Origin: Chloroflexota bacterium
GTDB lineage: Bacteria; Chloroflexota; Dehalococcoidia; Dehalococcoidales; G020351185
Reading direction: 5' to 3'
Length of the DNA: 50,259 bases
Assembly (NCBI GenBank): GCA_043819155.1
Contig: JBDRFC010000001.1
Location: 1-50,259 of the forward strand
Both the position numbers and the translations under genes were made by a program. Below the pieces are notes generated by a model. That model did not search any database. It was not told the DNA's origin and was given only the letters and a program-made list of their open reading frames with translations. Shown one piece after another: positions 1 through 50,259 of this stretch. Numbering within the stretch: the first letter of the stretch is position 1; the number at the start of each line of letters is the position of its first letter.

Positions 1-1290
1 AGGGGTGGGCTGGTAAGGGTACGTGAGTTCACCATGAAAGACCTGTATAGCTTCGATACCGACGAAGAAGGATTAAGCAAGAGCTATCAGAATATGTTAG
101 CCGCTTACAGCAATATCTATAAACGCTGCCAACTGCCGGCAATGCTTGTCGAAGCCGATAGCGGAGCCATCGGCGGTAAGGACTCCCACGAGTTTATGGT
201 TATCTCAGATATGGGCGAAGACGAAATTATATACTGCGAAAACTGCAACTGCGCCGCCAACGCCGAAAAGGCAAAGAGTATAAAGAGTAAAGCTGAAAAC
301 GGTATTCCCCTACCTATAGAAGAAGTGGCTACGCCCGGTTGTTATACCATTGAAGAGGTATCGGATTTCCTGAATATACCCCGAAGCTGCACCCTGAAAG
401 CAGTCTTCTATGTTGCCGATGACGAACTGACCTTTGTCGTCATCAGGGGAGATATTGAGGTAAATGAGGTCAAGCTGAAGAACGTTCTGAACTGTACCGA
501 GCTGCGTCTGGCGACAGAGGGCGAAGCTATAAAAGCCGGGATAGTCGCCGGCTCAGCTTCACCGATAGGCTTAAAAAATATTAAAATTGTCGCCGATGAA
601 TCGGTAGCCTCGGTCACCAACTTCGTCGCCGGCGCCAATAAAGCTGATACCCATATCAGAAACGTCAACTACCCCAGAGATTTCAAGGCGGATATAGTAA
701 CCGATATATCCCTGGCCCGTGCCGGTGAAGGCTGCTCCGGCTGTGGCGGCAAGCTGCTTTCCGAACAGGGTATTGAAATAGGCCATATCTTTAAACTTGG
801 CACCTTCCTCAGCGAAAAACTGGATGCCTTCTTTATAGACACCGAGGGCAATTCCCGCCCCATCGTTATGGGCTGCTATGGCATCGGCATCGGCCGCCTT
901 ATGGCGGCTATAATTGAACTGAACCATGACGATAAGGGAATCATCTGGCCGCTATCCGTTGCCCCATATACAACCTATCTCTGCCCCCTGTTTATGGAAA
1001 ACGATGAAGTGAAAGATAAAGCCGAAAGCCTTTATGCTGAACTTGAAGCACAGGGATTTGAGGTTCTCTATGACGACCGCGACGAGTCCACCGGAGTCAA
1101 GTTCAACGACGCCGACCTGTTGGGTATCCCGCTACGGGTAACAATAAGCCCACGCTCGTTGGAGAAAAAGAGCATTGAACTGAAGTGGCGCTCGGAGAAA
1201 AAGGCAGAGCTAGTGTCTGTAGAGGAAGCGGTTGAAAAGATTAAAAAGCTGGTATCAACTGCGCAAACTGGCACCGAGTTTACCAGCTAG
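1..1290 (+). CDS. proS: prolyl-tRNA synthetase (bacterial type with editing insertion), 5' end cut by window edge
   Basis: Frame 1 is open from nt 1 (RGGLVRVREFTMKDLYSF, class II motif-2 region). It has an insertion/editing domain, the anticodon-binding C-terminus GIPLRVTISPR, and stop TAG at 1288-1290. Confidence 0.9.
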   Translation, partial: RGGLVRVREFTMKDLYSFDTDEEGLSKSYQNMLAAYSNIYKRCQLPAMLVEADSGAIGGKDSHEFMVISDMGEDEIIYCENCNCAANAEKAKSIKSKAENGIPLPIEEVATPGCYTIEEVSDFLNIPRSCTLKAVFYVADDELTFVVIRGDIEVNEVKLKNVLNCTELRLATEGEAIKAGIVAGSASPIGLKNIKIVADESVASVTNFVAGANKADTHIRNVNYPRDFKADIVTDISLARAGEGCSGCGGKLLSEQGIEIGHIFKLGTFLSEKLDAFFIDTEGNSRPIVMGCYGIGIGRLMAAIIELNHDDKGIIWPLSVAPYTTYLCPLFMENDEVKDKAESLYAELEAQGFEVLYDDRDESTGVKFNDADLLGIPLRVTISPRSLEKKSIELKWRSEKKAELVSVEEAVEKIKKLVSTAQTGTEFTS

Positions 1291-3657
1291 CTTGTTCAAT
1301 ATCTTCTGCTGGACTTTATCAACCTCTTTATCCGTCAGGGTGTGTTCCTTCGACTGGAAGCTAATGCGGTATGCCAGCGATTTTTTACCCACCGGCACCT
1401 GCTTGCCGGCATAGACATCAAACAGGGTCACTTTTTCAACAAGCGGAAAGTCCGTTATAATATCCAGCACCTGCCGGTGTTTAACATTTTTATCAACCAC
1501 CAGGGCAATATCCCGCACCACTGCCGGGAAGCGTGCTATCGGCTGGTAAAGATTATGACCAATGGTATGCGGTAAAAGTTTTGAGAGGTCTATCTCAAAG
1601 AGATAGACCTGCTGATTAATATCAAACGCTTCAGCTACTTTCGGATTTAATTCACCGACAACGCCAAGTTCATCTTCATTGACAGTAACAGCCGCCCGCT
1701 TACCTAAATGCAAGCCGCTGTCATCAGATTCCTTAAAACTTACACTTACACCCAGCTTATCCAGCAGGCTCTCCACCACCCCTTTAACGGTAAAGAAATC
1801 GAAGTGCTGAGCCCGGTTGGGCCAGGCTTTTTCAATCTCGGCAGACATAATCCCGCATAAGTACTCCGGTTCTTTTGGCAAATCATTATTACGGGGAATA
1901 TATACCCTGCCCTGTTCAAACAGCCTGATAGCCCCCTCTTCATGCCGCAGATTGGTTGCCAGGGCGGTTAAAAGGTTGCCTCTCAGGCTGGTGCGCAGAT
2001 ACTCCTGGTCGACCGTCATAGCATTCGCCATTCGTACCGGTGGTACCTCAAGGGGCGTACAATCTAATGCTTTTTCCAGCATTTCCAGGCTGGTAAGCGA
2101 ATAGCCAATAATCTCCTGAAAACCATGACCGGCAAGAATTTGTTTCACCCTGCTCTTAAAGCCCAGCACAGGCTCCGCATCTTGCTGCGGTAATGAACTA
2201 CTGAGCATGGTCGTTGGAATGGCATCATAGCCGATGACTCGGGCAATCTCCTCCGCCAGATCAGCCTCAATGTTTATATCGCTGCGCCAGTAAGGTGAAA
2301 TAACTAGAAATTCTGCCTCTCCTTTTGTTTTTTCTATTCCAAAGCCCAGAGATGTCAGTGTATCTGTTATCTGCTCGGTACTAAATTTGACCCCCAGCAG
2401 GCGCTCTACTTTCCCGGCACGCAACCTGATCTTTTTTTGTTCTTGCTTACCCGGATATACATCAATGATACCTTTAGCCGCCTTACCTCCGGCCAGTTCT
2501 GCTATAAGTTGAGTTGCCCGTTTCAATGCCGGTTCGGCCAGTTCGGGACGGATAGACCTCTCAAAGCGCATACTGGCTTCGCTTATCAGGCGTAAACCAT
2601 GGCTGGTATAGTGAATACTTGCCGGATTGAAATTGGCTGATTCCAGCAGGATAGATGTAGTCCTCTCGCTCACCTCGCTGTTGGCGCCACCCATAATACC
2701 GGCGATAGCCACCGCCCGTTCGCCATCGGTGATAACCAATGTATCGCTATCAAGTTTTCTTTCCGCATCGTCCAGCGTTATAATCGCTTCACCTTTGATA
2801 GCCCGCCGAACGTTTATCTTTCCATCCCTTATCTTTCTAAAATCAAAACCATGCAGTGGTTGCCCGTATTCCAGCATAACGTAGTTGGTAACATCAACGA
2901 TATTATTAATCGGGCGCATACCGCAGGCTAAAAGCCTTTGCTTTAGCCATTCGGGTGAATCACCTATCTCTATACCGCTAATCAGGCTGGCGCAGTAGCG
3001 TGGACATAAATCAGGGTCGGAAATCGTAACTGAAACCTGTTCTTCTATCGGTGAGCCTGGTTCTGCATATTCAACTTCAGGCAAAGTTACCGGCTGGTTT
3101 GTAAGCGCCGCAACTTCCCGTGCGACACCGATAATAGACAGTAAATCGGGGCGGTTGGGGGTTACCTCCAGGTTAAGGACGATATCAGCCAGAAAGTCCG
3201 CCAGGGGCCTGCCCTGCGGCGCTTCAGGAGGCAGTACCATAATGCCTTCGTGGCTATCGGATATGCCCAGCTCCTTTTCCGAGCATACCATACCGCAGGA
3301 GGTAACGCCGCGAATCTTTGCCGGCTTAAGAACAGCCTTCTTCCCGCTATAACCATCTATAAGCTCGGTGCCAACACTGGCAAAAGCAATCTTATCACCA
3401 ACAGTAAGGTTGGGAGCACCGCAGACCACCGTCTGCTCTTCTACATCTAGATTAACGGTAACCAGCCTCAGGCGGTCGGCGTCGGGATGGGCTTCTACGG
3501 CCACTATTTCGCCGATAACGACCCCCTGCCAGCTTTCACCACCACCCAGTGATTGCAAACTGGTTTCAGTGCCAGCCATCGTTAACTGCCGGGCAATCTC
3601 TGCCGATGGCAGGTTTATATAAACGTATTCCTTTAGCCACTTTAACGGGACTTTCAT
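1255..3657 (-). CDS. pheT: phenylalanyl-tRNA synthetase beta subunit
   Basis: 800 aa. It has an N-terminal tRNA-binding OB domain (MKVPLKWLKEY..HPDADRL), B3/4 and B5 domains, and a C-terminal FDX-ACB-like end. It lies 4 nt downstream of pheS. Confidence 0.93.
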   Translation of the reverse strand: MKVPLKWLKEYVYINLPSAEIARQLTMAGTETSLQSLGGGESWQGVVIGEIVAVEAHPDADRLRLVTVNLDVEEQTVVCGAPNLTVGDKIAFASVGTELIDGYSGKKAVLKPAKIRGVTSCGMVCSEKELGISDSHEGIMVLPPEAPQGRPLADFLADIVLNLEVTPNRPDLLSIIGVAREVAALTNQPVTLPEVEYAEPGSPIEEQVSVTISDPDLCPRYCASLISGIEIGDSPEWLKQRLLACGMRPINNIVDVTNYVMLEYGQPLHGFDFRKIRDGKINVRRAIKGEAIITLDDAERKLDSDTLVITDGERAVAIAGIMGGANSEVSERTTSILLESANFNPASIHYTSHGLRLISEASMRFERSIRPELAEPALKRATQLIAELAGGKAAKGIIDVYPGKQEQKKIRLRAGKVERLLGVKFSTEQITDTLTSLGFGIEKTKGEAEFLVISPYWRSDINIEADLAEEIARVIGYDAIPTTMLSSSLPQQDAEPVLGFKSRVKQILAGHGFQEIIGYSLTSLEMLEKALDCTPLEVPPVRMANAMTVDQEYLRTSLRGNLLTALATNLRHEEGAIRLFEQGRVYIPRNNDLPKEPEYLCGIMSAEIEKAWPNRAQHFDFFTVKGVVESLLDKLGVSVSFKESDDSGLHLGKRAAVTVNEDELGVVGELNPKVAEAFDINQQVYLFEIDLSKLLPHTIGHNLYQPIARFPAVVRDIALVVDKNVKHRQVLDIITDFPLVEKVTLFDVYAGKQVPVGKKSLAYRISFQSKEHTLTDKEVDKVQQKILNKLAGKLGASLRS

Positions 3658-3661
3658 TTTT

Positions 3662-4705
3662 CTAAAACTGCCTTAAAAATCTGAGGTCGCTGCCATAAAA
3701 CAGGCGTATATCGTCAATACCATAGCGCAGCATCGGGATACGCTCTATACCCATACCGAAGGCAAAACCGGAATAGACCTCGGGGTCGATGTTTACCCTT
3801 TCCAATACCTTCGGGTGTACCATACCGGCACCCAGTATTTCAATCCAGCCGCTATTACTGCATAAGCGGCAGCCACCACCTTTGCAGACAGCGCACTCAA
3901 TAGCCATCTCAACACCGGGCTCGACGAATGGGAAATAGTCACAACGGAAGCGCACTTTTCTATCCCGGCCGAAGAAACGACGGGAGAACTCGTACAATGT
4001 ACCTTTGAGGTCAGCCATTGTAATATCTTTATCAATGGCAAAGCCTTCAATCTGGAAAAACATGGGTATATGGGTGGCATCGATAGCCTCATAACGGTAT
4101 ACCTTACCCGGCACCACCACCCTCAGCGGTGGTTTTGCCTTTTCCATAACCCTGATTTGCATCGGCGAAGTATGTGTCCGCAGCAGCATCGGCCTATCTC
4201 CGCTATCCGCTTCATAATCCGCCCACAATGTCGCCATGGTATCCCGCGCCGGGTGCTCTTTGGGAATATTAAGCGCCTCGAAGTTGTAATAGTCCCACTC
4301 CACCTCCGGGCCTTCTAGAACCTGAAAACCCATTGAGATGAATATCTGGCTCATTTCATCTATAACCTGAGTTACCGGATGCAAACGGCCGACAGGCAAC
4401 GAATGACCAGGCAAAGAAACATCCAGCTGCTCTTCCCCGGCCGATTCAATCTGCTTTTGACCAAGAACCTGTTCCTTCTGGCTCAGGCTCTTTTCAAGCT
4501 CGGCTTTTAACCTGTTGGCGGCGGCGCCAACTTCTTTTCTCTCATCAATAAGCAGGCTGGATAAGCCGCGCAAAACATCGTTAAGCCTGCTTTTCTTCCC
4601 CAGATAACGAACACGCCAGGCTTCTATTTCTTTAGCATCGCTGGCGTCTGCCAGCTCACGCAGCGCTTTTTCTTTCAGCTCCCCTATCTGTTTTAATAAA
4701 TTCAT
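3662..4705 (-). CDS. pheS: phenylalanyl-tRNA synthetase alpha subunit
   Basis: 347 aa. It has an N-terminal coiled coil and class II catalytic motifs (HPxxxxxDTxY-like [35 protein letters not shown]). Confidence 0.93.
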
Positions 4706-4737
4706 TTTACGAAATACTACTTCAGTTTTGTTTAAGG

Positions 4738-4767
4738 ATTATAGGCTATCACAGCTAAAGCGGTCAA
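4738..4767 (-). promoter_or_regulatory. sigma70-like promoter for pheST
   Basis: On the minus strand: TTGACC (4767-4762), 18-nt spacer, TATAAT (4743-4738). It sits about 33 nt upstream of the pheS ATG. Confidence 0.55.
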
Positions 4768-4790
4768 ATAGCTTTTATAGTTTTAAATAA

Positions 4791-4816
4791 GGAGCAGGGC
4801 TACTTAGCCCTGCTCC
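4791..4816 (-). terminator. rho-independent terminator downstream of the protease/small-ORF unit
   Basis: Perfect 11-bp stem GGAGCAGGGCT/AGCCCTGCTCC with a 4-nt loop. On the minus strand it is followed by TTATTTAAAA. It lies 30 nt after the stop of the 51-aa ORF. Confidence 0.7.
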
Positions 4817-4845
4817 TTACTATGCTTCTACCAACAGATTATTGC

Positions 4846-5001
4846 TTATATCTCTTTATCTAGAATCTTCTTCTTCAGTGTCTCCCACTCGCTCTGTTTT
4901 AGAACACAGATATTGTCTTTCTCCCCGATTTCAACACGGTCGTCGTCAATTTTAACTACCGGGCAACACGACTGCTCGCCACATAAACTCACAATTTTCA
5001 A
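4846..5001 (-). CDS. small Cys-motif protein (51 aa), unknown function; not in the supplied ORF track (<60 aa)
   Basis: TTG start at 5001 is preceded by GAGGAGG with 8-nt spacing. Translation: MKIVSLCGEQSCCPVVKIDDDRVEIGEKDNICVLKQSEWETLKKKILDKEI. It is followed by a strong terminator and lies in the same orientation directly downstream of the S41 protease. Confidence 0.6.
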   Translation of the reverse strand: MKIVSLCGEQSCCPVVKIDDDRVEIGEKDNICVLKQSEWETLKKKILDKEI

Positions 5002-5065
5002 CGCTTTTACCTCCTCTAAGATTTACATATATTATACAATATATAGTCAATAAAACCAATATGGA

Positions 5066-6217
5066 CTATTTAACGCCATACAGGAAGTCTATAGCCCACT
5101 GTATGGCATCATCTCCCTCAAGCTCAAGCTCCACATCCGGTGCAATACCTTCGCCTTCTATGAGGTTACCGTTTGGCGTCAACCAGCGAGCGGCTGTAAT
5201 ATAGATTCCAGAGCCATCGGCAAGCTGCAGCAGGTAATTAACACTTCCCTTGCCGTAAGTACTTGAACCGGCTATAGTAGCCCGGTTATAGTCCTGAAGG
5301 GCGCCGGATACAACCTCACTGCCGCTGGCGCTGAAGCTATCAACCAGCACTACCATCGGCAGGTCGGTTGTTATCTGCTGTTTATTAGCTTTCAACTCTT
5401 CCAGATTACCCTCGTTATCCCTTATGCTGATAACGACCAATCCCTCATCCACAAAACGGCTGGTAACATCAACAACCGTTTGCAGTAAGCCACCGGGGTT
5501 ACTGCGCAGGTCAAGTATAATGCCGACAGCACTGGCGGCGTCTATAGCTTCCAGCACTGGCGTTAGCTCTTCATTTGTCCGCTCGTTAAACTCGTTTATC
5601 TGAATATAAGCAATGTCACCCCGCATTTCAAAAATGACGCTATCGACTTCAATCTCATCGCGGATGATTACAATATCCACCGGCTCTGTCTCGTCCGAAT
5701 GAAGGATGAGAAGGCTGACCGATGTTCCCTTTGCCCCGCGGACCTTCAGTATTATTTCATAAAGACCCATACCCGAAGTAGAGACTCCATCTACCTCCAT
5801 TATGGCATCACCGGGCTGTATGCCGGCCTCGGCTGCCGGTGCACCGGCTATGGGGGCAACAACTACAATCTGTCCATCCTCGTCAACCGTTATTACGGCA
5901 CCTATACCCTCAAATTTTCCTTCCATATCTTCAAAGCTAAGCTGGTAACTTTCATTATCCAGATAGGTTGTATAGGGATCATCCAGCATATCCAGCATGC
6001 CCTCAATGGCAGCCTGACTCAACTGGTCGACATCAACCTTATCTTTCTCCACATAGTCATTAAGAATGATATCCCACACCTGTTCTACGCTGGCAAAGGT
6101 TGGGTCTTGCGGAGCGGCCGCAACGCCCAGAACATATCCAAAGCCAAATGATATAACTATAATGGCTACAGATAACAGGCTTAGCAATAACGCGCTTTTT
6201 CTTGACATCGGATTCAC
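5066..6217 (-). CDS. S41 family C-terminal processing peptidase with PDZ domain, N-terminal membrane anchor
   Basis: 383 aa. It has a PDZ (GIQPGDAIMEVDG), the tail-specific protease motifs LDLRSNPGG and SASGSEV (Ser), and YGKGSV (Lys). Confidence 0.88.
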   Translation of the reverse strand: MNPMSRKSALLLSLLSVAIIVISFGFGYVLGVAAAPQDPTFASVEQVWDIILNDYVEKDKVDVDQLSQAAIEGMLDMLDDPYTTYLDNESYQLSFEDMEGKFEGIGAVITVDEDGQIVVVAPIAGAPAAEAGIQPGDAIMEVDGVSTSGMGLYEIILKVRGAKGTSVSLLILHSDETEPVDIVIIRDEIEVDSVIFEMRGDIAYIQINEFNERTNEELTPVLEAIDAASAVGIILDLRSNPGGLLQTVVDVTSRFVDEGLVVISIRDNEGNLEELKANKQQITTDLPMVVLVDSFSASGSEVVSGALQDYNRATIAGSSTYGKGSVNYLLQLADGSGIYITAARWLTPNGNLIEGEGIAPDVELELEGDDAIQWAIDFLYGVK

Positions 6218-6334
6218 CCCCTGAACGTCCTGTAATAGAGTTTATCAACTATATGGAAATAAAGAAAGCCGCCCGTAGAAAAACTGGTGAGAGTTCGGAT
6301 TAAAATTCATTAAGTGGTTATTTTGTTTTATTCT

Positions 6335-6592
6335 TTATAAAGAAGGTTGCGGTGATTTTGGAATAACTGTATCTACAATCTTTATGGTATTTTCTATATC
6401 GTTCAGGCCAAGTGATAATCCAGCCTTGTTTAATTCTCTGTAACCCATACCGTGGAAAAGGTGGCACCCGGCAACGCGGCACATTTCATCATAAAGGGCA
6501 GGCCAACGGCTACCGCAACGATCAAAACAGAAAAGAATGAAATCCCGGGCTAGTGGATCAGTGGTTCGCATTACTGAAATGATAATCCGCAT
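6335..6592 (-). CDS. hypothetical protein (85 aa)
   Basis: Open frame with protein-like composition (WPALYDEMCRVAGCHLFHGMGYRELNKAG). I recognise no family. Confidence 0.45.
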   Translation of the reverse strand: MRIIISVMRTTDPLARDFILFCFDRCGSRWPALYDEMCRVAGCHLFHGMGYRELNKAGLSLGLNDIENTIKIVDTVIPKSPQPSL

Positions 6593-6752
6593 CAGCCCCG
6601 AGTGGCAAACTGGCTGACAGTTACTGTCCCTCTACCACCTAATTCGCCCTAACCCCCCATCCTCTTCTTTACTGGCCTTTTCTGCCATTTCCTCAACCCC
6701 CAATCTGCAGCTGAAATATTTTCCAAATTTTAACAAAGACTACTTTGTAAAC

Positions 6753-7118
6753 GGGCCAAGTAAACCTGTAAGCCGAGTTCTGTACTGTGGCAATCGCCGC
6801 AGTGGTGACCATCTATCTAGCCCTGGCGTTGCCACCAGGGTCAAGCGACCAACCCGGGGACAGGCCGGGCGTCCTTAGGTCCCTCTATTCGGTCTTGCTC
6901 CGGATGGGGTTTGCCCAGCCGACCGGTCACCCGGCCGCTGGTGAGCTCTTACCTCACCATTTCACCCTTACCGATGGCTAATAAATAGACCGCCGGCGGT
7001 ATGTTTCTGTGGTACTTTCCGTGGAGTCGCCCCCCCTGGGTGTTACCCAGCATCCTGCCCGGTGGAGCTCGGACTTTCCTCCCCTTTCAGGGCGGTCACC
7101 CGGTTTACTTGACCCACC
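6753..7118 (-). ncRNA. rnpB: RNase P RNA, bacterial type A
   Basis: The minus strand reads GGGUCAAGUAAACC...GGGGAGGAAAGUCCGAGCUCCACC (universal CR-I GGAAAGUCCGG-type motif)...ACAGAACUCGGCUUACAGGUUUACUUGGCCC. The 5' and 3' ends pair as P1 (GGGUCAAGUAAACC/GGUUUACUUGGCCC). Length is about 366 nt. Confidence 0.9.
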
Positions 7119-7121
7119 TAT

Positions 7122-7150
7122 ACTCTAGTATAGCGGGTATAAGAAGTCAA
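7122..7150 (-). promoter_or_regulatory. promoter of rnpB
   Basis: On the minus strand: TTGACT (7150-7145), 17-nt spacer, TAGAGT (7127-7122). The predicted start, about 7 nt downstream, coincides with the first P1 nucleotides (about 7115-7118). Confidence 0.6.
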
Positions 7151-7176
7151 TTTATAAAATATAATTAGAACTGATT

Positions 7177-7572
7177 TCACCTCAAGGCGGCATTTGCCAG
7201 CTTATCGGCTTCCCTGTTCTGCTGGCGGGGAACATGTTTTATCTTAAAGCCTTTCAGCGTGCCTTGCAGCTGTTTCACCCGCTGATACAGCGGTCTGAGG
7301 GTTTCTTTTTTTACCCTGTATTGTCCCTTTATCTGCCTGACCACCAGCTCCGAATCCGAATTCAATTCAACTTCGTCGGCATCCAATGGCTGAATCTCCT
7401 CAAGGGCAGCGATAATCGCCCTGTATTCAGCCTGGTTATTTGTCGCCCGGCCAATGCTCTGTGATATAGAGGCCACCAGCCCGCCTTTTTCATCCCGGAT
7501 AATGACACCTATAGACGCCTGCCCCGGATTGCCCTTCGAGGCGCCGTCTGTATGTATTATCAGCTTTTTCAT
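7177..7572 (-). CDS. rnhA: ribonuclease HI family protein
   Basis: 131 aa. It carries the DEDD motif series: HTDGASKGNPG, NNQAEYRAIIAAL, DSELVVRQI, NREADKLAN. Confidence 0.88.
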   Translation of the reverse strand: MKKLIIHTDGASKGNPGQASIGVIIRDEKGGLVASISQSIGRATNNQAEYRAIIAALEEIQPLDADEVELNSDSELVVRQIKGQYRVKKETLRPLYQRVKQLQGTLKGFKIKHVPRQQNREADKLANAALR

Positions 7573-7578
7573 AAAACC

Positions 7579-8274
7579 TCAATCTACAAACAATATGCGC
7601 CCACAGCTATTGCACATGATTATCTTATTGCCCTTTACCCGCTGCAATTCTGCAGTTGATAGGGATATACCACAACCGCGGCATATCCCCTGCTCCACCC
7701 GGGCTACCGCTTTCCCTTTTTTCTGCCTGAGCTTTCTATAGCAATCAGCCGTTTCATCATCAATCCCTGCCAGCTCCTGCTGCTGTTCCTTCTTTAGCCC
7801 GGATAATGAAATTTTCAGCTCTTCTATCGCATCGGAAAGCTGTTTTTGCTCCTGCCGCCAGCTTTTTTCAACCTCGCCAAGTTGCTGCTTTAGCCTCGCC
7901 AGTTCGCTTGTTGCCACTTCTGCCTGCTCCATAATCTCAAGGACTTTTTCCTCCAGGCTATTGCGTTTATTCTTAAAGCTTTCAACCTCATGCTGCAGGC
8001 TGGACAACTCTTTCGGGTTTGCTATCCTGCCGCTGTAAAGGGCTTCCTGGGCTGATAACAGTTTACCGGCGACATCCTCAATCTCCCACTCGGCATTGTG
8101 CTGTTTTTTCTTGAGCTCTCCGAGGCGCTTTTCACCTGCCGACAACCTGTCTCTTGCCTCAAGCAGCACCTTGCTTTCCCCGAGCCCGGCCAGGCTCTGT
8201 GCCAGAGTTTGCTCCTTTGATTCTATATCAAGCTCGATAGCCTGAAGCTGATAGAGTTGCCTTGTTATTCCCAT
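7579..8274 (-). CDS. coiled-coil protein with C-terminal C4 zinc ribbon (COG1579/DUF164-like)
   Basis: 231 aa. A long heptad-rich region is followed by CRGCGISL...CNSCGRIL. Confidence 0.75.
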   Translation of the reverse strand: MGITRQLYQLQAIELDIESKEQTLAQSLAGLGESKVLLEARDRLSAGEKRLGELKKKQHNAEWEIEDVAGKLLSAQEALYSGRIANPKELSSLQHEVESFKNKRNSLEEKVLEIMEQAEVATSELARLKQQLGEVEKSWRQEQKQLSDAIEELKISLSGLKKEQQQELAGIDDETADCYRKLRQKKGKAVARVEQGICRGCGISLSTAELQRVKGNKIIMCNSCGRILFVD

Positions 8275-8342
8275 TTTTTCCCTCTTATTTTATAGCCAAT
8301 CCAACCGAATAGCAAAAAACGACAAAACTCAATAGCTGAATA

Positions 8343-8359
8343 AGAACATTTGTGCTATT
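8343..8359 (+). promoter_or_regulatory. 17-nt dyad motif AGAACATTTGTGCTATT overlapping an extended -10 (TGcTATTCT), upstream of the small terminase-like gene
   Basis: 16/17 identical to 13421-13437. It contains the near-palindrome AGAACAT(A/T)TGTGCT. Confidence 0.55.
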
Positions 8360-8392
8360 CTTACAATGTATCAAACCTAGGAGACGAAACAT

Positions 8393-8761
8393 ATGCCAAC
8401 TGAAGCGGAAAATGGAAAGAGGGGAGCCCCACAAGGCAATCAGAACGCCAGAAAACACGGCTTCTACTCCAGGGTGCTTGATGAAGAGGAACAGCTTGAT
8501 TTTGAGCAGGCTACCCGTGTCGAAGGCCTTGATGACGAGATTGCCATGCTGAGGGTAAGGATAAAATCCGTTCTCAAGCATGATTCGGACAATATGAAGC
8601 TTATTGCGCAGGCAACCAATGCCCTGGCCAGGCTTGTCAGCACCAGATACAACATAAGCAAGAATGACAGGAACGGGCTAAAAGAGGCAATAAATAACGT
8701 CCTTAAAGATGTTGCCCTGCCACTTGGCATCGGCTTTATCGGGAAGATAATTGATAAATAG
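8393..8761 (+). CDS. phage small terminase-like protein
   Basis: 122 aa. The N-terminal GAPQGNQNARKHGFYS motif is typical of YjcR-like small terminase proteins. It sits directly upstream of, and overlaps, the large terminase frame. Confidence 0.6.
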   Translation: MPTEAENGKRGAPQGNQNARKHGFYSRVLDEEEQLDFEQATRVEGLDDEIAMLRVRIKSVLKHDSDNMKLIAQATNALARLVSTRYNISKNDRNGLKEAINNVLKDVALPLGIGFIGKIIDK

Positions 8762-10235
8762 ACTGCGCCACTACCAGATAGAGGTGGCGATGGCTATACT
8801 GGATAGCGTCTTCCAGCGCAAGGGGCTTACTTTTTCGGTTGAGATCGCCCGTCAGGGAGGGAAAAGCGAATTATCAGCCCAGCTGGAGTTACTTCTATTA
8901 ACCCTCCTGATGGCTACGCCTAAGAATATCATTAAATGCGCCCCCACCTTCAAGCCACAAACTATCATCTCAGAGACACGCAATAGAAGACCTCGAAATA
9001 AAGGGGCTTCTGATCCAGCTTTCCACCTTCGTAAAGTTATCTCCGGCTATCATGCCAGAGGGAGGTGGGATATGAGCTAAAAGATGTCAAACCAAGACCA
9101 TATTCTATTCAAAAGGAGGAAGCATCTATGAACGAGGAACAAGATAACGATACGACTGGGTAGCGCCCGTGCTATCTTTCTATCTGCCGATAAAACAGCC
9201 AACGTCGTCGGTAATACAGCCCATATACTACTGGAAATAGACGAATCACAGGACGTTTCCAAGGATAAATATACAAAAGAGTTCAAGCCGATGGGGGCAA
9301 CGACAAATGTTACAACGGTTCATTACGGCACCGCCTGGGATGATTCCACCCTGCTTGAGGAGGTAAAACAGACAAATCTTGAGCTGGAGAGGAAGGATGG
9401 CATTAAACGCCACTTCAGATATGACTGGCAGGAGGTAGCTAAATGCAACCCGGACTATCTAGACTATGTTGAAGCCGAGAGGGATCGCCTGGGGGATAAT
9501 CACCCATTATTCCTGACCCAGTATTGCCTGTTACTCATCCACGGGGGTAGCGGTTTCTTGAATAATCAGCAGAGGGCACAACTAGCCGGCAAACATTCCA
9601 GAAAGCACCAGGCCGAGAGCGGCAAGCTCTATATCGCCGGCATTGACCTGGCCGGAGAAGCGGAACAAGAAGCCGGAACAACGGTTAAAGCCCTGAAGCC
9701 ACGCCAGGATTCAACAGTAGTTACCATAGGTGAGTTGGACTTCTCTGCTACCGATGGCATTCAAAAGCAACCCAGATTAAACATTGTGGAACACTACTGG
9801 TGGACGGGCAAAAAACACACCGACCTCTACCCCCAATTGATAGATATTCTTAGCAATGTCTGGCACTGCCGCAGGGTGGTGATTGACGCCACCGGTATAG
9901 GGCAGCCGATAAGCTCATTTTTGAAAAATTCTCTTGGTTCAAAGATTTTACCATTCACCTTCACCGCCCAATCAAAATCCCGGCTAGGCTTTAACCTTTT
10001 AGCCGCCATCAACTCAGGCCGGTTGAAAATGTATGACGGTGACGGTTCACCGGAATACAAACAGTTCTGGTTTGAAATGGAGAAGGCGAAGAGCCAGTTC
10101 CGCCCCAACAAGACAATGAATTTCTATGTAAACCCCGGGGAGGGGCACGATGATTTCCTGATGAGCTTGGCACTTCTTGCTGAAGCCTCTCAAAAGTATT
10201 CGTCAAGAAGTGCCAAGGGAAGCTCCAGGCTATAA
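8751..10235 (+). pseudogene. phage terminase large subunit, interrupted
   Basis: The frame-3 N-terminal segment carries a Walker A-like ARQGGKSE. Frame 3 resumes at 9132 with the Walker B-like HILLEIDESQD and a nuclease-domain-like C-terminus (IAGIDLAG, VVIDATGIGQ). The two parts are separated by in-frame TAA (9078-9080) and TGA (9129-9131). The peptide between about 8960 and 9130 looks non-native. Confidence 0.65.
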
Positions 10236-10260
10236 CGATTCCCGAAAGAAGCATTAATAA

Positions 10261-10294
10261 AAAATCCCCCTCCCGTTATAGAGAGGGGGATTTT
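10261..10294. terminator. bidirectional rho-independent terminator between convergent terminase and surface-protein genes
   Basis: 12-bp perfect stem AAAATCCCCCTC/GAGGGGGATTTT with a 10-nt loop. The A-run and T-run in the arms serve both strands. Confidence 0.7.
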
Positions 10295-10329
10295 AACAAA
10301 GTTAATCTAATAACCTATATATCTATATC

Positions 10330-13011
10330 TTAGTATGAACTGTAGGCGATTCTCCTGCCCAGCCACAGGGCAAGGATGAAGACTGCCAAGCCTCCCAATC
10401 CAACCAAAAGCCACGTGAGCCAGCCCGGCCAGCCACCGCCGACATAGAAGGTGCCTGCGCCTGTCCAACCGCTTTCATTGCCGGCATTGTCAACTGCCTT
10501 CACATGCCAATAAAAAGGCCCTGTCCCCTCCATATTCCCCAGTTCCAATTGCTCCGCTTCAGTGATAGTATATTCCGATCCGGCAAGCCCCGTCTTTTCT
10601 AAAACCTTGTTGGTAAAACCTGCATCTGTAGCGACCTCAAGTATATAGGTTACCGGCGGGTTCTGGCTATCGGTAACATCTTCCCAATCGAACCGTACCG
10701 GCTGATCTGGACTGCTATCCAGGTAGGGTAGCAATGGTTGTGGTATTAGTGGTGGTGCGGATTCCATTATAAAGGTAAATTGCTCCACCTCAACGCCGTT
10801 AATGCTGACTATTACAGTATGCTCACCGGCAGTACTCTTGGGAACTTCAAAGGTGGAGTCAAAAGACCCGTTATTACCAGTTCTATCAGGATCAGTAGTT
10901 AATACCGCACCGTCATATGTAACTTCTATAGGTGCATCAGCTGTATAGCCATCGCCGCTTATGGAAATCTCCATACCGATATAACCGGGTGATGCATTGC
11001 TTGTTTTCGGGCTTATACTGATATCACTGATTCCCACTGTGAAGTCCACGGTAACAGTGTTGCTGCCATCGTTAATGCTAATGATAGCAGCACCCCCCGG
11101 CATTGCCGGAATATTAAAACTACCGTTGAAACTGCCATCAGAGCCGGCTGTAATCGGCACCAGGGGAGTAACAGGTATATTTTTAATTAAAATAGTTACA
11201 TTCTTGTTAGCTCCGAATCCATAACCGGAGATTCCAACGCCATCTCCCATTCCACCACTTGTCGGGTTTATGATAACACTGGCTCCTACTGTCAGGTTTA
11301 CGCTAACGCTGGTGATGCCATCACTAATGCTGAGAGCGGCAGTACCTCCCGGGATTTCCCGAATAACAAAGCCACCGCTGAAAATACCATTGGGGTCGGT
11401 TATAATCGGTGTGGTGGATATAATTGGAGTATTTCCATACATTATCGTTATATTCTTGCTGGCACCAAATCCATAGCCGGCGATCCCAACTCCATCACCC
11501 ACTTTCCCACTGGTCGGATTGATAATAACACCTGCAACTACTGTAAAGCTTGCAGTAAGGTTACTGGTGCCATCTGTAACTGTTACTGTATAGATGCCTC
11601 CCGGGATTGATGGAACAAAGAAACTGCCATTGAAGCTGCCTTCGGAGCCCGTCTTTATCGCTGTGGTAGGTGTAACGGCAGAATTACCATAAAGTATGGT
11701 TATATTCTTACTGGAACCGAAACCGGTACCACTGACGCTAATACTATCCCCCGTGGCCCCGGTTAAAGGTGACATCGTCATCTCAGGTTTAACGCTGACG
11801 CTAGCCGTAGCCGAACGGCCGGCGGTATCTTCAACCCCTATTGTGTGAACACCCGTTTTACTGGCGGGGATGTCAAGGCTGGCGGTAAAACTGCCATCAA
11901 TCCCCACTGGAACCGTGCCGAGGCTGACATTATCAAAATAAAGGGTTGCCGTTGCCCCGGAACCAAAGCTTGAACCGACAATGGTAATTTCATCGCCGAC
12001 AATACCGGTGGTCGGGCTTAAATTTATAGCCGTATTTACAGCCACTGCAAAGGTTGTAGTGGCAAAAATATCACTATCATCCTCATCTTCAGCCAGAATG
12101 GTGAAGCTGCCGGTATCAACATCAGGCACAGTCAGATTCACGGCAAAGGTGCCATCGCTATTAGTGCGGCCCCCGCTTTCCACAAGCCAGACAACATTAG
12201 TAGCCGGATTTCCGCCAAAACTGAAGTCAACGCCATTGCGCCTGTCAAAACCGGTGCCGGTAACCGTTATCACGGTTCCGGTTTCACCGCTGGCAGGATT
12301 AACGCTTATCTCCGGCTCTACGGTAAAGGTATCTTCAACCTCAGCCAGAGAATCCTCTCCCCTGATGGTTATGGTATGATCACCGAACTCGCTTTCCGGG
12401 ATGATTATAAAAAGTGAGAACTCGCCATTCTCATCAGTTTTTTCATCTCCACTCTCTATATCTATTTCTTCGCCATCGTATTCCACAATTATAGTTTCAT
12501 CCGGGGCAAAACCTCCACCACTAATTTCAACCTCGGTACCCACAGGACCTTCATTGGGGTCAAAATCGGTAATTTCAGCAATACCAATTACTGTAAAGGT
12601 AGTTTCAGCTACAATTGCCTTATTGTTAGACCTGGTCATATATATATAATATGTGCCCCCATGGACGCTTTCGTCATCTTCGCCATCAGTTAACTCCGCC
12701 GGCACTAAGATGTTTATAGCACTATAGGCGCCTGCTACACCGGCAGCACTCACGCTAACAAGGAAATCATAAGTTGTAACTTCAGTGTCAATCTCATCAC
12801 CCAAAGCAGCATTCTGGCTGGAAAAGAAAATATAATATTCAAGAGGATAAGTTCCAAAGCCAGAAACACTTATCGTATCGCCGATTTCACCCTCATCAGG
12901 GACAATATTAACGCTAATAGCCGCTGAAGCCGGCACTGCCGGTATCGCCACCAGCAGCAGCGCTAAAGTCAGGGCTACCGCCAAAACCCGAAAAAACTTC
13001 TTATATTTCAC
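10330..13011 (-). CDS. large cell-surface protein: signal peptide, about 10 Ig-like (IPT/TIG-type) repeats, FN3-like domain, C-terminal TM anchor
   Basis: 893 aa. The GTG start is preceded by GGGGGAGG. The signal peptide is MKYKKFFRVLAVALTLALLLVAIPAVPASA. GxxISVSGxGF repeats recur throughout. The FN3-like stretch is PVRFDWEDV...YWHVKAVDNAGNES. The C-terminal helix is WLTWLLVGLGGLAVFILALWLG, followed by a basic tail. Confidence 0.85.
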   Translation of the reverse strand: MKYKKFFRVLAVALTLALLLVAIPAVPASAAISVNIVPDEGEIGDTISVSGFGTYPLEYYIFFSSQNAALGDEIDTEVTTYDFLVSVSAAGVAGAYSAINILVPAELTDGEDDESVHGGTYYIYMTRSNNKAIVAETTFTVIGIAEITDFDPNEGPVGTEVEISGGGFAPDETIIVEYDGEEIDIESGDEKTDENGEFSLFIIIPESEFGDHTITIRGEDSLAEVEDTFTVEPEISVNPASGETGTVITVTGTGFDRRNGVDFSFGGNPATNVVWLVESGGRTNSDGTFAVNLTVPDVDTGSFTILAEDEDDSDIFATTTFAVAVNTAINLSPTTGIVGDEITIVGSSFGSGATATLYFDNVSLGTVPVGIDGSFTASLDIPASKTGVHTIGVEDTAGRSATASVSVKPEMTMSPLTGATGDSISVSGTGFGSSKNITILYGNSAVTPTTAIKTGSEGSFNGSFFVPSIPGGIYTVTVTDGTSNLTASFTVVAGVIINPTSGKVGDGVGIAGYGFGASKNITIMYGNTPIISTTPIITDPNGIFSGGFVIREIPGGTAALSISDGITSVSVNLTVGASVIINPTSGGMGDGVGISGYGFGANKNVTILIKNIPVTPLVPITAGSDGSFNGSFNIPAMPGGAAIISINDGSNTVTVDFTVGISDISISPKTSNASPGYIGMEISISGDGYTADAPIEVTYDGAVLTTDPDRTGNNGSFDSTFEVPKSTAGEHTVIVSINGVEVEQFTFIMESAPPLIPQPLLPYLDSSPDQPVRFDWEDVTDSQNPPVTYILEVATDAGFTNKVLEKTGLAGSEYTITEAEQLELGNMEGTGPFYWHVKAVDNAGNESGWTGAGTFYVGGGWPGWLTWLLVGLGGLAVFILALWLGRRIAYSSY
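11035..11790 (-). repeat. three tandem, diverged ~243-nt coding repeats (Ig-like modules) inside the surface-protein gene
   Basis: Protein units ...SVSGTGFGSSKNITILYGN..., ...GIAGYGFGASKNITIMYGN... and ...GISGYGFGANKNVTILIKN... are alignable end to end. The similarity is visible at the DNA level (e.g. 11221-11300 vs 11461-11540). Confidence 0.75.
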
Positions 13012-13042
13012 TTTTTACCTCCCCCTTTTTTATAGAATTATA

Positions 13043-13246
13043 TCATATTAGTCTTTTTTTAGCGCCACGCCTGGAAATATAAGTGCCGGCAAAATTGTCC
13101 AATATATCCTTTGCTATCAGCCAGGTATTGTGGACTTTTATCGCCGGTATATCTTCCTGACGGCACAAACGCTTCACCGTCTCCGGGTGAATCCCGAGGC
13201 GCCGCCCGGCTTCTATTACATTAAAGTAATTATCTAAAGGAGCCAT
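13043..13246 (-). CDS. excisionase-family / MerR-like helix-turn-helix DNA-binding protein
   Basis: 67 aa. The stretch NVIEAGRRLGIHPETVKRLCRQEDIPAIKVHNTWLI is typical of the HTH_17/Xis family. It lies 31 nt upstream of the surface-protein gene on the same strand. Confidence 0.7.
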   Translation of the reverse strand: MAPLDNYFNVIEAGRRLGIHPETVKRLCRQEDIPAIKVHNTWLIAKDILDNFAGTYISRRGAKKRLI

Positions 13247-13272
13247 AATTTAACTATTACTTTGTCAAAACA

Positions 13273-13301
13273 ATAATAACACCAACACCTCCCTCTGTCA
13301 A
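13273..13301 (-). promoter_or_regulatory. consensus-like promoter for the HTH + surface-protein operon
   Basis: On the minus strand: TTGACA (13301-13296), exact 17-nt spacer, TATTAT (13278-13273). Confidence 0.6.
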
Positions 13302-13409
13302 ACAAAGCAGTTTAAAGGTAATAACGTAATTAAAAGGGAAAGGTTAGCACCGGTTATAAAGATAAATAAAAACTTTCTGGTACGAAGGGAAAAATACGAC
13401 AAAAGACCA

Positions 13410-13439
13410 TTGACCATATTAGAACATATGTGCTATTTT
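13410..13439 (+). promoter_or_regulatory. promoter (TTGACC-18-TGcTATTTT) with embedded dyad motif AGAACATATGTGCTATT (13421-13437)
   Basis: The -35 is at 13410-13415 and the extended -10 at 13431-13439. The motif is 16/17 identical to 8343-8359 and contains the palindrome ACATATGT. Confidence 0.6.
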
Positions 13440-13476
13440 ATTACCACTCAGTGATTTTTGAGTTGGGTGATTTGGA

Positions 13477-13788
13477 TTGCAATTTATGGAACTTGAAACG
13501 ACGTTTAGTACTGAGATCGATTTGCCACCGGAGTATTGCCATTATAAAGATGAAGGTTGTGAACTGGCTGAATCCTGTCTCAATTGCCCCTTCCCCATGT
13601 GCATCTATGATGAACCCGGGGGCAAGCAGCGTCTGCTTAAAAGGCAGCGGGACAGAGAAATGGTCAGACTTTTTAAAGATAAAGGAAAGGAAGTAAAAGA
13701 GCTGGCATTGATATTCGGCATCAGTCATCGCATCATCCAGAGGGCTTTAAAGAATTATCGCACAACACAGGCAGGGCAATGCAGTTGA
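13477..13788 (+). CDS. Cys-rich N-terminus + C-terminal helix-turn-helix protein (candidate regulator of the phage-like operon)
   Basis: 103 aa (TTG 13477, or ATG 13486). The Cys cluster is CHYKDEGCELAESCLNCPFPMC. It is followed by the basic/HTH segment EMVRLFKDKGKEVKELALIFGISHRIIQRALKN. Confidence 0.6.
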   Translation: MQFMELETTFSTEIDLPPEYCHYKDEGCELAESCLNCPFPMCIYDEPGGKQRLLKRQRDREMVRLFKDKGKEVKELALIFGISHRIIQRALKNYRTTQAGQCS

Positions 13789-13828
13789 AATATACAATAG
13801 CTGGCATTTTTCAGAAGAGGATTAAAAA

Positions 13829-15211
13829 ATGAACGAAGATTTCACCCCGATGCAATTAAATAACCGCGAATTAGACAGATTCAAGCGATACAAAGAACTG
13901 CTTGATTTCTACCACGGCCGGCACTGGCTGGGTAACGCCGGTCGTGGCGATAAACAGCTCACCTTTAACTATGCCAAGACAATTATAGACAAGGTATCTT
14001 CCTATGTAATGTCCGGCGCTCACAATACCGTTGTAGCATTAGAAGATTCGGATGAAGCCGAACAGGAAGCCAAGAAGGCTGAAGCCGCCCTGCAGCAAGT
14101 ATACCAGGAAAACAATCTGGAGCAGCTTGACCTGGATACCGAGATTGATTGCGCTATTCTGGGTGATGCCTGCTACAAGGTCATCTGGGACAACGAAGCC
14201 AAGAGTGTCCGCGTTACCGCCCCCGACATACAGGGTATCTACGCCTGGTGGCTGGGGGACGACACCTCAAAGCTATGGCGGGTAGCTTCAAAGTACAATT
14301 TGACCGCAGAAGAAACGGAAATCCTGCATCGTATAAAGCCCAAAGGGAAAACAGCTACCATCGTCGAGCTGTGGACAGAACAGCACTTTGAGCTGTGGCT
14401 GGATAATAGTCTTATAGAGAAGAAGGCCAATCCCTACGGCTTCATCCCCTTTATCATCTACCCTAACCTGAGAGAGCCCAAGAAATTCTGGGGCATATCC
14501 GACCTGCCCCAGCTTATAGAGCCGCAACGGGAATTGAACCGGGCGATGAGCCAGCTATCAAGAATCCTGGAGCTTTCCGGCAATCCCATTGCCGTGCTGG
14601 AGAACGTGGAGGAGTCCGAGGACATCGCCGTAAGCCCCGGTGCGGTATGGAATATTCCCGACGATGCCAAAGCCTACCTGCTGGACCTGCTCCAGGGTGG
14701 CGGTGTCGGTCTGCATATAAACTATATTGACCTTCTCTACCGCACCCTGCATGACGTCGCCGAATCACCCCGTGCCGCTTTCGGCGGTACTTCCAGGGAC
14801 TTATCCGGAGTTGCCCTTGAGATTGAGCTACAGCCACTGCTGCAGAAAGTATGGCGCAAGAGGCTCATACGAACCACCGCTTTAAGGCGACGCAACCATC
14901 TCATACTGAAGCTGCTGGAAAAATACAGGAACCAGAATTTTGGCAGCTATCGCCTGGATATAATCTGGACCCCGGTGCTGCCCAGAGATCTGACCCGGTT
15001 GGTAGCCAGCGAGCAGACACTCATCCAGAACGGCATTCACTCAAGACGACGGGCTATGTCTGAAATAGGGATTAAAGACCCCGATAAAGAATTTGCCAGC
15101 TGGCTTGAGGAAAAAGAAGCCATCCTCAGTATGAACCAACAACTTAACACAAAAACTTCCCGGGGCGGGACGCGAGAGAGAGCTAATCAGCCCCATAAGG
15201 AAGATATCTAG
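13829..15211 (+). CDS. phage portal protein (SPP1 gp6-like)
   Basis: 460 aa. Size, position upstream of scaffold and capsid, and N-terminal motifs (RYKELLDFYHGRHW, LTFNYAKTIIDKVSSYV) fit a portal. SD is GAGGA. Confidence 0.75.
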   Translation: MNEDFTPMQLNNRELDRFKRYKELLDFYHGRHWLGNAGRGDKQLTFNYAKTIIDKVSSYVMSGAHNTVVALEDSDEAEQEAKKAEAALQQVYQENNLEQLDLDTEIDCAILGDACYKVIWDNEAKSVRVTAPDIQGIYAWWLGDDTSKLWRVASKYNLTAEETEILHRIKPKGKTATIVELWTEQHFELWLDNSLIEKKANPYGFIPFIIYPNLREPKKFWGISDLPQLIEPQRELNRAMSQLSRILELSGNPIAVLENVEESEDIAVSPGAVWNIPDDAKAYLLDLLQGGGVGLHINYIDLLYRTLHDVAESPRAAFGGTSRDLSGVALEIELQPLLQKVWRKRLIRTTALRRRNHLILKLLEKYRNQNFGSYRLDIIWTPVLPRDLTRLVASEQTLIQNGIHSRRRAMSEIGIKDPDKEFASWLEEKEAILSMNQQLNTKTSRGGTRERANQPHKEDI

Positions 15212-15235
15212 TATCAAACAAGGAGGTTAGTTACT

Positions 15236-15739
15236 TTGGCAGACGAAGAGAAAAAAGAGCCAGAACCCATAGAAGAAAAGTTAGGCAGGCTCAAGGTTAA
15301 AGTCTATGAGCTTGAAAGCCTGGTAGCTAGCAAGGAAAAGGAGCTTGCCTCAAGAGACAGGCAAAACTCCAAGCTGGAGCAGGCTATCGCCGATAAGGAT
15401 AGCCAGATTACCAGCCTGAAACAGGCTCTTGCCAAATCTGAAGAGCAGGACAAACGTCTAACTGATAGCTTGTTCCAGGCGGTATCCAGTTACAGGTCTG
15501 TGATAATAAGCGCCAATCCCGAAGTGCCGGAAGAACTCATAAGCGGCGATTCAATAGAGACTATTGATAAGTCCCTGACCAGGGCTGAAAAGCTGGTCAG
15601 CCAGGTAAGGCAAGGATTAGAAGCCGAGGCAATGCAGACCAGGTTTCCCAGTGGTGCCCCGGTGAGGACGCCGCCAGACCTATCAGCTTTATCTCCCAAG
15701 GATAAAATCAAATATGCCATGGGAGGTGTTTCGCCCTAA
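15236..15739 (+). CDS. phage scaffolding protein (coiled coil)
   Basis: 167 aa. The TTG start has an AAGGAGG SD. The sequence is an acidic/Lys-rich heptad coiled coil lying between portal and capsid. Confidence 0.65.
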   Translation: MADEEKKEPEPIEEKLGRLKVKVYELESLVASKEKELASRDRQNSKLEQAIADKDSQITSLKQALAKSEEQDKRLTDSLFQAVSSYRSVIISANPEVPEELISGDSIETIDKSLTRAEKLVSQVRQGLEAEAMQTRFPSGAPVRTPPDLSALSPKDKIKYAMGGVSP

Positions 15740-15787
15740 AAGGGCGGATATCTGCTGAAAATAGTTAATAAAAAGGAGAAATAAAAA

Positions 15788-16708
15788 ATGGCTTTAACTT
15801 TAGCTGAAGCATCAAAATTATCAAACGATATGCTGTTACAGGGGGTAGTGGAGACTATCGTTAAGGACTCCCCTATACTACAGCAGCTACCATTTATAGA
15901 GATTGTGGGCAACGGTTTAACATATAACCAGGAAAATACCCTGCCCAGCATTGATTTCTATGACGTTGGCGATACCTGGGACGAATCCACGCCGACCTTT
16001 GAACAGAAGACGGCTAACCTGAAAATAATCGGCGGTGATGCCGATGTTGATAACTTCCTCAAGGCAACACGCAGTAACGTACAGGACCTTGAAGCGGCTA
16101 TTATAGAACTCAAGGCAAAGACACTCAGGCAGAAGTTCGATGAGATTTTCATCTATGGCGACTCTGCCACAAATTCAAAACAGTTTGACGGGCTGAGGCT
16201 GATCATCGATACAACTTCCGCCAGCGACCAGGTTATTGCTATGGGCGCCACCGGCGCCACCCTTACGCTAGACAAGCTGGATGAGCTTATCGATGCCATA
16301 AAAGGTGGCAAGCCAGATATGCTGCTGATGAGCCGCCGTTCAAGGCGCAAGGTAAATACCCTTGTCAGGGCGGCTGGCGGCATGATGGACGCCGACCGTG
16401 ATAGCTGGGGTAATTTCATCCAGTTATGGGATGGCATTCCCATCGGCGTCAACGATTGGATACTGGATACCCACGTAGTTGCCGACAGCCTGGAAACGGA
16501 CACTACCGGCGGCGATTGCTCTGCAATCTATGCCATCCAATTCGGCGAAGGCGCCCTCTGCGGCTTGACCAGTCCGGGACTTCTTCAGGTAGAGCCGATC
16601 GGTCCACTGGAGAACAAGGATGCCTCGCGTACACGTGTAAAGTGGTACTGTTCGCTGGCTCTGTTTTCTTCTGTAAAAGCAGCGGCGCTTATAGGCATCC
16701 AGGATTAA
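15788..16708 (+). CDS. phage major capsid protein (HK97-fold type)
   Basis: 306 aa, in the canonical position after the scaffold. The motif pattern ..LTLDKLDELIDAIKGGKPDMLLMSRRSRRKV.. is typical of this capsid family. SD is AAGGAG. Confidence 0.7.
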   Translation: MALTLAEASKLSNDMLLQGVVETIVKDSPILQQLPFIEIVGNGLTYNQENTLPSIDFYDVGDTWDESTPTFEQKTANLKIIGGDADVDNFLKATRSNVQDLEAAIIELKAKTLRQKFDEIFIYGDSATNSKQFDGLRLIIDTTSASDQVIAMGATGATLTLDKLDELIDAIKGGKPDMLLMSRRSRRKVNTLVRAAGGMMDADRDSWGNFIQLWDGIPIGVNDWILDTHVVADSLETDTTGGDCSAIYAIQFGEGALCGLTSPGLLQVEPIGPLENKDASRTRVKWYCSLALFSSVKAAALIGIQD

Positions 16709-16719
16709 ATTAAATCTAT

Positions 16720-16743
16720 GGGGAGGGGTTTTACCCCCTCCCC
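16720..16743 (+). promoter_or_regulatory. GC-rich stem-loop immediately after the capsid gene (processing/attenuation hairpin)
   Basis: 9-bp stem GGGGAGGGG/CCCCTCCCC with a 6-nt loop, 12 nt after the capsid stop. There is no downstream T-run. Confidence 0.45.
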
Positions 16744-16761
16744 GACTAAAGGAGATAAGTT

Positions 16762-17103
16762 ATGGCTGAAGTTTATGTAACACAACCAAAGCTCCATCGG
16801 AGTAATGTCACCGCCATCGATTCATCCGACCCGGCTGACACGTCAGGGGCTATAGACAGCGGGAGGTATAAGGAATGCCGCTTTGATATCACCATTACCG
16901 GCACCGATTTTGCCAGTCTCGAAACCCGGGTAATTTTCTGGAACCCAAGGCAGCAGAAATGGTTCGGTGGCAGCAGCAGGACCTTTACTTCCACCGGACA
17001 ACATGCCCTGGTGGTCGACTCCAGAGGGGCTATCATATTTTTTAAGGTAACCGCTTTCTCAGGGACTTCATTTTCCCTGTCGGCGGATTACAGCATGAGT
17101 TAG
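16762..17103 (+). CDS. phage structural-module hypothetical protein (113 aa)
   Basis: Strong SD (AAGGAG), beta-rich sequence, tightly packed in the operon. Confidence 0.6.
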   Translation: MAEVYVTQPKLHRSNVTAIDSSDPADTSGAIDSGRYKECRFDITITGTDFASLETRVIFWNPRQQKWFGGSSRTFTSTGQHALVVDSRGAIIFFKVTAFSGTSFSLSADYSMS

Positions 17104-17112
17104 GAGGTAAAA

Positions 17113-17727
17113 ATGCTTAAACTGGCTGGAGAAATGTTAGAAGGGCAACTCGCTGAACATACAACAGACCTTGATACCCACACACTGAACATTTGGAATC
17201 AATACAGAATTGGTCAATATATCGGTTTTGGCGGCACCACCGGCAGTGGCGTCGCTATAGCCGCAGATACTTTATATGCCATGCTATTCCCCGTCGTAAG
17301 AACGATGACATTTGACCGCATCGCCACATATATTGCAACGCTGGCAGATGGCAAAACGATAAGGCTGGGAATATATGCGGATGATGGAAATCTTTATCCC
17401 GGAGCACTGGCACTTGACGCCGGCACAGCCTCGGTCGCCACAACCGACACAAAGGCGATCACGATAGATAAGCAGCTTACAAAGGAGTTCTACTGGCTTG
17501 TTTTTATAAGCGACGGTATCCCGGCACTTTACAGAGGTGATGCCCTTGATAGAACCATGTGGACGCCAACTGGTCTCTCTGCAACAAGTCTAAGATACGC
17601 AACTGCGGGCTGGACCAAAACCCAGGCTTTCGGGGCTTTGCCGGACCCGTTCCCCAGCGGGGGCAGCTTGGAAATATATAACTGGGCAATAGCACTTAGG
17701 CCATCTTCAATGGATCAGGGAGGTTAA
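17113..17727 (+). CDS. phage structural-module hypothetical protein (204 aa)
   Basis: SD is TAGGAGG, with a 9-nt gap from the preceding gene. Confidence 0.6.
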   Translation: MLKLAGEMLEGQLAEHTTDLDTHTLNIWNQYRIGQYIGFGGTTGSGVAIAADTLYAMLFPVVRTMTFDRIATYIATLADGKTIRLGIYADDGNLYPGALALDAGTASVATTDTKAITIDKQLTKEFYWLVFISDGIPALYRGDALDRTMWTPTGLSATSLRYATAGWTKTQAFGALPDPFPSGGSLEIYNWAIALRPSSMDQGG

Positions 17728-17728
17728 T

Positions 17729-17941
17729 ATGTCAGAGATAAGATACCAGGCAATAGAAACATACGATGGCGAGGGCAATCTGATAGCCACCGAATCCATA
17801 CCCTACGAGGTTTCCAAAGAGGAAATGGCCAGGGAAGAAGCGGAAAACATAATCAAACAGCTGTCCGATTTGCCCGATGCCGAGCTAACCACCACCCAGC
17901 TTAAACAGCTTGTAAAAGCGCTGGCCAGGTTAAGGAGATAA
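17729..17941 (+). CDS. phage structural-module hypothetical protein (70 aa)
   Basis: SD is GGGAGG, with a 1-nt gap from the preceding gene. Confidence 0.55.
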   Translation: MSEIRYQAIETYDGEGNLIATESIPYEVSKEEMAREEAENIIKQLSDLPDAELTTTQLKQLVKALARLRR

Positions 17942-17944
17942 CCG

Positions 17945-18568
17945 ATGAACCTGACTGAAATGAGAGCTATAGTGCGACGCGACCTGCGCGACGAGGACTC
18001 TGAAAACTACCGCTGGAGCGACGATGAGCTTAACCGCCACATCACCCACGCCATCGGGGAGCTTTCCGAAGCCATACCTCTGGAACAAAAGGCGACCACC
18101 AACGGCTCAAGGGAGATTGATATATCCAGTTTATCGGACAGGGTGATGGTTCAGGCCTTAGAATACCCGGTGGGCCGTTTCCCCAGAGTATACCAGCGCT
18201 TCTCCCTGTGGGGCGACGCCATAACCCTGCTGGGCGGCGAAGTCCCGGATGGCTCAAACACCTATATCTACTACGGTAAGTTGCACACCCTGGATGCCAC
18301 CAGCTCAACAATCCCCACCATCTACGAGAATCTTGTCAGCACCGGTGGCGCCGGCTATGCCGCCGTAGAGTGGGCCGCCTTTGCCATAAACCGGGTTAAT
18401 GTCGGCGGCAATACAACACCCAGAGAGTTTCTGGACTGGGGGCAGGAAAGGCTCAACTACTTCAGGCAAGAGCTTAAGCGGCTTGGTCGCAGAAACCGTG
18501 CCAGAGTAAACCAGCTGTACAAGCCAGCCTATCCGGTCGTGTCAAAAACAACCGACTACGGACCATAA
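17945..18568 (+). CDS. putative head-tail adaptor/connector-like protein (207 aa)
   Basis: The N-terminus LTEMRAIVRRDLRDEDSENYRWSDDELNRHITHAIGELS resembles gp6-type adaptor N-termini. SD is AAGGAG. Confidence 0.5.
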   Translation: MNLTEMRAIVRRDLRDEDSENYRWSDDELNRHITHAIGELSEAIPLEQKATTNGSREIDISSLSDRVMVQALEYPVGRFPRVYQRFSLWGDAITLLGGEVPDGSNTYIYYGKLHTLDATSSTIPTIYENLVSTGGAGYAAVEWAAFAINRVNVGGNTTPREFLDWGQERLNYFRQELKRLGRRNRARVNQLYKPAYPVVSKTTDYGP

Positions 18569-18583
18569 ATAACTGGAGAACTA

Positions 18584-18832
18584 ATGATAGCAGAAATCTA
18601 CAAAACACTATGGCATGCCATCGGCGGACGCCCATGGACCTATATAATGCGTGATATATGGCATAAATACGAAGGGCTGTGTATTATCACCCTCGTTACC
18701 CTGGGTGCGTTGCTAGGGCACTGGATATGGCCGCTGGTCTTCTGGCTACTGCTTGTTTTTGCTTCTGGTTATATTGCCGGCCATTTATTCTGGGGAACGA
18801 AATACATCCCTGATCAAGCGGGTGAGGATTAA
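18584..18832 (+). CDS. small membrane protein, 2 TM helices (holin-like topology)
   Basis: 82 aa. The hydrophobic segments are LCIITLVTLGALLGHWIW and LVFWLLLVFASGYIAGHLFW. Confidence 0.55.
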   Translation: MIAEIYKTLWHAIGGRPWTYIMRDIWHKYEGLCIITLVTLGALLGHWIWPLVFWLLLVFASGYIAGHLFWGTKYIPDQAGED

Positions 18833-18834
18833 AA

Positions 18835-20847
18835 ATGAGAACTCTAACAGAAACTCTGCTAGCTGCCCAAAAGCAAGCTTCCTGCATTCCATATGTAAAG
18901 CTGGAAGCCAGCAACAAGATTGCCAGGGTTACCCGGCTTTACTGGACCAGGCTGTATAACGGCTCGGAGGACGACTACTTCCATGCCTTGGCCATACCCG
19001 GTGACGGCTCACTTATCAGGGTCAGGATAACACCGCCGTCTGACTCAAGAAAGCTATACTGGCAACGGGTAGCCAATCCGGACCCGGAGTCCGATTTTAG
19101 CCAGTGGACCTATGCAAACCAGTATAACGCCGTTATCGTGGCTACGGCTTCGCTGGGAGCCGAGGTATCCATATTCTGGATTAAGTCCGACCGCAAAATA
19201 CAGCGTATAAAGAGCACCGATTATGGTGTTAGCTGGGGAAGCGCGGAACTTGTTGATTACTCACCGACCACCGCCATAAACGGCATTTCCGCCGCCTACA
19301 AAGCAAATGGTGACATCGCCCTGTTCTTTGCCGACCAGTCTACTCTTTATGTCAAAATATATGAAAATGGACAGTGGCAGACAAAATCAGCCTGGGATAA
19401 AAGCACCGGCAATCTATCAGGCGCGGCGACTGTCTATGACGGCGATTGGAACCTTTTTATCACCGGGCAGGACACGGATGACAGCTACAAGCTGTGGAGT
19501 CTCATTTATGGCGACGGTGGTGAAGTCGCCGCCGGTAGCTGGTCTGAGCTAAAGGAATTCGCCCAGGCTCCATCCGGCGGCGACTTCGAATACCACCGTG
19601 CTTTTCTAGGCAAACCGGATGTCTTCCGTGGTTTTTACATTGAGAAGTTCACCGGCAGCCAGGCTTACTCGCGTCCCTTCTGGGCACATTCGATAGCTGA
19701 TACAGCTTTCATCGACAACCTGTGGCGGGAAGCGGTGCCCTTTAATCTATCTTCGAATTACGGGCTGGCTATTGCTCACCACGGAGATTGCTGCTGGCTG
19801 TCCTGCCCCAACGGCGTCTGGCAAGCCTCTCTTGCCAGCCAAAGTCTGGAACTAACTGCCGATGTCCTCTCTCTAAAACAGGAAACAAAAGGTTTAGATG
19901 ATAAGCTTGCCGTAGAAATCAGAAATGATGACGGCTGTTTCTCATCAATGCCGGCACCGCTTGGCATCGGCTGCCAGCTGGACTTTAGCCCCGGTTATAC
20001 AACCTCACAGGGCAACGAGGCAAGCAGCGGGCACTCATTTTTCGTGGAAGCCTGTGAATATACAAGCTCAGGTGGCAGAGCCAGCCTGATTCTTTATGCT
20101 ACCGGCGGTTGGGAATTGCTTCGGAATTGGGTATGCCGTTACCAGTTACGATGGAATAAAGATTCAGAGGATACGAATGTTAAAGATATCATCGCCTTTA
20201 TCCTCGCCCGGGCCGGATTGAAGCTGGAGGTTATATCCCAATCATCGGTTATTACCGGCTTCTATCCCGATTTCACCATAAACCCCGGGAGCGGGGGCGA
20301 CACCGTCATCAGTAGGCTCATGTCATTTGCGCCTGATGTATTGTTTTTTGAGGGCAATAAAGCCTATCTTATCAACCCGCAGGCTGAAGATAATCCGGTT
20401 TATTCCTATATTACTCCGCAATCCGATGCGGCCGGCATCCACCCGATATTTAAAGGGCACTATAAGCTAAGTGCCCTGAAGCTTAACCGGATTCAGGTTG
20501 AAGGCTTCGACATTGCCAGCGAATCCGCCATCGTCACCGAAAGCTTCGACTGGGAAGAAATAGAAAGGCTTTATGACCGCTTTAAAAAGCTGGAGGATAT
20601 AAACGTGGGCTCGGTAAGCCAGGCACAAGCTCGGGGTGAGGCCCACCTCCGTAAAGCCGAAATAGCATCAGCCAATGGCACAATCAGCATCCCGGTTAAC
20701 TGTGGCCAGCAGCTATATGATGTCATTGAAATCACCGATAGCCGTGCCGGACTTGATACCGAAAAAAGGCGGCTGCTGGGCTTAACCCTGACTTACAATC
20801 CGAGCCGCAGTGAGTATGAACAACGCTTGATACTTGGTGCAGTATAA
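18835..20847 (+). CDS. large tail/hub-like protein: N-terminal BNR/Asp-box beta-propeller-like half + C-terminal gpD/late-control-D-like half
   Basis: 670 aa. It has the Asp-box STDYGVSW and W-rich blade-like repeats. The C-terminal pattern (VKDIIAFILARAGL ... ISIPVNCGQQLYDVIEITD ... LTLTYNP) resembles baseplate-hub proteins. Confidence 0.6.
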   Translation: MRTLTETLLAAQKQASCIPYVKLEASNKIARVTRLYWTRLYNGSEDDYFHALAIPGDGSLIRVRITPPSDSRKLYWQRVANPDPESDFSQWTYANQYNAVIVATASLGAEVSIFWIKSDRKIQRIKSTDYGVSWGSAELVDYSPTTAINGISAAYKANGDIALFFADQSTLYVKIYENGQWQTKSAWDKSTGNLSGAATVYDGDWNLFITGQDTDDSYKLWSLIYGDGGEVAAGSWSELKEFAQAPSGGDFEYHRAFLGKPDVFRGFYIEKFTGSQAYSRPFWAHSIADTAFIDNLWREAVPFNLSSNYGLAIAHHGDCCWLSCPNGVWQASLASQSLELTADVLSLKQETKGLDDKLAVEIRNDDGCFSSMPAPLGIGCQLDFSPGYTTSQGNEASSGHSFFVEACEYTSSGGRASLILYATGGWELLRNWVCRYQLRWNKDSEDTNVKDIIAFILARAGLKLEVISQSSVITGFYPDFTINPGSGGDTVISRLMSFAPDVLFFEGNKAYLINPQAEDNPVYSYITPQSDAAGIHPIFKGHYKLSALKLNRIQVEGFDIASESAIVTESFDWEEIERLYDRFKKLEDINVGSVSQAQARGEAHLRKAEIASANGTISIPVNCGQQLYDVIEITDSRAGLDTEKRRLLGLTLTYNPSRSEYEQRLILGAV

Positions 20848-20865
20848 AGAAGGAGATTAAATATA

Positions 20866-21078
20866 ATGAAACTAAAAAAAGCGGTACTGAGAAACTTCAA
20901 TTCCATAGATTATACGGCTACCATCCAGCTTGTCGGTAGCTTCAAGGTATACCTTGAAGATATTGCCGTCGCCCGCAACCTGCCATCAGCCGAGATGATA
21001 AACGGCAGAAAGGCAGCGGTCGTCTTCTTCGATGAGTATAACCCAAAGGAAGCGGTGGTGGTGGCTGTTTACAATTAA
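20866..21078 (+). CDS. small OB-fold-like spike/gpV-N-terminal-like protein (70 aa)
   Basis: The pattern TATIQLVGS...LEDIAVARNL...GRKAAVVFFDEYNP.EAVVVAVY resembles small baseplate spike domains. SD is GAAGGAG. Confidence 0.45.
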   Translation: MKLKKAVLRNFNSIDYTATIQLVGSFKVYLEDIAVARNLPSAEMINGRKAAVVFFDEYNPKEAVVVAVYN

Positions 21079-21114
21079 GGTTTATTGTCAATATACATAT
21101 TCTCACTCCTCACC

Positions 21115-21144
21115 TTGACACCACCACCCAAACTAGCATAAAAT
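21115..21144 (+). promoter_or_regulatory. promoter for rpsU-yqeY
   Basis: TTGACA (21115-21120), 18-nt spacer, TAAAAT (21139-21144). Confidence 0.5.
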
Positions 21145-21221
21145 TATCAGGTTTACTATTTATCTGGCTGTACATTATGTTACTACGTGATGCCAGCCTA
21201 TTTTGAAAGGGGTTGATGCTT

Positions 21222-21428
21222 TTGGCCACCACCGTAAAGGCCAACGAAGGGGAAAGTTTTGATAACCTGTTAAGAAGGTTTAACCGCAAGGTTCAGATGG
21301 AAGGCGTGTTATCCGAAGCACGCCGCAGAGGACACTATCAGAAACCCATCACCCGCCGCGCCCGTAAAACGGCCGCCAGGAGGCGCTCGGCATCTAAGGC
21401 TGCCAGATCAGTCAAAAGGCAGTATTAA
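21222..21428 (+). CDS. rpsU: 30S ribosomal protein S21
   Basis: The sequence VKANEGESFDNLLRRFNRKVQMEGVLSEARRRGHYQKP with a basic tail is S21-like. The TTG at 21222 is best spaced from the GAAAGGGG SD. The ORF track start (21213) and the ATG at 21216 are alternatives. Confidence 0.88.
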   Translation: MATTVKANEGESFDNLLRRFNRKVQMEGVLSEARRRGHYQKPITRRARKTAARRRSASKAARSVKRQY

Positions 21429-21441
21429 GGCATTAGTTAAA

Positions 21442-21891
21442 GTGGAAGCATCTCTGAAACAAAAGCTAAACGATGACCTCATGCAATCGTTAAAAGACAG
21501 GGATAAACGCCGCAGCTCGGTCATACGGCTGGTAATGTCGGCCGTCCATAACAGCGAAATCGCCAAACGGGCTTCACTGGAGGATACGGATATCTTGGGT
21601 GTTATCGCCAAGGAAGCCAAGCAGCGCAAAGAGAGCATCGAAGCCTTCAAGCAGGGAAACCGCCAGGACCTTGTAGATCAGGAAGAAGCAGAACTGGTTA
21701 TCCTTGAAGAATATCTACCCGAACAAATGAGCCGTGATGAAATAGTATCCACCGCCCGCAAGGTCATAGACGAGATCGGCGCCCAGAGCTTACAAGATAA
21801 AGGCAAGGTTATGGGCAAACTCATACCCCAGCTTAAGGGCAAAGCAGAAGGCAAAACAATAAATGAAGTTGTAACCGAGTTGCTTGGCTAA
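21442..21891 (+). CDS. GatB/YqeY domain protein
   Basis: 149 aa with a GTG start. The pattern LKQKLNDDLMQSLKDRDK..VIRLVMSAV..EIAK... is typical of YqeY. Confidence 0.85.
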   Translation: MEASLKQKLNDDLMQSLKDRDKRRSSVIRLVMSAVHNSEIAKRASLEDTDILGVIAKEAKQRKESIEAFKQGNRQDLVDQEEAELVILEEYLPEQMSRDEIVSTARKVIDEIGAQSLQDKGKVMGKLIPQLKGKAEGKTINEVVTELLG

Positions 21892-21912
21892 TATTTTATT
21901 AAAACAAATGAT

Positions 21913-21938
21913 AAAAAGAGGGCTGGTGCCCTCTTTTT
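21913..21938. terminator. bidirectional rho-independent terminator
   Basis: Stem AAAAAGAGGGC/GCCCTCTTTTT (11 bp) with loop TGGT, between the convergent yqeY-like and radical SAM genes. Confidence 0.75.
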
Positions 21939-21967
21939 ATTTATAAATTCGATAATATCTGGACAGC

Positions 21968-23569
21968 CTAAATAGCCATAGCCCTTTTAAATTCCCGGGC
22001 CAGATACTCATTTGAAACGCCCAGGTCAATATTTTCCCAAGGCAATTTGTCGCTGACATCCCACCTATCAAGCACATAATGGTTTATGTCAAATTGGCAC
22101 CGCTCCACTGCCTTTCGCCAGCCAGCCAGCGATACCTCTTCCATACCAGCGAGCACCTCAGCCATTTTCACATCACCCCGCGCCAGAGCACCCTGAACAT
22201 GACTCCAGGCTACGCTTTCACTCTTTATCTTAATCCCCTTCTGCGACAGCTCCTTTTTAAGCATATTCAAACGACGATTAAGGGCCGGCAGGTCTGCCAT
22301 CGGCGACCACTGGAAGGGAGTACCTGCCTTGGGCACAAAGGGAGCAACATTCAGGCTGAGACGGCTGCCAACCCCACCCCTATCCAGTATATCTTTGCAC
22401 TTGATGCTCAAGCTTATAATCTGTTTTACATCATCATCGGTCTCCGAGGGCAATCCAATCATAAAATAGAGCTTAAGTTGTCTTATTGCCTGATCAGTAA
22501 CTTTCGCCACCGCCTTTAAAATGTCATATTCTGAGATTTTTTTACCTATAACCTGTCGTAATCTTTGCGAACCAGCTTCGGGAGCCAGTGTAATTGTACG
22601 GACGCCCCCCTTAGCCATCTCGCTGAGCACTCTTTCCGAAAGTGGGCTGACTCTCAGCGAGCTTAAGGAAAGACCGGCTCCCATTACGCGCAATCTGGAT
22701 AACAATTCCTCTATCTGCGGGTGGTCGGAAACTACCGGCCCCACCAGCCCCAACCGCTTTCTGTATTTTAATCCCAGCTTTGCCTGTTCAAGCAGGTTTT
22801 CCAAAGAATGATAGCGTATCGGGCAAAATACATTGCTGACGAGGCAAAAGCGGCAACCCCAGCTACAACCCCGCTCAACCTCAATAAGATAAAGTTTGCC
22901 AAGTTCCGTATCCGGCGTCAATATAGCCGAACTAACCATGAAATCATCCAGATTTTGCGCCCACTGGCGAGCGACGGGCGCACCGTTATGGTACTGTGGC
23001 ACATAGACTCCCGGTAGCTTTGCCAGTTCCTCCAGCACATTATTCCTTTTACCATTCCCCTGAGATAGCACTGAAAGCACCGCCGGCATTATAGCTTCGG
23101 CTTCACCGATACACAGGCAGTCGAAGAACGGGGCCAGCGGCATCGGATTGGCGGTAATGCAGACGCCACCGGCGATAACCAGCGGATGGCGGTCGTCACG
23201 TTCGGCAGCATAAAGCGGTATACCGCTACCTTTAAGGATATTTACCACATTGAAATAGTCAAGCTCATAGGAAATTGAAAAAGCGATGACGGCAAAATCA
23301 GCCAGCGGCCGCCGTGATTCCAAGCTCAGGACAGGTTTATCATCCCAGAATGCGCGCTCACAGACAACATCACTATAGCCATTCAGCATTTTATAAATGG
23401 CATGGACACCCAGGTTGGACATGCCCATATAATATGAATTGGGGTAGACAAGGGCGATGGGCAATCTGCCTCCCCAATCCTTTATAATAGTTCCCTGCTC
23501 GCGTGAAAGTGGCGAATTCCCCCGGCGGGCCTTTACCTGCCGTTTTTTGCCGACTTCGTCCCAGCCCAT
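21968..23569 (-). CDS. B12-binding-domain radical SAM protein
   Basis: 533 aa. It has the CxxxCxxC motif in VERGCSWGCRFC and an N-terminal cobalamin-binding-like domain. Confidence 0.8.
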   Translation of the reverse strand: MGWDEVGKKRQVKARRGNSPLSREQGTIIKDWGGRLPIALVYPNSYYMGMSNLGVHAIYKMLNGYSDVVCERAFWDDKPVLSLESRRPLADFAVIAFSISYELDYFNVVNILKGSGIPLYAAERDDRHPLVIAGGVCITANPMPLAPFFDCLCIGEAEAIMPAVLSVLSQGNGKRNNVLEELAKLPGVYVPQYHNGAPVARQWAQNLDDFMVSSAILTPDTELGKLYLIEVERGCSWGCRFCLVSNVFCPIRYHSLENLLEQAKLGLKYRKRLGLVGPVVSDHPQIEELLSRLRVMGAGLSLSSLRVSPLSERVLSEMAKGGVRTITLAPEAGSQRLRQVIGKKISEYDILKAVAKVTDQAIRQLKLYFMIGLPSETDDDVKQIISLSIKCKDILDRGGVGSRLSLNVAPFVPKAGTPFQWSPMADLPALNRRLNMLKKELSQKGIKIKSESVAWSHVQGALARGDVKMAEVLAGMEEVSLAGWRKAVERCQFDINHYVLDRWDVSDKLPWENIDLGVSNEYLAREFKRAMAI

Positions 23570-23571
23570 TC

Positions 23572-24111
23572 TTACTTCCAGCAGCTTTTAAGCAGGCGGC
23601 CGTCTATAGTAACCACCTTATCGGCTACATTACGCAGCTGCATAGAGGTCCGTTCCTTGCCGAAGAGTGCCACTTCGACATTCTTGCCATTGTCTTTAAC
23701 TGCTTGCAACGCGCCGACAAAATCATTATCACCTGCTATCAGTACGGCAACATCATAATTATTTTTAAAGCTGTGGGTTATCATATCTGTAGCCAGCTGG
23801 ATATCCACCCCTTTTTCATATGGCGGAGTCCCCGGCCAGTTGTTATATACCAGCCTCCCCAACCGCAATTCGGTATAGGGTATGGCTTCCACGCCGGCAA
23901 AATATTTCTTCTGGTCTTTATAGCGCTCCGGCTCCTCTTTCAGCCCCACCCTGGCGTTATAATAGTAGATTCTCACCAGACGGCGCTTATCCAGCATCCT
24001 CTGGCAGAACTTGCCTATATCTATATCCGTTCTCTTGAAAAAATGCCTCAGGGAATGATACAGATTACTGCCATCGATAAATATCATCACCCTTTCTGAT
24101 TTATCTAACAC
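23572..24111 (-). CDS. NYN/LabA-like domain protein (predicted RNase fold)
   Basis: 179 aa. It has VMIFIDGSNLYHS and LIAGDNDFVGALQAVKDNGKNVEV. Confidence 0.8.
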   Translation of the reverse strand: MLDKSERVMIFIDGSNLYHSLRHFFKRTDIDIGKFCQRMLDKRRLVRIYYYNARVGLKEEPERYKDQKKYFAGVEAIPYTELRLGRLVYNNWPGTPPYEKGVDIQLATDMITHSFKNNYDVAVLIAGDNDFVGALQAVKDNGKNVEVALFGKERTSMQLRNVADKVVTIDGRLLKSCWK

Positions 24112-24134
24112 TTATCACCTCCTTTCTGTTAACA

Positions 24135-26663
24135 TCAACACTTTGTATAGCCACACCCCGGGCAGATGAAGCAGCCCTCCTGGAAGACAAGGACACTACC
24201 GCAGTCCGGGCATTGCCCGGCTATGTTTTTCACCAAGCCATAATCCTGGACAGGCTTTGCGTCTTTATTATTCCTATCTTCATCAATGCCTATATGCTTT
24301 TCCAGAACGCTGGCAATGGCATCGGCGCAGGAGAGTATGGACTTGCCATCCTCCCAGGCAATGGACGGGCAACGAATACCTTTAAGCTGCTTCACCACCG
24401 AGGCAACATCCACCCCTGACCTTAAAGCCAGAGAAATCAGGCGGCAGATGGCTTCAAGCTGGGCAGAAGCACAGCCACCGGCTTTGCCCAGATGGGAAAA
24501 AACCTCACATATCCCCTGTTCGTCTGAATTAACCGTTACATACAGATGCCCACAGCCTGTATTTACCTTCTCTGTCACCCCGGATGTTTTTCTTGACCTC
24601 TTCCTGGGGCTGAGTACGGCAACCTTTTCAGGTGCATCTGTCTTGCCCGTTGTCAATACCTGCCCCTCACGGCTGCCATCCCGGTAGATTGTTATCCCCT
24701 TCAAACCTTCCTCGTAAGCCATCCTGTAAACCTTTGCTATATCTTCCTGTGTGGCATCCCTGGAGAAGTTGACCGTCTTGGAGACGGCGTTATCGGTATA
24801 CCGCTGGAAGGCAGACTGCATTTTTACATGCCAGACGGTATCTATCTCATGGGCGGTAACAAAAAACTGCTTGCTGCCTTCCGGCACATCATCAATATCA
24901 CTCAGATGAACGCCATTTGCCAGCTTCTGCATCAAATCCTCGGAATGGAAGCCTCCCTGTCTGGCGGCTTCCTCAAAATATGGATTTACCTCAACCATCC
25001 GCGTGCCGTCAAGGATATTCCGTGTATAGCTCAGAGCAAAAAGCGGCTCGATACCGCTGGAACAACCGGCAATGAGGCTCAGCGTTCCGGTAGGAGCGAT
25101 GGTAGTGCACGAGGCATTTCTAATCTTCTGACCGCCGGTAATATCATATATGCTACCCTCAAAGGCGGGGAAGGCACCCCTTTCCTGCGCCAGTGCCACC
25201 GAGGCTTTCTTTGCCTCTTCATCTATGAATCCCATGACTTCGGAGGCTATCTTTAGTGCCTCTTCCGAGTTATAAGGAACGCCCATCTGGAGCAGCATAT
25301 CGGCAAAGCCCATCACGCCCAGCCCTATCTTCCTCGTTTTCTTCGTCATTTCTTCTATCTCGGGCAGCGGGAACTTATTGACATCAATAACATTATCCAG
25401 AAACCTGACGGCTTTTTTTACAATCTCATCCAGTCTGGAGTAATCAATAACAACAGCGTTATTTTCACTGCGCAGCATTCTCGACAGGTTTATAGAGCCC
25501 AGATTGCAGGACTCATAGGGTAAAAGCGGCTGCTCGCCGCAGGGATTCGTACTCTCGATTTTACCCAGGTGCGGCGTCGGATTTCCCTCATTTATGCGGT
25601 CAATGAAAACGATACCGGGGTCACCCGTCTGCCAGGCTAAAGCCACTATCTTATCAAATACCTCCCTGGCATTGAGCTTTCCCACCGCTTCTCCAGTATG
25701 CGGGTTCAGCAGGTCATAATCACTGCCGGCGTTTACCGCTTCCATGAAACCGGCTGTCACCGCCACCGAGATATTGAAATTTGTAAGAGCCGAAGGGTCC
25801 TCTTTTGACGTTATAAATCTAATAATATCCGGGTGGTCAACATTAAGAATAGCCATATTGGCGCCACGACGCGTTCCACCCTGTTTTATAACATCGGTAG
25901 CCACATCAAAGGCGCGCATAAACGAAACGGGGCCGCTGGCTACGCCGCCGGTAGAGCCAACCCTATCCCTTTCCGGCCGCAGCCTGGAAAAGGAAAAGCC
26001 GGTGCCGCCGCCGCTCTTGTGAATCAGGGCTGTATTTTTAACCGTCTCAAAGATAGATTCCATAGAGTCTTCAATGGGCAGCACAAAGCAGGCCGATAGC
26101 TGCCCCAGCTCCCACCCGGCATTCATCAGGGTAGGTGAATTGGGCAAGAACTCAAGGTTTGCCATCAAGCAATAGAACTCGTTCTCCCACATTTTTGTAT
26201 CCGCTTCGGAATCATATATAGTTTCAGCTGAGGCAATCGCCCGTGCCACGCGGCGGAACATCTCTTCCGGTGTCTCAATGATATTACCTTTTTTATCCTT
26301 CTTCAGATATCTCCTCTCCAAGACATGAAGAGCATTCTGTGTAAGTTTAATATCAGCATCAGTCTTCGCCTTGTCCGCCATAACCGGTTTCTCCTTTTCC
26401 TTACTTTCCTCAGTTAAAAAATCCTTTACCGCACTCAGAATTTCAAATTCGGTAGCTAAATGTTTTTGCTTCTGCTTTTCAGATACCAGGTGTTCCATAC
26501 CGGGCAGGATTTGCGGGCGTTCCAGCCGTTCTATCACCTGGTTGGTGAGTTTTTCAATATGGTCTCTATCGGATATACCCATAGATTCGGCGGCGGCGAA
26601 TATAACCCGCGCAATCTGGGTGCGGTCCACAAGCTTCCCGCTTAATCCATTGACCTTGCTCAT
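24135..26663 (-). CDS. nrdJ: class II (adenosylcobalamin-dependent) ribonucleotide reductase with C-terminal Zn-ribbon
   Basis: 842 aa. It has LTQNALHVLERRYL, NPCGEQPL, TIAPTG, and the C-terminal CPDCGS...CPGCG. An N-terminal extension of about 95-105 aa precedes the conserved core. Confidence 0.92.
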   Translation of the reverse strand: MSKVNGLSGKLVDRTQIARVIFAAAESMGISDRDHIEKLTNQVIERLERPQILPGMEHLVSEKQKQKHLATEFEILSAVKDFLTEESKEKEKPVMADKAKTDADIKLTQNALHVLERRYLKKDKKGNIIETPEEMFRRVARAIASAETIYDSEADTKMWENEFYCLMANLEFLPNSPTLMNAGWELGQLSACFVLPIEDSMESIFETVKNTALIHKSGGGTGFSFSRLRPERDRVGSTGGVASGPVSFMRAFDVATDVIKQGGTRRGANMAILNVDHPDIIRFITSKEDPSALTNFNISVAVTAGFMEAVNAGSDYDLLNPHTGEAVGKLNAREVFDKIVALAWQTGDPGIVFIDRINEGNPTPHLGKIESTNPCGEQPLLPYESCNLGSINLSRMLRSENNAVVIDYSRLDEIVKKAVRFLDNVIDVNKFPLPEIEEMTKKTRKIGLGVMGFADMLLQMGVPYNSEEALKIASEVMGFIDEEAKKASVALAQERGAFPAFEGSIYDITGGQKIRNASCTTIAPTGTLSLIAGCSSGIEPLFALSYTRNILDGTRMVEVNPYFEEAARQGGFHSEDLMQKLANGVHLSDIDDVPEGSKQFFVTAHEIDTVWHVKMQSAFQRYTDNAVSKTVNFSRDATQEDIAKVYRMAYEEGLKGITIYRDGSREGQVLTTGKTDAPEKVAVLSPRKRSRKTSGVTEKVNTGCGHLYVTVNSDEQGICEVFSHLGKAGGCASAQLEAICRLISLALRSGVDVASVVKQLKGIRCPSIAWEDGKSILSCADAIASVLEKHIGIDEDRNNKDAKPVQDYGLVKNIAGQCPDCGSVLVFQEGCFICPGCGYTKC

Positions 26664-27199
26664 CTCCGCCTCTTTCGCCGCCCTCCGGTCAGGGCTTTCT
26701 TTTCGTCATCCGGCAGAAGAGATAGCTGATCACCCGTCTGGGCTACTTCAACACCGGCATCTATAAGGGTATCCACTTCCTGTTTCAGGTCTGTAATATC
26801 GGTAAAATCGCGATAAATGCTGGCAAAGCGTATATAGGCAATATAATCCAGCTCTCTTAACCTCTCCATTACCATATCACCGATTGTAAAACTGGCTATC
26901 TCTGCCTTGCCCAACTGGTAAAGCTGGGCTTCTATATCATCCGCTATCTTGTCAACGGCGCCGGCCGGTAGCGGCCGTTTCTCACAGGCTTTACGGATAC
27001 CAGCCAGCAGCTTATCTTTATTAAAATCCTCACGCCGCCTATCTTTTTTTACCACAAAAAGGTTGCCCGGCAGCACGCGTTCATAGGTGGTGAAGCGCGA
27101 ATTACATTCCGTGCATTGACGCCGTCGGCGTACGCCATCATTCACGTCCCGGGAATCTATAACCCTGGAATCCTCGCTATCACAATAGGGGCATTTCAT
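26660..27199 (-). CDS. nrdR: transcriptional repressor NrdR (Zn ribbon + ATP-cone)
   Basis: It has MKCPYCDSEDSRVIDSR...RRRRQCTECNSRFTTYE followed by an ATP-cone. Its stop overlaps the nrdJ start (ATGA). Confidence 0.93.
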   Translation of the reverse strand: MKCPYCDSEDSRVIDSRDVNDGVRRRRQCTECNSRFTTYERVLPGNLFVVKKDRRREDFNKDKLLAGIRKACEKRPLPAGAVDKIADDIEAQLYQLGKAEIASFTIGDMVMERLRELDYIAYIRFASIYRDFTDITDLKQEVDTLIDAGVEVAQTGDQLSLLPDDEKKALTGGRRKRRR

Positions 27200-27208
27200 C
27201 GCGATAAC

Positions 27209-27262
27209 CTACAGTATATAGTATAACCAGAGAAAAATACCACAATATATAGTGTTTGTCAA
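27209..27262 (-). promoter_or_regulatory. nrdR-nrdJ promoter with two NrdR boxes
   Basis: On the minus strand: TTGACA (27262-27257), then a 17-nt spacer containing the NrdR box ACACTATATATTGTGG (27255-27240), then TATTTT (27239-27234). A second, weaker box ATACTATATACTGTAG (27224-27209) lies in the 5' UTR. The box centres are 31 bp apart. Confidence 0.7.
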
Positions 27263-27292
27263 GCTCCATTATGGTTATTTTTAAGAATAAAA

Positions 27293-27322
27293 AAGGCTGT
27301 AGGATATCTATCCTACAGCCTT
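27293..27322 (-). terminator. rho-independent terminator after ftsZ
   Basis: 30-nt perfect palindrome AAGGCTGTAGGATA-TC-TATCCTACAGCCTT. On the minus strand it is followed by TTTTATTCTT. Confidence 0.75.
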
Positions 27323-27371
27323 CTGGCTGGTATCTGGCTCCACCCGGATTAACGGATAAAACCGGATATTT

Positions 27372-28511
27372 CTATTTAAACCATTTTCTTGAAGATTGAA
27401 CCGGTTGAAGGGTTACCTTATCTGCTGACGTTATCGCCTGATGCTGGCGGCTGAATAACGGCTGCCGCAGGAATGAGGGAACATCCAGCTCATCCTCAGT
27501 CTTTATATTCTTAAGCTGCTTTGTTATCTCGTCTTCGTCCGATTCACCATCGAATTCGGTCTTTGAGACGAAGCCGGTAGCAATCAGGGTAATTCTGACA
27601 TCATTGCCCATACTGGGGTCGTGCGCTACACCAAAGATAATATTGGCATCCGGATCTACTGCCTGCCGGATAACTTCAGCAGCCTCGTTGACCTCAAAGA
27701 GGGTCAGGTCGCTGCCGCCGACAATATTGAACAGTACTCCTTTTGAACCCTCGATTGTAACATCCAACAGTGGGCTGGCAAGGGCTTCCTTGGCTGCATC
27801 TACAGCCCGGTTCTTGTTGGAACCGTGGCCAATGGACATCCAGGCAGGACCGGCGTTCTTCATTACAGCGCTGACATCGGCAAAGTCAAGGTTAATCATA
27901 CCGGGAACGGTAATTACCTCTGAGATAGCCTGAACGCCATGGTGCAATACATCGTCAGCCATTTTGAAAGCACTGTCGACACCCGTCTTCTGGTCACAGA
28001 GGTCCAGCAGACGGTCATTGGGGATAATAATCAGCGTATCGACCTTGCCTAATAACTTGCTGATGCCATCCTTGGCAACTTCTGTACGATGAACACCCTC
28101 AAAGCTGAACGGTTTGGTAACCACGGCAATGGTAAGTGCGCCGCTCTCTTTGGCTACCTCAGCGATTACCGAGGCGGCACCTGTGCCGGTACCACCGCCC
28201 ATACCGGCGGTGATAAATACCATATCGGCTCCGCAGACAAGCTCCTTGAGCTCGTCTCTACTTTCTTCTGCCGCTTTCTGGCCCATCTGGTGGTTACCAC
28301 CGACACCCAATCCCTTTGTCAGCTTTTCACCAAGCTGAATGCGGATCGGGGCTTCGGTAATAGCCAGAGCCTGGGCATCGGTATTCATGGCAATAAACTC
28401 GACACCCTGTATCTCTTCCCTGACCATACGGGTAACAGCGTTACAGCCACCACCACCTAGACCTATAACCTTAATCTTGGCTGGGTTTGGGACAAAACTT
28501 GTTTTTGCCAT
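27372..28511 (-). CDS. ftsZ: cell division protein FtsZ
   Basis: It has GLGGGGCNAV, the tubulin signature GGGTGTGA, and a conserved C-terminal peptide. Confidence 0.95.
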   Translation of the reverse strand: MAKTSFVPNPAKIKVIGLGGGGCNAVTRMVREEIQGVEFIAMNTDAQALAITEAPIRIQLGEKLTKGLGVGGNHQMGQKAAEESRDELKELVCGADMVFITAGMGGGTGTGAASVIAEVAKESGALTIAVVTKPFSFEGVHRTEVAKDGISKLLGKVDTLIIIPNDRLLDLCDQKTGVDSAFKMADDVLHHGVQAISEVITVPGMINLDFADVSAVMKNAGPAWMSIGHGSNKNRAVDAAKEALASPLLDVTIEGSKGVLFNIVGGSDLTLFEVNEAAEVIRQAVDPDANIIFGVAHDPSMGNDVRITLIATGFVSKTEFDGESDEDEITKQLKNIKTEDELDVPSFLRQPLFSRQHQAITSADKVTLQPVQSSRKWFK

Positions 28512-28561
28512 TTCCTCCTCCTTATTCTTCTACTATAATTTGTAAATATTTATTCTGCATA

Positions 28562-29785
28562 TTAAAAGCTAAACAGCTTATTAATACTATAAGCCAGTTT
28601 TTGCATTCTTGAAGTAAACCATCCACCCGTCCACTTCTTCCGATTGCCCCTGTTCTTGGCTCCCCAGAGCAGCAAACCAACACTGGTAGCATAAGCGGGG
28701 TCGCAAACGGCATCAGTAATACCGGAAACATGGGTAGGAATACCAACCCTGACCGGCAGTTTCAGTATTTCACGACCCAGTGTCTCTATACCGGATAAGT
28801 TAGAGCTGCCACCGGTAAGAACCAGCCCAGCCGGCACAAGTGCCTCATAATCAGAGCGAGGCATCTCAAGCAAGATAAGCCTCAGTATTTCCTCAACACG
28901 AGCGCGGATAATGTCGCACAGGTCCTGATAGGATATACCATGTCCATCCTCTGATATCGGGCTGGGAGTCTCCATCCTGCTCTCATAGACCGGCATAACA
29001 CTTCCATACCTCTTCTTCATCTCTTCAGCTACCTCAAAAGGCAATCCCAGACCAATGGCAACATCACGGGTAAGCTGATAACCGGCTACTGGAAGTATGG
29101 CGGAATGCCATATACTCCCGTCCTTGAAAACACAGATATCCGTGGTGCCGCCACCGATATCAGCCAGAATAACGCCGACTTCTTTCTCATCCTGTGTCAA
29201 TACCGCTTCGCTTGAAGCCAGGGGCTCCAGCACCAGGTCATCAATATCAATGCCAATACCACGGATACACTTTACCAGATTTTGGATGGAAGTCGCCGCC
29301 GCTGTAACAATGTGTGTTTCAACATCCAGCCTGAAACCGTGCATGCCCACCGGGTTCTTAACTCCGACTTGCCCATCAACAGCATACCCACGGGGTATAA
29401 CATGCAGCAGTTTCCTGTCGCTGGGAATCCTGATGCTCTGAGCGGTATTAAGCACCCGCCTGAGGTCATCAGGGCGTACCAGCCGGTCATTACGGGTAAT
29501 AGCAACCACTCCCCTGTTGTTTACCGAGTCGACATGCCTTCCGGTAACGCCGACAAAAGCCGAATCCACCTTGTAATTGCAAGCCTGTTCTGCTTTACTG
29601 ACAGACTCTCGGATCGCCTCTCTGGCGTCCTTGATGTTGACCACCAAACCCTTATGCAAACCATGAGACGGGCTGACACCAACACCGACAATACGGACGC
29701 CCATATTGTCACTTACTTCGGATATGGTGGTGCATATCTTGGTGGTTCCTACATCAATTGAGGTTATTATAGAACGCTTATCCAT
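28562..29785 (-). CDS. ftsA: cell division protein FtsA
   Basis: It has the actin-fold motifs SIDVGTTKI, DIGGGTTD and LTGGSS, plus a C-terminal amphipathic helix. Confidence 0.9.
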   Translation of the reverse strand: MDKRSIITSIDVGTTKICTTISEVSDNMGVRIVGVGVSPSHGLHKGLVVNIKDAREAIRESVSKAEQACNYKVDSAFVGVTGRHVDSVNNRGVVAITRNDRLVRPDDLRRVLNTAQSIRIPSDRKLLHVIPRGYAVDGQVGVKNPVGMHGFRLDVETHIVTAAATSIQNLVKCIRGIGIDIDDLVLEPLASSEAVLTQDEKEVGVILADIGGGTTDICVFKDGSIWHSAILPVAGYQLTRDVAIGLGLPFEVAEEMKKRYGSVMPVYESRMETPSPISEDGHGISYQDLCDIIRARVEEILRLILLEMPRSDYEALVPAGLVLTGGSSNLSGIETLGREILKLPVRVGIPTHVSGITDAVCDPAYATSVGLLLWGAKNRGNRKKWTGGWFTSRMQKLAYSINKLFSF

Positions 29786-29875
29786 CTGACTCCTCCTTTT
29801 TTATAACTATATTCAGACTCCCTTGAGTTTCTTATTTTCACATCTCTAAACCTCCCCGTTCGGGTATTCTTTTAA

Positions 29876-30922
29876 TTAATTAACTAAAGAAGCTTTCTTT
29901 AATTTTTTAAATAGAAACTTCTTGCGCCACGCCCCGGTATCTACTTTACCTAAAAAACACAACCGTTCAGCCGTTTCAAACCATTCTTCATTAGTTACGA
30001 CACGCTCGACTACTCTCAATTTGGCACTGCGGCTACGCGGATTTATTTTAACCTCCTCTATAGAAGGGGAAATGGCTTTCTTTGTTATCAACCTGAGGCG
30101 GGCGGTATGATTACAAGTGCAACTCATTGACTGCGGTGGGCAAATACAGTCGCTTGACTCCTGTTTGAAAAATCTCTTTACAATGCGGTCTTCCAGAGAG
30201 TGATAGCTGATGACAACCAGTCTTCCCTCAAAACCAAGCAGATTCACAGCCTGTTTCAGTACCAGCTCCAGATGCTTCAGTTCATCATTGACCGCTATTC
30301 TAAGCGCCTGGAATGTCTTTGTCGCCGGGTGGATTTTACCCCTCCTTGAGCCAACAGCCCTTTCTACAAGCTGTGCCAGTTCAAGGGTGGTCTTTATGGG
30401 ACGTTCATTCATAATATATCTGGCTATACGGCGGCTATAGCCTTCCTCGCCGTATTCCCAGATAAGCCGAGCCAATTCAGCCTCGGCAAAAGTGTTAACT
30501 ATATCGGCTGCAGTAATCTCCTGGTCTGGATTGAAGCGCATATCGAGGGGCGCTCCATACTGAAAACTGAAACCTCGGTTACTTCCGTTTAGTTGTAGAG
30601 AAGAAAGCCCCAAGTCAAACAGTACACCATGGACCGGCTTAAAATCATTCTTAATGCAGATAGCTTCCAGATTAACGAAGTTATCATTAACAAGCAGCAC
30701 AGAGCCGCCATAGGCTTTAAGCCTCGTTTGTGCAACTTTTATTGCTTCGGGATCGGCATCTATACCTAACAGCTGTCCGCCGGGTGCGCTGTGCTCCATA
30801 ATAGCAGCCGCATGTCCGCCGCCACCGAGGGTGCAATCTATGTAACGTCCGCCAGGCTGAATTGATAGTGATTCTATAGCCTCCTTTAGCATTACCGGGG
30901 TATGATGTGAAGATATTATCAT
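29876..30922 (-). CDS. rsmH: 16S rRNA (cytosine1402-N4)-methyltransferase RsmH/MraW
   Basis: It has [26 protein letters not shown] and ISYHSLEDR. The start is chosen at ATG 30922 (GTG 30928 is also possible). The track ORF start at 31021 would overlap mraZ by 94 nt. Confidence 0.88.
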
Positions 30923-30927
30923 CTCCA

Positions 30928-31362
30928 CTAAACCCCTTCGTGATCCTCCAGGCTCTCTATAATTTGCCACATCTGCTCCTTGCTGGTAGCCTTCTCTTCC
31001 TCCCAGTGAACGCTGTTCCACAACTCTAGATAATTGTTGGTGCCGATGACAACCACTTCATCTACAATCTCGGCATTTTCACGCAACGATGCAGGAAGGC
31101 TGATTCTACCCTGTCCATCCAGACTAAGGTAAGAAGCGGTGGCAAATAGAGCCCGGTTCAACTGCCTCAATTTACTGCGGGTAACAGTACCGCCGGTAAA
31201 CGAAGTGGCTACTTTCTTCCACTCCGATACCGGATAGACAGTAATACACTTCTCTACTCCCGGTATTAATACCACTCCGTCTTTCAGGTGAGTCCTGAAG
31301 CGAGGGGGGAGGGGAATTCTACCCTTCTCGTCTATCTTGTATTCATACTCACCGAAAAACAT
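30928..31362 (-). CDS. mraZ: transcriptional regulator MraZ
   Basis: It has [19 protein letters not shown] and a second DGQGRISLP SpoVT/AbrB repeat. The ATG at 31362 is better spaced from the AGAGGG SD than the one at 31368. Confidence 0.9.
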
Positions 31363-31420
31363 ATACATTACCCTCTTTGTGCTCTACGAAACCTATCAAC
31401 CGTTGGAATTAAATACAATT

Positions 31421-31444
31421 CCCTACTTCCCCACTTCATCCCAC
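31421..31444 (-). promoter_or_regulatory. candidate MraZ operator: three phased (G)TGGG-type direct repeats upstream of mraZ
   Basis: The minus strand reads GTGGGatgaaGTGGGgaagTAGGG, with repeat starts spaced 10 and 9-10 nt apart, about 60-80 nt upstream of mraZ. Confidence 0.5.
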
Positions 31445-31618
31445 TTTCTACCATTCTACAACACTTTGACCTACGTTTGTCAATACTTTTACAACAATTT
31501 TTTTGGAATTTAATAATTTTCCCTATATACCTGCTGTTATGGTAAAATAGTACTCACTTTAACACAGCCACAATTAAGTCATAAGAAGTTACTAACCCCG
31601 AATCACAGGAGATAAAAA

Positions 31619-32383
31619 TTGCGAATTGACATTCTAACCCTGTTCCCTCAAATATTTGAGCAGCCGTTCAAAACCGGCATTTTCCAGCGGGCTATAGATA
31701 ACGGGCTGGTTAAGGTCAATATCTACAACATCCGGGATTACACCCACGACAAACACCATATCGTTGATGATTATACCTACGGCGGCGGTGCTGGTATGGT
31801 ATTGAAGCCGGAACCAATCTTTGAAGCGGTGGAGGATATAAAGAGGGGGACGGATGCAAAAGAAGATGAACCTTCTGTTATATTGTTAACCCCGCAAGGC
31901 CGTCCTTTTTCCCAGGCCGTCGCCCGGGAACTATCACACAACAACCACCTTATACTGATCTGCGGTCATTATGAAGGCGTTGACGAGCGGGTACACGAAC
32001 ACCTGGCTACAGACGAGATCAGTATCGGTGATTATGTACTCAGCGGCGGTGAGCCGGCGGCTATGGTGGTCATTGATGCCGTCACCAGGTTAATACCGGG
32101 TGTTCTCGGTTCGGAAGAGTCCCTTAAAGACGATTCGCATACAGACGGATTACTGGAGTATCCGCAATATACCCGCCCGGCGGTTTTCAGGGAGTGGCAG
32201 GTTCCAGATGTTCTGCTTTCCGGTAACCATGCCCGGATAGCAAAATGGCGCCGCCGGCAGTCTATTCTGCGTACTCTGAAGCGTCGCCCGGAAATGCTTG
32301 ATAAGGTTAAACTGAATACGGAGGAAAGACGGCTCATAGACCCGTCAATAACCGCAGCACCGGAAACAGAACTTGATAAATAA
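31619..32383 (+). CDS. trmD: tRNA (guanine37-N1)-methyltransferase
   Basis: It has [35 protein letters not shown] and [10 protein letters not shown]. The TTG start has an AGGAG SD. Confidence 0.93.
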
Positions 32384-32428
32384 CGCAGATAATGCTTTAC
32401 TATATATGATATAAAGGAGTCCTGCATA

Positions 32429-32785
32429 ATGAATACGGCATCACTTGTTGAAGTAAAACAAAACCCCGATATCCCCACCCTGTCCCCCGGCGACACGGTA
32501 AAAGTCAGCACTAAAATCATGGAGGGTGACAAGGAGCGCATACAGATATTTAGCGGGGTGGTAATCAAGATGCGCCAGGGTGCCGATGGCGGCAACTTCA
32601 CTGTAAGGCGGGTAGCTTACGGTGTCGGCGTCGAGCGTACTTTTCCATTCCTGTCGCCACTGGTTGCAAAGGTAGAAATAACACGCCACGGAAAAACTCG
32701 CCGTGCCAAGCTTTATTACCTGCGCGGTTTAAGCGGCAAAGCAGCCAGAATCAAGGAAAAACGCGTAATAAAAGAAAAGAAGTAG
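32429..32785 (+). CDS. rplS: 50S ribosomal protein L19
   Basis: It has [31 protein letters not shown]...RRAKLYYLR. Confidence 0.95.
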
Positions 32786-32848
32786 AGACAGGTTCCGGCT
32801 GGATAAAACAGGCATTAGTCTGTGTCTTTAAGCTAAAATTCTATTGGA

Positions 32849-35281
32849 GTGCATCCATTGCCCTACGCTGAGGTTAGTGTTAGTTCACCAATAGCCCGGC
32901 GGCAGACCTTCAGCTATAGCATTCCCGACAGCTTAAACGTTGACATAGGGCAGGCAGTTTGGGTTCCCTTCGGCGATAAGGTCCTTCAGGGCATAGTTTT
33001 AGAACTGAGCCGGTACCCCTCGGTTGAACAAACCAGAGAGATTATCAGCGTTATAGATGACAACCCGCTGCTATCTCCAGCCCGTGTAAAACTGGCCCGC
33101 TGGTTAAGTGAATACTATTTATGCCCGCTTTCCGACGCCATTGCCCCCCTGCTGCCACCCGGATTTGAGCGCAAAACTACCACCTTCATCTCAGTAACGG
33201 CAACCGCCGATGATTACGATTTATCCTCCCTCTCCCCACCGCAAGGGCAGGTTTTGGAAACAACCCTCAAGCAGGATAAGGTAAGCCTTGGGCAACTGGA
33301 AAGATTACTGGGTAAAAAAAGAGCCCAGGCGATAGTATCGCAACTTGTGACACGCAACCTCATCACAAGAAGCCATCAGATTGAGCCTGTAAGAGTAAAA
33401 CCAAAGGAAGAACAATTCCTGAGCCTGGCTATAAATACAGATAAGGCACAACAGGAAATAACAAACCTGTATAACAAAAAGGCTGCCAGGCAGGCGGCTT
33501 TACTTGATTTACTGGCAAAGTCCGGCTCTGTATCCAAAACTGAAGCCGTTAAAAGCACCGGCTGCCAGACGGATACAGTCAGGACTCTTATAAAAAAGGG
33601 ATTTGTTAAAATACAAAATATTGAGGTAAAACGCCAGCCCATAGACTACCGAAATATAAAACCGTCATCGCCACTCAAGCCAACCGCCAAGCAACAAGAG
33701 GCCCTTGAAACCATTAAAAAGAGCCTGCGGCAGAATGAAGTAGCCACCTTTTTACTTCACGGGGTTACCGGCAGTGGCAAGACGGAGGTCTATTTGCAGG
33801 CTCTGGCTGAAGTATTGAAATTGGGCAAACAGGGTATTATGCTGGTACCCGAAATCTCACTCACTCCCCAGGCTATAGAGCGCTTCGCCAGCCGTTTTCC
33901 ACATAAAGTTACCATTATACATAGCCGCCTTTCCCTTGGGGAACAGTTCGACCAGTGGCGGCAGATAAGAGACGGCAAGTTTGATGTCGTCATTGGGGCG
34001 CGCAGCGCCATCTTCGCCCCACTGGCTAATTTAGGTTTGATAATTATTGACGAGGAACATGAATGGAACTACAAACAGGATATATCACCCAGATACCATA
34101 CCCGGAGTGTTGCCCGAAAACTAGCCGAGCTCGGTAAAGCGGTGGTTATCCTGGGCAGTGCCACCCCAGACGTGGAGACCTATTATCACGCCCAAATGGG
34201 AGAATACCACCTGATTGAGCTCCCCGAACGGATTACCCCACGGGAAGGTTCAGCCCTACCCCGGGTTGAATTAGTCGATATGAAAGATGAGCTGAAAGCA
34301 GGCAACAGGGGTATTTTCAGCCGCTCTCTCAAAACGGCAATAGATAAAGCCATCGGCAATAAGGAACAGGTAATATTATTTTTCAACCGGCGGGGGGCGG
34401 CAACCTTCATCCAGTGCCGCAACTGCGGCACGGTACTGCAATGCCGCCGCTGCCAGGTCTCACTTAAATATCACTCTGCCGAAGACGTCCTCGTCTGCCA
34501 CCAGTGCAACTATCGGCTGCCGGTGCCACAAACCTGTCCCCATTGCCACAGCAATCGGCTAAAGTTCCTCGGCTCCGGCACGCAAAAACTAGAAATGGAA
34601 GCCAGCCTTATCTTCCCACACGCCAGAATACTGCGCTGGGATAGTGACGCCATCCATGGGAAACATACCCACCAGGAAATCATGAACGGTTTCCGAAACC
34701 ACGAAGCCGATATACTTATAGGCACCCAGATGGTAGCCAAGGGACTTGATTTGCCCCGGGTTACCCTGGTCGGAGTGGTCAGTGCCGATACCGGGCTCAA
34801 CCTGCCCGATTTCCGCGCCGGCGAAAGGAGCTTCCAGCTTCTTTCCCAGGTGGCCGGCAGAGCCGGGCGGGGTATACTGGGCGGCAAGGTTCTCATCCAG
34901 ACCTTCTATCCCCAGCACTACGCCATCCAGGCGGCATTAGAACATGACTACGCTTCTTTCTACAATAAGGAGATTGCCTACCGCCGACAGCTTCACAACC
35001 CCCCCTTCTCCCGGATAGTCCGCCTTACTTACAGCCATACAAACGATGCCCTTTGTCATCGAGAAGCAGAGCGAATGAAGCGGCTACTAACCGCAGAGAT
35101 AGACGCCACCGGAACCGGTGATATCAGCCTGATTGGTCCGGCGCCGGCATTTATTCAGCGGCTAAGGGGCAGGTTTCGCTGGCAGCTCGTTCTCCGCGGT
35201 ATCGATATATCCACCTTCCTTTCCCAGGTAGATATCCCTGCGGGATGGGCGGTGGATGTTGACCCCATAGGACTTGCCTGA
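32849..35281 (+). CDS. priA: primosomal replication restart helicase PriA
   Basis: 810 aa. It has Walker A GVTGSGKTEVY and DEEH, the Cys-rich Zn region CRNCG..CRRC..CHQC..CPHC, and the C-terminal RFRWQLVLR. Confidence 0.93.
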   Translation: MHPLPYAEVSVSSPIARRQTFSYSIPDSLNVDIGQAVWVPFGDKVLQGIVLELSRYPSVEQTREIISVIDDNPLLSPARVKLARWLSEYYLCPLSDAIAPLLPPGFERKTTTFISVTATADDYDLSSLSPPQGQVLETTLKQDKVSLGQLERLLGKKRAQAIVSQLVTRNLITRSHQIEPVRVKPKEEQFLSLAINTDKAQQEITNLYNKKAARQAALLDLLAKSGSVSKTEAVKSTGCQTDTVRTLIKKGFVKIQNIEVKRQPIDYRNIKPSSPLKPTAKQQEALETIKKSLRQNEVATFLLHGVTGSGKTEVYLQALAEVLKLGKQGIMLVPEISLTPQAIERFASRFPHKVTIIHSRLSLGEQFDQWRQIRDGKFDVVIGARSAIFAPLANLGLIIIDEEHEWNYKQDISPRYHTRSVARKLAELGKAVVILGSATPDVETYYHAQMGEYHLIELPERITPREGSALPRVELVDMKDELKAGNRGIFSRSLKTAIDKAIGNKEQVILFFNRRGAATFIQCRNCGTVLQCRRCQVSLKYHSAEDVLVCHQCNYRLPVPQTCPHCHSNRLKFLGSGTQKLEMEASLIFPHARILRWDSDAIHGKHTHQEIMNGFRNHEADILIGTQMVAKGLDLPRVTLVGVVSADTGLNLPDFRAGERSFQLLSQVAGRAGRGILGGKVLIQTFYPQHYAIQAALEHDYASFYNKEIAYRRQLHNPPFSRIVRLTYSHTNDALCHREAERMKRLLTAEIDATGTGDISLIGPAPAFIQRLRGRFRWQLVLRGIDISTFLSQVDIPAGWAVDVDPIGLA

Positions 35282-35403
35282 TTGATTAAGGTATACCAAA
35301 GAATAAATAGAGACGTAGCGAAATATGGGGCAAAATCTCATTAAGATATAAGGGTTATCGAGTTTAACCTTAACGCTTTATCTCGTTTTGATTCTTTCTG
35401 TCA

Positions 35404-35577
35404 TTATTTATTTCTTTTTCCATACTCTTTTTTAATTACAGGATTCAGCTTCTTCATTCCATTCAGGTCGTCAAGTTGTTTCTGTAACTCCCGGTCAAGT
35501 ACGCGCACATAGCCAAAATTGGGTACAATAGATACTTCTTCCTTATGCCTTCGTTCTGGTTTAGCCTTTTTCGCCAT
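35404..35577 (-). CDS. small basic hypothetical protein (57 aa), not in ORF track
   Basis: An ATG at 35577 lies 33 nt downstream of the XRE gene stop. Translation: MAKKAKPERRHKEEVSIVPNFGYVRVLDRELQKQLDDLNGMKKLNPVIKKEYGKRNK. The SD is weak (AAGGAA). Confidence 0.35.
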   Translation of the reverse strand: MAKKAKPERRHKEEVSIVPNFGYVRVLDRELQKQLDDLNGMKKLNPVIKKEYGKRNK

Positions 35578-35610
35578 CTGTTTATTCCTTATAAATCTTA
35601 TAAATATAAT

Positions 35611-35862
35611 TCATCTTATGCTTCTTTGGGAACCCACCATAACCACCTCCTCAGAGGTCAGGTAGAACAGGTCATCCAGCCTGCAATCCGGGAAGGCTTT
35701 TATTGCCCCGACAATAAAACTTTGATTGATGCCGCGCTTACCCTCTTTCACCCGATAAATCTGGCTTACCGATATCCCCATCGCCTGTGCCATCTCCGAT
35801 AGATTTCTATAATTCGGGCGTTTCAGGTCAAAAACCTTTGTTTTAACTATCAAATCTATCAC
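35611..35862 (-). CDS. XRE-family helix-turn-helix protein
   Basis: The segment NLSEMAQAMGISVSQIYRVKEGKRGINQSFIVG is a Cro/C1-type HTH. The likely true start is TTG at 35853 (SD GGGGGTG). Confidence 0.7.
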   Translation of the reverse strand: MIDLIVKTKVFDLKRPNYRNLSEMAQAMGISVSQIYRVKEGKRGINQSFIVGAIKAFPDCRLDDLFYLTSEEVVMVGSQRSIR

Positions 35863-35925
35863 CCCCTATATGACTATAGGCTATATAAATAGCATATTAT
35901 TTGCCTTTTGTCAATATCTTAATTA

Positions 35926-35955
35926 AATAATTATGCTTTTTTTAGCATAATTATT
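35926..35955. promoter_or_regulatory. perfect 12-bp inverted repeat in the divergent XRE/XRE intergenic region (candidate operator)
   Basis: AATAATTATGCT-TTTTTT-AGCATAATTATT. It lies 12 nt upstream of the minus-strand -35 (TTGACA, 35914-35909). Confidence 0.45.
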
Positions 35956-36073
35956 ACCATATGGTGCTACATAGACTGCAACTATCCTCTTAAATGATTA
36001 AGAATGAAACGGGCTTCTTGCTGATTATTTTATATATTGCCTCTAGTCAAAATAAATATTTTTATTTTTCCTA

Positions 36074-36102
36074 TTGACTTTTGCCATTTGGCGAATTATA
36101 AT
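36074..36102 (+). promoter_or_regulatory. consensus sigma70 promoter giving a (near-)leaderless mRNA
   Basis: TTGACT (36074-36079), exact 17-nt spacer, TATAAT (36097-36102). The ATG of the downstream XRE gene begins at 36112, only 10 nt after the -10, and no SD is present. Confidence 0.65.
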
Positions 36103-36111
36103 AACCCCATT

Positions 36112-36492
36112 ATGAGTACAGAAATCAGTCTCGGTGAAATAATCAGGCAACAAAGGGTTACAATGCCGCTAACACTGCAAGAGCTTGCCGACCAAGCGAA
36201 TGTATCACCATCCCACCTGGGTCGAATAGAGAGGGGTGAACGTTTCCCGTCAGCCCGTATTCTGCGGAAAATCGCCAAACCACTGGGTTTTGAAGAAGAT
36301 GAACTGTTCACACTGGCCGGTTACCTGTCCCCTCAATCCGGTTCGATTTCAGAAGAACAACCAGGCTACAGCGGTAGACGTCTGGACCCGTATGTCTCCA
36401 AGGTATTATCCCAGGAGACTGTCGAGGTTCAGCATGCTGTCATTGGCATTCTCTCCATGTTAAAGAGTATTGCTAAAAACATAGCTAAATAA
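36112..36492 (+). CDS. XRE-family helix-turn-helix protein (126 aa)
   Basis: It has LTLQELADQANVSPSHLGRIERGERFPSARILRKIAKPLG. The start is taken at ATG 36112 rather than the track start 36037, which lies upstream of the promoter. Confidence 0.75.
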   Translation: MSTEISLGEIIRQQRVTMPLTLQELADQANVSPSHLGRIERGERFPSARILRKIAKPLGFEEDELFTLAGYLSPQSGSISEEQPGYSGRRLDPYVSKVLSQETVEVQHAVIGILSMLKSIAKNIAK

Positions 36493-36581
36493 AACCGTCA
36501 AACACAGCTTCAGGTGATGCCCTATCTTCTTCAAGAACTACCTTGATAAATGAACGCCACTAGGGTATAGTTTAACCCTAG

Positions 36582-38105
36582 ATGATGGTATCAGTTGAGG
36601 CAGATTTGAAATTATCGCTTAACCCTACGACTTTATCATTATTGTCCCGGGTAGAAGATTTCCTTTCCAGGCATGATACCCGGGCGTATGTTGTCGGTGG
36701 GTTCTTGCGCGATTTTATAATAAAGAGAAGTACAGCCGATATAGATATCGCCCTGGAAGCAGATGCGCTCCATATCGCCCCCCAGATAGCCGACCATCTT
36801 GGCGGTAAGTTTGTAGCTTTAGATGAAATGAATGGGGTAGGCCGGGTAATCCTGTCAGAGCCAGGAGAACATCCGGATAGCCGGCAATGGCAGATAGACT
36901 TTTCAACTATAGAAGATGGCATTGCACAGGATCTCGCACGGCGTGATTTCACAATAGATGCCATGGCTATCAGTCTGGATAAGATTGTAAAGGGCACAGC
37001 GACCTCTGAAATCATAGACCCCTTTAATGGCTTGGAAGACATCGAACGTCGAGTTATCAAAGCAACCGGCGATACGATTTTCAGGGAGGATGCGGCGCGC
37101 CTGCTGAGAGCGGTTCGTCTGGCTGCCGAACTCAACTTTATCATCAGCCCGGAGACGGAAACCCTGATACGCCAGAACTGCCACCTCATTACTACCGTCG
37201 CCGGAGAGCGGGTAAGAGAAGAGCTGTTGAAGCTGCTGGTGAACACCGATAGCAGTCAGCTAATGCTCTATCTTGATGACTTGGGTTTATTAACGGCGCT
37301 GATTCCGGAGCTTGCCGAGACAAAAGGGGTTGAGCAGCCTACAGAGCACCAGTGGAATGTTTTTAACCACTCGGTTAAGGTTATAGATGCTGCCGACTTT
37401 ATCCTCAGAAAGGGGAACTGGGAGTATACCGGCAGAGAGGTGCTGGATTATATAAACTGGTCGGCAGAGCTGGCCGAGCATTTCGAACTCAAGGTTAGTG
37501 GCGGCAGCAACAGAAGGCTGCTTCTCAAACTGGCGGCATTATTGCATGATATCGCCAAACCGCAGACGAAAATGATAAACGCTCAGGGTAGAACACGCTT
37601 TCATGGCCATCCGCAACAGGGAGCGCCGATAGCCGCCGCTATTCTGGAAAGGCTTCGCTTCAGCACTAAAGAGGTAAAGCTGGTGGCGGCCATCGTGCGC
37701 CATCACCTGCGCCCGGTACAGACCAGCCATGGTGAGTTGCCCACAGGTAGAGCTATCTACCGCTACTTCCGAGATACCGATGACGCCGCCATTGATGTCC
37801 TCTTTTTCAGCCTTGCCGACCACCTGGCTACCAGAGGAGCGAATCTGGATATAGCAAACTGGCAGCAGCACACTTCTTTAGTAAACTATATGCTGGACCA
37901 GCATTCAACACAGAGGGGTGAGGTAACATCGCCAAAGTTAATCAGCGGGCACGATTTAATCAGAAACTTTAATCTCAAACCGGGGCCGGAGATCGGCAGA
38001 GTGCTCGAGGCAGTACGCGAAGCCCATGCCTGCCGGGAAATAACCAGCCGAGATGAAGCCCTGGCTTATGCTGACCACCTGCTATCATCGAAGAGGGGAG
38101 ATTAG
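36582..38105 (+). CDS. cca: CCA-adding enzyme / poly(A) polymerase family nucleotidyltransferase with HD domain
   Basis: It has YVVGGFLRD, DIDIA, RDFTIDAMA and an HD domain (LLHDIAKP...HG). Confidence 0.85.
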   Translation: MMVSVEADLKLSLNPTTLSLLSRVEDFLSRHDTRAYVVGGFLRDFIIKRSTADIDIALEADALHIAPQIADHLGGKFVALDEMNGVGRVILSEPGEHPDSRQWQIDFSTIEDGIAQDLARRDFTIDAMAISLDKIVKGTATSEIIDPFNGLEDIERRVIKATGDTIFREDAARLLRAVRLAAELNFIISPETETLIRQNCHLITTVAGERVREELLKLLVNTDSSQLMLYLDDLGLLTALIPELAETKGVEQPTEHQWNVFNHSVKVIDAADFILRKGNWEYTGREVLDYINWSAELAEHFELKVSGGSNRRLLLKLAALLHDIAKPQTKMINAQGRTRFHGHPQQGAPIAAAILERLRFSTKEVKLVAAIVRHHLRPVQTSHGELPTGRAIYRYFRDTDDAAIDVLFFSLADHLATRGANLDIANWQQHTSLVNYMLDQHSTQRGEVTSPKLISGHDLIRNFNLKPGPEIGRVLEAVREAHACREITSRDEALAYADHLLSSKRGD

Positions 38106-38142
38106 CGCTGTCTTTCTATGAAGGCAGTTTTATTATAGAGAT

Positions 38143-39471
38143 ATGAATTCAAAAAATCTTCTGGTTTTACTGACAATAATTGTCATATTTACCCTGTCTC
38201 TCCTCACCTTACTGCCGATTGACAAGGGGCTGCTGGGTGGCAAGGAAATATTGCTTGGCTTAGACCTTCAGGGCGGTATCCACCTCGTTTTTCAGGCTGA
38301 CCTATCCGGTGTCGAAGCAGGCAAGGAAGATGAAATCATCGACGGGGTAGTGGCGGTCATCGCCAATCGCATAAATCCACTGGGAGTAACAGAACCGGTT
38401 ATTGGCAAACAGGGAACGGACCGCATAGTAGTTGAACTGCCCGGTCTGGATATTACCGATGTTCAGAAAGAGCGCATCGGCAGAACGGCGCTGCTTGAGT
38501 TTCGTGAACTTGTGATTGAAGACGGAGAAGAGAAATGGATACCGACTACAGGTACCATCGACGGCGAGGAGAAGGTGCTGAACAGCAGTTATTTCAAGAA
38601 AAATACCTTCGTCACCAGGAATGATTTTGGCAACATATTTCTTGTCTTTGAATGGAATGAAGAGGGCAGCCAGCTTTCAGAGCAGATTACCAGCCGGCTA
38701 CTGGGCAAGCCGCTGGGTATTTATGAGGGCGATGGACCCTTGATAGGGGAGGATGGATACCCTATTGCTCCTATCATCCAGGCTGTAATTACCGACCGCG
38801 GCCAGGTTGAAGGCTTGAGTATGAACGAGGCAACCGAACTATCAAAACAACTGAATGCCGGGCGCCTGCCGGTACCCCTGTCAATCATCTACGAAGAAAC
38901 CGTTTCACCGGCGCTGGGTGCCGACTTCGTCGAGTTAAGCGCAAAAGCGGGGATTATAGGCATAGTACTGGTTATGCTGTTTATGACGCTTTATTACCGT
39001 CTGCCGGGGCTGGTCGCTTCTCTGGCTCTTATCTTTTACGGCGTGGTAATGCTCGCCCTTTTCAAGCTAATCCCGGTTACCCTCACGCTGGCCGGCATCG
39101 GCGGTTTTGTTCTGTCCATCGGCATGGCGGTAGATGCCAATATTCTTATCTTCGAGCGGATGAGGGAGGAATTGCAAGCCGGACGGACTCTGGGGGCGGC
39201 TACAAAAGCCGGCTTTAACCGTGCCTGGACGGCTATAAGGGATAGCAACATCACTACATTTATCGTCTGTTTAATCCTGATCTGGGTAGGCAGCCAGATT
39301 GTTGCCGGTGCCCCTGTACAGGGATTCGGTTTTACCCTGCTTATCGGTGTCGCCGTAAGCATGTTCACCGCCATCATAGTCACCAGAACGCTGCTTCGAC
39401 TTTTCGTTGGTAGCAAAATAGCCAAAAGAACAGATTTATTCAGCCCTTATCTTGGAAGAAAAGATGTTTGA
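38143..39471 (+). CDS. secD: protein translocase subunit SecD
   Basis: It has GLDLQGGIHLV, a periplasmic domain, and the 6-TM C-terminus GIGGFVLSIGMAVDANILIFERMREE. Confidence 0.92.
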   Translation: MNSKNLLVLLTIIVIFTLSLLTLLPIDKGLLGGKEILLGLDLQGGIHLVFQADLSGVEAGKEDEIIDGVVAVIANRINPLGVTEPVIGKQGTDRIVVELPGLDITDVQKERIGRTALLEFRELVIEDGEEKWIPTTGTIDGEEKVLNSSYFKKNTFVTRNDFGNIFLVFEWNEEGSQLSEQITSRLLGKPLGIYEGDGPLIGEDGYPIAPIIQAVITDRGQVEGLSMNEATELSKQLNAGRLPVPLSIIYEETVSPALGADFVELSAKAGIIGIVLVMLFMTLYYRLPGLVASLALIFYGVVMLALFKLIPVTLTLAGIGGFVLSIGMAVDANILIFERMREELQAGRTLGAATKAGFNRAWTAIRDSNITTFIVCLILIWVGSQIVAGAPVQGFGFTLLIGVAVSMFTAIIVTRTLLRLFVGSKIAKRTDLFSPYLGRKDV

Positions 39472-40381
39472 TATTATAGGTAAAAGGTTTCGCTTTTTTA
39501 CTATCTCAGGGATATTAATCCTTATATGCATTATCTCCCTGTTCAGTTTGGGCTTAAAAGCCGGCATTGAGTTCAGCAGCGGCTCGCAACTGACACTTAG
39601 CTTTGATAATCAAGTTGAAGCCTCTGAACTCAGGCAAGAACTGAAAGACTTGGGGTATACCAGCACTATTGTCCAGACCACCGGGGGCGGCGATGTCCTG
39701 ATCCGTACAACCATACTGAATACGGAGGAAAAAGAACAACTGAAAACAGATTTAGCTAGCCGCTTCGGTACACTTACTGAAAATGGCTTTGTAAATGTAG
39801 ACCCGATAACGGCCGGCCAGACGGTAAATATCGCCGCCATTGCCGTAGCCTTAGCCGCCGTCGGTATTATGATTTATGTCACCTGGGCATTCCGCCGTAT
39901 GCCCAAACCCTTCCGCTATGGCACCTGCGCCATAATAGCACTGCTACACGACGCGCTGGTGGCGCTGGGGATATTTTCCATCCTCAGTGGTATCCTGGGT
40001 TGGGAGGTCAACCTTATGTTCATAACCGGTATCCTAGCGGTAATCGGATACAGTGTTAATAATACTGTTGTAATATTTGACCGGATACGGGAAAACCTAT
40101 CCCGCAGTGGAACCTCTGATTTTAAAGCTGTTGTTAATAATAGCCTTGTCGAAAGCCTCACCCGTTCTATAAATACAAGCCTGACCACTATAATCGTTGT
40201 GCTTGCATTGCTCCTTTTTGTCGGCTCAACAATTCAGAACTTCTCGGTAGTGCTGCTTATCGGTATTATTGCCGGAACTTTCAGCTCACTTTTCATTGCC
40301 CCGTCGCTACTGGTAGTCTGGGAGAGCGGTGAATGGCGCCGCTTTATCCGGTGGCTACCACTTCTAAAAAATAAACAGTAG
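39464..40381 (+). CDS. secF: protein translocase subunit SecF
   Basis: It has MFDIIGKRFRFF, GIEFSSGSQL and VIGYSVNNTVVIFDRIREN. The ATG at 39464 overlaps the secD stop (the track TTG at 39452 is an alternative). Confidence 0.9.
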   Translation: MFDIIGKRFRFFTISGILILICIISLFSLGLKAGIEFSSGSQLTLSFDNQVEASELRQELKDLGYTSTIVQTTGGGDVLIRTTILNTEEKEQLKTDLASRFGTLTENGFVNVDPITAGQTVNIAAIAVALAAVGIMIYVTWAFRRMPKPFRYGTCAIIALLHDALVALGIFSILSGILGWEVNLMFITGILAVIGYSVNNTVVIFDRIRENLSRSGTSDFKAVVNNSLVESLTRSINTSLTTIIVVLALLLFVGSTIQNFSVVLLIGIIAGTFSSLFIAPSLLVVWESGEWRRFIRWLPLLKNKQ

Positions 40382-40391
40382 GTAATAAGGC

Positions 40392-41303
40392 ATGTTTTCT
40401 ACCAGAAGAGGGGCTACCTGGCTTGCTCTTATAGTCATACTCGGGTTGGTAATACTCAAGTTTGCCATAGCTCTTGTAACCGGCAGCATCAGTATTTTTG
40501 CCCAGACAGCCGACAGTTTCCTGGATGTGATTGCCGTACTTATCGCTTTCTTCGCCATAAGGATGTCCGTTAAGCCGGCTGATGAAGACCATCCTTTCGG
40601 TCACGGCAAGATTGAGAATATATCGGCTGTTGTACAGGCAATCCTGATTTTTACTGCCGGCGGATTAATAATATATTCGGCGATTAACCGGATTATATCT
40701 GAAGAAGCTATAGAGCTTACCGAGGCCGGTATAGGAGTAATGGCAGTCTCTATAATAGCCAGTATCCTTCTTTCCCGCCATCTACTAAAGGTATCAAAGG
40801 CTACCGATTCACTGGCACTTGAGGCGATTGGCCACAATATTGCCGCCGATGTCTATTCTGCAGCCGGAGTGATGGTTGGGCTGGTGGCGATTCGCATTAC
40901 CGGCCTTGTTATACTTGACCCCATTATTGCCCTGGCTGTCTCTATAATTATTTTAAAATCAGCCTTTATTGTGGCAAGAAAGTCATTCCACGACTTGATG
41001 GATACCAGCCTGCCCAAATCTGAAGAGGAAGAAATAGCATCCTGTTTAAAGGAACACTCCGGTCAGCTGGTTGGCTTTCACAAACTGCGTACCCGCAAGG
41101 CGGGCAACCAGCGCTTTATTGACCTGCACCTGATAATGCCCAGAGGCGCCAGTGTCGAGGAAGCCCACCGTATATGCGACCATCTGGAACAGGACCTGGA
41201 AGACAGGCTAACAAACACAAATGTAACCATTCATGTAGAACCATGCGGCGTAGAGTGCGACCAGTGTTCTGTCGATTGTAACCTGCGAAGAAAAACCACC
41301 TAG
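40392..41303 (+). CDS. cation diffusion facilitator family transporter
   Basis: It has 6 TM helices, the motifs SFLDVIA and HPFGHGKIE, and a C-terminal cytoplasmic domain with a His/Cys tail. Confidence 0.88.
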   Translation: MFSTRRGATWLALIVILGLVILKFAIALVTGSISIFAQTADSFLDVIAVLIAFFAIRMSVKPADEDHPFGHGKIENISAVVQAILIFTAGGLIIYSAINRIISEEAIELTEAGIGVMAVSIIASILLSRHLLKVSKATDSLALEAIGHNIAADVYSAAGVMVGLVAIRITGLVILDPIIALAVSIIILKSAFIVARKSFHDLMDTSLPKSEEEEIASCLKEHSGQLVGFHKLRTRKAGNQRFIDLHLIMPRGASVEEAHRICDHLEQDLEDRLTNTNVTIHVEPCGVECDQCSVDCNLRRKTT

Positions 41304-42334
41304 GACAGGTTATGTATTTCCTTTACCTGTTGTATCAGGGCGGTGATATCGGGTGCTTCAACCTCAAATGGCAATTGCCCCAGTTTATCTTCAATATCTT
41401 TTTTACCCAGCAATACTTCAAAGGTAGCCCTCACCGAAGCTGATAAAGCGGTCAGGTTGTAGCCACCCTCCAGGCTGAAAACAAGGCGCCCGGAGCACAC
41501 CTCGTCAGCTATCTGTTTTATAATTTCCACCATTTGGGCGAAACCGGCAATGCTTATCTGCATGCCAGCCAACCCGTCAGACCAGTGGCCATCATAACCG
41601 GCGGAGACCATAATGAGCTGCGGTTTGAAACGGCGGATAACCGGAACAATAATCCGCTCAAAGACTTCTTTATATTGCTTATCACCACAGCCGGCCGGCA
41701 GCGGTATATTAACCGTAGTGCCTCTGGCTTTTCCTTCACCTGTTTCGTCTATTCTGCCCGTCCCCAGATAGTGAGGAGATTGATGAGTAGATATGTAAAG
41801 CACCCCGGGATTACTGTAGAAAGCATCCTGGGTGCCGTTACCGTGGTGGATATCAAAATCAATAATGGCGATACGTTCCATATTATACTTATGTAAAGCA
41901 TATTTAGCAGCAACAGCCACATTATTAAACAGGCAGAAACCCATCCCCCTCCCACCGGTAGCGTGGTGCCCGGGAGGTCTTACCAGGGCAAAAACGCTAT
42001 CCATACCCCCATCTATAACCGCATCAACGCCTGTTATAACGCCACCGGCGGCATAACAGGCAGCTTCATAGGAATCAGCCGATACCACCGTATCCAAATC
42101 AAGCTGCCCACCACCTTTTTCAGCCAGTTCCCTAACTTCAGAGATATACTTTCTTTCATGCACCAGGGATAGTTCCTCAATTGTGGCGGCTTTCGGTTTA
42201 ATAGATACAAGCTGTTGCCAGGGACCCGTCCTTTCCAGATAACGCATAATCGCCAGCAGCCGGTTGGCATTCTCCGGGTGTTTTCCTGTATCGTGCTTGA
42301 GATATACAGGGTCATATACAAAGCCAACTTTCAT
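41300..42334 (-). CDS. histone deacetylase-family (AcuC/AphA-like) deacetylase
   Basis: It has RPPGHHA, DFDIHHGNGTQ and EGGY. Its 3' end overlaps the convergent CDF gene by 4 nt. Confidence 0.88.
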   Translation of the reverse strand: MKVGFVYDPVYLKHDTGKHPENANRLLAIMRYLERTGPWQQLVSIKPKAATIEELSLVHERKYISEVRELAEKGGGQLDLDTVVSADSYEAACYAAGGVITGVDAVIDGGMDSVFALVRPPGHHATGGRGMGFCLFNNVAVAAKYALHKYNMERIAIIDFDIHHGNGTQDAFYSNPGVLYISTHQSPHYLGTGRIDETGEGKARGTTVNIPLPAGCGDKQYKEVFERIIVPVIRRFKPQLIMVSAGYDGHWSDGLAGMQISIAGFAQMVEIIKQIADEVCSGRLVFSLEGGYNLTALSASVRATFEVLLGKKDIEDKLGQLPFEVEAPDITALIQQVKEIHNLS

Positions 42335-42357
42335 CTTTTTGCTCCTTTGCCGATTAA

Positions 42358-42993
42358 CTAAACCACCGCCCTAATACCAGACGCTATAAACCAGATACCG
42401 AAGCCAGCAAGCAAAAGACTGGAGGCGATAAATACCCACTCCTGGACTTTCCTGCCCCACAGTGAGTGTGTTTTATAGACAACCACCGCCACCAGCGAAA
42501 GCCAGAGCAAATCGCATAGCCAGTGAACAACAATAAACAGGGTTAAACCACCAGTGCCGAATTCAACGAACTTCATTACAAGCAGGCTGCCGACAGTCGC
42601 CCACCACAATATAAAAAACGGATTCAGCCCGCTTGTAATAATACCGGCAGTGAATGCATTGTAGGATAGGTCCTTGCCCTGGGTAACCACCTCGTTTCGG
42701 GAGCGGAACATGCCGATACCCAGCCAGATAATCATACCGCCGCCCAGTATGCTGAGTACAAGCTGGACTATGCTGTTTTCAAAGAAACGGGCAAATCCAA
42801 AATATATAAGCAGAATCAAGGGGACTTCGATAACGGCATGCCCCAGCGATATCCAGACACCAGTCCAGGGAGAGCGAAAGCTTTTAGCCAGCGCTACGGC
42901 AAACATGGGACCGGGCATCATTACACCGGATAATGAAACGACAACCACACTCAGTAAAACCGGTAATATATCTGGAAACATAAATACCCGCAA
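42358..42993 (-). CDS. LysE/RhtB-family amino-acid exporter
   Basis: 211 aa with 6 TM helices. The N-terminal PGPMFAV motif is typical of LysE-type translocators. Confidence 0.8.
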   Translation of the reverse strand: MRVFMFPDILPVLLSVVVVSLSGVMMPGPMFAVALAKSFRSPWTGVWISLGHAVIEVPLILLIYFGFARFFENSIVQLVLSILGGGMIIWLGIGMFRSRNEVVTQGKDLSYNAFTAGIITSGLNPFFILWWATVGSLLVMKFVEFGTGGLTLFIVVHWLCDLLWLSLVAVVVYKTHSLWGRKVQEWVFIASSLLLAGFGIWFIASGIRAVV

Positions 42994-43045
42994 GAAATAT
43001 TTTTCACATTATATCACCTATTGCCTTTTACCTCTCTTTTACAAC

Positions 43046-43074
43046 TTGAGTCGGTAATATTTATAAACTATACT
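43046..43074 (+). promoter_or_regulatory. promoter of the NurA-HerA-patatin cassette
   Basis: TTGAGT (43046-43051), exact 17-nt spacer, TATACT (43069-43074), 36 nt upstream of the nurA ATG. Confidence 0.55.
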
Positions 43075-43110
43075 AGTCAATAGCAAAGTACCACGTAAGG
43101 AAAAGGGTAA

Positions 43111-44322
43111 ATGTCTCTGGATTTAACCAGCATTGTCTCCCAGATAGAGGGGATGGCTGCCCAGCTCAAAGCCGGCAGCCAGGAGAGGCAACGGCATCTG
43201 CTGAAGGCAATGGCTATCCTCGGCGATAAGAATATCGACCTGGAAGGGTTAAAAAGAAAAACTGCAGCCAGCAAGACAAGCTGGCTGGTGGCTGAGCCGA
43301 TAGAAAAGCTTGACAGCCACTACCCGGCACCGCCACCCCCGGATGAGTTCACCGTAATGGCTACCGACGGCTCTCAGATTGATGTTGACCGCCACCTTTC
43401 TGCCCGGTGTTATATTATAAACATAGGAAGCGTTATTCTGAATTACGGCTCAAATCCAGACGCTATACTAAACAGCTCTCCCAACCTGTACTCCGATGAT
43501 AAAGACTTGGTTATGGCGCCACCAGACGGCAGGGGGCGTGAGCAACCGATAGAAGGAGCGCTACTGGGCATCAAGCGCAGCGTTGAGGAATGCAACCGGC
43601 TTGCCGCAATGACGGCTGAGATACCGACCGGGACTTCGGCACTGGCACTGATAGACGGCTCGTTAATTCTATGGAGCCTTGTAAGCAAGGATTACCCCGA
43701 ATTTGTCATTGAGGAGCTTTTAGACAGGGGTTTCATCCGTTGCCTGGATGAAATTAAAAAACTGAATAAAGACAGGAGGGTGGCTATCGCCAGCTATATA
43801 AGCTTCCCCCGCTCGACCGATGTTGTCAATACATTAAGGGTGGCTATCTGCCCCAACGAAATCCCCGACTGCGACCGTTATTGTGCCGAAATCGCCGCCG
43901 GCAAACGGGAATGCGATGTTGTAACCGGTGTCCGCGACCGGGACCTATTTTCAAATCTGCTGGCTGATGGCGAAAGGTCAGCGTTATTCATAAGCCGCTC
44001 CTCCATCGTAGAAAAACGCTACGGCAGGCACCGCATCCATTTCTTCTACCTCAGGGTGGATGATGAGATAGCCCGCATAGAGATTCCACAATGGGTGGCA
44101 ACGGATAAAAACTTACTAAATCTGGCTCATTCCCTGGTTCTGGACCAGTGCCGGCGCGGGCATGGCTATCCGGTGGCGCTATCCGAATCCCACGAGCAAG
44201 CGGTGGTAACCGGTGCCGACCGCGTAAACTTCCAGCAATTATTAGAGATATCTCTTGCCGAGGAACATATATCACTAACCACCTCTGCCAAGAACCGCAG
44301 TAAGAAAACAAGATGGGTATAG
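43111..44322 (+). CDS. nurA: NurA-domain 5'-3' nuclease
   Basis: 403 aa. It has the NurA motifs VMATDGSQIDVDRH, ALIDGSLILWSL and GHGYPVALSESHEQAVV. Confidence 0.8.
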   Translation: MSLDLTSIVSQIEGMAAQLKAGSQERQRHLLKAMAILGDKNIDLEGLKRKTAASKTSWLVAEPIEKLDSHYPAPPPPDEFTVMATDGSQIDVDRHLSARCYIINIGSVILNYGSNPDAILNSSPNLYSDDKDLVMAPPDGRGREQPIEGALLGIKRSVEECNRLAAMTAEIPTGTSALALIDGSLILWSLVSKDYPEFVIEELLDRGFIRCLDEIKKLNKDRRVAIASYISFPRSTDVVNTLRVAICPNEIPDCDRYCAEIAAGKRECDVVTGVRDRDLFSNLLADGERSALFISRSSIVEKRYGRHRIHFFYLRVDDEIARIEIPQWVATDKNLLNLAHSLVLDQCRRGHGYPVALSESHEQAVVTGADRVNFQQLLEISLAEEHISLTTSAKNRSKKTRWV

Positions 44323-44331
44323 GAGGAACTG

Positions 44332-44721
44332 ATGCCAGACAGTAAACAATATCGTCTAGCAAGAAGGGCAAGACTGACAGGGCGGGTAATCGGGCTGGTT
44401 GCCGCTGGGTTCTCCCTTGTCTTTCTGGTTGCCGAAGTCATCGGCGGGGCTATGGCTGAAGATTCGGCGGGAGATGTAATAGCGGGTGTTTTACTGGCTA
44501 TCCTCGTAGCAATTGCACTGGCTGGCTGTATTTTATCCTGGTGGCGAGAGCGTCTGGCGGCTATACTGTTGGTGCTGGTTGCCATCGGGCTTGGTATTCA
44601 TATTGGAGTTTACGCTGGCAGAAACCACTTCCTCGCCTGGTCAATGGTGGGTTTACCCTACCTCGCCGCTGGAGGGTTACTACTTTACGCCTGGTGGCTG
44701 GAGAAGAAGGCGACTTTATAA
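44332..44721 (+). CDS. small integral membrane protein (4 predicted TM helices)
   Basis: 129 aa. The AGGAGG SD lies 9 nt after the nurA stop. The hydrophobic segments are VIGLVAAGFSLVFLVAEVIGG, VIAGVLLAILVAIALAGCIL, LAAILLVLVAIGLGIHIGV and LAWSMVGLPYLAAGGLLLYAWW. Confidence 0.7.
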   Translation: MPDSKQYRLARRARLTGRVIGLVAAGFSLVFLVAEVIGGAMAEDSAGDVIAGVLLAILVAIALAGCILSWWRERLAAILLVLVAIGLGIHIGVYAGRNHFLAWSMVGLPYLAAGGLLLYAWWLEKKATL

Positions 44722-44740
44722 AACTATAGGAGGCGATAAA

Positions 44741-44821
44741 ATGGGCAGTAAGGGCAGAAAGAATGTAAAGAAACCCAAGCAGAAGAAGGATAAGAAAGAA
44801 AATAAAAAAGAGGGTACATAG
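44741..44821 (+). CDS. 26-aa lysine-rich micropeptide (candidate small protein or leader peptide)
   Basis: TAGGAGG SD, 7-nt spacer, ATG. Translation: MGSKGRKNVKKPKQKKDKKENKKEGT (11 Lys + 1 Arg). The stop codon is embedded in a hairpin. Confidence 0.45.
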   Translation: MGSKGRKNVKKPKQKKDKKENKKEGT

Positions 44822-44888
44822 AGAGGCTTTGCCTCTCTTATAAACCGTTTCCCCCTTCCATAGAACTTCTCCCTTTCCTAAAGGGAGA
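44820..44888 (+). promoter_or_regulatory. two stem-loops in the 114-nt spacer before the HAS-barrel gene
   Basis: Hairpin 1 is AGAGAGGC-TTT-GCCTCTCT (44820-44838). Hairpin 2 is TCTCCCTTT-CCT-AAAGGGAGA (44868-44888). Neither has a clear T-run, and both are followed by a G-run-rich tract that reaches the start codon. Confidence 0.45.
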
Positions 44889-44935
44889 TTGAGAGGGATT
44901 TGCCCGGGGAGGGGGATAAAGGGGATGGAGTTATT

Positions 44936-45532
44936 ATGAAAGAAAAAGCGCAAAGAGCGGGCGAGGTTATCGAAGCCAGCACCACCGGTTTTATTGCCCA
45001 GTGCTATGAGCTCTACCGGCTGCCGCCACTGGGCAGCCTTGTTAAAACAAATAACGAAGAACTTGAGCTTTATGCCGTGGTCTGTAACGCCACTACAAGC
45101 AGCCTTGAGCCGGGGCGGAGGCCCATTGCCCGGGGCAAAGATGAAGAAAGCGAAGAGGCAATCTACAAATCCAGCCCCCAGCTTGAAAAGCTGCTCAAAA
45201 GCGAGTTCAGCACCCTGGTGGTGGGGCACAAGACAAATGGTAAAATCAACCACTACCTGCCGCCGGTACCAGCCCGCATCCACAGCTTCGCCTATCTCTG
45301 TACAGATGAAGAGGTGAAGGAATTCAGCCAATCCTTTGGCTTTATCAACATACTGCTCAATGCCAATCCCTCCCTGCCCCAGGACGAGCTGGTAGCCGCC
45401 TGTCTTCGCCAAATGAGCCGGGTACAGGATGATAGCCACGGATTTCTAGTAGCTGCCGGCAAATACCTGGCTAGCCTGCTCGGCGGTGATTACAAACAGC
45501 TAAAATCTATCCTGGAAAGGATAAAGCAATGA
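44936..45532 (+). CDS. stand-alone HAS-barrel-like protein (HerA N-terminal-barrel homologue)
   Basis: 198 aa from ATG 44936 (the track start TTG 44900 is less likely). GEVIEASTTGFIAQCYE..LPPLGSLVK....LYAVVCNATT matches the barrel pattern at HerA N-termini. Its stop overlaps the herA start (ATGA). Confidence 0.6.
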   Translation: MKEKAQRAGEVIEASTTGFIAQCYELYRLPPLGSLVKTNNEELELYAVVCNATTSSLEPGRRPIARGKDEESEEAIYKSSPQLEKLLKSEFSTLVVGHKTNGKINHYLPPVPARIHSFAYLCTDEEVKEFSQSFGFINILLNANPSLPQDELVAACLRQMSRVQDDSHGFLVAAGKYLASLLGGDYKQLKSILERIKQ

Positions 45533-47142
45533 CGCAGCACAATAACAGACTGGGTATCGTTGTCTCTGGTTCGCTGAACAAAGGGGTAGAGGTGCGGCTG
45601 GACGGTGGTGTATCGGTGGAGGATATGGTGGTCGGGCGCTATGTAACCATAGAGGGGAAGAAACGGCGCTTCTTCGGTATGATAAATGATGTCAGCCTGG
45701 GAGTTACCGACCCCCACCTCACCCTGACGCCGCCGGATACAGCCGACCCTTTCCTGACTGAAGTACTGGCTGGCACCAGCACCTACGGGCAGCTACAGGT
45801 AATGCCCTATCTCACTATAAGTGGTGATGTTGCCAGTTTGGTTGAAGGCCCGCAACCCGTAAAAACAATCCCCAGCCATTTTTCGATGGTCAATCTGGCA
45901 CAGGATAGCGATATAGAGCTTGTCTTCGGCAAGGAGGATAGGGAAAGGTTCTGGATAGGTAATCCGCTGGATATGGAGACAAAACTGTGTCTCAATCTGC
46001 CCGAACTTGTAAAACGCTCCAACGGCATCTTCGGCAAGAGCGGCACCGGCAAGACCTTCCTTACCCGCATGCTGCTTATCGGCATGCTGCAAAAGGGCGC
46101 CTGTGTCAATCTGGTCTTCGATATGCACAGTGAGTATGGTTGGGAAGGAAGCAGTGAAAAAGGGCGAAAAGTCAAAGCCCTTAAGCAGCTCTTTCCGTCA
46201 AAGGTAGCCGTATTCGCTCTAGATGAGGAAAGCTCAAGACGCCGCAAGGTCAGCACCGACTTTATCGTCAAGATAGGTTACGACGAGATAGATCCGGAGG
46301 ACATATCGCTGCTGCGTCAGACGCTAAACCTCACCGACCAGGCAGTCGAAGCCGTTTACCAGATGAAACGCCGCTTTGGCAAAGACTGGCTGCAACGCAC
46401 CTCGGAACTGGATGACTCCGAGGAAACAAAGGAGATATTAAACCAGCTTAATATACATGATAGCACCTTTCAGAACCTGCAGCGGGGGCTCAACACCATC
46501 CGGCGGCTGCCATTCATACAGCAGCAGGCTTCCCAGAAAGCGGTACAGCAGGTATTGGAGTACCTCGGGCGGGGGACAAACGTAGTGCTGGAATTTGGCA
46601 GATATACCGACATCACCGCCTATATACTGGTAGCCAACCTGCTCACCCGCCGTATCTATTCTCAGTACCGGGAGAGAACGGAGAGGGCAATGGCAGAAGG
46701 CATCGCCTACCCTACCCCGCTGGTCATCACTATAGAGGAGGCACACAAGTTCCTCAACCCGGAGGTAGCCGGGCAGACAATCTTCGGCACCATTGCCCGT
46801 GAAATGCGTAAATACAATACCACCCTGCTGGTAATAGACCAGCGCCCCAGCGGCATCGACGACGAGGTTATGTCACAACTTGGCACCAAAATAACCTGCC
46901 TGCTGGATAATGAGAGAGACAGGGACAGCGTCCTTGCCGGCACTCCTGGCAAGGGAGAGTTGAAATCGGTGCTAGCCAAACTGGCATCCAAACAGCAGGC
47001 ACTCATCTTCGGTCATGCCGTGCCGATGCCGGTGGCTTTCCAACCCCGCGAATACGGCTCCGCCGAATCATATAAAGGTTTTATGAACCCTGATGAGAGT
47101 GATGAACAGGCGGAAAAGGATATAGAAGAGCTATGGGATTGA
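45529..47142 (+). CDS. herA: HerA/FtsK-superfamily ATPase (DUF87-type helicase)
   Basis: 537 aa. It has its own N-terminal HAS barrel (RLGIVVSGS..VEVRLDGG..VGRYVTIEG), Walker A GIFGKSGTGKT, Walker B LVITIEEAHKFL, and LLVIDQRPSGIDDEVMSQLGTKI. Confidence 0.82.
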   Translation: MTQHNNRLGIVVSGSLNKGVEVRLDGGVSVEDMVVGRYVTIEGKKRRFFGMINDVSLGVTDPHLTLTPPDTADPFLTEVLAGTSTYGQLQVMPYLTISGDVASLVEGPQPVKTIPSHFSMVNLAQDSDIELVFGKEDRERFWIGNPLDMETKLCLNLPELVKRSNGIFGKSGTGKTFLTRMLLIGMLQKGACVNLVFDMHSEYGWEGSSEKGRKVKALKQLFPSKVAVFALDEESSRRRKVSTDFIVKIGYDEIDPEDISLLRQTLNLTDQAVEAVYQMKRRFGKDWLQRTSELDDSEETKEILNQLNIHDSTFQNLQRGLNTIRRLPFIQQQASQKAVQQVLEYLGRGTNVVLEFGRYTDITAYILVANLLTRRIYSQYRERTERAMAEGIAYPTPLVITIEEAHKFLNPEVAGQTIFGTIAREMRKYNTTLLVIDQRPSGIDDEVMSQLGTKITCLLDNERDRDSVLAGTPGKGELKSVLAKLASKQQALIFGHAVPMPVAFQPREYGSAESYKGFMNPDESDEQAEKDIEELWD

Positions 47143-47143
47143 G

Positions 47144-47956
47144 ATGAAAAAAAGAAAGGTTGGACTAGCTCTGGGCGGTGGCGGCGGCAGGGGAATGGCT
47201 CATATCGGCGTCCTTGAAGTCCTGGAAAAGGAGAGTATCCACATTGATATGGTTGCCGGCACCAGCGCCGGCGCTGCCATCGGCGCCCTCTTTGCCCAGG
47301 GTAAAAACGCCGATGATATAAAGGCATTAGCCAGAAACTGGGACTGGAAACACCGAGCCCAGATTATAGACCTGGCTCTATCAAAAAGTGGTTTTATCGC
47401 CGGTAAGAAGGTTAAGGAGTTCCTGAAATCAATCATCGGCGACGTAGAGTTCAGCGATCTGAAGCTGCCTTTCGCCTGCGTTGCCACCGATGTTATAACC
47501 GGCGAAGAGGTGGTGATCAACCAGGGCTCGGTGCTGGAAGCCGTCAGAGCCAGTATTTCGATGCCGATAATATTTACTGTTGTTAAATGGCAGGGCAGAT
47601 ATCTGGTTGATGGTGGACTGGTGAACCCGGTGCCGGTAAGTGTGTTAAAGGATATGGGGGCAGATTTTATCATTGCCGTCAATGTAACTCCGCGTATGTC
47701 AATCAAACAGGAACGAGTCTATCCGGGGGAAACAACCATAAAAGAGCCGAATATATTCAATATTATAATGAAGATGTTCAGCATCGCTAATTCCCAGCTA
47801 GTCGAAGCCAGCCTCGAAGGTGCCGATGTAATAATTGAGCCCCGCCTGGAAGGTATTGGAATTGGTGATTTTAACCATATTGATAAATGTATTCTTGAAG
47901 GTGGTCTTTCTGCAATCGACGCCGTCATTAAAATAAAAGGGTTGTTAGCCGCCTGA
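47144..47956 (+). CDS. patatin-like phospholipase
   Basis: 270 aa. It has the oxyanion hole GLALGGGGGRG, the nucleophile elbow GTSAG and the catalytic Asp in VDGGLVNPVP. It starts 1 nt after the herA stop. Confidence 0.88.
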   Translation: MKKRKVGLALGGGGGRGMAHIGVLEVLEKESIHIDMVAGTSAGAAIGALFAQGKNADDIKALARNWDWKHRAQIIDLALSKSGFIAGKKVKEFLKSIIGDVEFSDLKLPFACVATDVITGEEVVINQGSVLEAVRASISMPIIFTVVKWQGRYLVDGGLVNPVPVSVLKDMGADFIIAVNVTPRMSIKQERVYPGETTIKEPNIFNIIMKMFSIANSQLVEASLEGADVIIEPRLEGIGIGDFNHIDKCILEGGLSAIDAVIKIKGLLAA

Positions 47957-47997
47957 TATTGTGAATTGCTAATGAAACTGCGGCATTGCTATAATAG

Positions 47998-49740
47998 TTA
48001 CACGGGGCTGTAGCTCAGTCGGGAGAGCGCCTCCTTTGCAAGGAGGAAGTCAGGAGTTCGAGTCTCCTCAGCTCCACCAAAGGTCACTTTTGCAAAACCA
48101 GTCTGCTCCCTCCCATTATTTACTCCAGCGAGGTTTAACCGGCAAAATATTTTCCTCGACTTCAAGTCCTCCGAAGGTACGATCTTAATCCCAAGCTTAG
48201 CTACTAAGTCAACCTTCTCCTTGAAAGTCGACTCCATCAGATTTCGATCCCTGATAGCTTTCAGTTCCCTCCGTAACATCTCAGCCTCGATAGTGCTGAG
48301 ATTTCTATTCGCCATTTGATCACCAAGTTTTTGAATTTCCGATTCTGCCCTAGCAATCGCTTGACGGTATTCGGTAAGTTTAGCCTGGACTTCATCCGTT
48401 GTGTAGAAACCCTTCTCCCATCCCTCCTGTACCTTACTTATTCGTGTTTTTATCTGGCTAATTTTCAGTTGCTCCATTCTGATGAGCTTTTCTAGATCCG
48501 CACTATGCGATAACTCTGCTACCATTTGCTTTTCCAACCAGGTGTCATTACCAAGCATGGCGCAAATCTCCTCCCAGATCTCATCGTCCCAAGTTCCCGG
48601 AACAAAACGGTTATAGATACAAGGGTTCTTAAGCCATGGGCAGTAATGTGCCCGACAGTAGTAATACACCTGGCTGCTGCCCCGCTTACGCAGTACTGAC
48701 ATCGGTTTTTCACATCTCGGGCAAAGCATCCGGGTTCGAAACAATGCTTGAATCCTTTTACCTTGCTTGCCCCTACCACGGCCTCTATCCCTGAGGTTTT
48801 TATTGGCTCTTAACCACAGTTCCTCGGTTATAAGCGATGGAACATCAAAAGTTACCTTCTCATCTTCGGGCTTCGGTCGGACAAGTGTTCTTTTTATACC
48901 CAGAGTCAAATCACCAAGAGGTTTTTCTGGATTGGGAACACGACCATTTGCATTGTATTCAGCTTTCCCAGTATAACACCTGCGACCAGCTATCTTGATT
49001 ACTGTCTTGGGAGCCCAAGTTGTTCGGTAGGGAGGTTTAATCCCGATCTCATTCAATTTGCTGGCAACCCAATAGGCAGTACGACCTTCATCTCCGATCC
49101 AAATAAAAATCTGTATCACTACCCAAGCCGGACTCCCACATATTAGTTTTCCATCCGGTCCCAGTTCATCTATCTCCCACCAAGCACGGAGCACTTTAGC
49201 TCTGCCCGTCCGGGATTCGATAATCTTTTCGGTACGGTAAATGTAGCCATAGCCTGCTCTATGCGCAGGTGCTTTGCCTGAAAGAACGCGGGCAATATTC
49301 CCGGCCAAGGCATTATCACGGTTGCATTTCACCCTTAAAGCGTTTGCCTGGGCTTGGATGAGCCTGGTCGTCTGGCTTCCCCAATCTTCACCTCCAGGAG
49401 CGTCTCCATAGACCACCTGTACACCGTAGTAAGCACACTCTCTTTCGAAGGTTAATTGATGTAGAGGGTCTGCAGACAGGCGCCCTTGGAAAGGAATGAT
49501 AATACCGATTATTCGTCTACCTGCTATCAACTCTCTTCGTAACCAAATCATACCAGGTCGATTTAAGTTCTCACTAGACTCTGCATCGTAATCGTATATG
49601 ATGTATTCCCGTGGAACGAGGCTACCATTTTGCTTGGCCAGTCTAGCACAGGTAAGAAGATATTCTCCGAGGCGGTCATTCTCTGCTTGCTCTCTTGTCG
49701 ACTGTCTTGCATATGCTACCCACCAATGATTCAGGTTCAA
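47998..49740 (-). CDS. large serine recombinase/integrase
   Basis: 580 aa. It has the resolvase catalytic region VAYARQSTREQ...NRPGM...GRLSAD, a recombinase domain, a Zn ribbon CPRCEKP...YYYCRAHYC and a coiled coil. The TTG start is at 49740. The last ~27 codons are the antisense of tRNA-Ala. Confidence 0.85.
   Translation of the reverse strand: MNLNHWWVAYARQSTREQAENDRLGEYLLTCARLAKQNGSLVPREYIIYDYDAESSENLNRPGMIWLRRELIAGRRIIGIIIPFQGRLSADPLHQLTFERECAYYGVQVVYGDAPGGEDWGSQTTRLIQAQANALRVKCNRDNALAGNIARVLSGKAPAHRAGYGYIYRTEKIIESRTGRAKVLRAWWEIDELGPDGKLICGSPAWVVIQIFIWIGDEGRTAYWVASKLNEIGIKPPYRTTWAPKTVIKIAGRRCYTGKAEYNANGRVPNPEKPLGDLTLGIKRTLVRPKPEDEKVTFDVPSLITEELWLRANKNLRDRGRGRGKQGKRIQALFRTRMLCPRCEKPMSVLRKRGSSQVYYYCRAHYCPWLKNPCIYNRFVPGTWDDEIWEEICAMLGNDTWLEKQMVAELSHSADLEKLIRMEQLKISQIKTRISKVQEGWEKGFYTTDEVQAKLTEYRQAIARAESEIQKLGDQMANRNLSTIEAEMLRRELKAIRDRNLMESTFKEKVDLVAKLGIKIVPSEDLKSRKIFCRLNLAGVNNGREQTGFAKVTFGGAEETRTPDFLLAKEALSRLSYSPV
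48004..48079 (+). tRNA. tRNA-Ala (anticodon UGC), CCA encoded
   Basis: Cloverleaf: acceptor GGGGCUG/CAGCUCC with the G3:U70 Ala identity pair, D arm GCUC/GAGC, anticodon stem CCUCC/GGAGG, loop UUUGCAA, T arm AGGAG-UUCGAGU-CUCCU, then ACCA. Confidence 0.95.
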
Positions 49741-49849
49741 GTCGCATCCTGTGATGCCGAACCCATCCTCATAACCAGTTGTTTTGGACGCTTCACGAAT
49801 ATATTGATCTAAACGTTATTCATTCATAGCTGGTCTGCGTACCATTCTT

Positions 49850-50110
49850 CTACCTCCTAAATAACCAGTTTTGTATCCTAGAATTGTTATCGTCGGAAAC
49901 TGAAGGCTGTACGAATTCCCACACTGTATCAGCCTCCTCGGTTTCCCTCTGCCCCTCCCTTACTAAAAAGGACCACAGGTAACGCATTTTAAATGCGGTT
50001 TCCAGTACCTTGGCTTGATTAGTTTCGGTATCTTCGCCGAAATAACGAACTGCCAAGTCGTGAACCTTAGCGGCCATGTCTTCACTCATTTGTACGTTTA
50101 GTTCTACCAT
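49850..50110 (-). CDS. hypothetical protein, ribbon-helix-helix-like N-terminus (86 aa)
   Basis: MVELNVQMSEDMAAKVHDLAVRYFG shows a beta-strand + helix pattern. Its last codons contain the AGGAGG that precedes the integrase leader. Confidence 0.5.
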   Translation of the reverse strand: MVELNVQMSEDMAAKVHDLAVRYFGEDTETNQAKVLETAFKMRYLWSFLVREGQRETEEADTVWEFVQPSVSDDNNSRIQNWLFRR

Positions 50111-50258
50111 TTTGATTACAGTATCTCCAAAAGCGCTTGAGGCAGTCTCTAACTAATCTATTTTCTGAAAACAAGCCTTGGCCGGGCCAAAGGCACTTAG
50201 CCTCCCTTTTAATCTGTTCTAACAATTCAGTGGTGATGTTAAATGTAAATTTTGGCAT
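50082..50258 (-). CDS. possible small ribbon-helix-helix protein (58 aa); not in ORF track, may start beyond the window
   Basis: The ATG at 50258 gives MPKFTFNITTELLEQIKREAK... (CopG-like strand-helix). It overlaps the next gene by 29 nt. Confidence 0.3.
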   Translation of the reverse strand: MPKFTFNITTELLEQIKREAKCLWPGQGLFSENRLVRDCLKRFWRYCNQNGRTKRTNE

Positions 50259-50259
50259 G

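Follow-up and report, generated by a model that had tools for sequence, protein, structure and literature searches.

Positions 8343-21078 of the window (the whole stretch of DNA analysed, 50,259 nucleotides from a 68% complete Dehalococcoidales MAG) hold a phage-like gene cluster set among housekeeping genes, and one may ask whether it is a prophage, the remains of one or a possession of the host. We suggest, at a probability of roughly 70%, that these are host-owned, vertically inherited, SOS-wired genes for a GTA-like DNA-packaging particle. The cluster would be an ancient phage-derived gene set specifying a DNA-packaging capsid and a minimal tail. The evidence lies in gene content, homology and protein folds, in the lack of genes for mobility, replication and lysogeny, and in synteny, co-divergence, selection and the conservation and genomic specificity of an operator.

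Gene content and boundaries of the cluster

The cluster codes for TerS, a broken TerL, a portal, a scaffold, an HK97-fold capsid, an adaptor, a two-TM protein, a propeller-hub and an OB-fold spike. An earlier note had named these genes from the bare sequence, and Pfam and PHROG profile matches together with AF2 models recovered all of them at the coordinates it gave. Its description of tightly packed, well-initiated genes also holds (intergenic gaps of -11 to 53 nt; AGGAG-type SD on nearly all cluster genes), as does that of housekeeping flanks, with RNase P RNA and rnhA on one side and rpsU on the other. The flanks and head genes are as follows:

6753-7111, RNase P RNA (flank)
Other flank genes: rnhA, CT398-type Zn-ribbon protein, rpsU, yqeY
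13829-15211, +, portal protein (SPP1_portal 8e-31, phrog_64 3e-48)
15236-15739, +, scaffolding protein, coiled coil (phrog_233 head scaffolding 8e-04)
15788-16708, +, major capsid protein, HK97 fold (phrog_212 6e-73; Phage_capsid, GP7 and SU10_MCP above cut-off)
17945-18568, +, head-to-tail adaptor (SU10_adaptor 2.7e-05; phrog_399 structural protein)

The SU10_adaptor match of the adaptor (25.2 bits) is slightly below the cut-off of 27. The place of the scaffold gene between portal and capsid is conserved in relatives, and the capsid protein shows 70-94% identity within the order. The cluster lacks a prohead protease. Profile searches of the ORFs in 8343-21078 revealed no gene for an integrase, for replication or for a tube, sheath, tape measure or endolysin, and a search for an att-like direct repeat joining both flanks found none. 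ORFs of at least 50 aa were considered in this interval; short overlapping ones lay outside the profile scan, and none of these is long or well initiated enough for a gene.

The earlier note does not mention a reverse-strand operon, which codes for an HTH_17 protein and a repeat surface protein of 893 aa, nor a Mor-like HTH protein rich in Cys:

10330-13011, -, secreted repeat protein, 893 aa (signal peptide and C-terminal TM anchor; only weak MG2 matches)
13043-13246, -, HTH_17 (MerR/excisionase-type) DNA-binding protein, 67 aa (PF12728 2e-08)
13477-13788, +, Mor/late-activator-like Cys-rich and HTH protein, 103 aa, first gene of the head (portal) operon

The repeat protein is predicted to be a cell-surface, S-layer-like protein. 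It is conserved at the same position in the order yet evolves fast: relatives have one or two paralogs at this place (28-48% identity), and it is missing from the contiguous cluster of another order. The HTH_17 protein, which heads the surface-protein operon, is 67-84% identical in relatives and intact in 30/30 loci. The Mor-like protein matches HTH_23, HTH_28 and Mor below cut-off and phrog_836 (late transcriptional activator) at 8e-05; its gene is conserved in nearly all relatives (dN/dS 0.085, closest pairs).

The large terminase gene is broken in this genome

8393-8761, +, terS, small terminase subunit (phrog_1889 3e-10, phrog_509, phrog_370)
8751-10235, +, terL pseudogene, large terminase (Terminase_6C and terL PHROGs)
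8972-9155, +, foreign 184-nt segment within terL, in place of 79 nt between Walker A and Walker B

TerS is 63-86% identical to its syntenic relatives. In the assembled sequence terL falls into two pieces, 8751-9080 and 9291-10235, and two stops stand in frame (TAA at 9078-9080, TGA at 9129-9131); Walker A lies at ~8850, Walker B at ~9225 and the nuclease half at 9291-10235. The earlier note had asked whether terL is intact elsewhere, and it is, without a stop, in 22 of the 22 relatives where the gene was seen full length. The intact gene codes for 459 aa and has a TTG start that overlaps the end of terS. One further relative, a long-read MAG, carries a single frameshift. The lesion described here is this genome's alone among the loci compared.

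The 184-nt segment corresponds to the end of a cassette that a distant relative carries at this very site of terL, and consists of the SD and first 32 codons of the cassette's 282-aa ORF. Its nucleotide identity to a metagenome contig (L202) is 93-95%, against only ~70% for the flanking terL DNA. Logan contigs carry the segment with different flanks; no second copy was found in this genome, no copy in the relatives' loci and no matching Rfam family. These alignments indicate that the scar of a foreign cassette has inactivated terL in this genome, so that DNA packaging by this copy is probably impossible. The loss appears recent because all other cluster genes are full length. With terL broken, the copy in this genome may have no function. 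The earlier suggestion of an element in mid-decay thus fits this genome's terL, and some other lineages (among them Dehalococcoides-like genomes, where the capsid block is deleted), but not the element as a whole.

Distribution, descent and selection

Dehalococcoid(al)es MAGs yielded 380 cluster loci at species level. An intact, single-copy capsid gene is present in 100/131 high-quality genomes of the order and 71/124 of the class; outside the class the gene is rare (7 of ~100 genomes). About one quarter of the order's high-quality genomes are without it; it is therefore dispensable. Comparison of syntenic loci, as the earlier note had proposed, places the cluster across the order, and in several families at the same site, between rnhA/Zn-ribbon and rpsU/yqeY. 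Dehalococcoides-like genomes retain a remnant with these same flanks and a deleted capsid block. In Dehalogenimonas-like genomes and other orders the parts are dispersed to separate loci, which is typical of host-owned elements. Homologs are mostly intact at species level (capsid 80/80, portal 60/63, hub 53/55, adaptor 59/61, spike 55/55).

Pairwise distances of portal, capsid and hub correlate with those of PheS and PheT in 36 genomes (r = 0.84, Mantel p <= 0.0005), also when the Dehalogenimonas-like clade is left out (r = 0.81). Maximum-likelihood trees of cluster proteins and PheS/PheT are near-identical, and all supported clades agree. Cluster dN/dS (NG86, closest pairs) is 0.05-0.16 overall, on par with housekeeping genes (pheT 0.105, pheS 0.08). 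The values for portal (0.05-0.11) and capsid (0.06), the two genes singled out by the earlier note, indicate strong purifying selection; the tail-side genes give 0.13-0.15 (adaptor), 0.13 (hub) and 0.05 (spike). Overall, the cluster is inherited vertically through Dehalococcoidales and much of Dehalococcoidia, under purifying selection similar to that on aminoacyl-tRNA synthetase genes.

The broken terL, occasional stops in portal, hub or adaptor of a few relatives and the capsid block deleted in Dehalococcoides-like genomes might suggest plain decay, i.e. a temperate podovirus that integrated between rnhA and rpsU and is now an eroding defective prophage. We regard this as very improbable. 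More than 80 loci contain no integrase, repressor switch, replication or lysis genes and no att or other flanking repeats. Conserved site and gene order across families, order-deep co-divergence with PheST, dN/dS on the housekeeping level and intact capsids in 80/80 species contradict erosion, and intact persistence over class-level divergence is not expected of an eroding prophage.

Capsid-forming satellites possess capsid, portal, terminase and adaptor genes and little tail. The cluster recalls them, and the higher conservation of its capsid (78-94%) relative to the housekeeping proteins on its flanks (46-73%) could point to recent spread. It might accordingly be mobile, either as a satellite or capsid-forming island (cf-PICI-like) or as a site-specific phage that repeatedly infects Dehalococcoidia and inserts itself at one conserved site. 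However, it carries neither an integrase nor a primase/replication or excision module, its tree agrees with that of the host and has similar branch lengths, and portal and hub are as divergent as host genes. Parts at separate loci in several lineages are incompatible with a mobilisable unit, and neither circular or excised forms nor identical copies in distantly related hosts were seen. We consider such a mobile element highly unlikely.

Vertical inheritance by the host is the reading we retain. Synteny, purifying selection, intact terL in relatives and the lack of repeats, mobility and lysis genes agree with the earlier note's idea of a GTA-like or domesticated cluster; neither adjacent integrase, replication or lysis genes nor relaxed selection in relatives was found.

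A predicted minimal tail and a swap-prone module

16762-17941, +, swap-prone module, three genes (113, 204 and 70 aa)
18584-18832, +, two-TM protein, 82 aa (from the translation; weak LapA_dom match)
18835-20847, +, tail hub with N-terminal beta-propeller (lectin-like) domain, 670 aa (AF2 pLDDT 66.5)
20866-21078, +, OB-fold central spike/plug, 70 aa (AF2 pLDDT 94.2, a confident fold)

In the AF2 model, the C-terminal half of the hub resembles eCIS/PVC spikes, VgrG, Mu gp44, the MuSo2 43-kDa protein and T4 gp27 (E 4e-13 to 4e-7), and the N-terminal half resembles Photorhabdus PLL/PHL propeller lectins. Its viral matches are annotated as 'Phage protein D/tail protein'. Top PDB matches of the spike are Mu baseplate chain V, P2 gpV and T4 gp5, all weak (E from 4e-3). 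It is unusual for a tail to have a gp27-type hub but neither tube nor tape measure; the particle could therefore be incomplete or need parts not found here.

The swap-prone module probably codes for decoration, fibre or receptor-binding proteins. Its length varies among relatives from 80 nt to 3.2 kb. The trio present here is common to only 4-6 relatives; in most, its place is taken by a protein of ~154-180 aa, a LamG_3 protein with lectin fold (224-775 aa) and one of ~75 aa. The two-TM protein, kept in at least 24 relatives (Dehalogenimonas-like genomes included), is a candidate holin or release factor.

Putative LexA control of both operons

8343-8359, +, LexA-type (Cheo) box AGAACATTTGTGCT in the terS-terL promoter, where it overlaps with the extended -10 (read from sequence)
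13421-13437, +, LexA-type box AGAACATATGTGCT in the promoter of the head/tail operon, where it lies between -35 (TTGAC) and extended -10

The cluster forms two operons: terS-terL, and a second one that runs from the Mor-like gene to the spike. Their sigma-70 promoters are near-identical, and in both a Gram-positive-type LexA box overlaps the spacer and extended -10. The operator core is like that of the Cheo box GAAC-N4-GTTC, which occurs here also at lexA and a Y-family polymerase gene. Dehalococcoides LexA reportedly binds a Cheo-type box.

The box upstream of terS is common to 12/17 relatives. A GAAC-N4-GTNC box with the same promoter architecture precedes the Mor-like gene in 41/47 genomes of ~18 families (GACAAAA-N5-6-TTGAC-N4-6-TAGAAC-N4-GTGCTAnnnT). 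In most genomes the right half-site at cluster promoters is GTGC, not GTTC, because the same bases serve as the TG of the extended -10; the box is more degenerate in Dehalogenimonas-like genomes. The strict motif has four sites in this genome (the two cluster promoters, lexA and the Y-family polymerase) and exactly three in a 100%-complete genome of the same genus (both cluster promoters and one site lying ~30 nt upstream of lexA). It is not enriched genome-wide (~3 sites expected by chance in 0.83 Mb, with similar counts for a reversed-pattern control), hence the case for LexA rests on placement and conservation. The cluster is apparently switched on by DNA damage via LexA.

Colicins, pyocins and PBSX-type defective phages are SOS-wired, and the direct LexA wiring predicted here recalls them. 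Domesticated genes so controlled may have a selected function other than gene transfer: SOS-triggered packaging of host DNA into particles that do not deliver it, killing or competition by such particles (as with PBSX of Bacillus subtilis), a decoy or interference against infecting phages, or a head that borrows helper-phage tails. All evidence of domestication fits equally, as does the minimal tail without tube or tape measure. This is nevertheless distinctly less likely, at about one chance in five. The parts for adsorption and penetration (propeller-hub, OB spike, lectin-fold fibre module) are under purifying selection (dN/dS 0.05-0.2) and the fibre module is swapped among lineages, a pattern expected if particles must both bind and deliver to changing cell surfaces. 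TerS and TerL are intact in relatives, so filled heads matter.

Comparison with known systems

RcGTA-type agents of Alphaproteobacteria (Rhodobacter capsulatus, Caulobacter) are likewise chromosomal, structural-only, phage-derived clusters with TerS/TerL, portal and HK97-fold capsid, with order-to-class-deep vertical inheritance, purifying selection, host regulation and, in some lineages, parts dispersed over several loci. The clusters are not homologous as wholes, and the host here belongs to Chloroflexota. Unlike RcGTA, this cluster lacks a prohead protease, tail tube, tape measure and megatron-type proteins; its tail consists of no more than adaptor, hub and OB spike, and its Pfam affinities are to an SPP1-type portal and SU10-type capsid and adaptor. 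Instead of the CtrA/GafA/quorum network, control here is apparently by a direct LexA operator.

PBSX-type defective prophages are also host-fixed, phage-derived and DNA-damage-induced, the last being predicted here from sequence. PBSX packages DNA with its own terminase. Its tail is long and contractile, it encodes lysis enzymes and a repressor of its own (Xre), and it occurs in a narrow group of species only, whereas our cluster has a stub tail, no endolysin and class-wide conservation. BaGTA (Bartonella), VSH-1 (Brachyspira), Dd1 (Desulfovibrio) and VTA (Methanococcus) share only the functional class, as independent domestications of tailed phages for particle production by the host; they have other phage ancestors and host phyla, and their DNA transfer, unlike the transfer predicted here, is supported by experiment.

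Among phages, SU10/Kuravirus-like podoviruses have the same order of portal, scaffold, capsid and adaptor, with no protease. The capsid matches SU10_MCP above cut-off, and adaptor and portal match SU10 families weakly. Unlike SU10, the cluster has no nozzle, needle or fibre set and is not a virus genome, and its distal tail protein is a hub of the gp27/Mu gp44 type, which long-tailed phages and contractile injection systems possess.

Proposed mechanism

The steps proposed here, from LexA binding and particle formation to the choice of packaged DNA, release and delivery, are inferred. DNA damage would lead to LexA cleavage and derepression of the terS-terL and head/tail operons. Procapsids would assemble on portal and scaffold, be loaded with DNA by TerS/TerL, and be closed by adaptor, hub, spike and fibres. 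Release, in a group without a peptidoglycan wall, might be aided by the two-TM protein, and lectin-like domains would attach the particles to related cells. Such a sequence of steps would follow the logic of a gene transfer agent. No such system has been reported for Dehalococcoidia, and the cluster described here carries the genomic signature of one.

Gene content and predicted folds

The earlier note had claimed a set of phage-like structural and packaging genes at 8343–21078. Pfam and PHROG scans, together with AlphaFold and Foldseek for the hub and spike proteins, confirmed this set.

Genes of the cluster (window coordinates, strand, description)
8393–8761, +, terS (Pfam and PHROGs)
8751–9080 and 9291–10235, +, terL in two pieces (Pfam and PHROGs)
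10330–13246, –, HTH_17 gene and membrane-anchored, secreted 893-aa repeat protein, located between terL and the Mor-like gene
13477–13788, +, Mor-like Cys-rich HTH gene, separated from terL by a gap
13829–15211, +, portal (SPP1_portal 8e–31; phrog_64 3e–48)
15236–15739, +, scaffold
15788–16708, +, HK97-fold major capsid protein (phrog_212 6e–73; Phage_capsid, GP7 and SU10_MCP above cut-off)
between capsid and adaptor, +, three small genes (113, 204 and 70 aa)
17945–18568, +, adaptor (SU10_adaptor slightly below cut-off)
after the adaptor, +, two-TM 82-aa protein, then 670-aa protein, then 70-aa protein

The genes are tightly spaced (gaps –11 to 53 nt) and have AGGAG-type ribosome-binding sites. 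They are flanked by housekeeping genes, as had been claimed: RNase P RNA, rnhA and a CT398-type zinc-ribbon gene precede them, and rpsU and yqeY follow. Scores of the SU10 families relative to Pfam gathering cut-offs are 29.6 versus 24.1 bits for SU10_MCP, 25.2 versus 27 for SU10_adaptor and 17.7 versus 30 for SU10_portal.

The AlphaFold model of the 670-aa protein (36 homologs) is of moderate confidence (pLDDT 66.5). Its C-terminal half resembles the gp27/Mu gp44/VgrG/eCIS central hub (Foldseek E-value 4e–13 to 1e–9). As modelled, this half also matches MuSo2 and, among viral models, 'phage protein D/tail protein', and the N-terminal half appears as a beta-propeller resembling Photorhabdus PLL lectins. 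The 70-aa protein yields a confident OB fold (pLDDT 94) whose top matches are spike domains of Mu, P2 gpV and T4 gp5, with weak E-values. In the models, a hub-type protein is thus succeeded by a spike gene with an OB fold, as expected for the gp27/Mu gp44/VgrG hub family.

No integrase, repressor switch, replication gene, tube, sheath, tape measure or endolysin was found in the cluster by Pfam and PHROG scans of all sizeable ORFs, which upholds the lack of these functions noticed earlier. A search for an att-like repeat joining the flanks also returned none. The only regulators in the cluster are the HTH_17 protein, the Mor-like protein and a predicted host LexA box.

Distribution and synteny

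A capsid relative is encoded by 380 species-level genomes, the relatives being Dehalococcoidales/Dehalococcoidia MAGs.

Capsid gene in Chloroflexota genomes (set, genomes with capsid, identity to the window capsid)
High-quality genomes of the order, evenly drawn: 100/131, nearly always once, always open, 70–94%
High-quality genomes across the class: 71/124, single copy, 52–69%
Chloroflexota outside the class: 7/~100, 46–55%

Several families of the order share the arrangement of the window: rnhA, the zinc-ribbon gene, terS-terL, the reversed surface-protein operon, the Mor-like gene through spike, and then rpsU and yqeY. ORF maps of more than 80 relatives' loci revealed no integration, replication or lysogeny modules. 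Complete Dehalogenimonas-like genomes possess the head/tail block; their terS-terL pair often lies hundreds of kilobases from it. In other orders the block can form one contiguous stretch that lacks this operon of surface proteins (L195), or it can be broken up and reshuffled (L192, L199). Throughout the Dehalococcoidales, the HTH_17 and surface-protein operon is a constant lodger between terL and the head operon; the surface-repeat protein is present as one or two fast-evolving paralogs (28–48% identity) and might be linked to the particle in function, for instance as a receptor or S-layer component.

Three complete Dehalococcoides-like genomes have no capsid gene. At the syntenic site they hold a remnant composed of the Mor-like gene, portal residues 1–290 directly adjoining hub residues 249–670, spike, terL and terS, with terL intact in two of the three. 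One such remnant (L185, G013:C1:366000-385900, at 6724–11182) has lost scaffold, capsid, adaptor and the 2-TM gene, keeps spike, terS and an intact terL, and runs in the opposite orientation to that of the window. The common ancestor thus had the element, which is sometimes lost.

More distant capsid homologs (35–43% identity; genomes G040, G141 and G100) have little else in common with the cluster and look like parts of unrelated larger prophages. In several relatives (G097:C32:64623-65405 and 73310-73465; also G148, G088, G098 and G117), the first ~50 capsid codons and a stop are found ~8 kb or a contig away from a copy that starts at residue 36–46. This suggests insertion into, or partial duplication of, the capsid gene.

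Descent and selection

We compared portal, capsid and hub of 36 genomes with PheS and PheT, which are encoded at other loci of the same genomes. Between these two sets, pairwise protein distances are correlated (r = 0.84, Mantel P-value ≤ 0.0005), and the correlation is 0.81 when the Dehalogenimonas-like clade is removed. Maximum-likelihood trees of the two protein sets have all well-supported clades in common and similar branch lengths. The agreement reaches down to the branching within the Dehalogenimonas-like group and to subclades of the large families.

dN/dS of cluster and reference genes (Nei-Gojobori, two closest genome pairs)
portal: 0.05–0.11
capsid: 0.06
adaptor: 0.13–0.15
hub: 0.13
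spike: 0.05
scaffold: 0.10–0.16
Mor-like gene: 0.085–0.088
pheT: 0.105
pheS: 0.08

In these closest pairs, dN/dS of the cluster genes (0.05–0.16) is on par with that of pheS and pheT, and the values for capsid and portal indicate purifying selection. Over 80 species-level loci, the genes are almost always open (capsid 80/80, spike 55/55, portal 60/63, hub 53/55, adaptor 59/61). Lone in-frame stops, mostly TAG, occur in otherwise full-length genes for portal (loci L081 and L093), hub (L026 and L091) and adaptor (L052 and L076); these could be lineage-specific pseudogenes or sequencing errors.

The pattern is one of constrained vertical inheritance with sporadic lineage-specific lesions. A decaying prophage or a recently spread element is contradicted by the co-divergence, the congruent trees, the low dN/dS and the intact genes. 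The earlier note had named relaxed selection and scattered frameshifts in relatives as the mark of plain decay; the structural genes are instead constrained and their lesions merely sporadic.

A variable module between capsid and adaptor

The capsid-adaptor interval varies among relatives from 80 nt to 3.2 kb. The trio of the window (113, 204 and 70 aa) is common to only 4–6 relatives. The majority, including the same-genus genome, encode a ~154–180-aa protein, a lectin-fold protein of 224–775 aa and a ~75-aa protein. The lectin-fold protein is concanavalin-A-like (Laminin_G_3, 3e–11), and its cassette-like swapping fits a receptor-binding or fibre module.

Predicted LexA control

A 17-nt dyad recurs ahead of terS and ahead of the Mor-like gene. 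Each copy belongs to a sigma-70-type promoter of the form GACAAAA, N5–6, TTGAC, N4–6, TAGAAC-N4-GTGCTA-nnnT, and the GAAC-N4-GT(G/T)C core is a predicted Gram-positive-type LexA box. In both promoters the box overlaps the spacer and the TG of the extended –10. LexA of the genus Dehalococcoides reportedly binds a Gram-positive-type box. The promoter architecture is kept upstream of the Mor-like gene in 41/47 genomes from ~18 families, where members of the Dehalogenimonas-like clade match it less strictly, and upstream of terS in 12/17.

Genome-wide, the strict motif AGAAC-N4-GTKCT has four sites in the genome of the window (G000): the two cluster promoters, a position directly upstream of a LexA_DNA_bind and Peptidase_S24 gene, and the promoter of a Y-family polymerase gene, where the box lies between –35 and –10. 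In the 100%-complete same-genus genome there are exactly three sites, namely the two cluster promoters and one ~30 nt upstream of lexA. These counts are not above chance (~3 sites expected, and a reversed-pattern control is similar); hence, the evidence for the box is its placement and conservation, not its number. The predicted SOS regulon of G000 includes lexA itself (contig C60, 15029–15708; box TAGAACGGATGTTCTT just upstream) and the Y-family (IMS) polymerase gene (contig C38, 4248–4798). We infer that LexA binds at the cluster promoters.

In the intergenic region 13247–13476 of the window and its equivalents in relatives, a second conserved element, GACAAAA, is found directly upstream of the –35, and TGTCAA/TTGACA-like repeats lie in this divergent stretch between the HTH_17 and Mor-like genes. 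One or other of the small HTH proteins may bind at these elements.

A foreign cassette in terL

The terminase had been noted as broken, and the reading frame bears this out. The terL frame of the window has two stops (TAA 9078–9080 and TGA 9129–9131), and a non-native stretch separates Walker A (ARQGGKS) from Walker B (LLEIDES). Comparison of the junction by hand and by local alignment placed this stretch at 8972–9155, i.e. 184 nt where relatives have 79 nt. In relatives, terL is an unbroken 459-aa gene with a TTG start overlapping the terS end. Among 35 loci with terL matches, 22 are full length with no stop, 10 end at the edge of the fetched stretch and a single frameshift occurs in one long-read MAG; in-frame stops are confined to the window. 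Several Dehalogenimonas-like genomes (G072, G128, G133 and G141) have two to five terL-related matches, partly fragments, at scattered loci, which could be additional copies, other prophages or decayed duplicates.

No second copy of the 184-nt segment was found elsewhere in the 68%-complete G000 or in the fetched relatives' loci, and Rfam gave no meaningful match at a permissive threshold. In an exact-word scan of metagenome contigs, one contig, L202, shares the segment. It holds rnhA, the zinc-ribbon gene, terS and the terL N-terminus of a distant relative (47–71% protein identity), and its terL is interrupted at exactly the same position as that of the window. The segment DNA is 93–95% identical between the two, versus only ~70% for the adjoining terL DNA. 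In L202 (cassette at 2111–2959, –) this segment, the left end of the cassette, provides the ribosome-binding site and first codons of a 282-aa ORF, behind which lie two small ORFs of 96 and 101 aa. A Pfam scan of these cassette ORFs gave only a sub-threshold HTH_38, in the 282-aa protein. The window keeps just the first 32 codons of the 282-aa ORF, and terL then continues with IRLGSA. In three further public metagenomes, short contigs contain the same segment, running there into other sequence. The window's own genome was found in none of the public runs (shares ≤0.12), where matching contigs are relatives or the cassette with other flanks.

Occupation of a fixed terL site in two distant hosts suggests that the cassette may be a mobile element targeting the terminase gene. 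The simplest history of the lesion has two steps: a horizontally moving cassette would have entered terL at the fixed site, and in the window lineage most of it, with 79 nt of terL, would then have been deleted at an imperfect microhomology patch. An assembly chimera could also join foreign sequence to terL, but it is unlikely because the microhomology at the right junction is short, imperfect and too short for a de Bruijn mis-join. We found no support for translational bypass or splicing of the segment. With two stops and the 184-nt replacement, G000 would lack a working packaging motor, and the terL of this copy is probably truly dead. The remaining cluster genes are all full length and, compared with the host tree, the cluster tree shows no conspicuous lengthening of the window branch; the loss of terL therefore looks recent.

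Relation to known systems

The earlier note had proposed a GTA-like or domesticated remnant. Co-divergence, purifying selection, synteny and the absence of mobility and lysogeny genes support this reading. As in GTAs, chromosomal structural and packaging genes stand here without integration, replication and lysogeny modules, and they are vertically inherited under purifying selection. A hallmark of GTAs is that their particles carry random host DNA, in amounts smaller than needed for their own encoding genes, and pass it on to recipient cells. GTAs are also expressed under control of the host; here, the conserved LexA-type box in both promoters would be a candidate for such control. RcGTA is functionally closest, above all by its order-to-class-deep vertical inheritance. 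PBSX, an SOS-inducible defective phage, is also functionally close. The cluster nevertheless falls outside the RcGTA family: protease, tube and tape measure are absent, its portal is SPP1-type, and capsid and adaptor have SU10-type affinities.

Searches of the window region and of relatives revealed none of the marks of temperate prophages (integrase/att, immunity repressor, replication or lysis genes). Capsid-forming satellites (cf-PICI-like) have an integrase, a replication module and mobility between hosts; here, both modules are absent and the trees are congruent with the host. The tail joins a podovirus-like gene order to a hub and spike of a kind usually seen in long-tailed phages and contractile injection systems.

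Full-text searches of the literature on GTAs in Dehalococcoid*/Chloroflex* and on prophage, capsid or portal in Dehalococcoid*/Dehalogenimonas found no description of this system. A recent preprint on the Dehalococcoides viral fraction is about another, filamentous-virus-like element, and the words terminase and GTA do not occur in it (bioRxiv 10.64898/2026.09.15.751708).

Proposed working and meaning

DNA damage would lead to LexA cleavage and thereby derepress both operons, and the Mor-like protein may then act as a late activator. Procapsids would form from portal, scaffold and capsid without a protease, and TerS/TerL would load them. Adaptor, hub trimer and OB spike would seal the heads, leaving a stub tail that bears propeller and lectin-fold binding domains. 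A peptidoglycan wall is absent in this group, as established for Dehalococcoides, so that no endolysin would be required for release; a candidate release factor is the conserved 2-TM protein. In the window, mraW (rsmH), ftsA and ftsZ lie together at 27372–31021 (–); mur genes are missing from this block, as would fit a cell that has no wall.

Such particles might also serve mere DNA export or killing. The parts for adsorption and penetration (hub, spike, lectin-fold module) are retained under selection, which favours DNA delivery to other cells, i.e. a GTA. The window copy itself, its motor gene broken, would probably make at most empty heads.

It is possible, with a probability of roughly 0.4, that most Dehalococcoidia, from the organohalide-respiring Dehalogenimonas to other orders, carry an independently evolved GTA fired by DNA damage through LexA. 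It would have a podovirus-like head, a hub-and-spike stub tail and exchangeable lectin fibres, would serve as a major route of gene exchange, and its terminase gene would be a target of site-specific cassettes such as that of the window. New here are the quantitative co-divergence and selection tests, the genome-wide specific placement of the LexA-type box in the complete same-genus genome, the hub and spike fold assignments, the capsid-block deletion in Dehalococcoides-like genomes, and the site-specific foreign cassette that struck the terL of the window. Since Dehalogenimonas strains in culture appear to carry the system, the proposal is directly testable.

To our knowledge, GTAs are proven in just a handful of lineages, and order-to-class conservation is known only for the alphaproteobacterial one. 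If true, the present system would be a second ancient, independently derived GTA, in another phylum, with another particle architecture and a direct LexA switch, and long-term domestication of phage particles would be seen to recur. Dehalococcoidia have tiny genomes and few known transfer routes, and are relevant to bioremediation and to subsurface and marine carbon cycling; for them, the cluster would provide a mechanism of gene flow.
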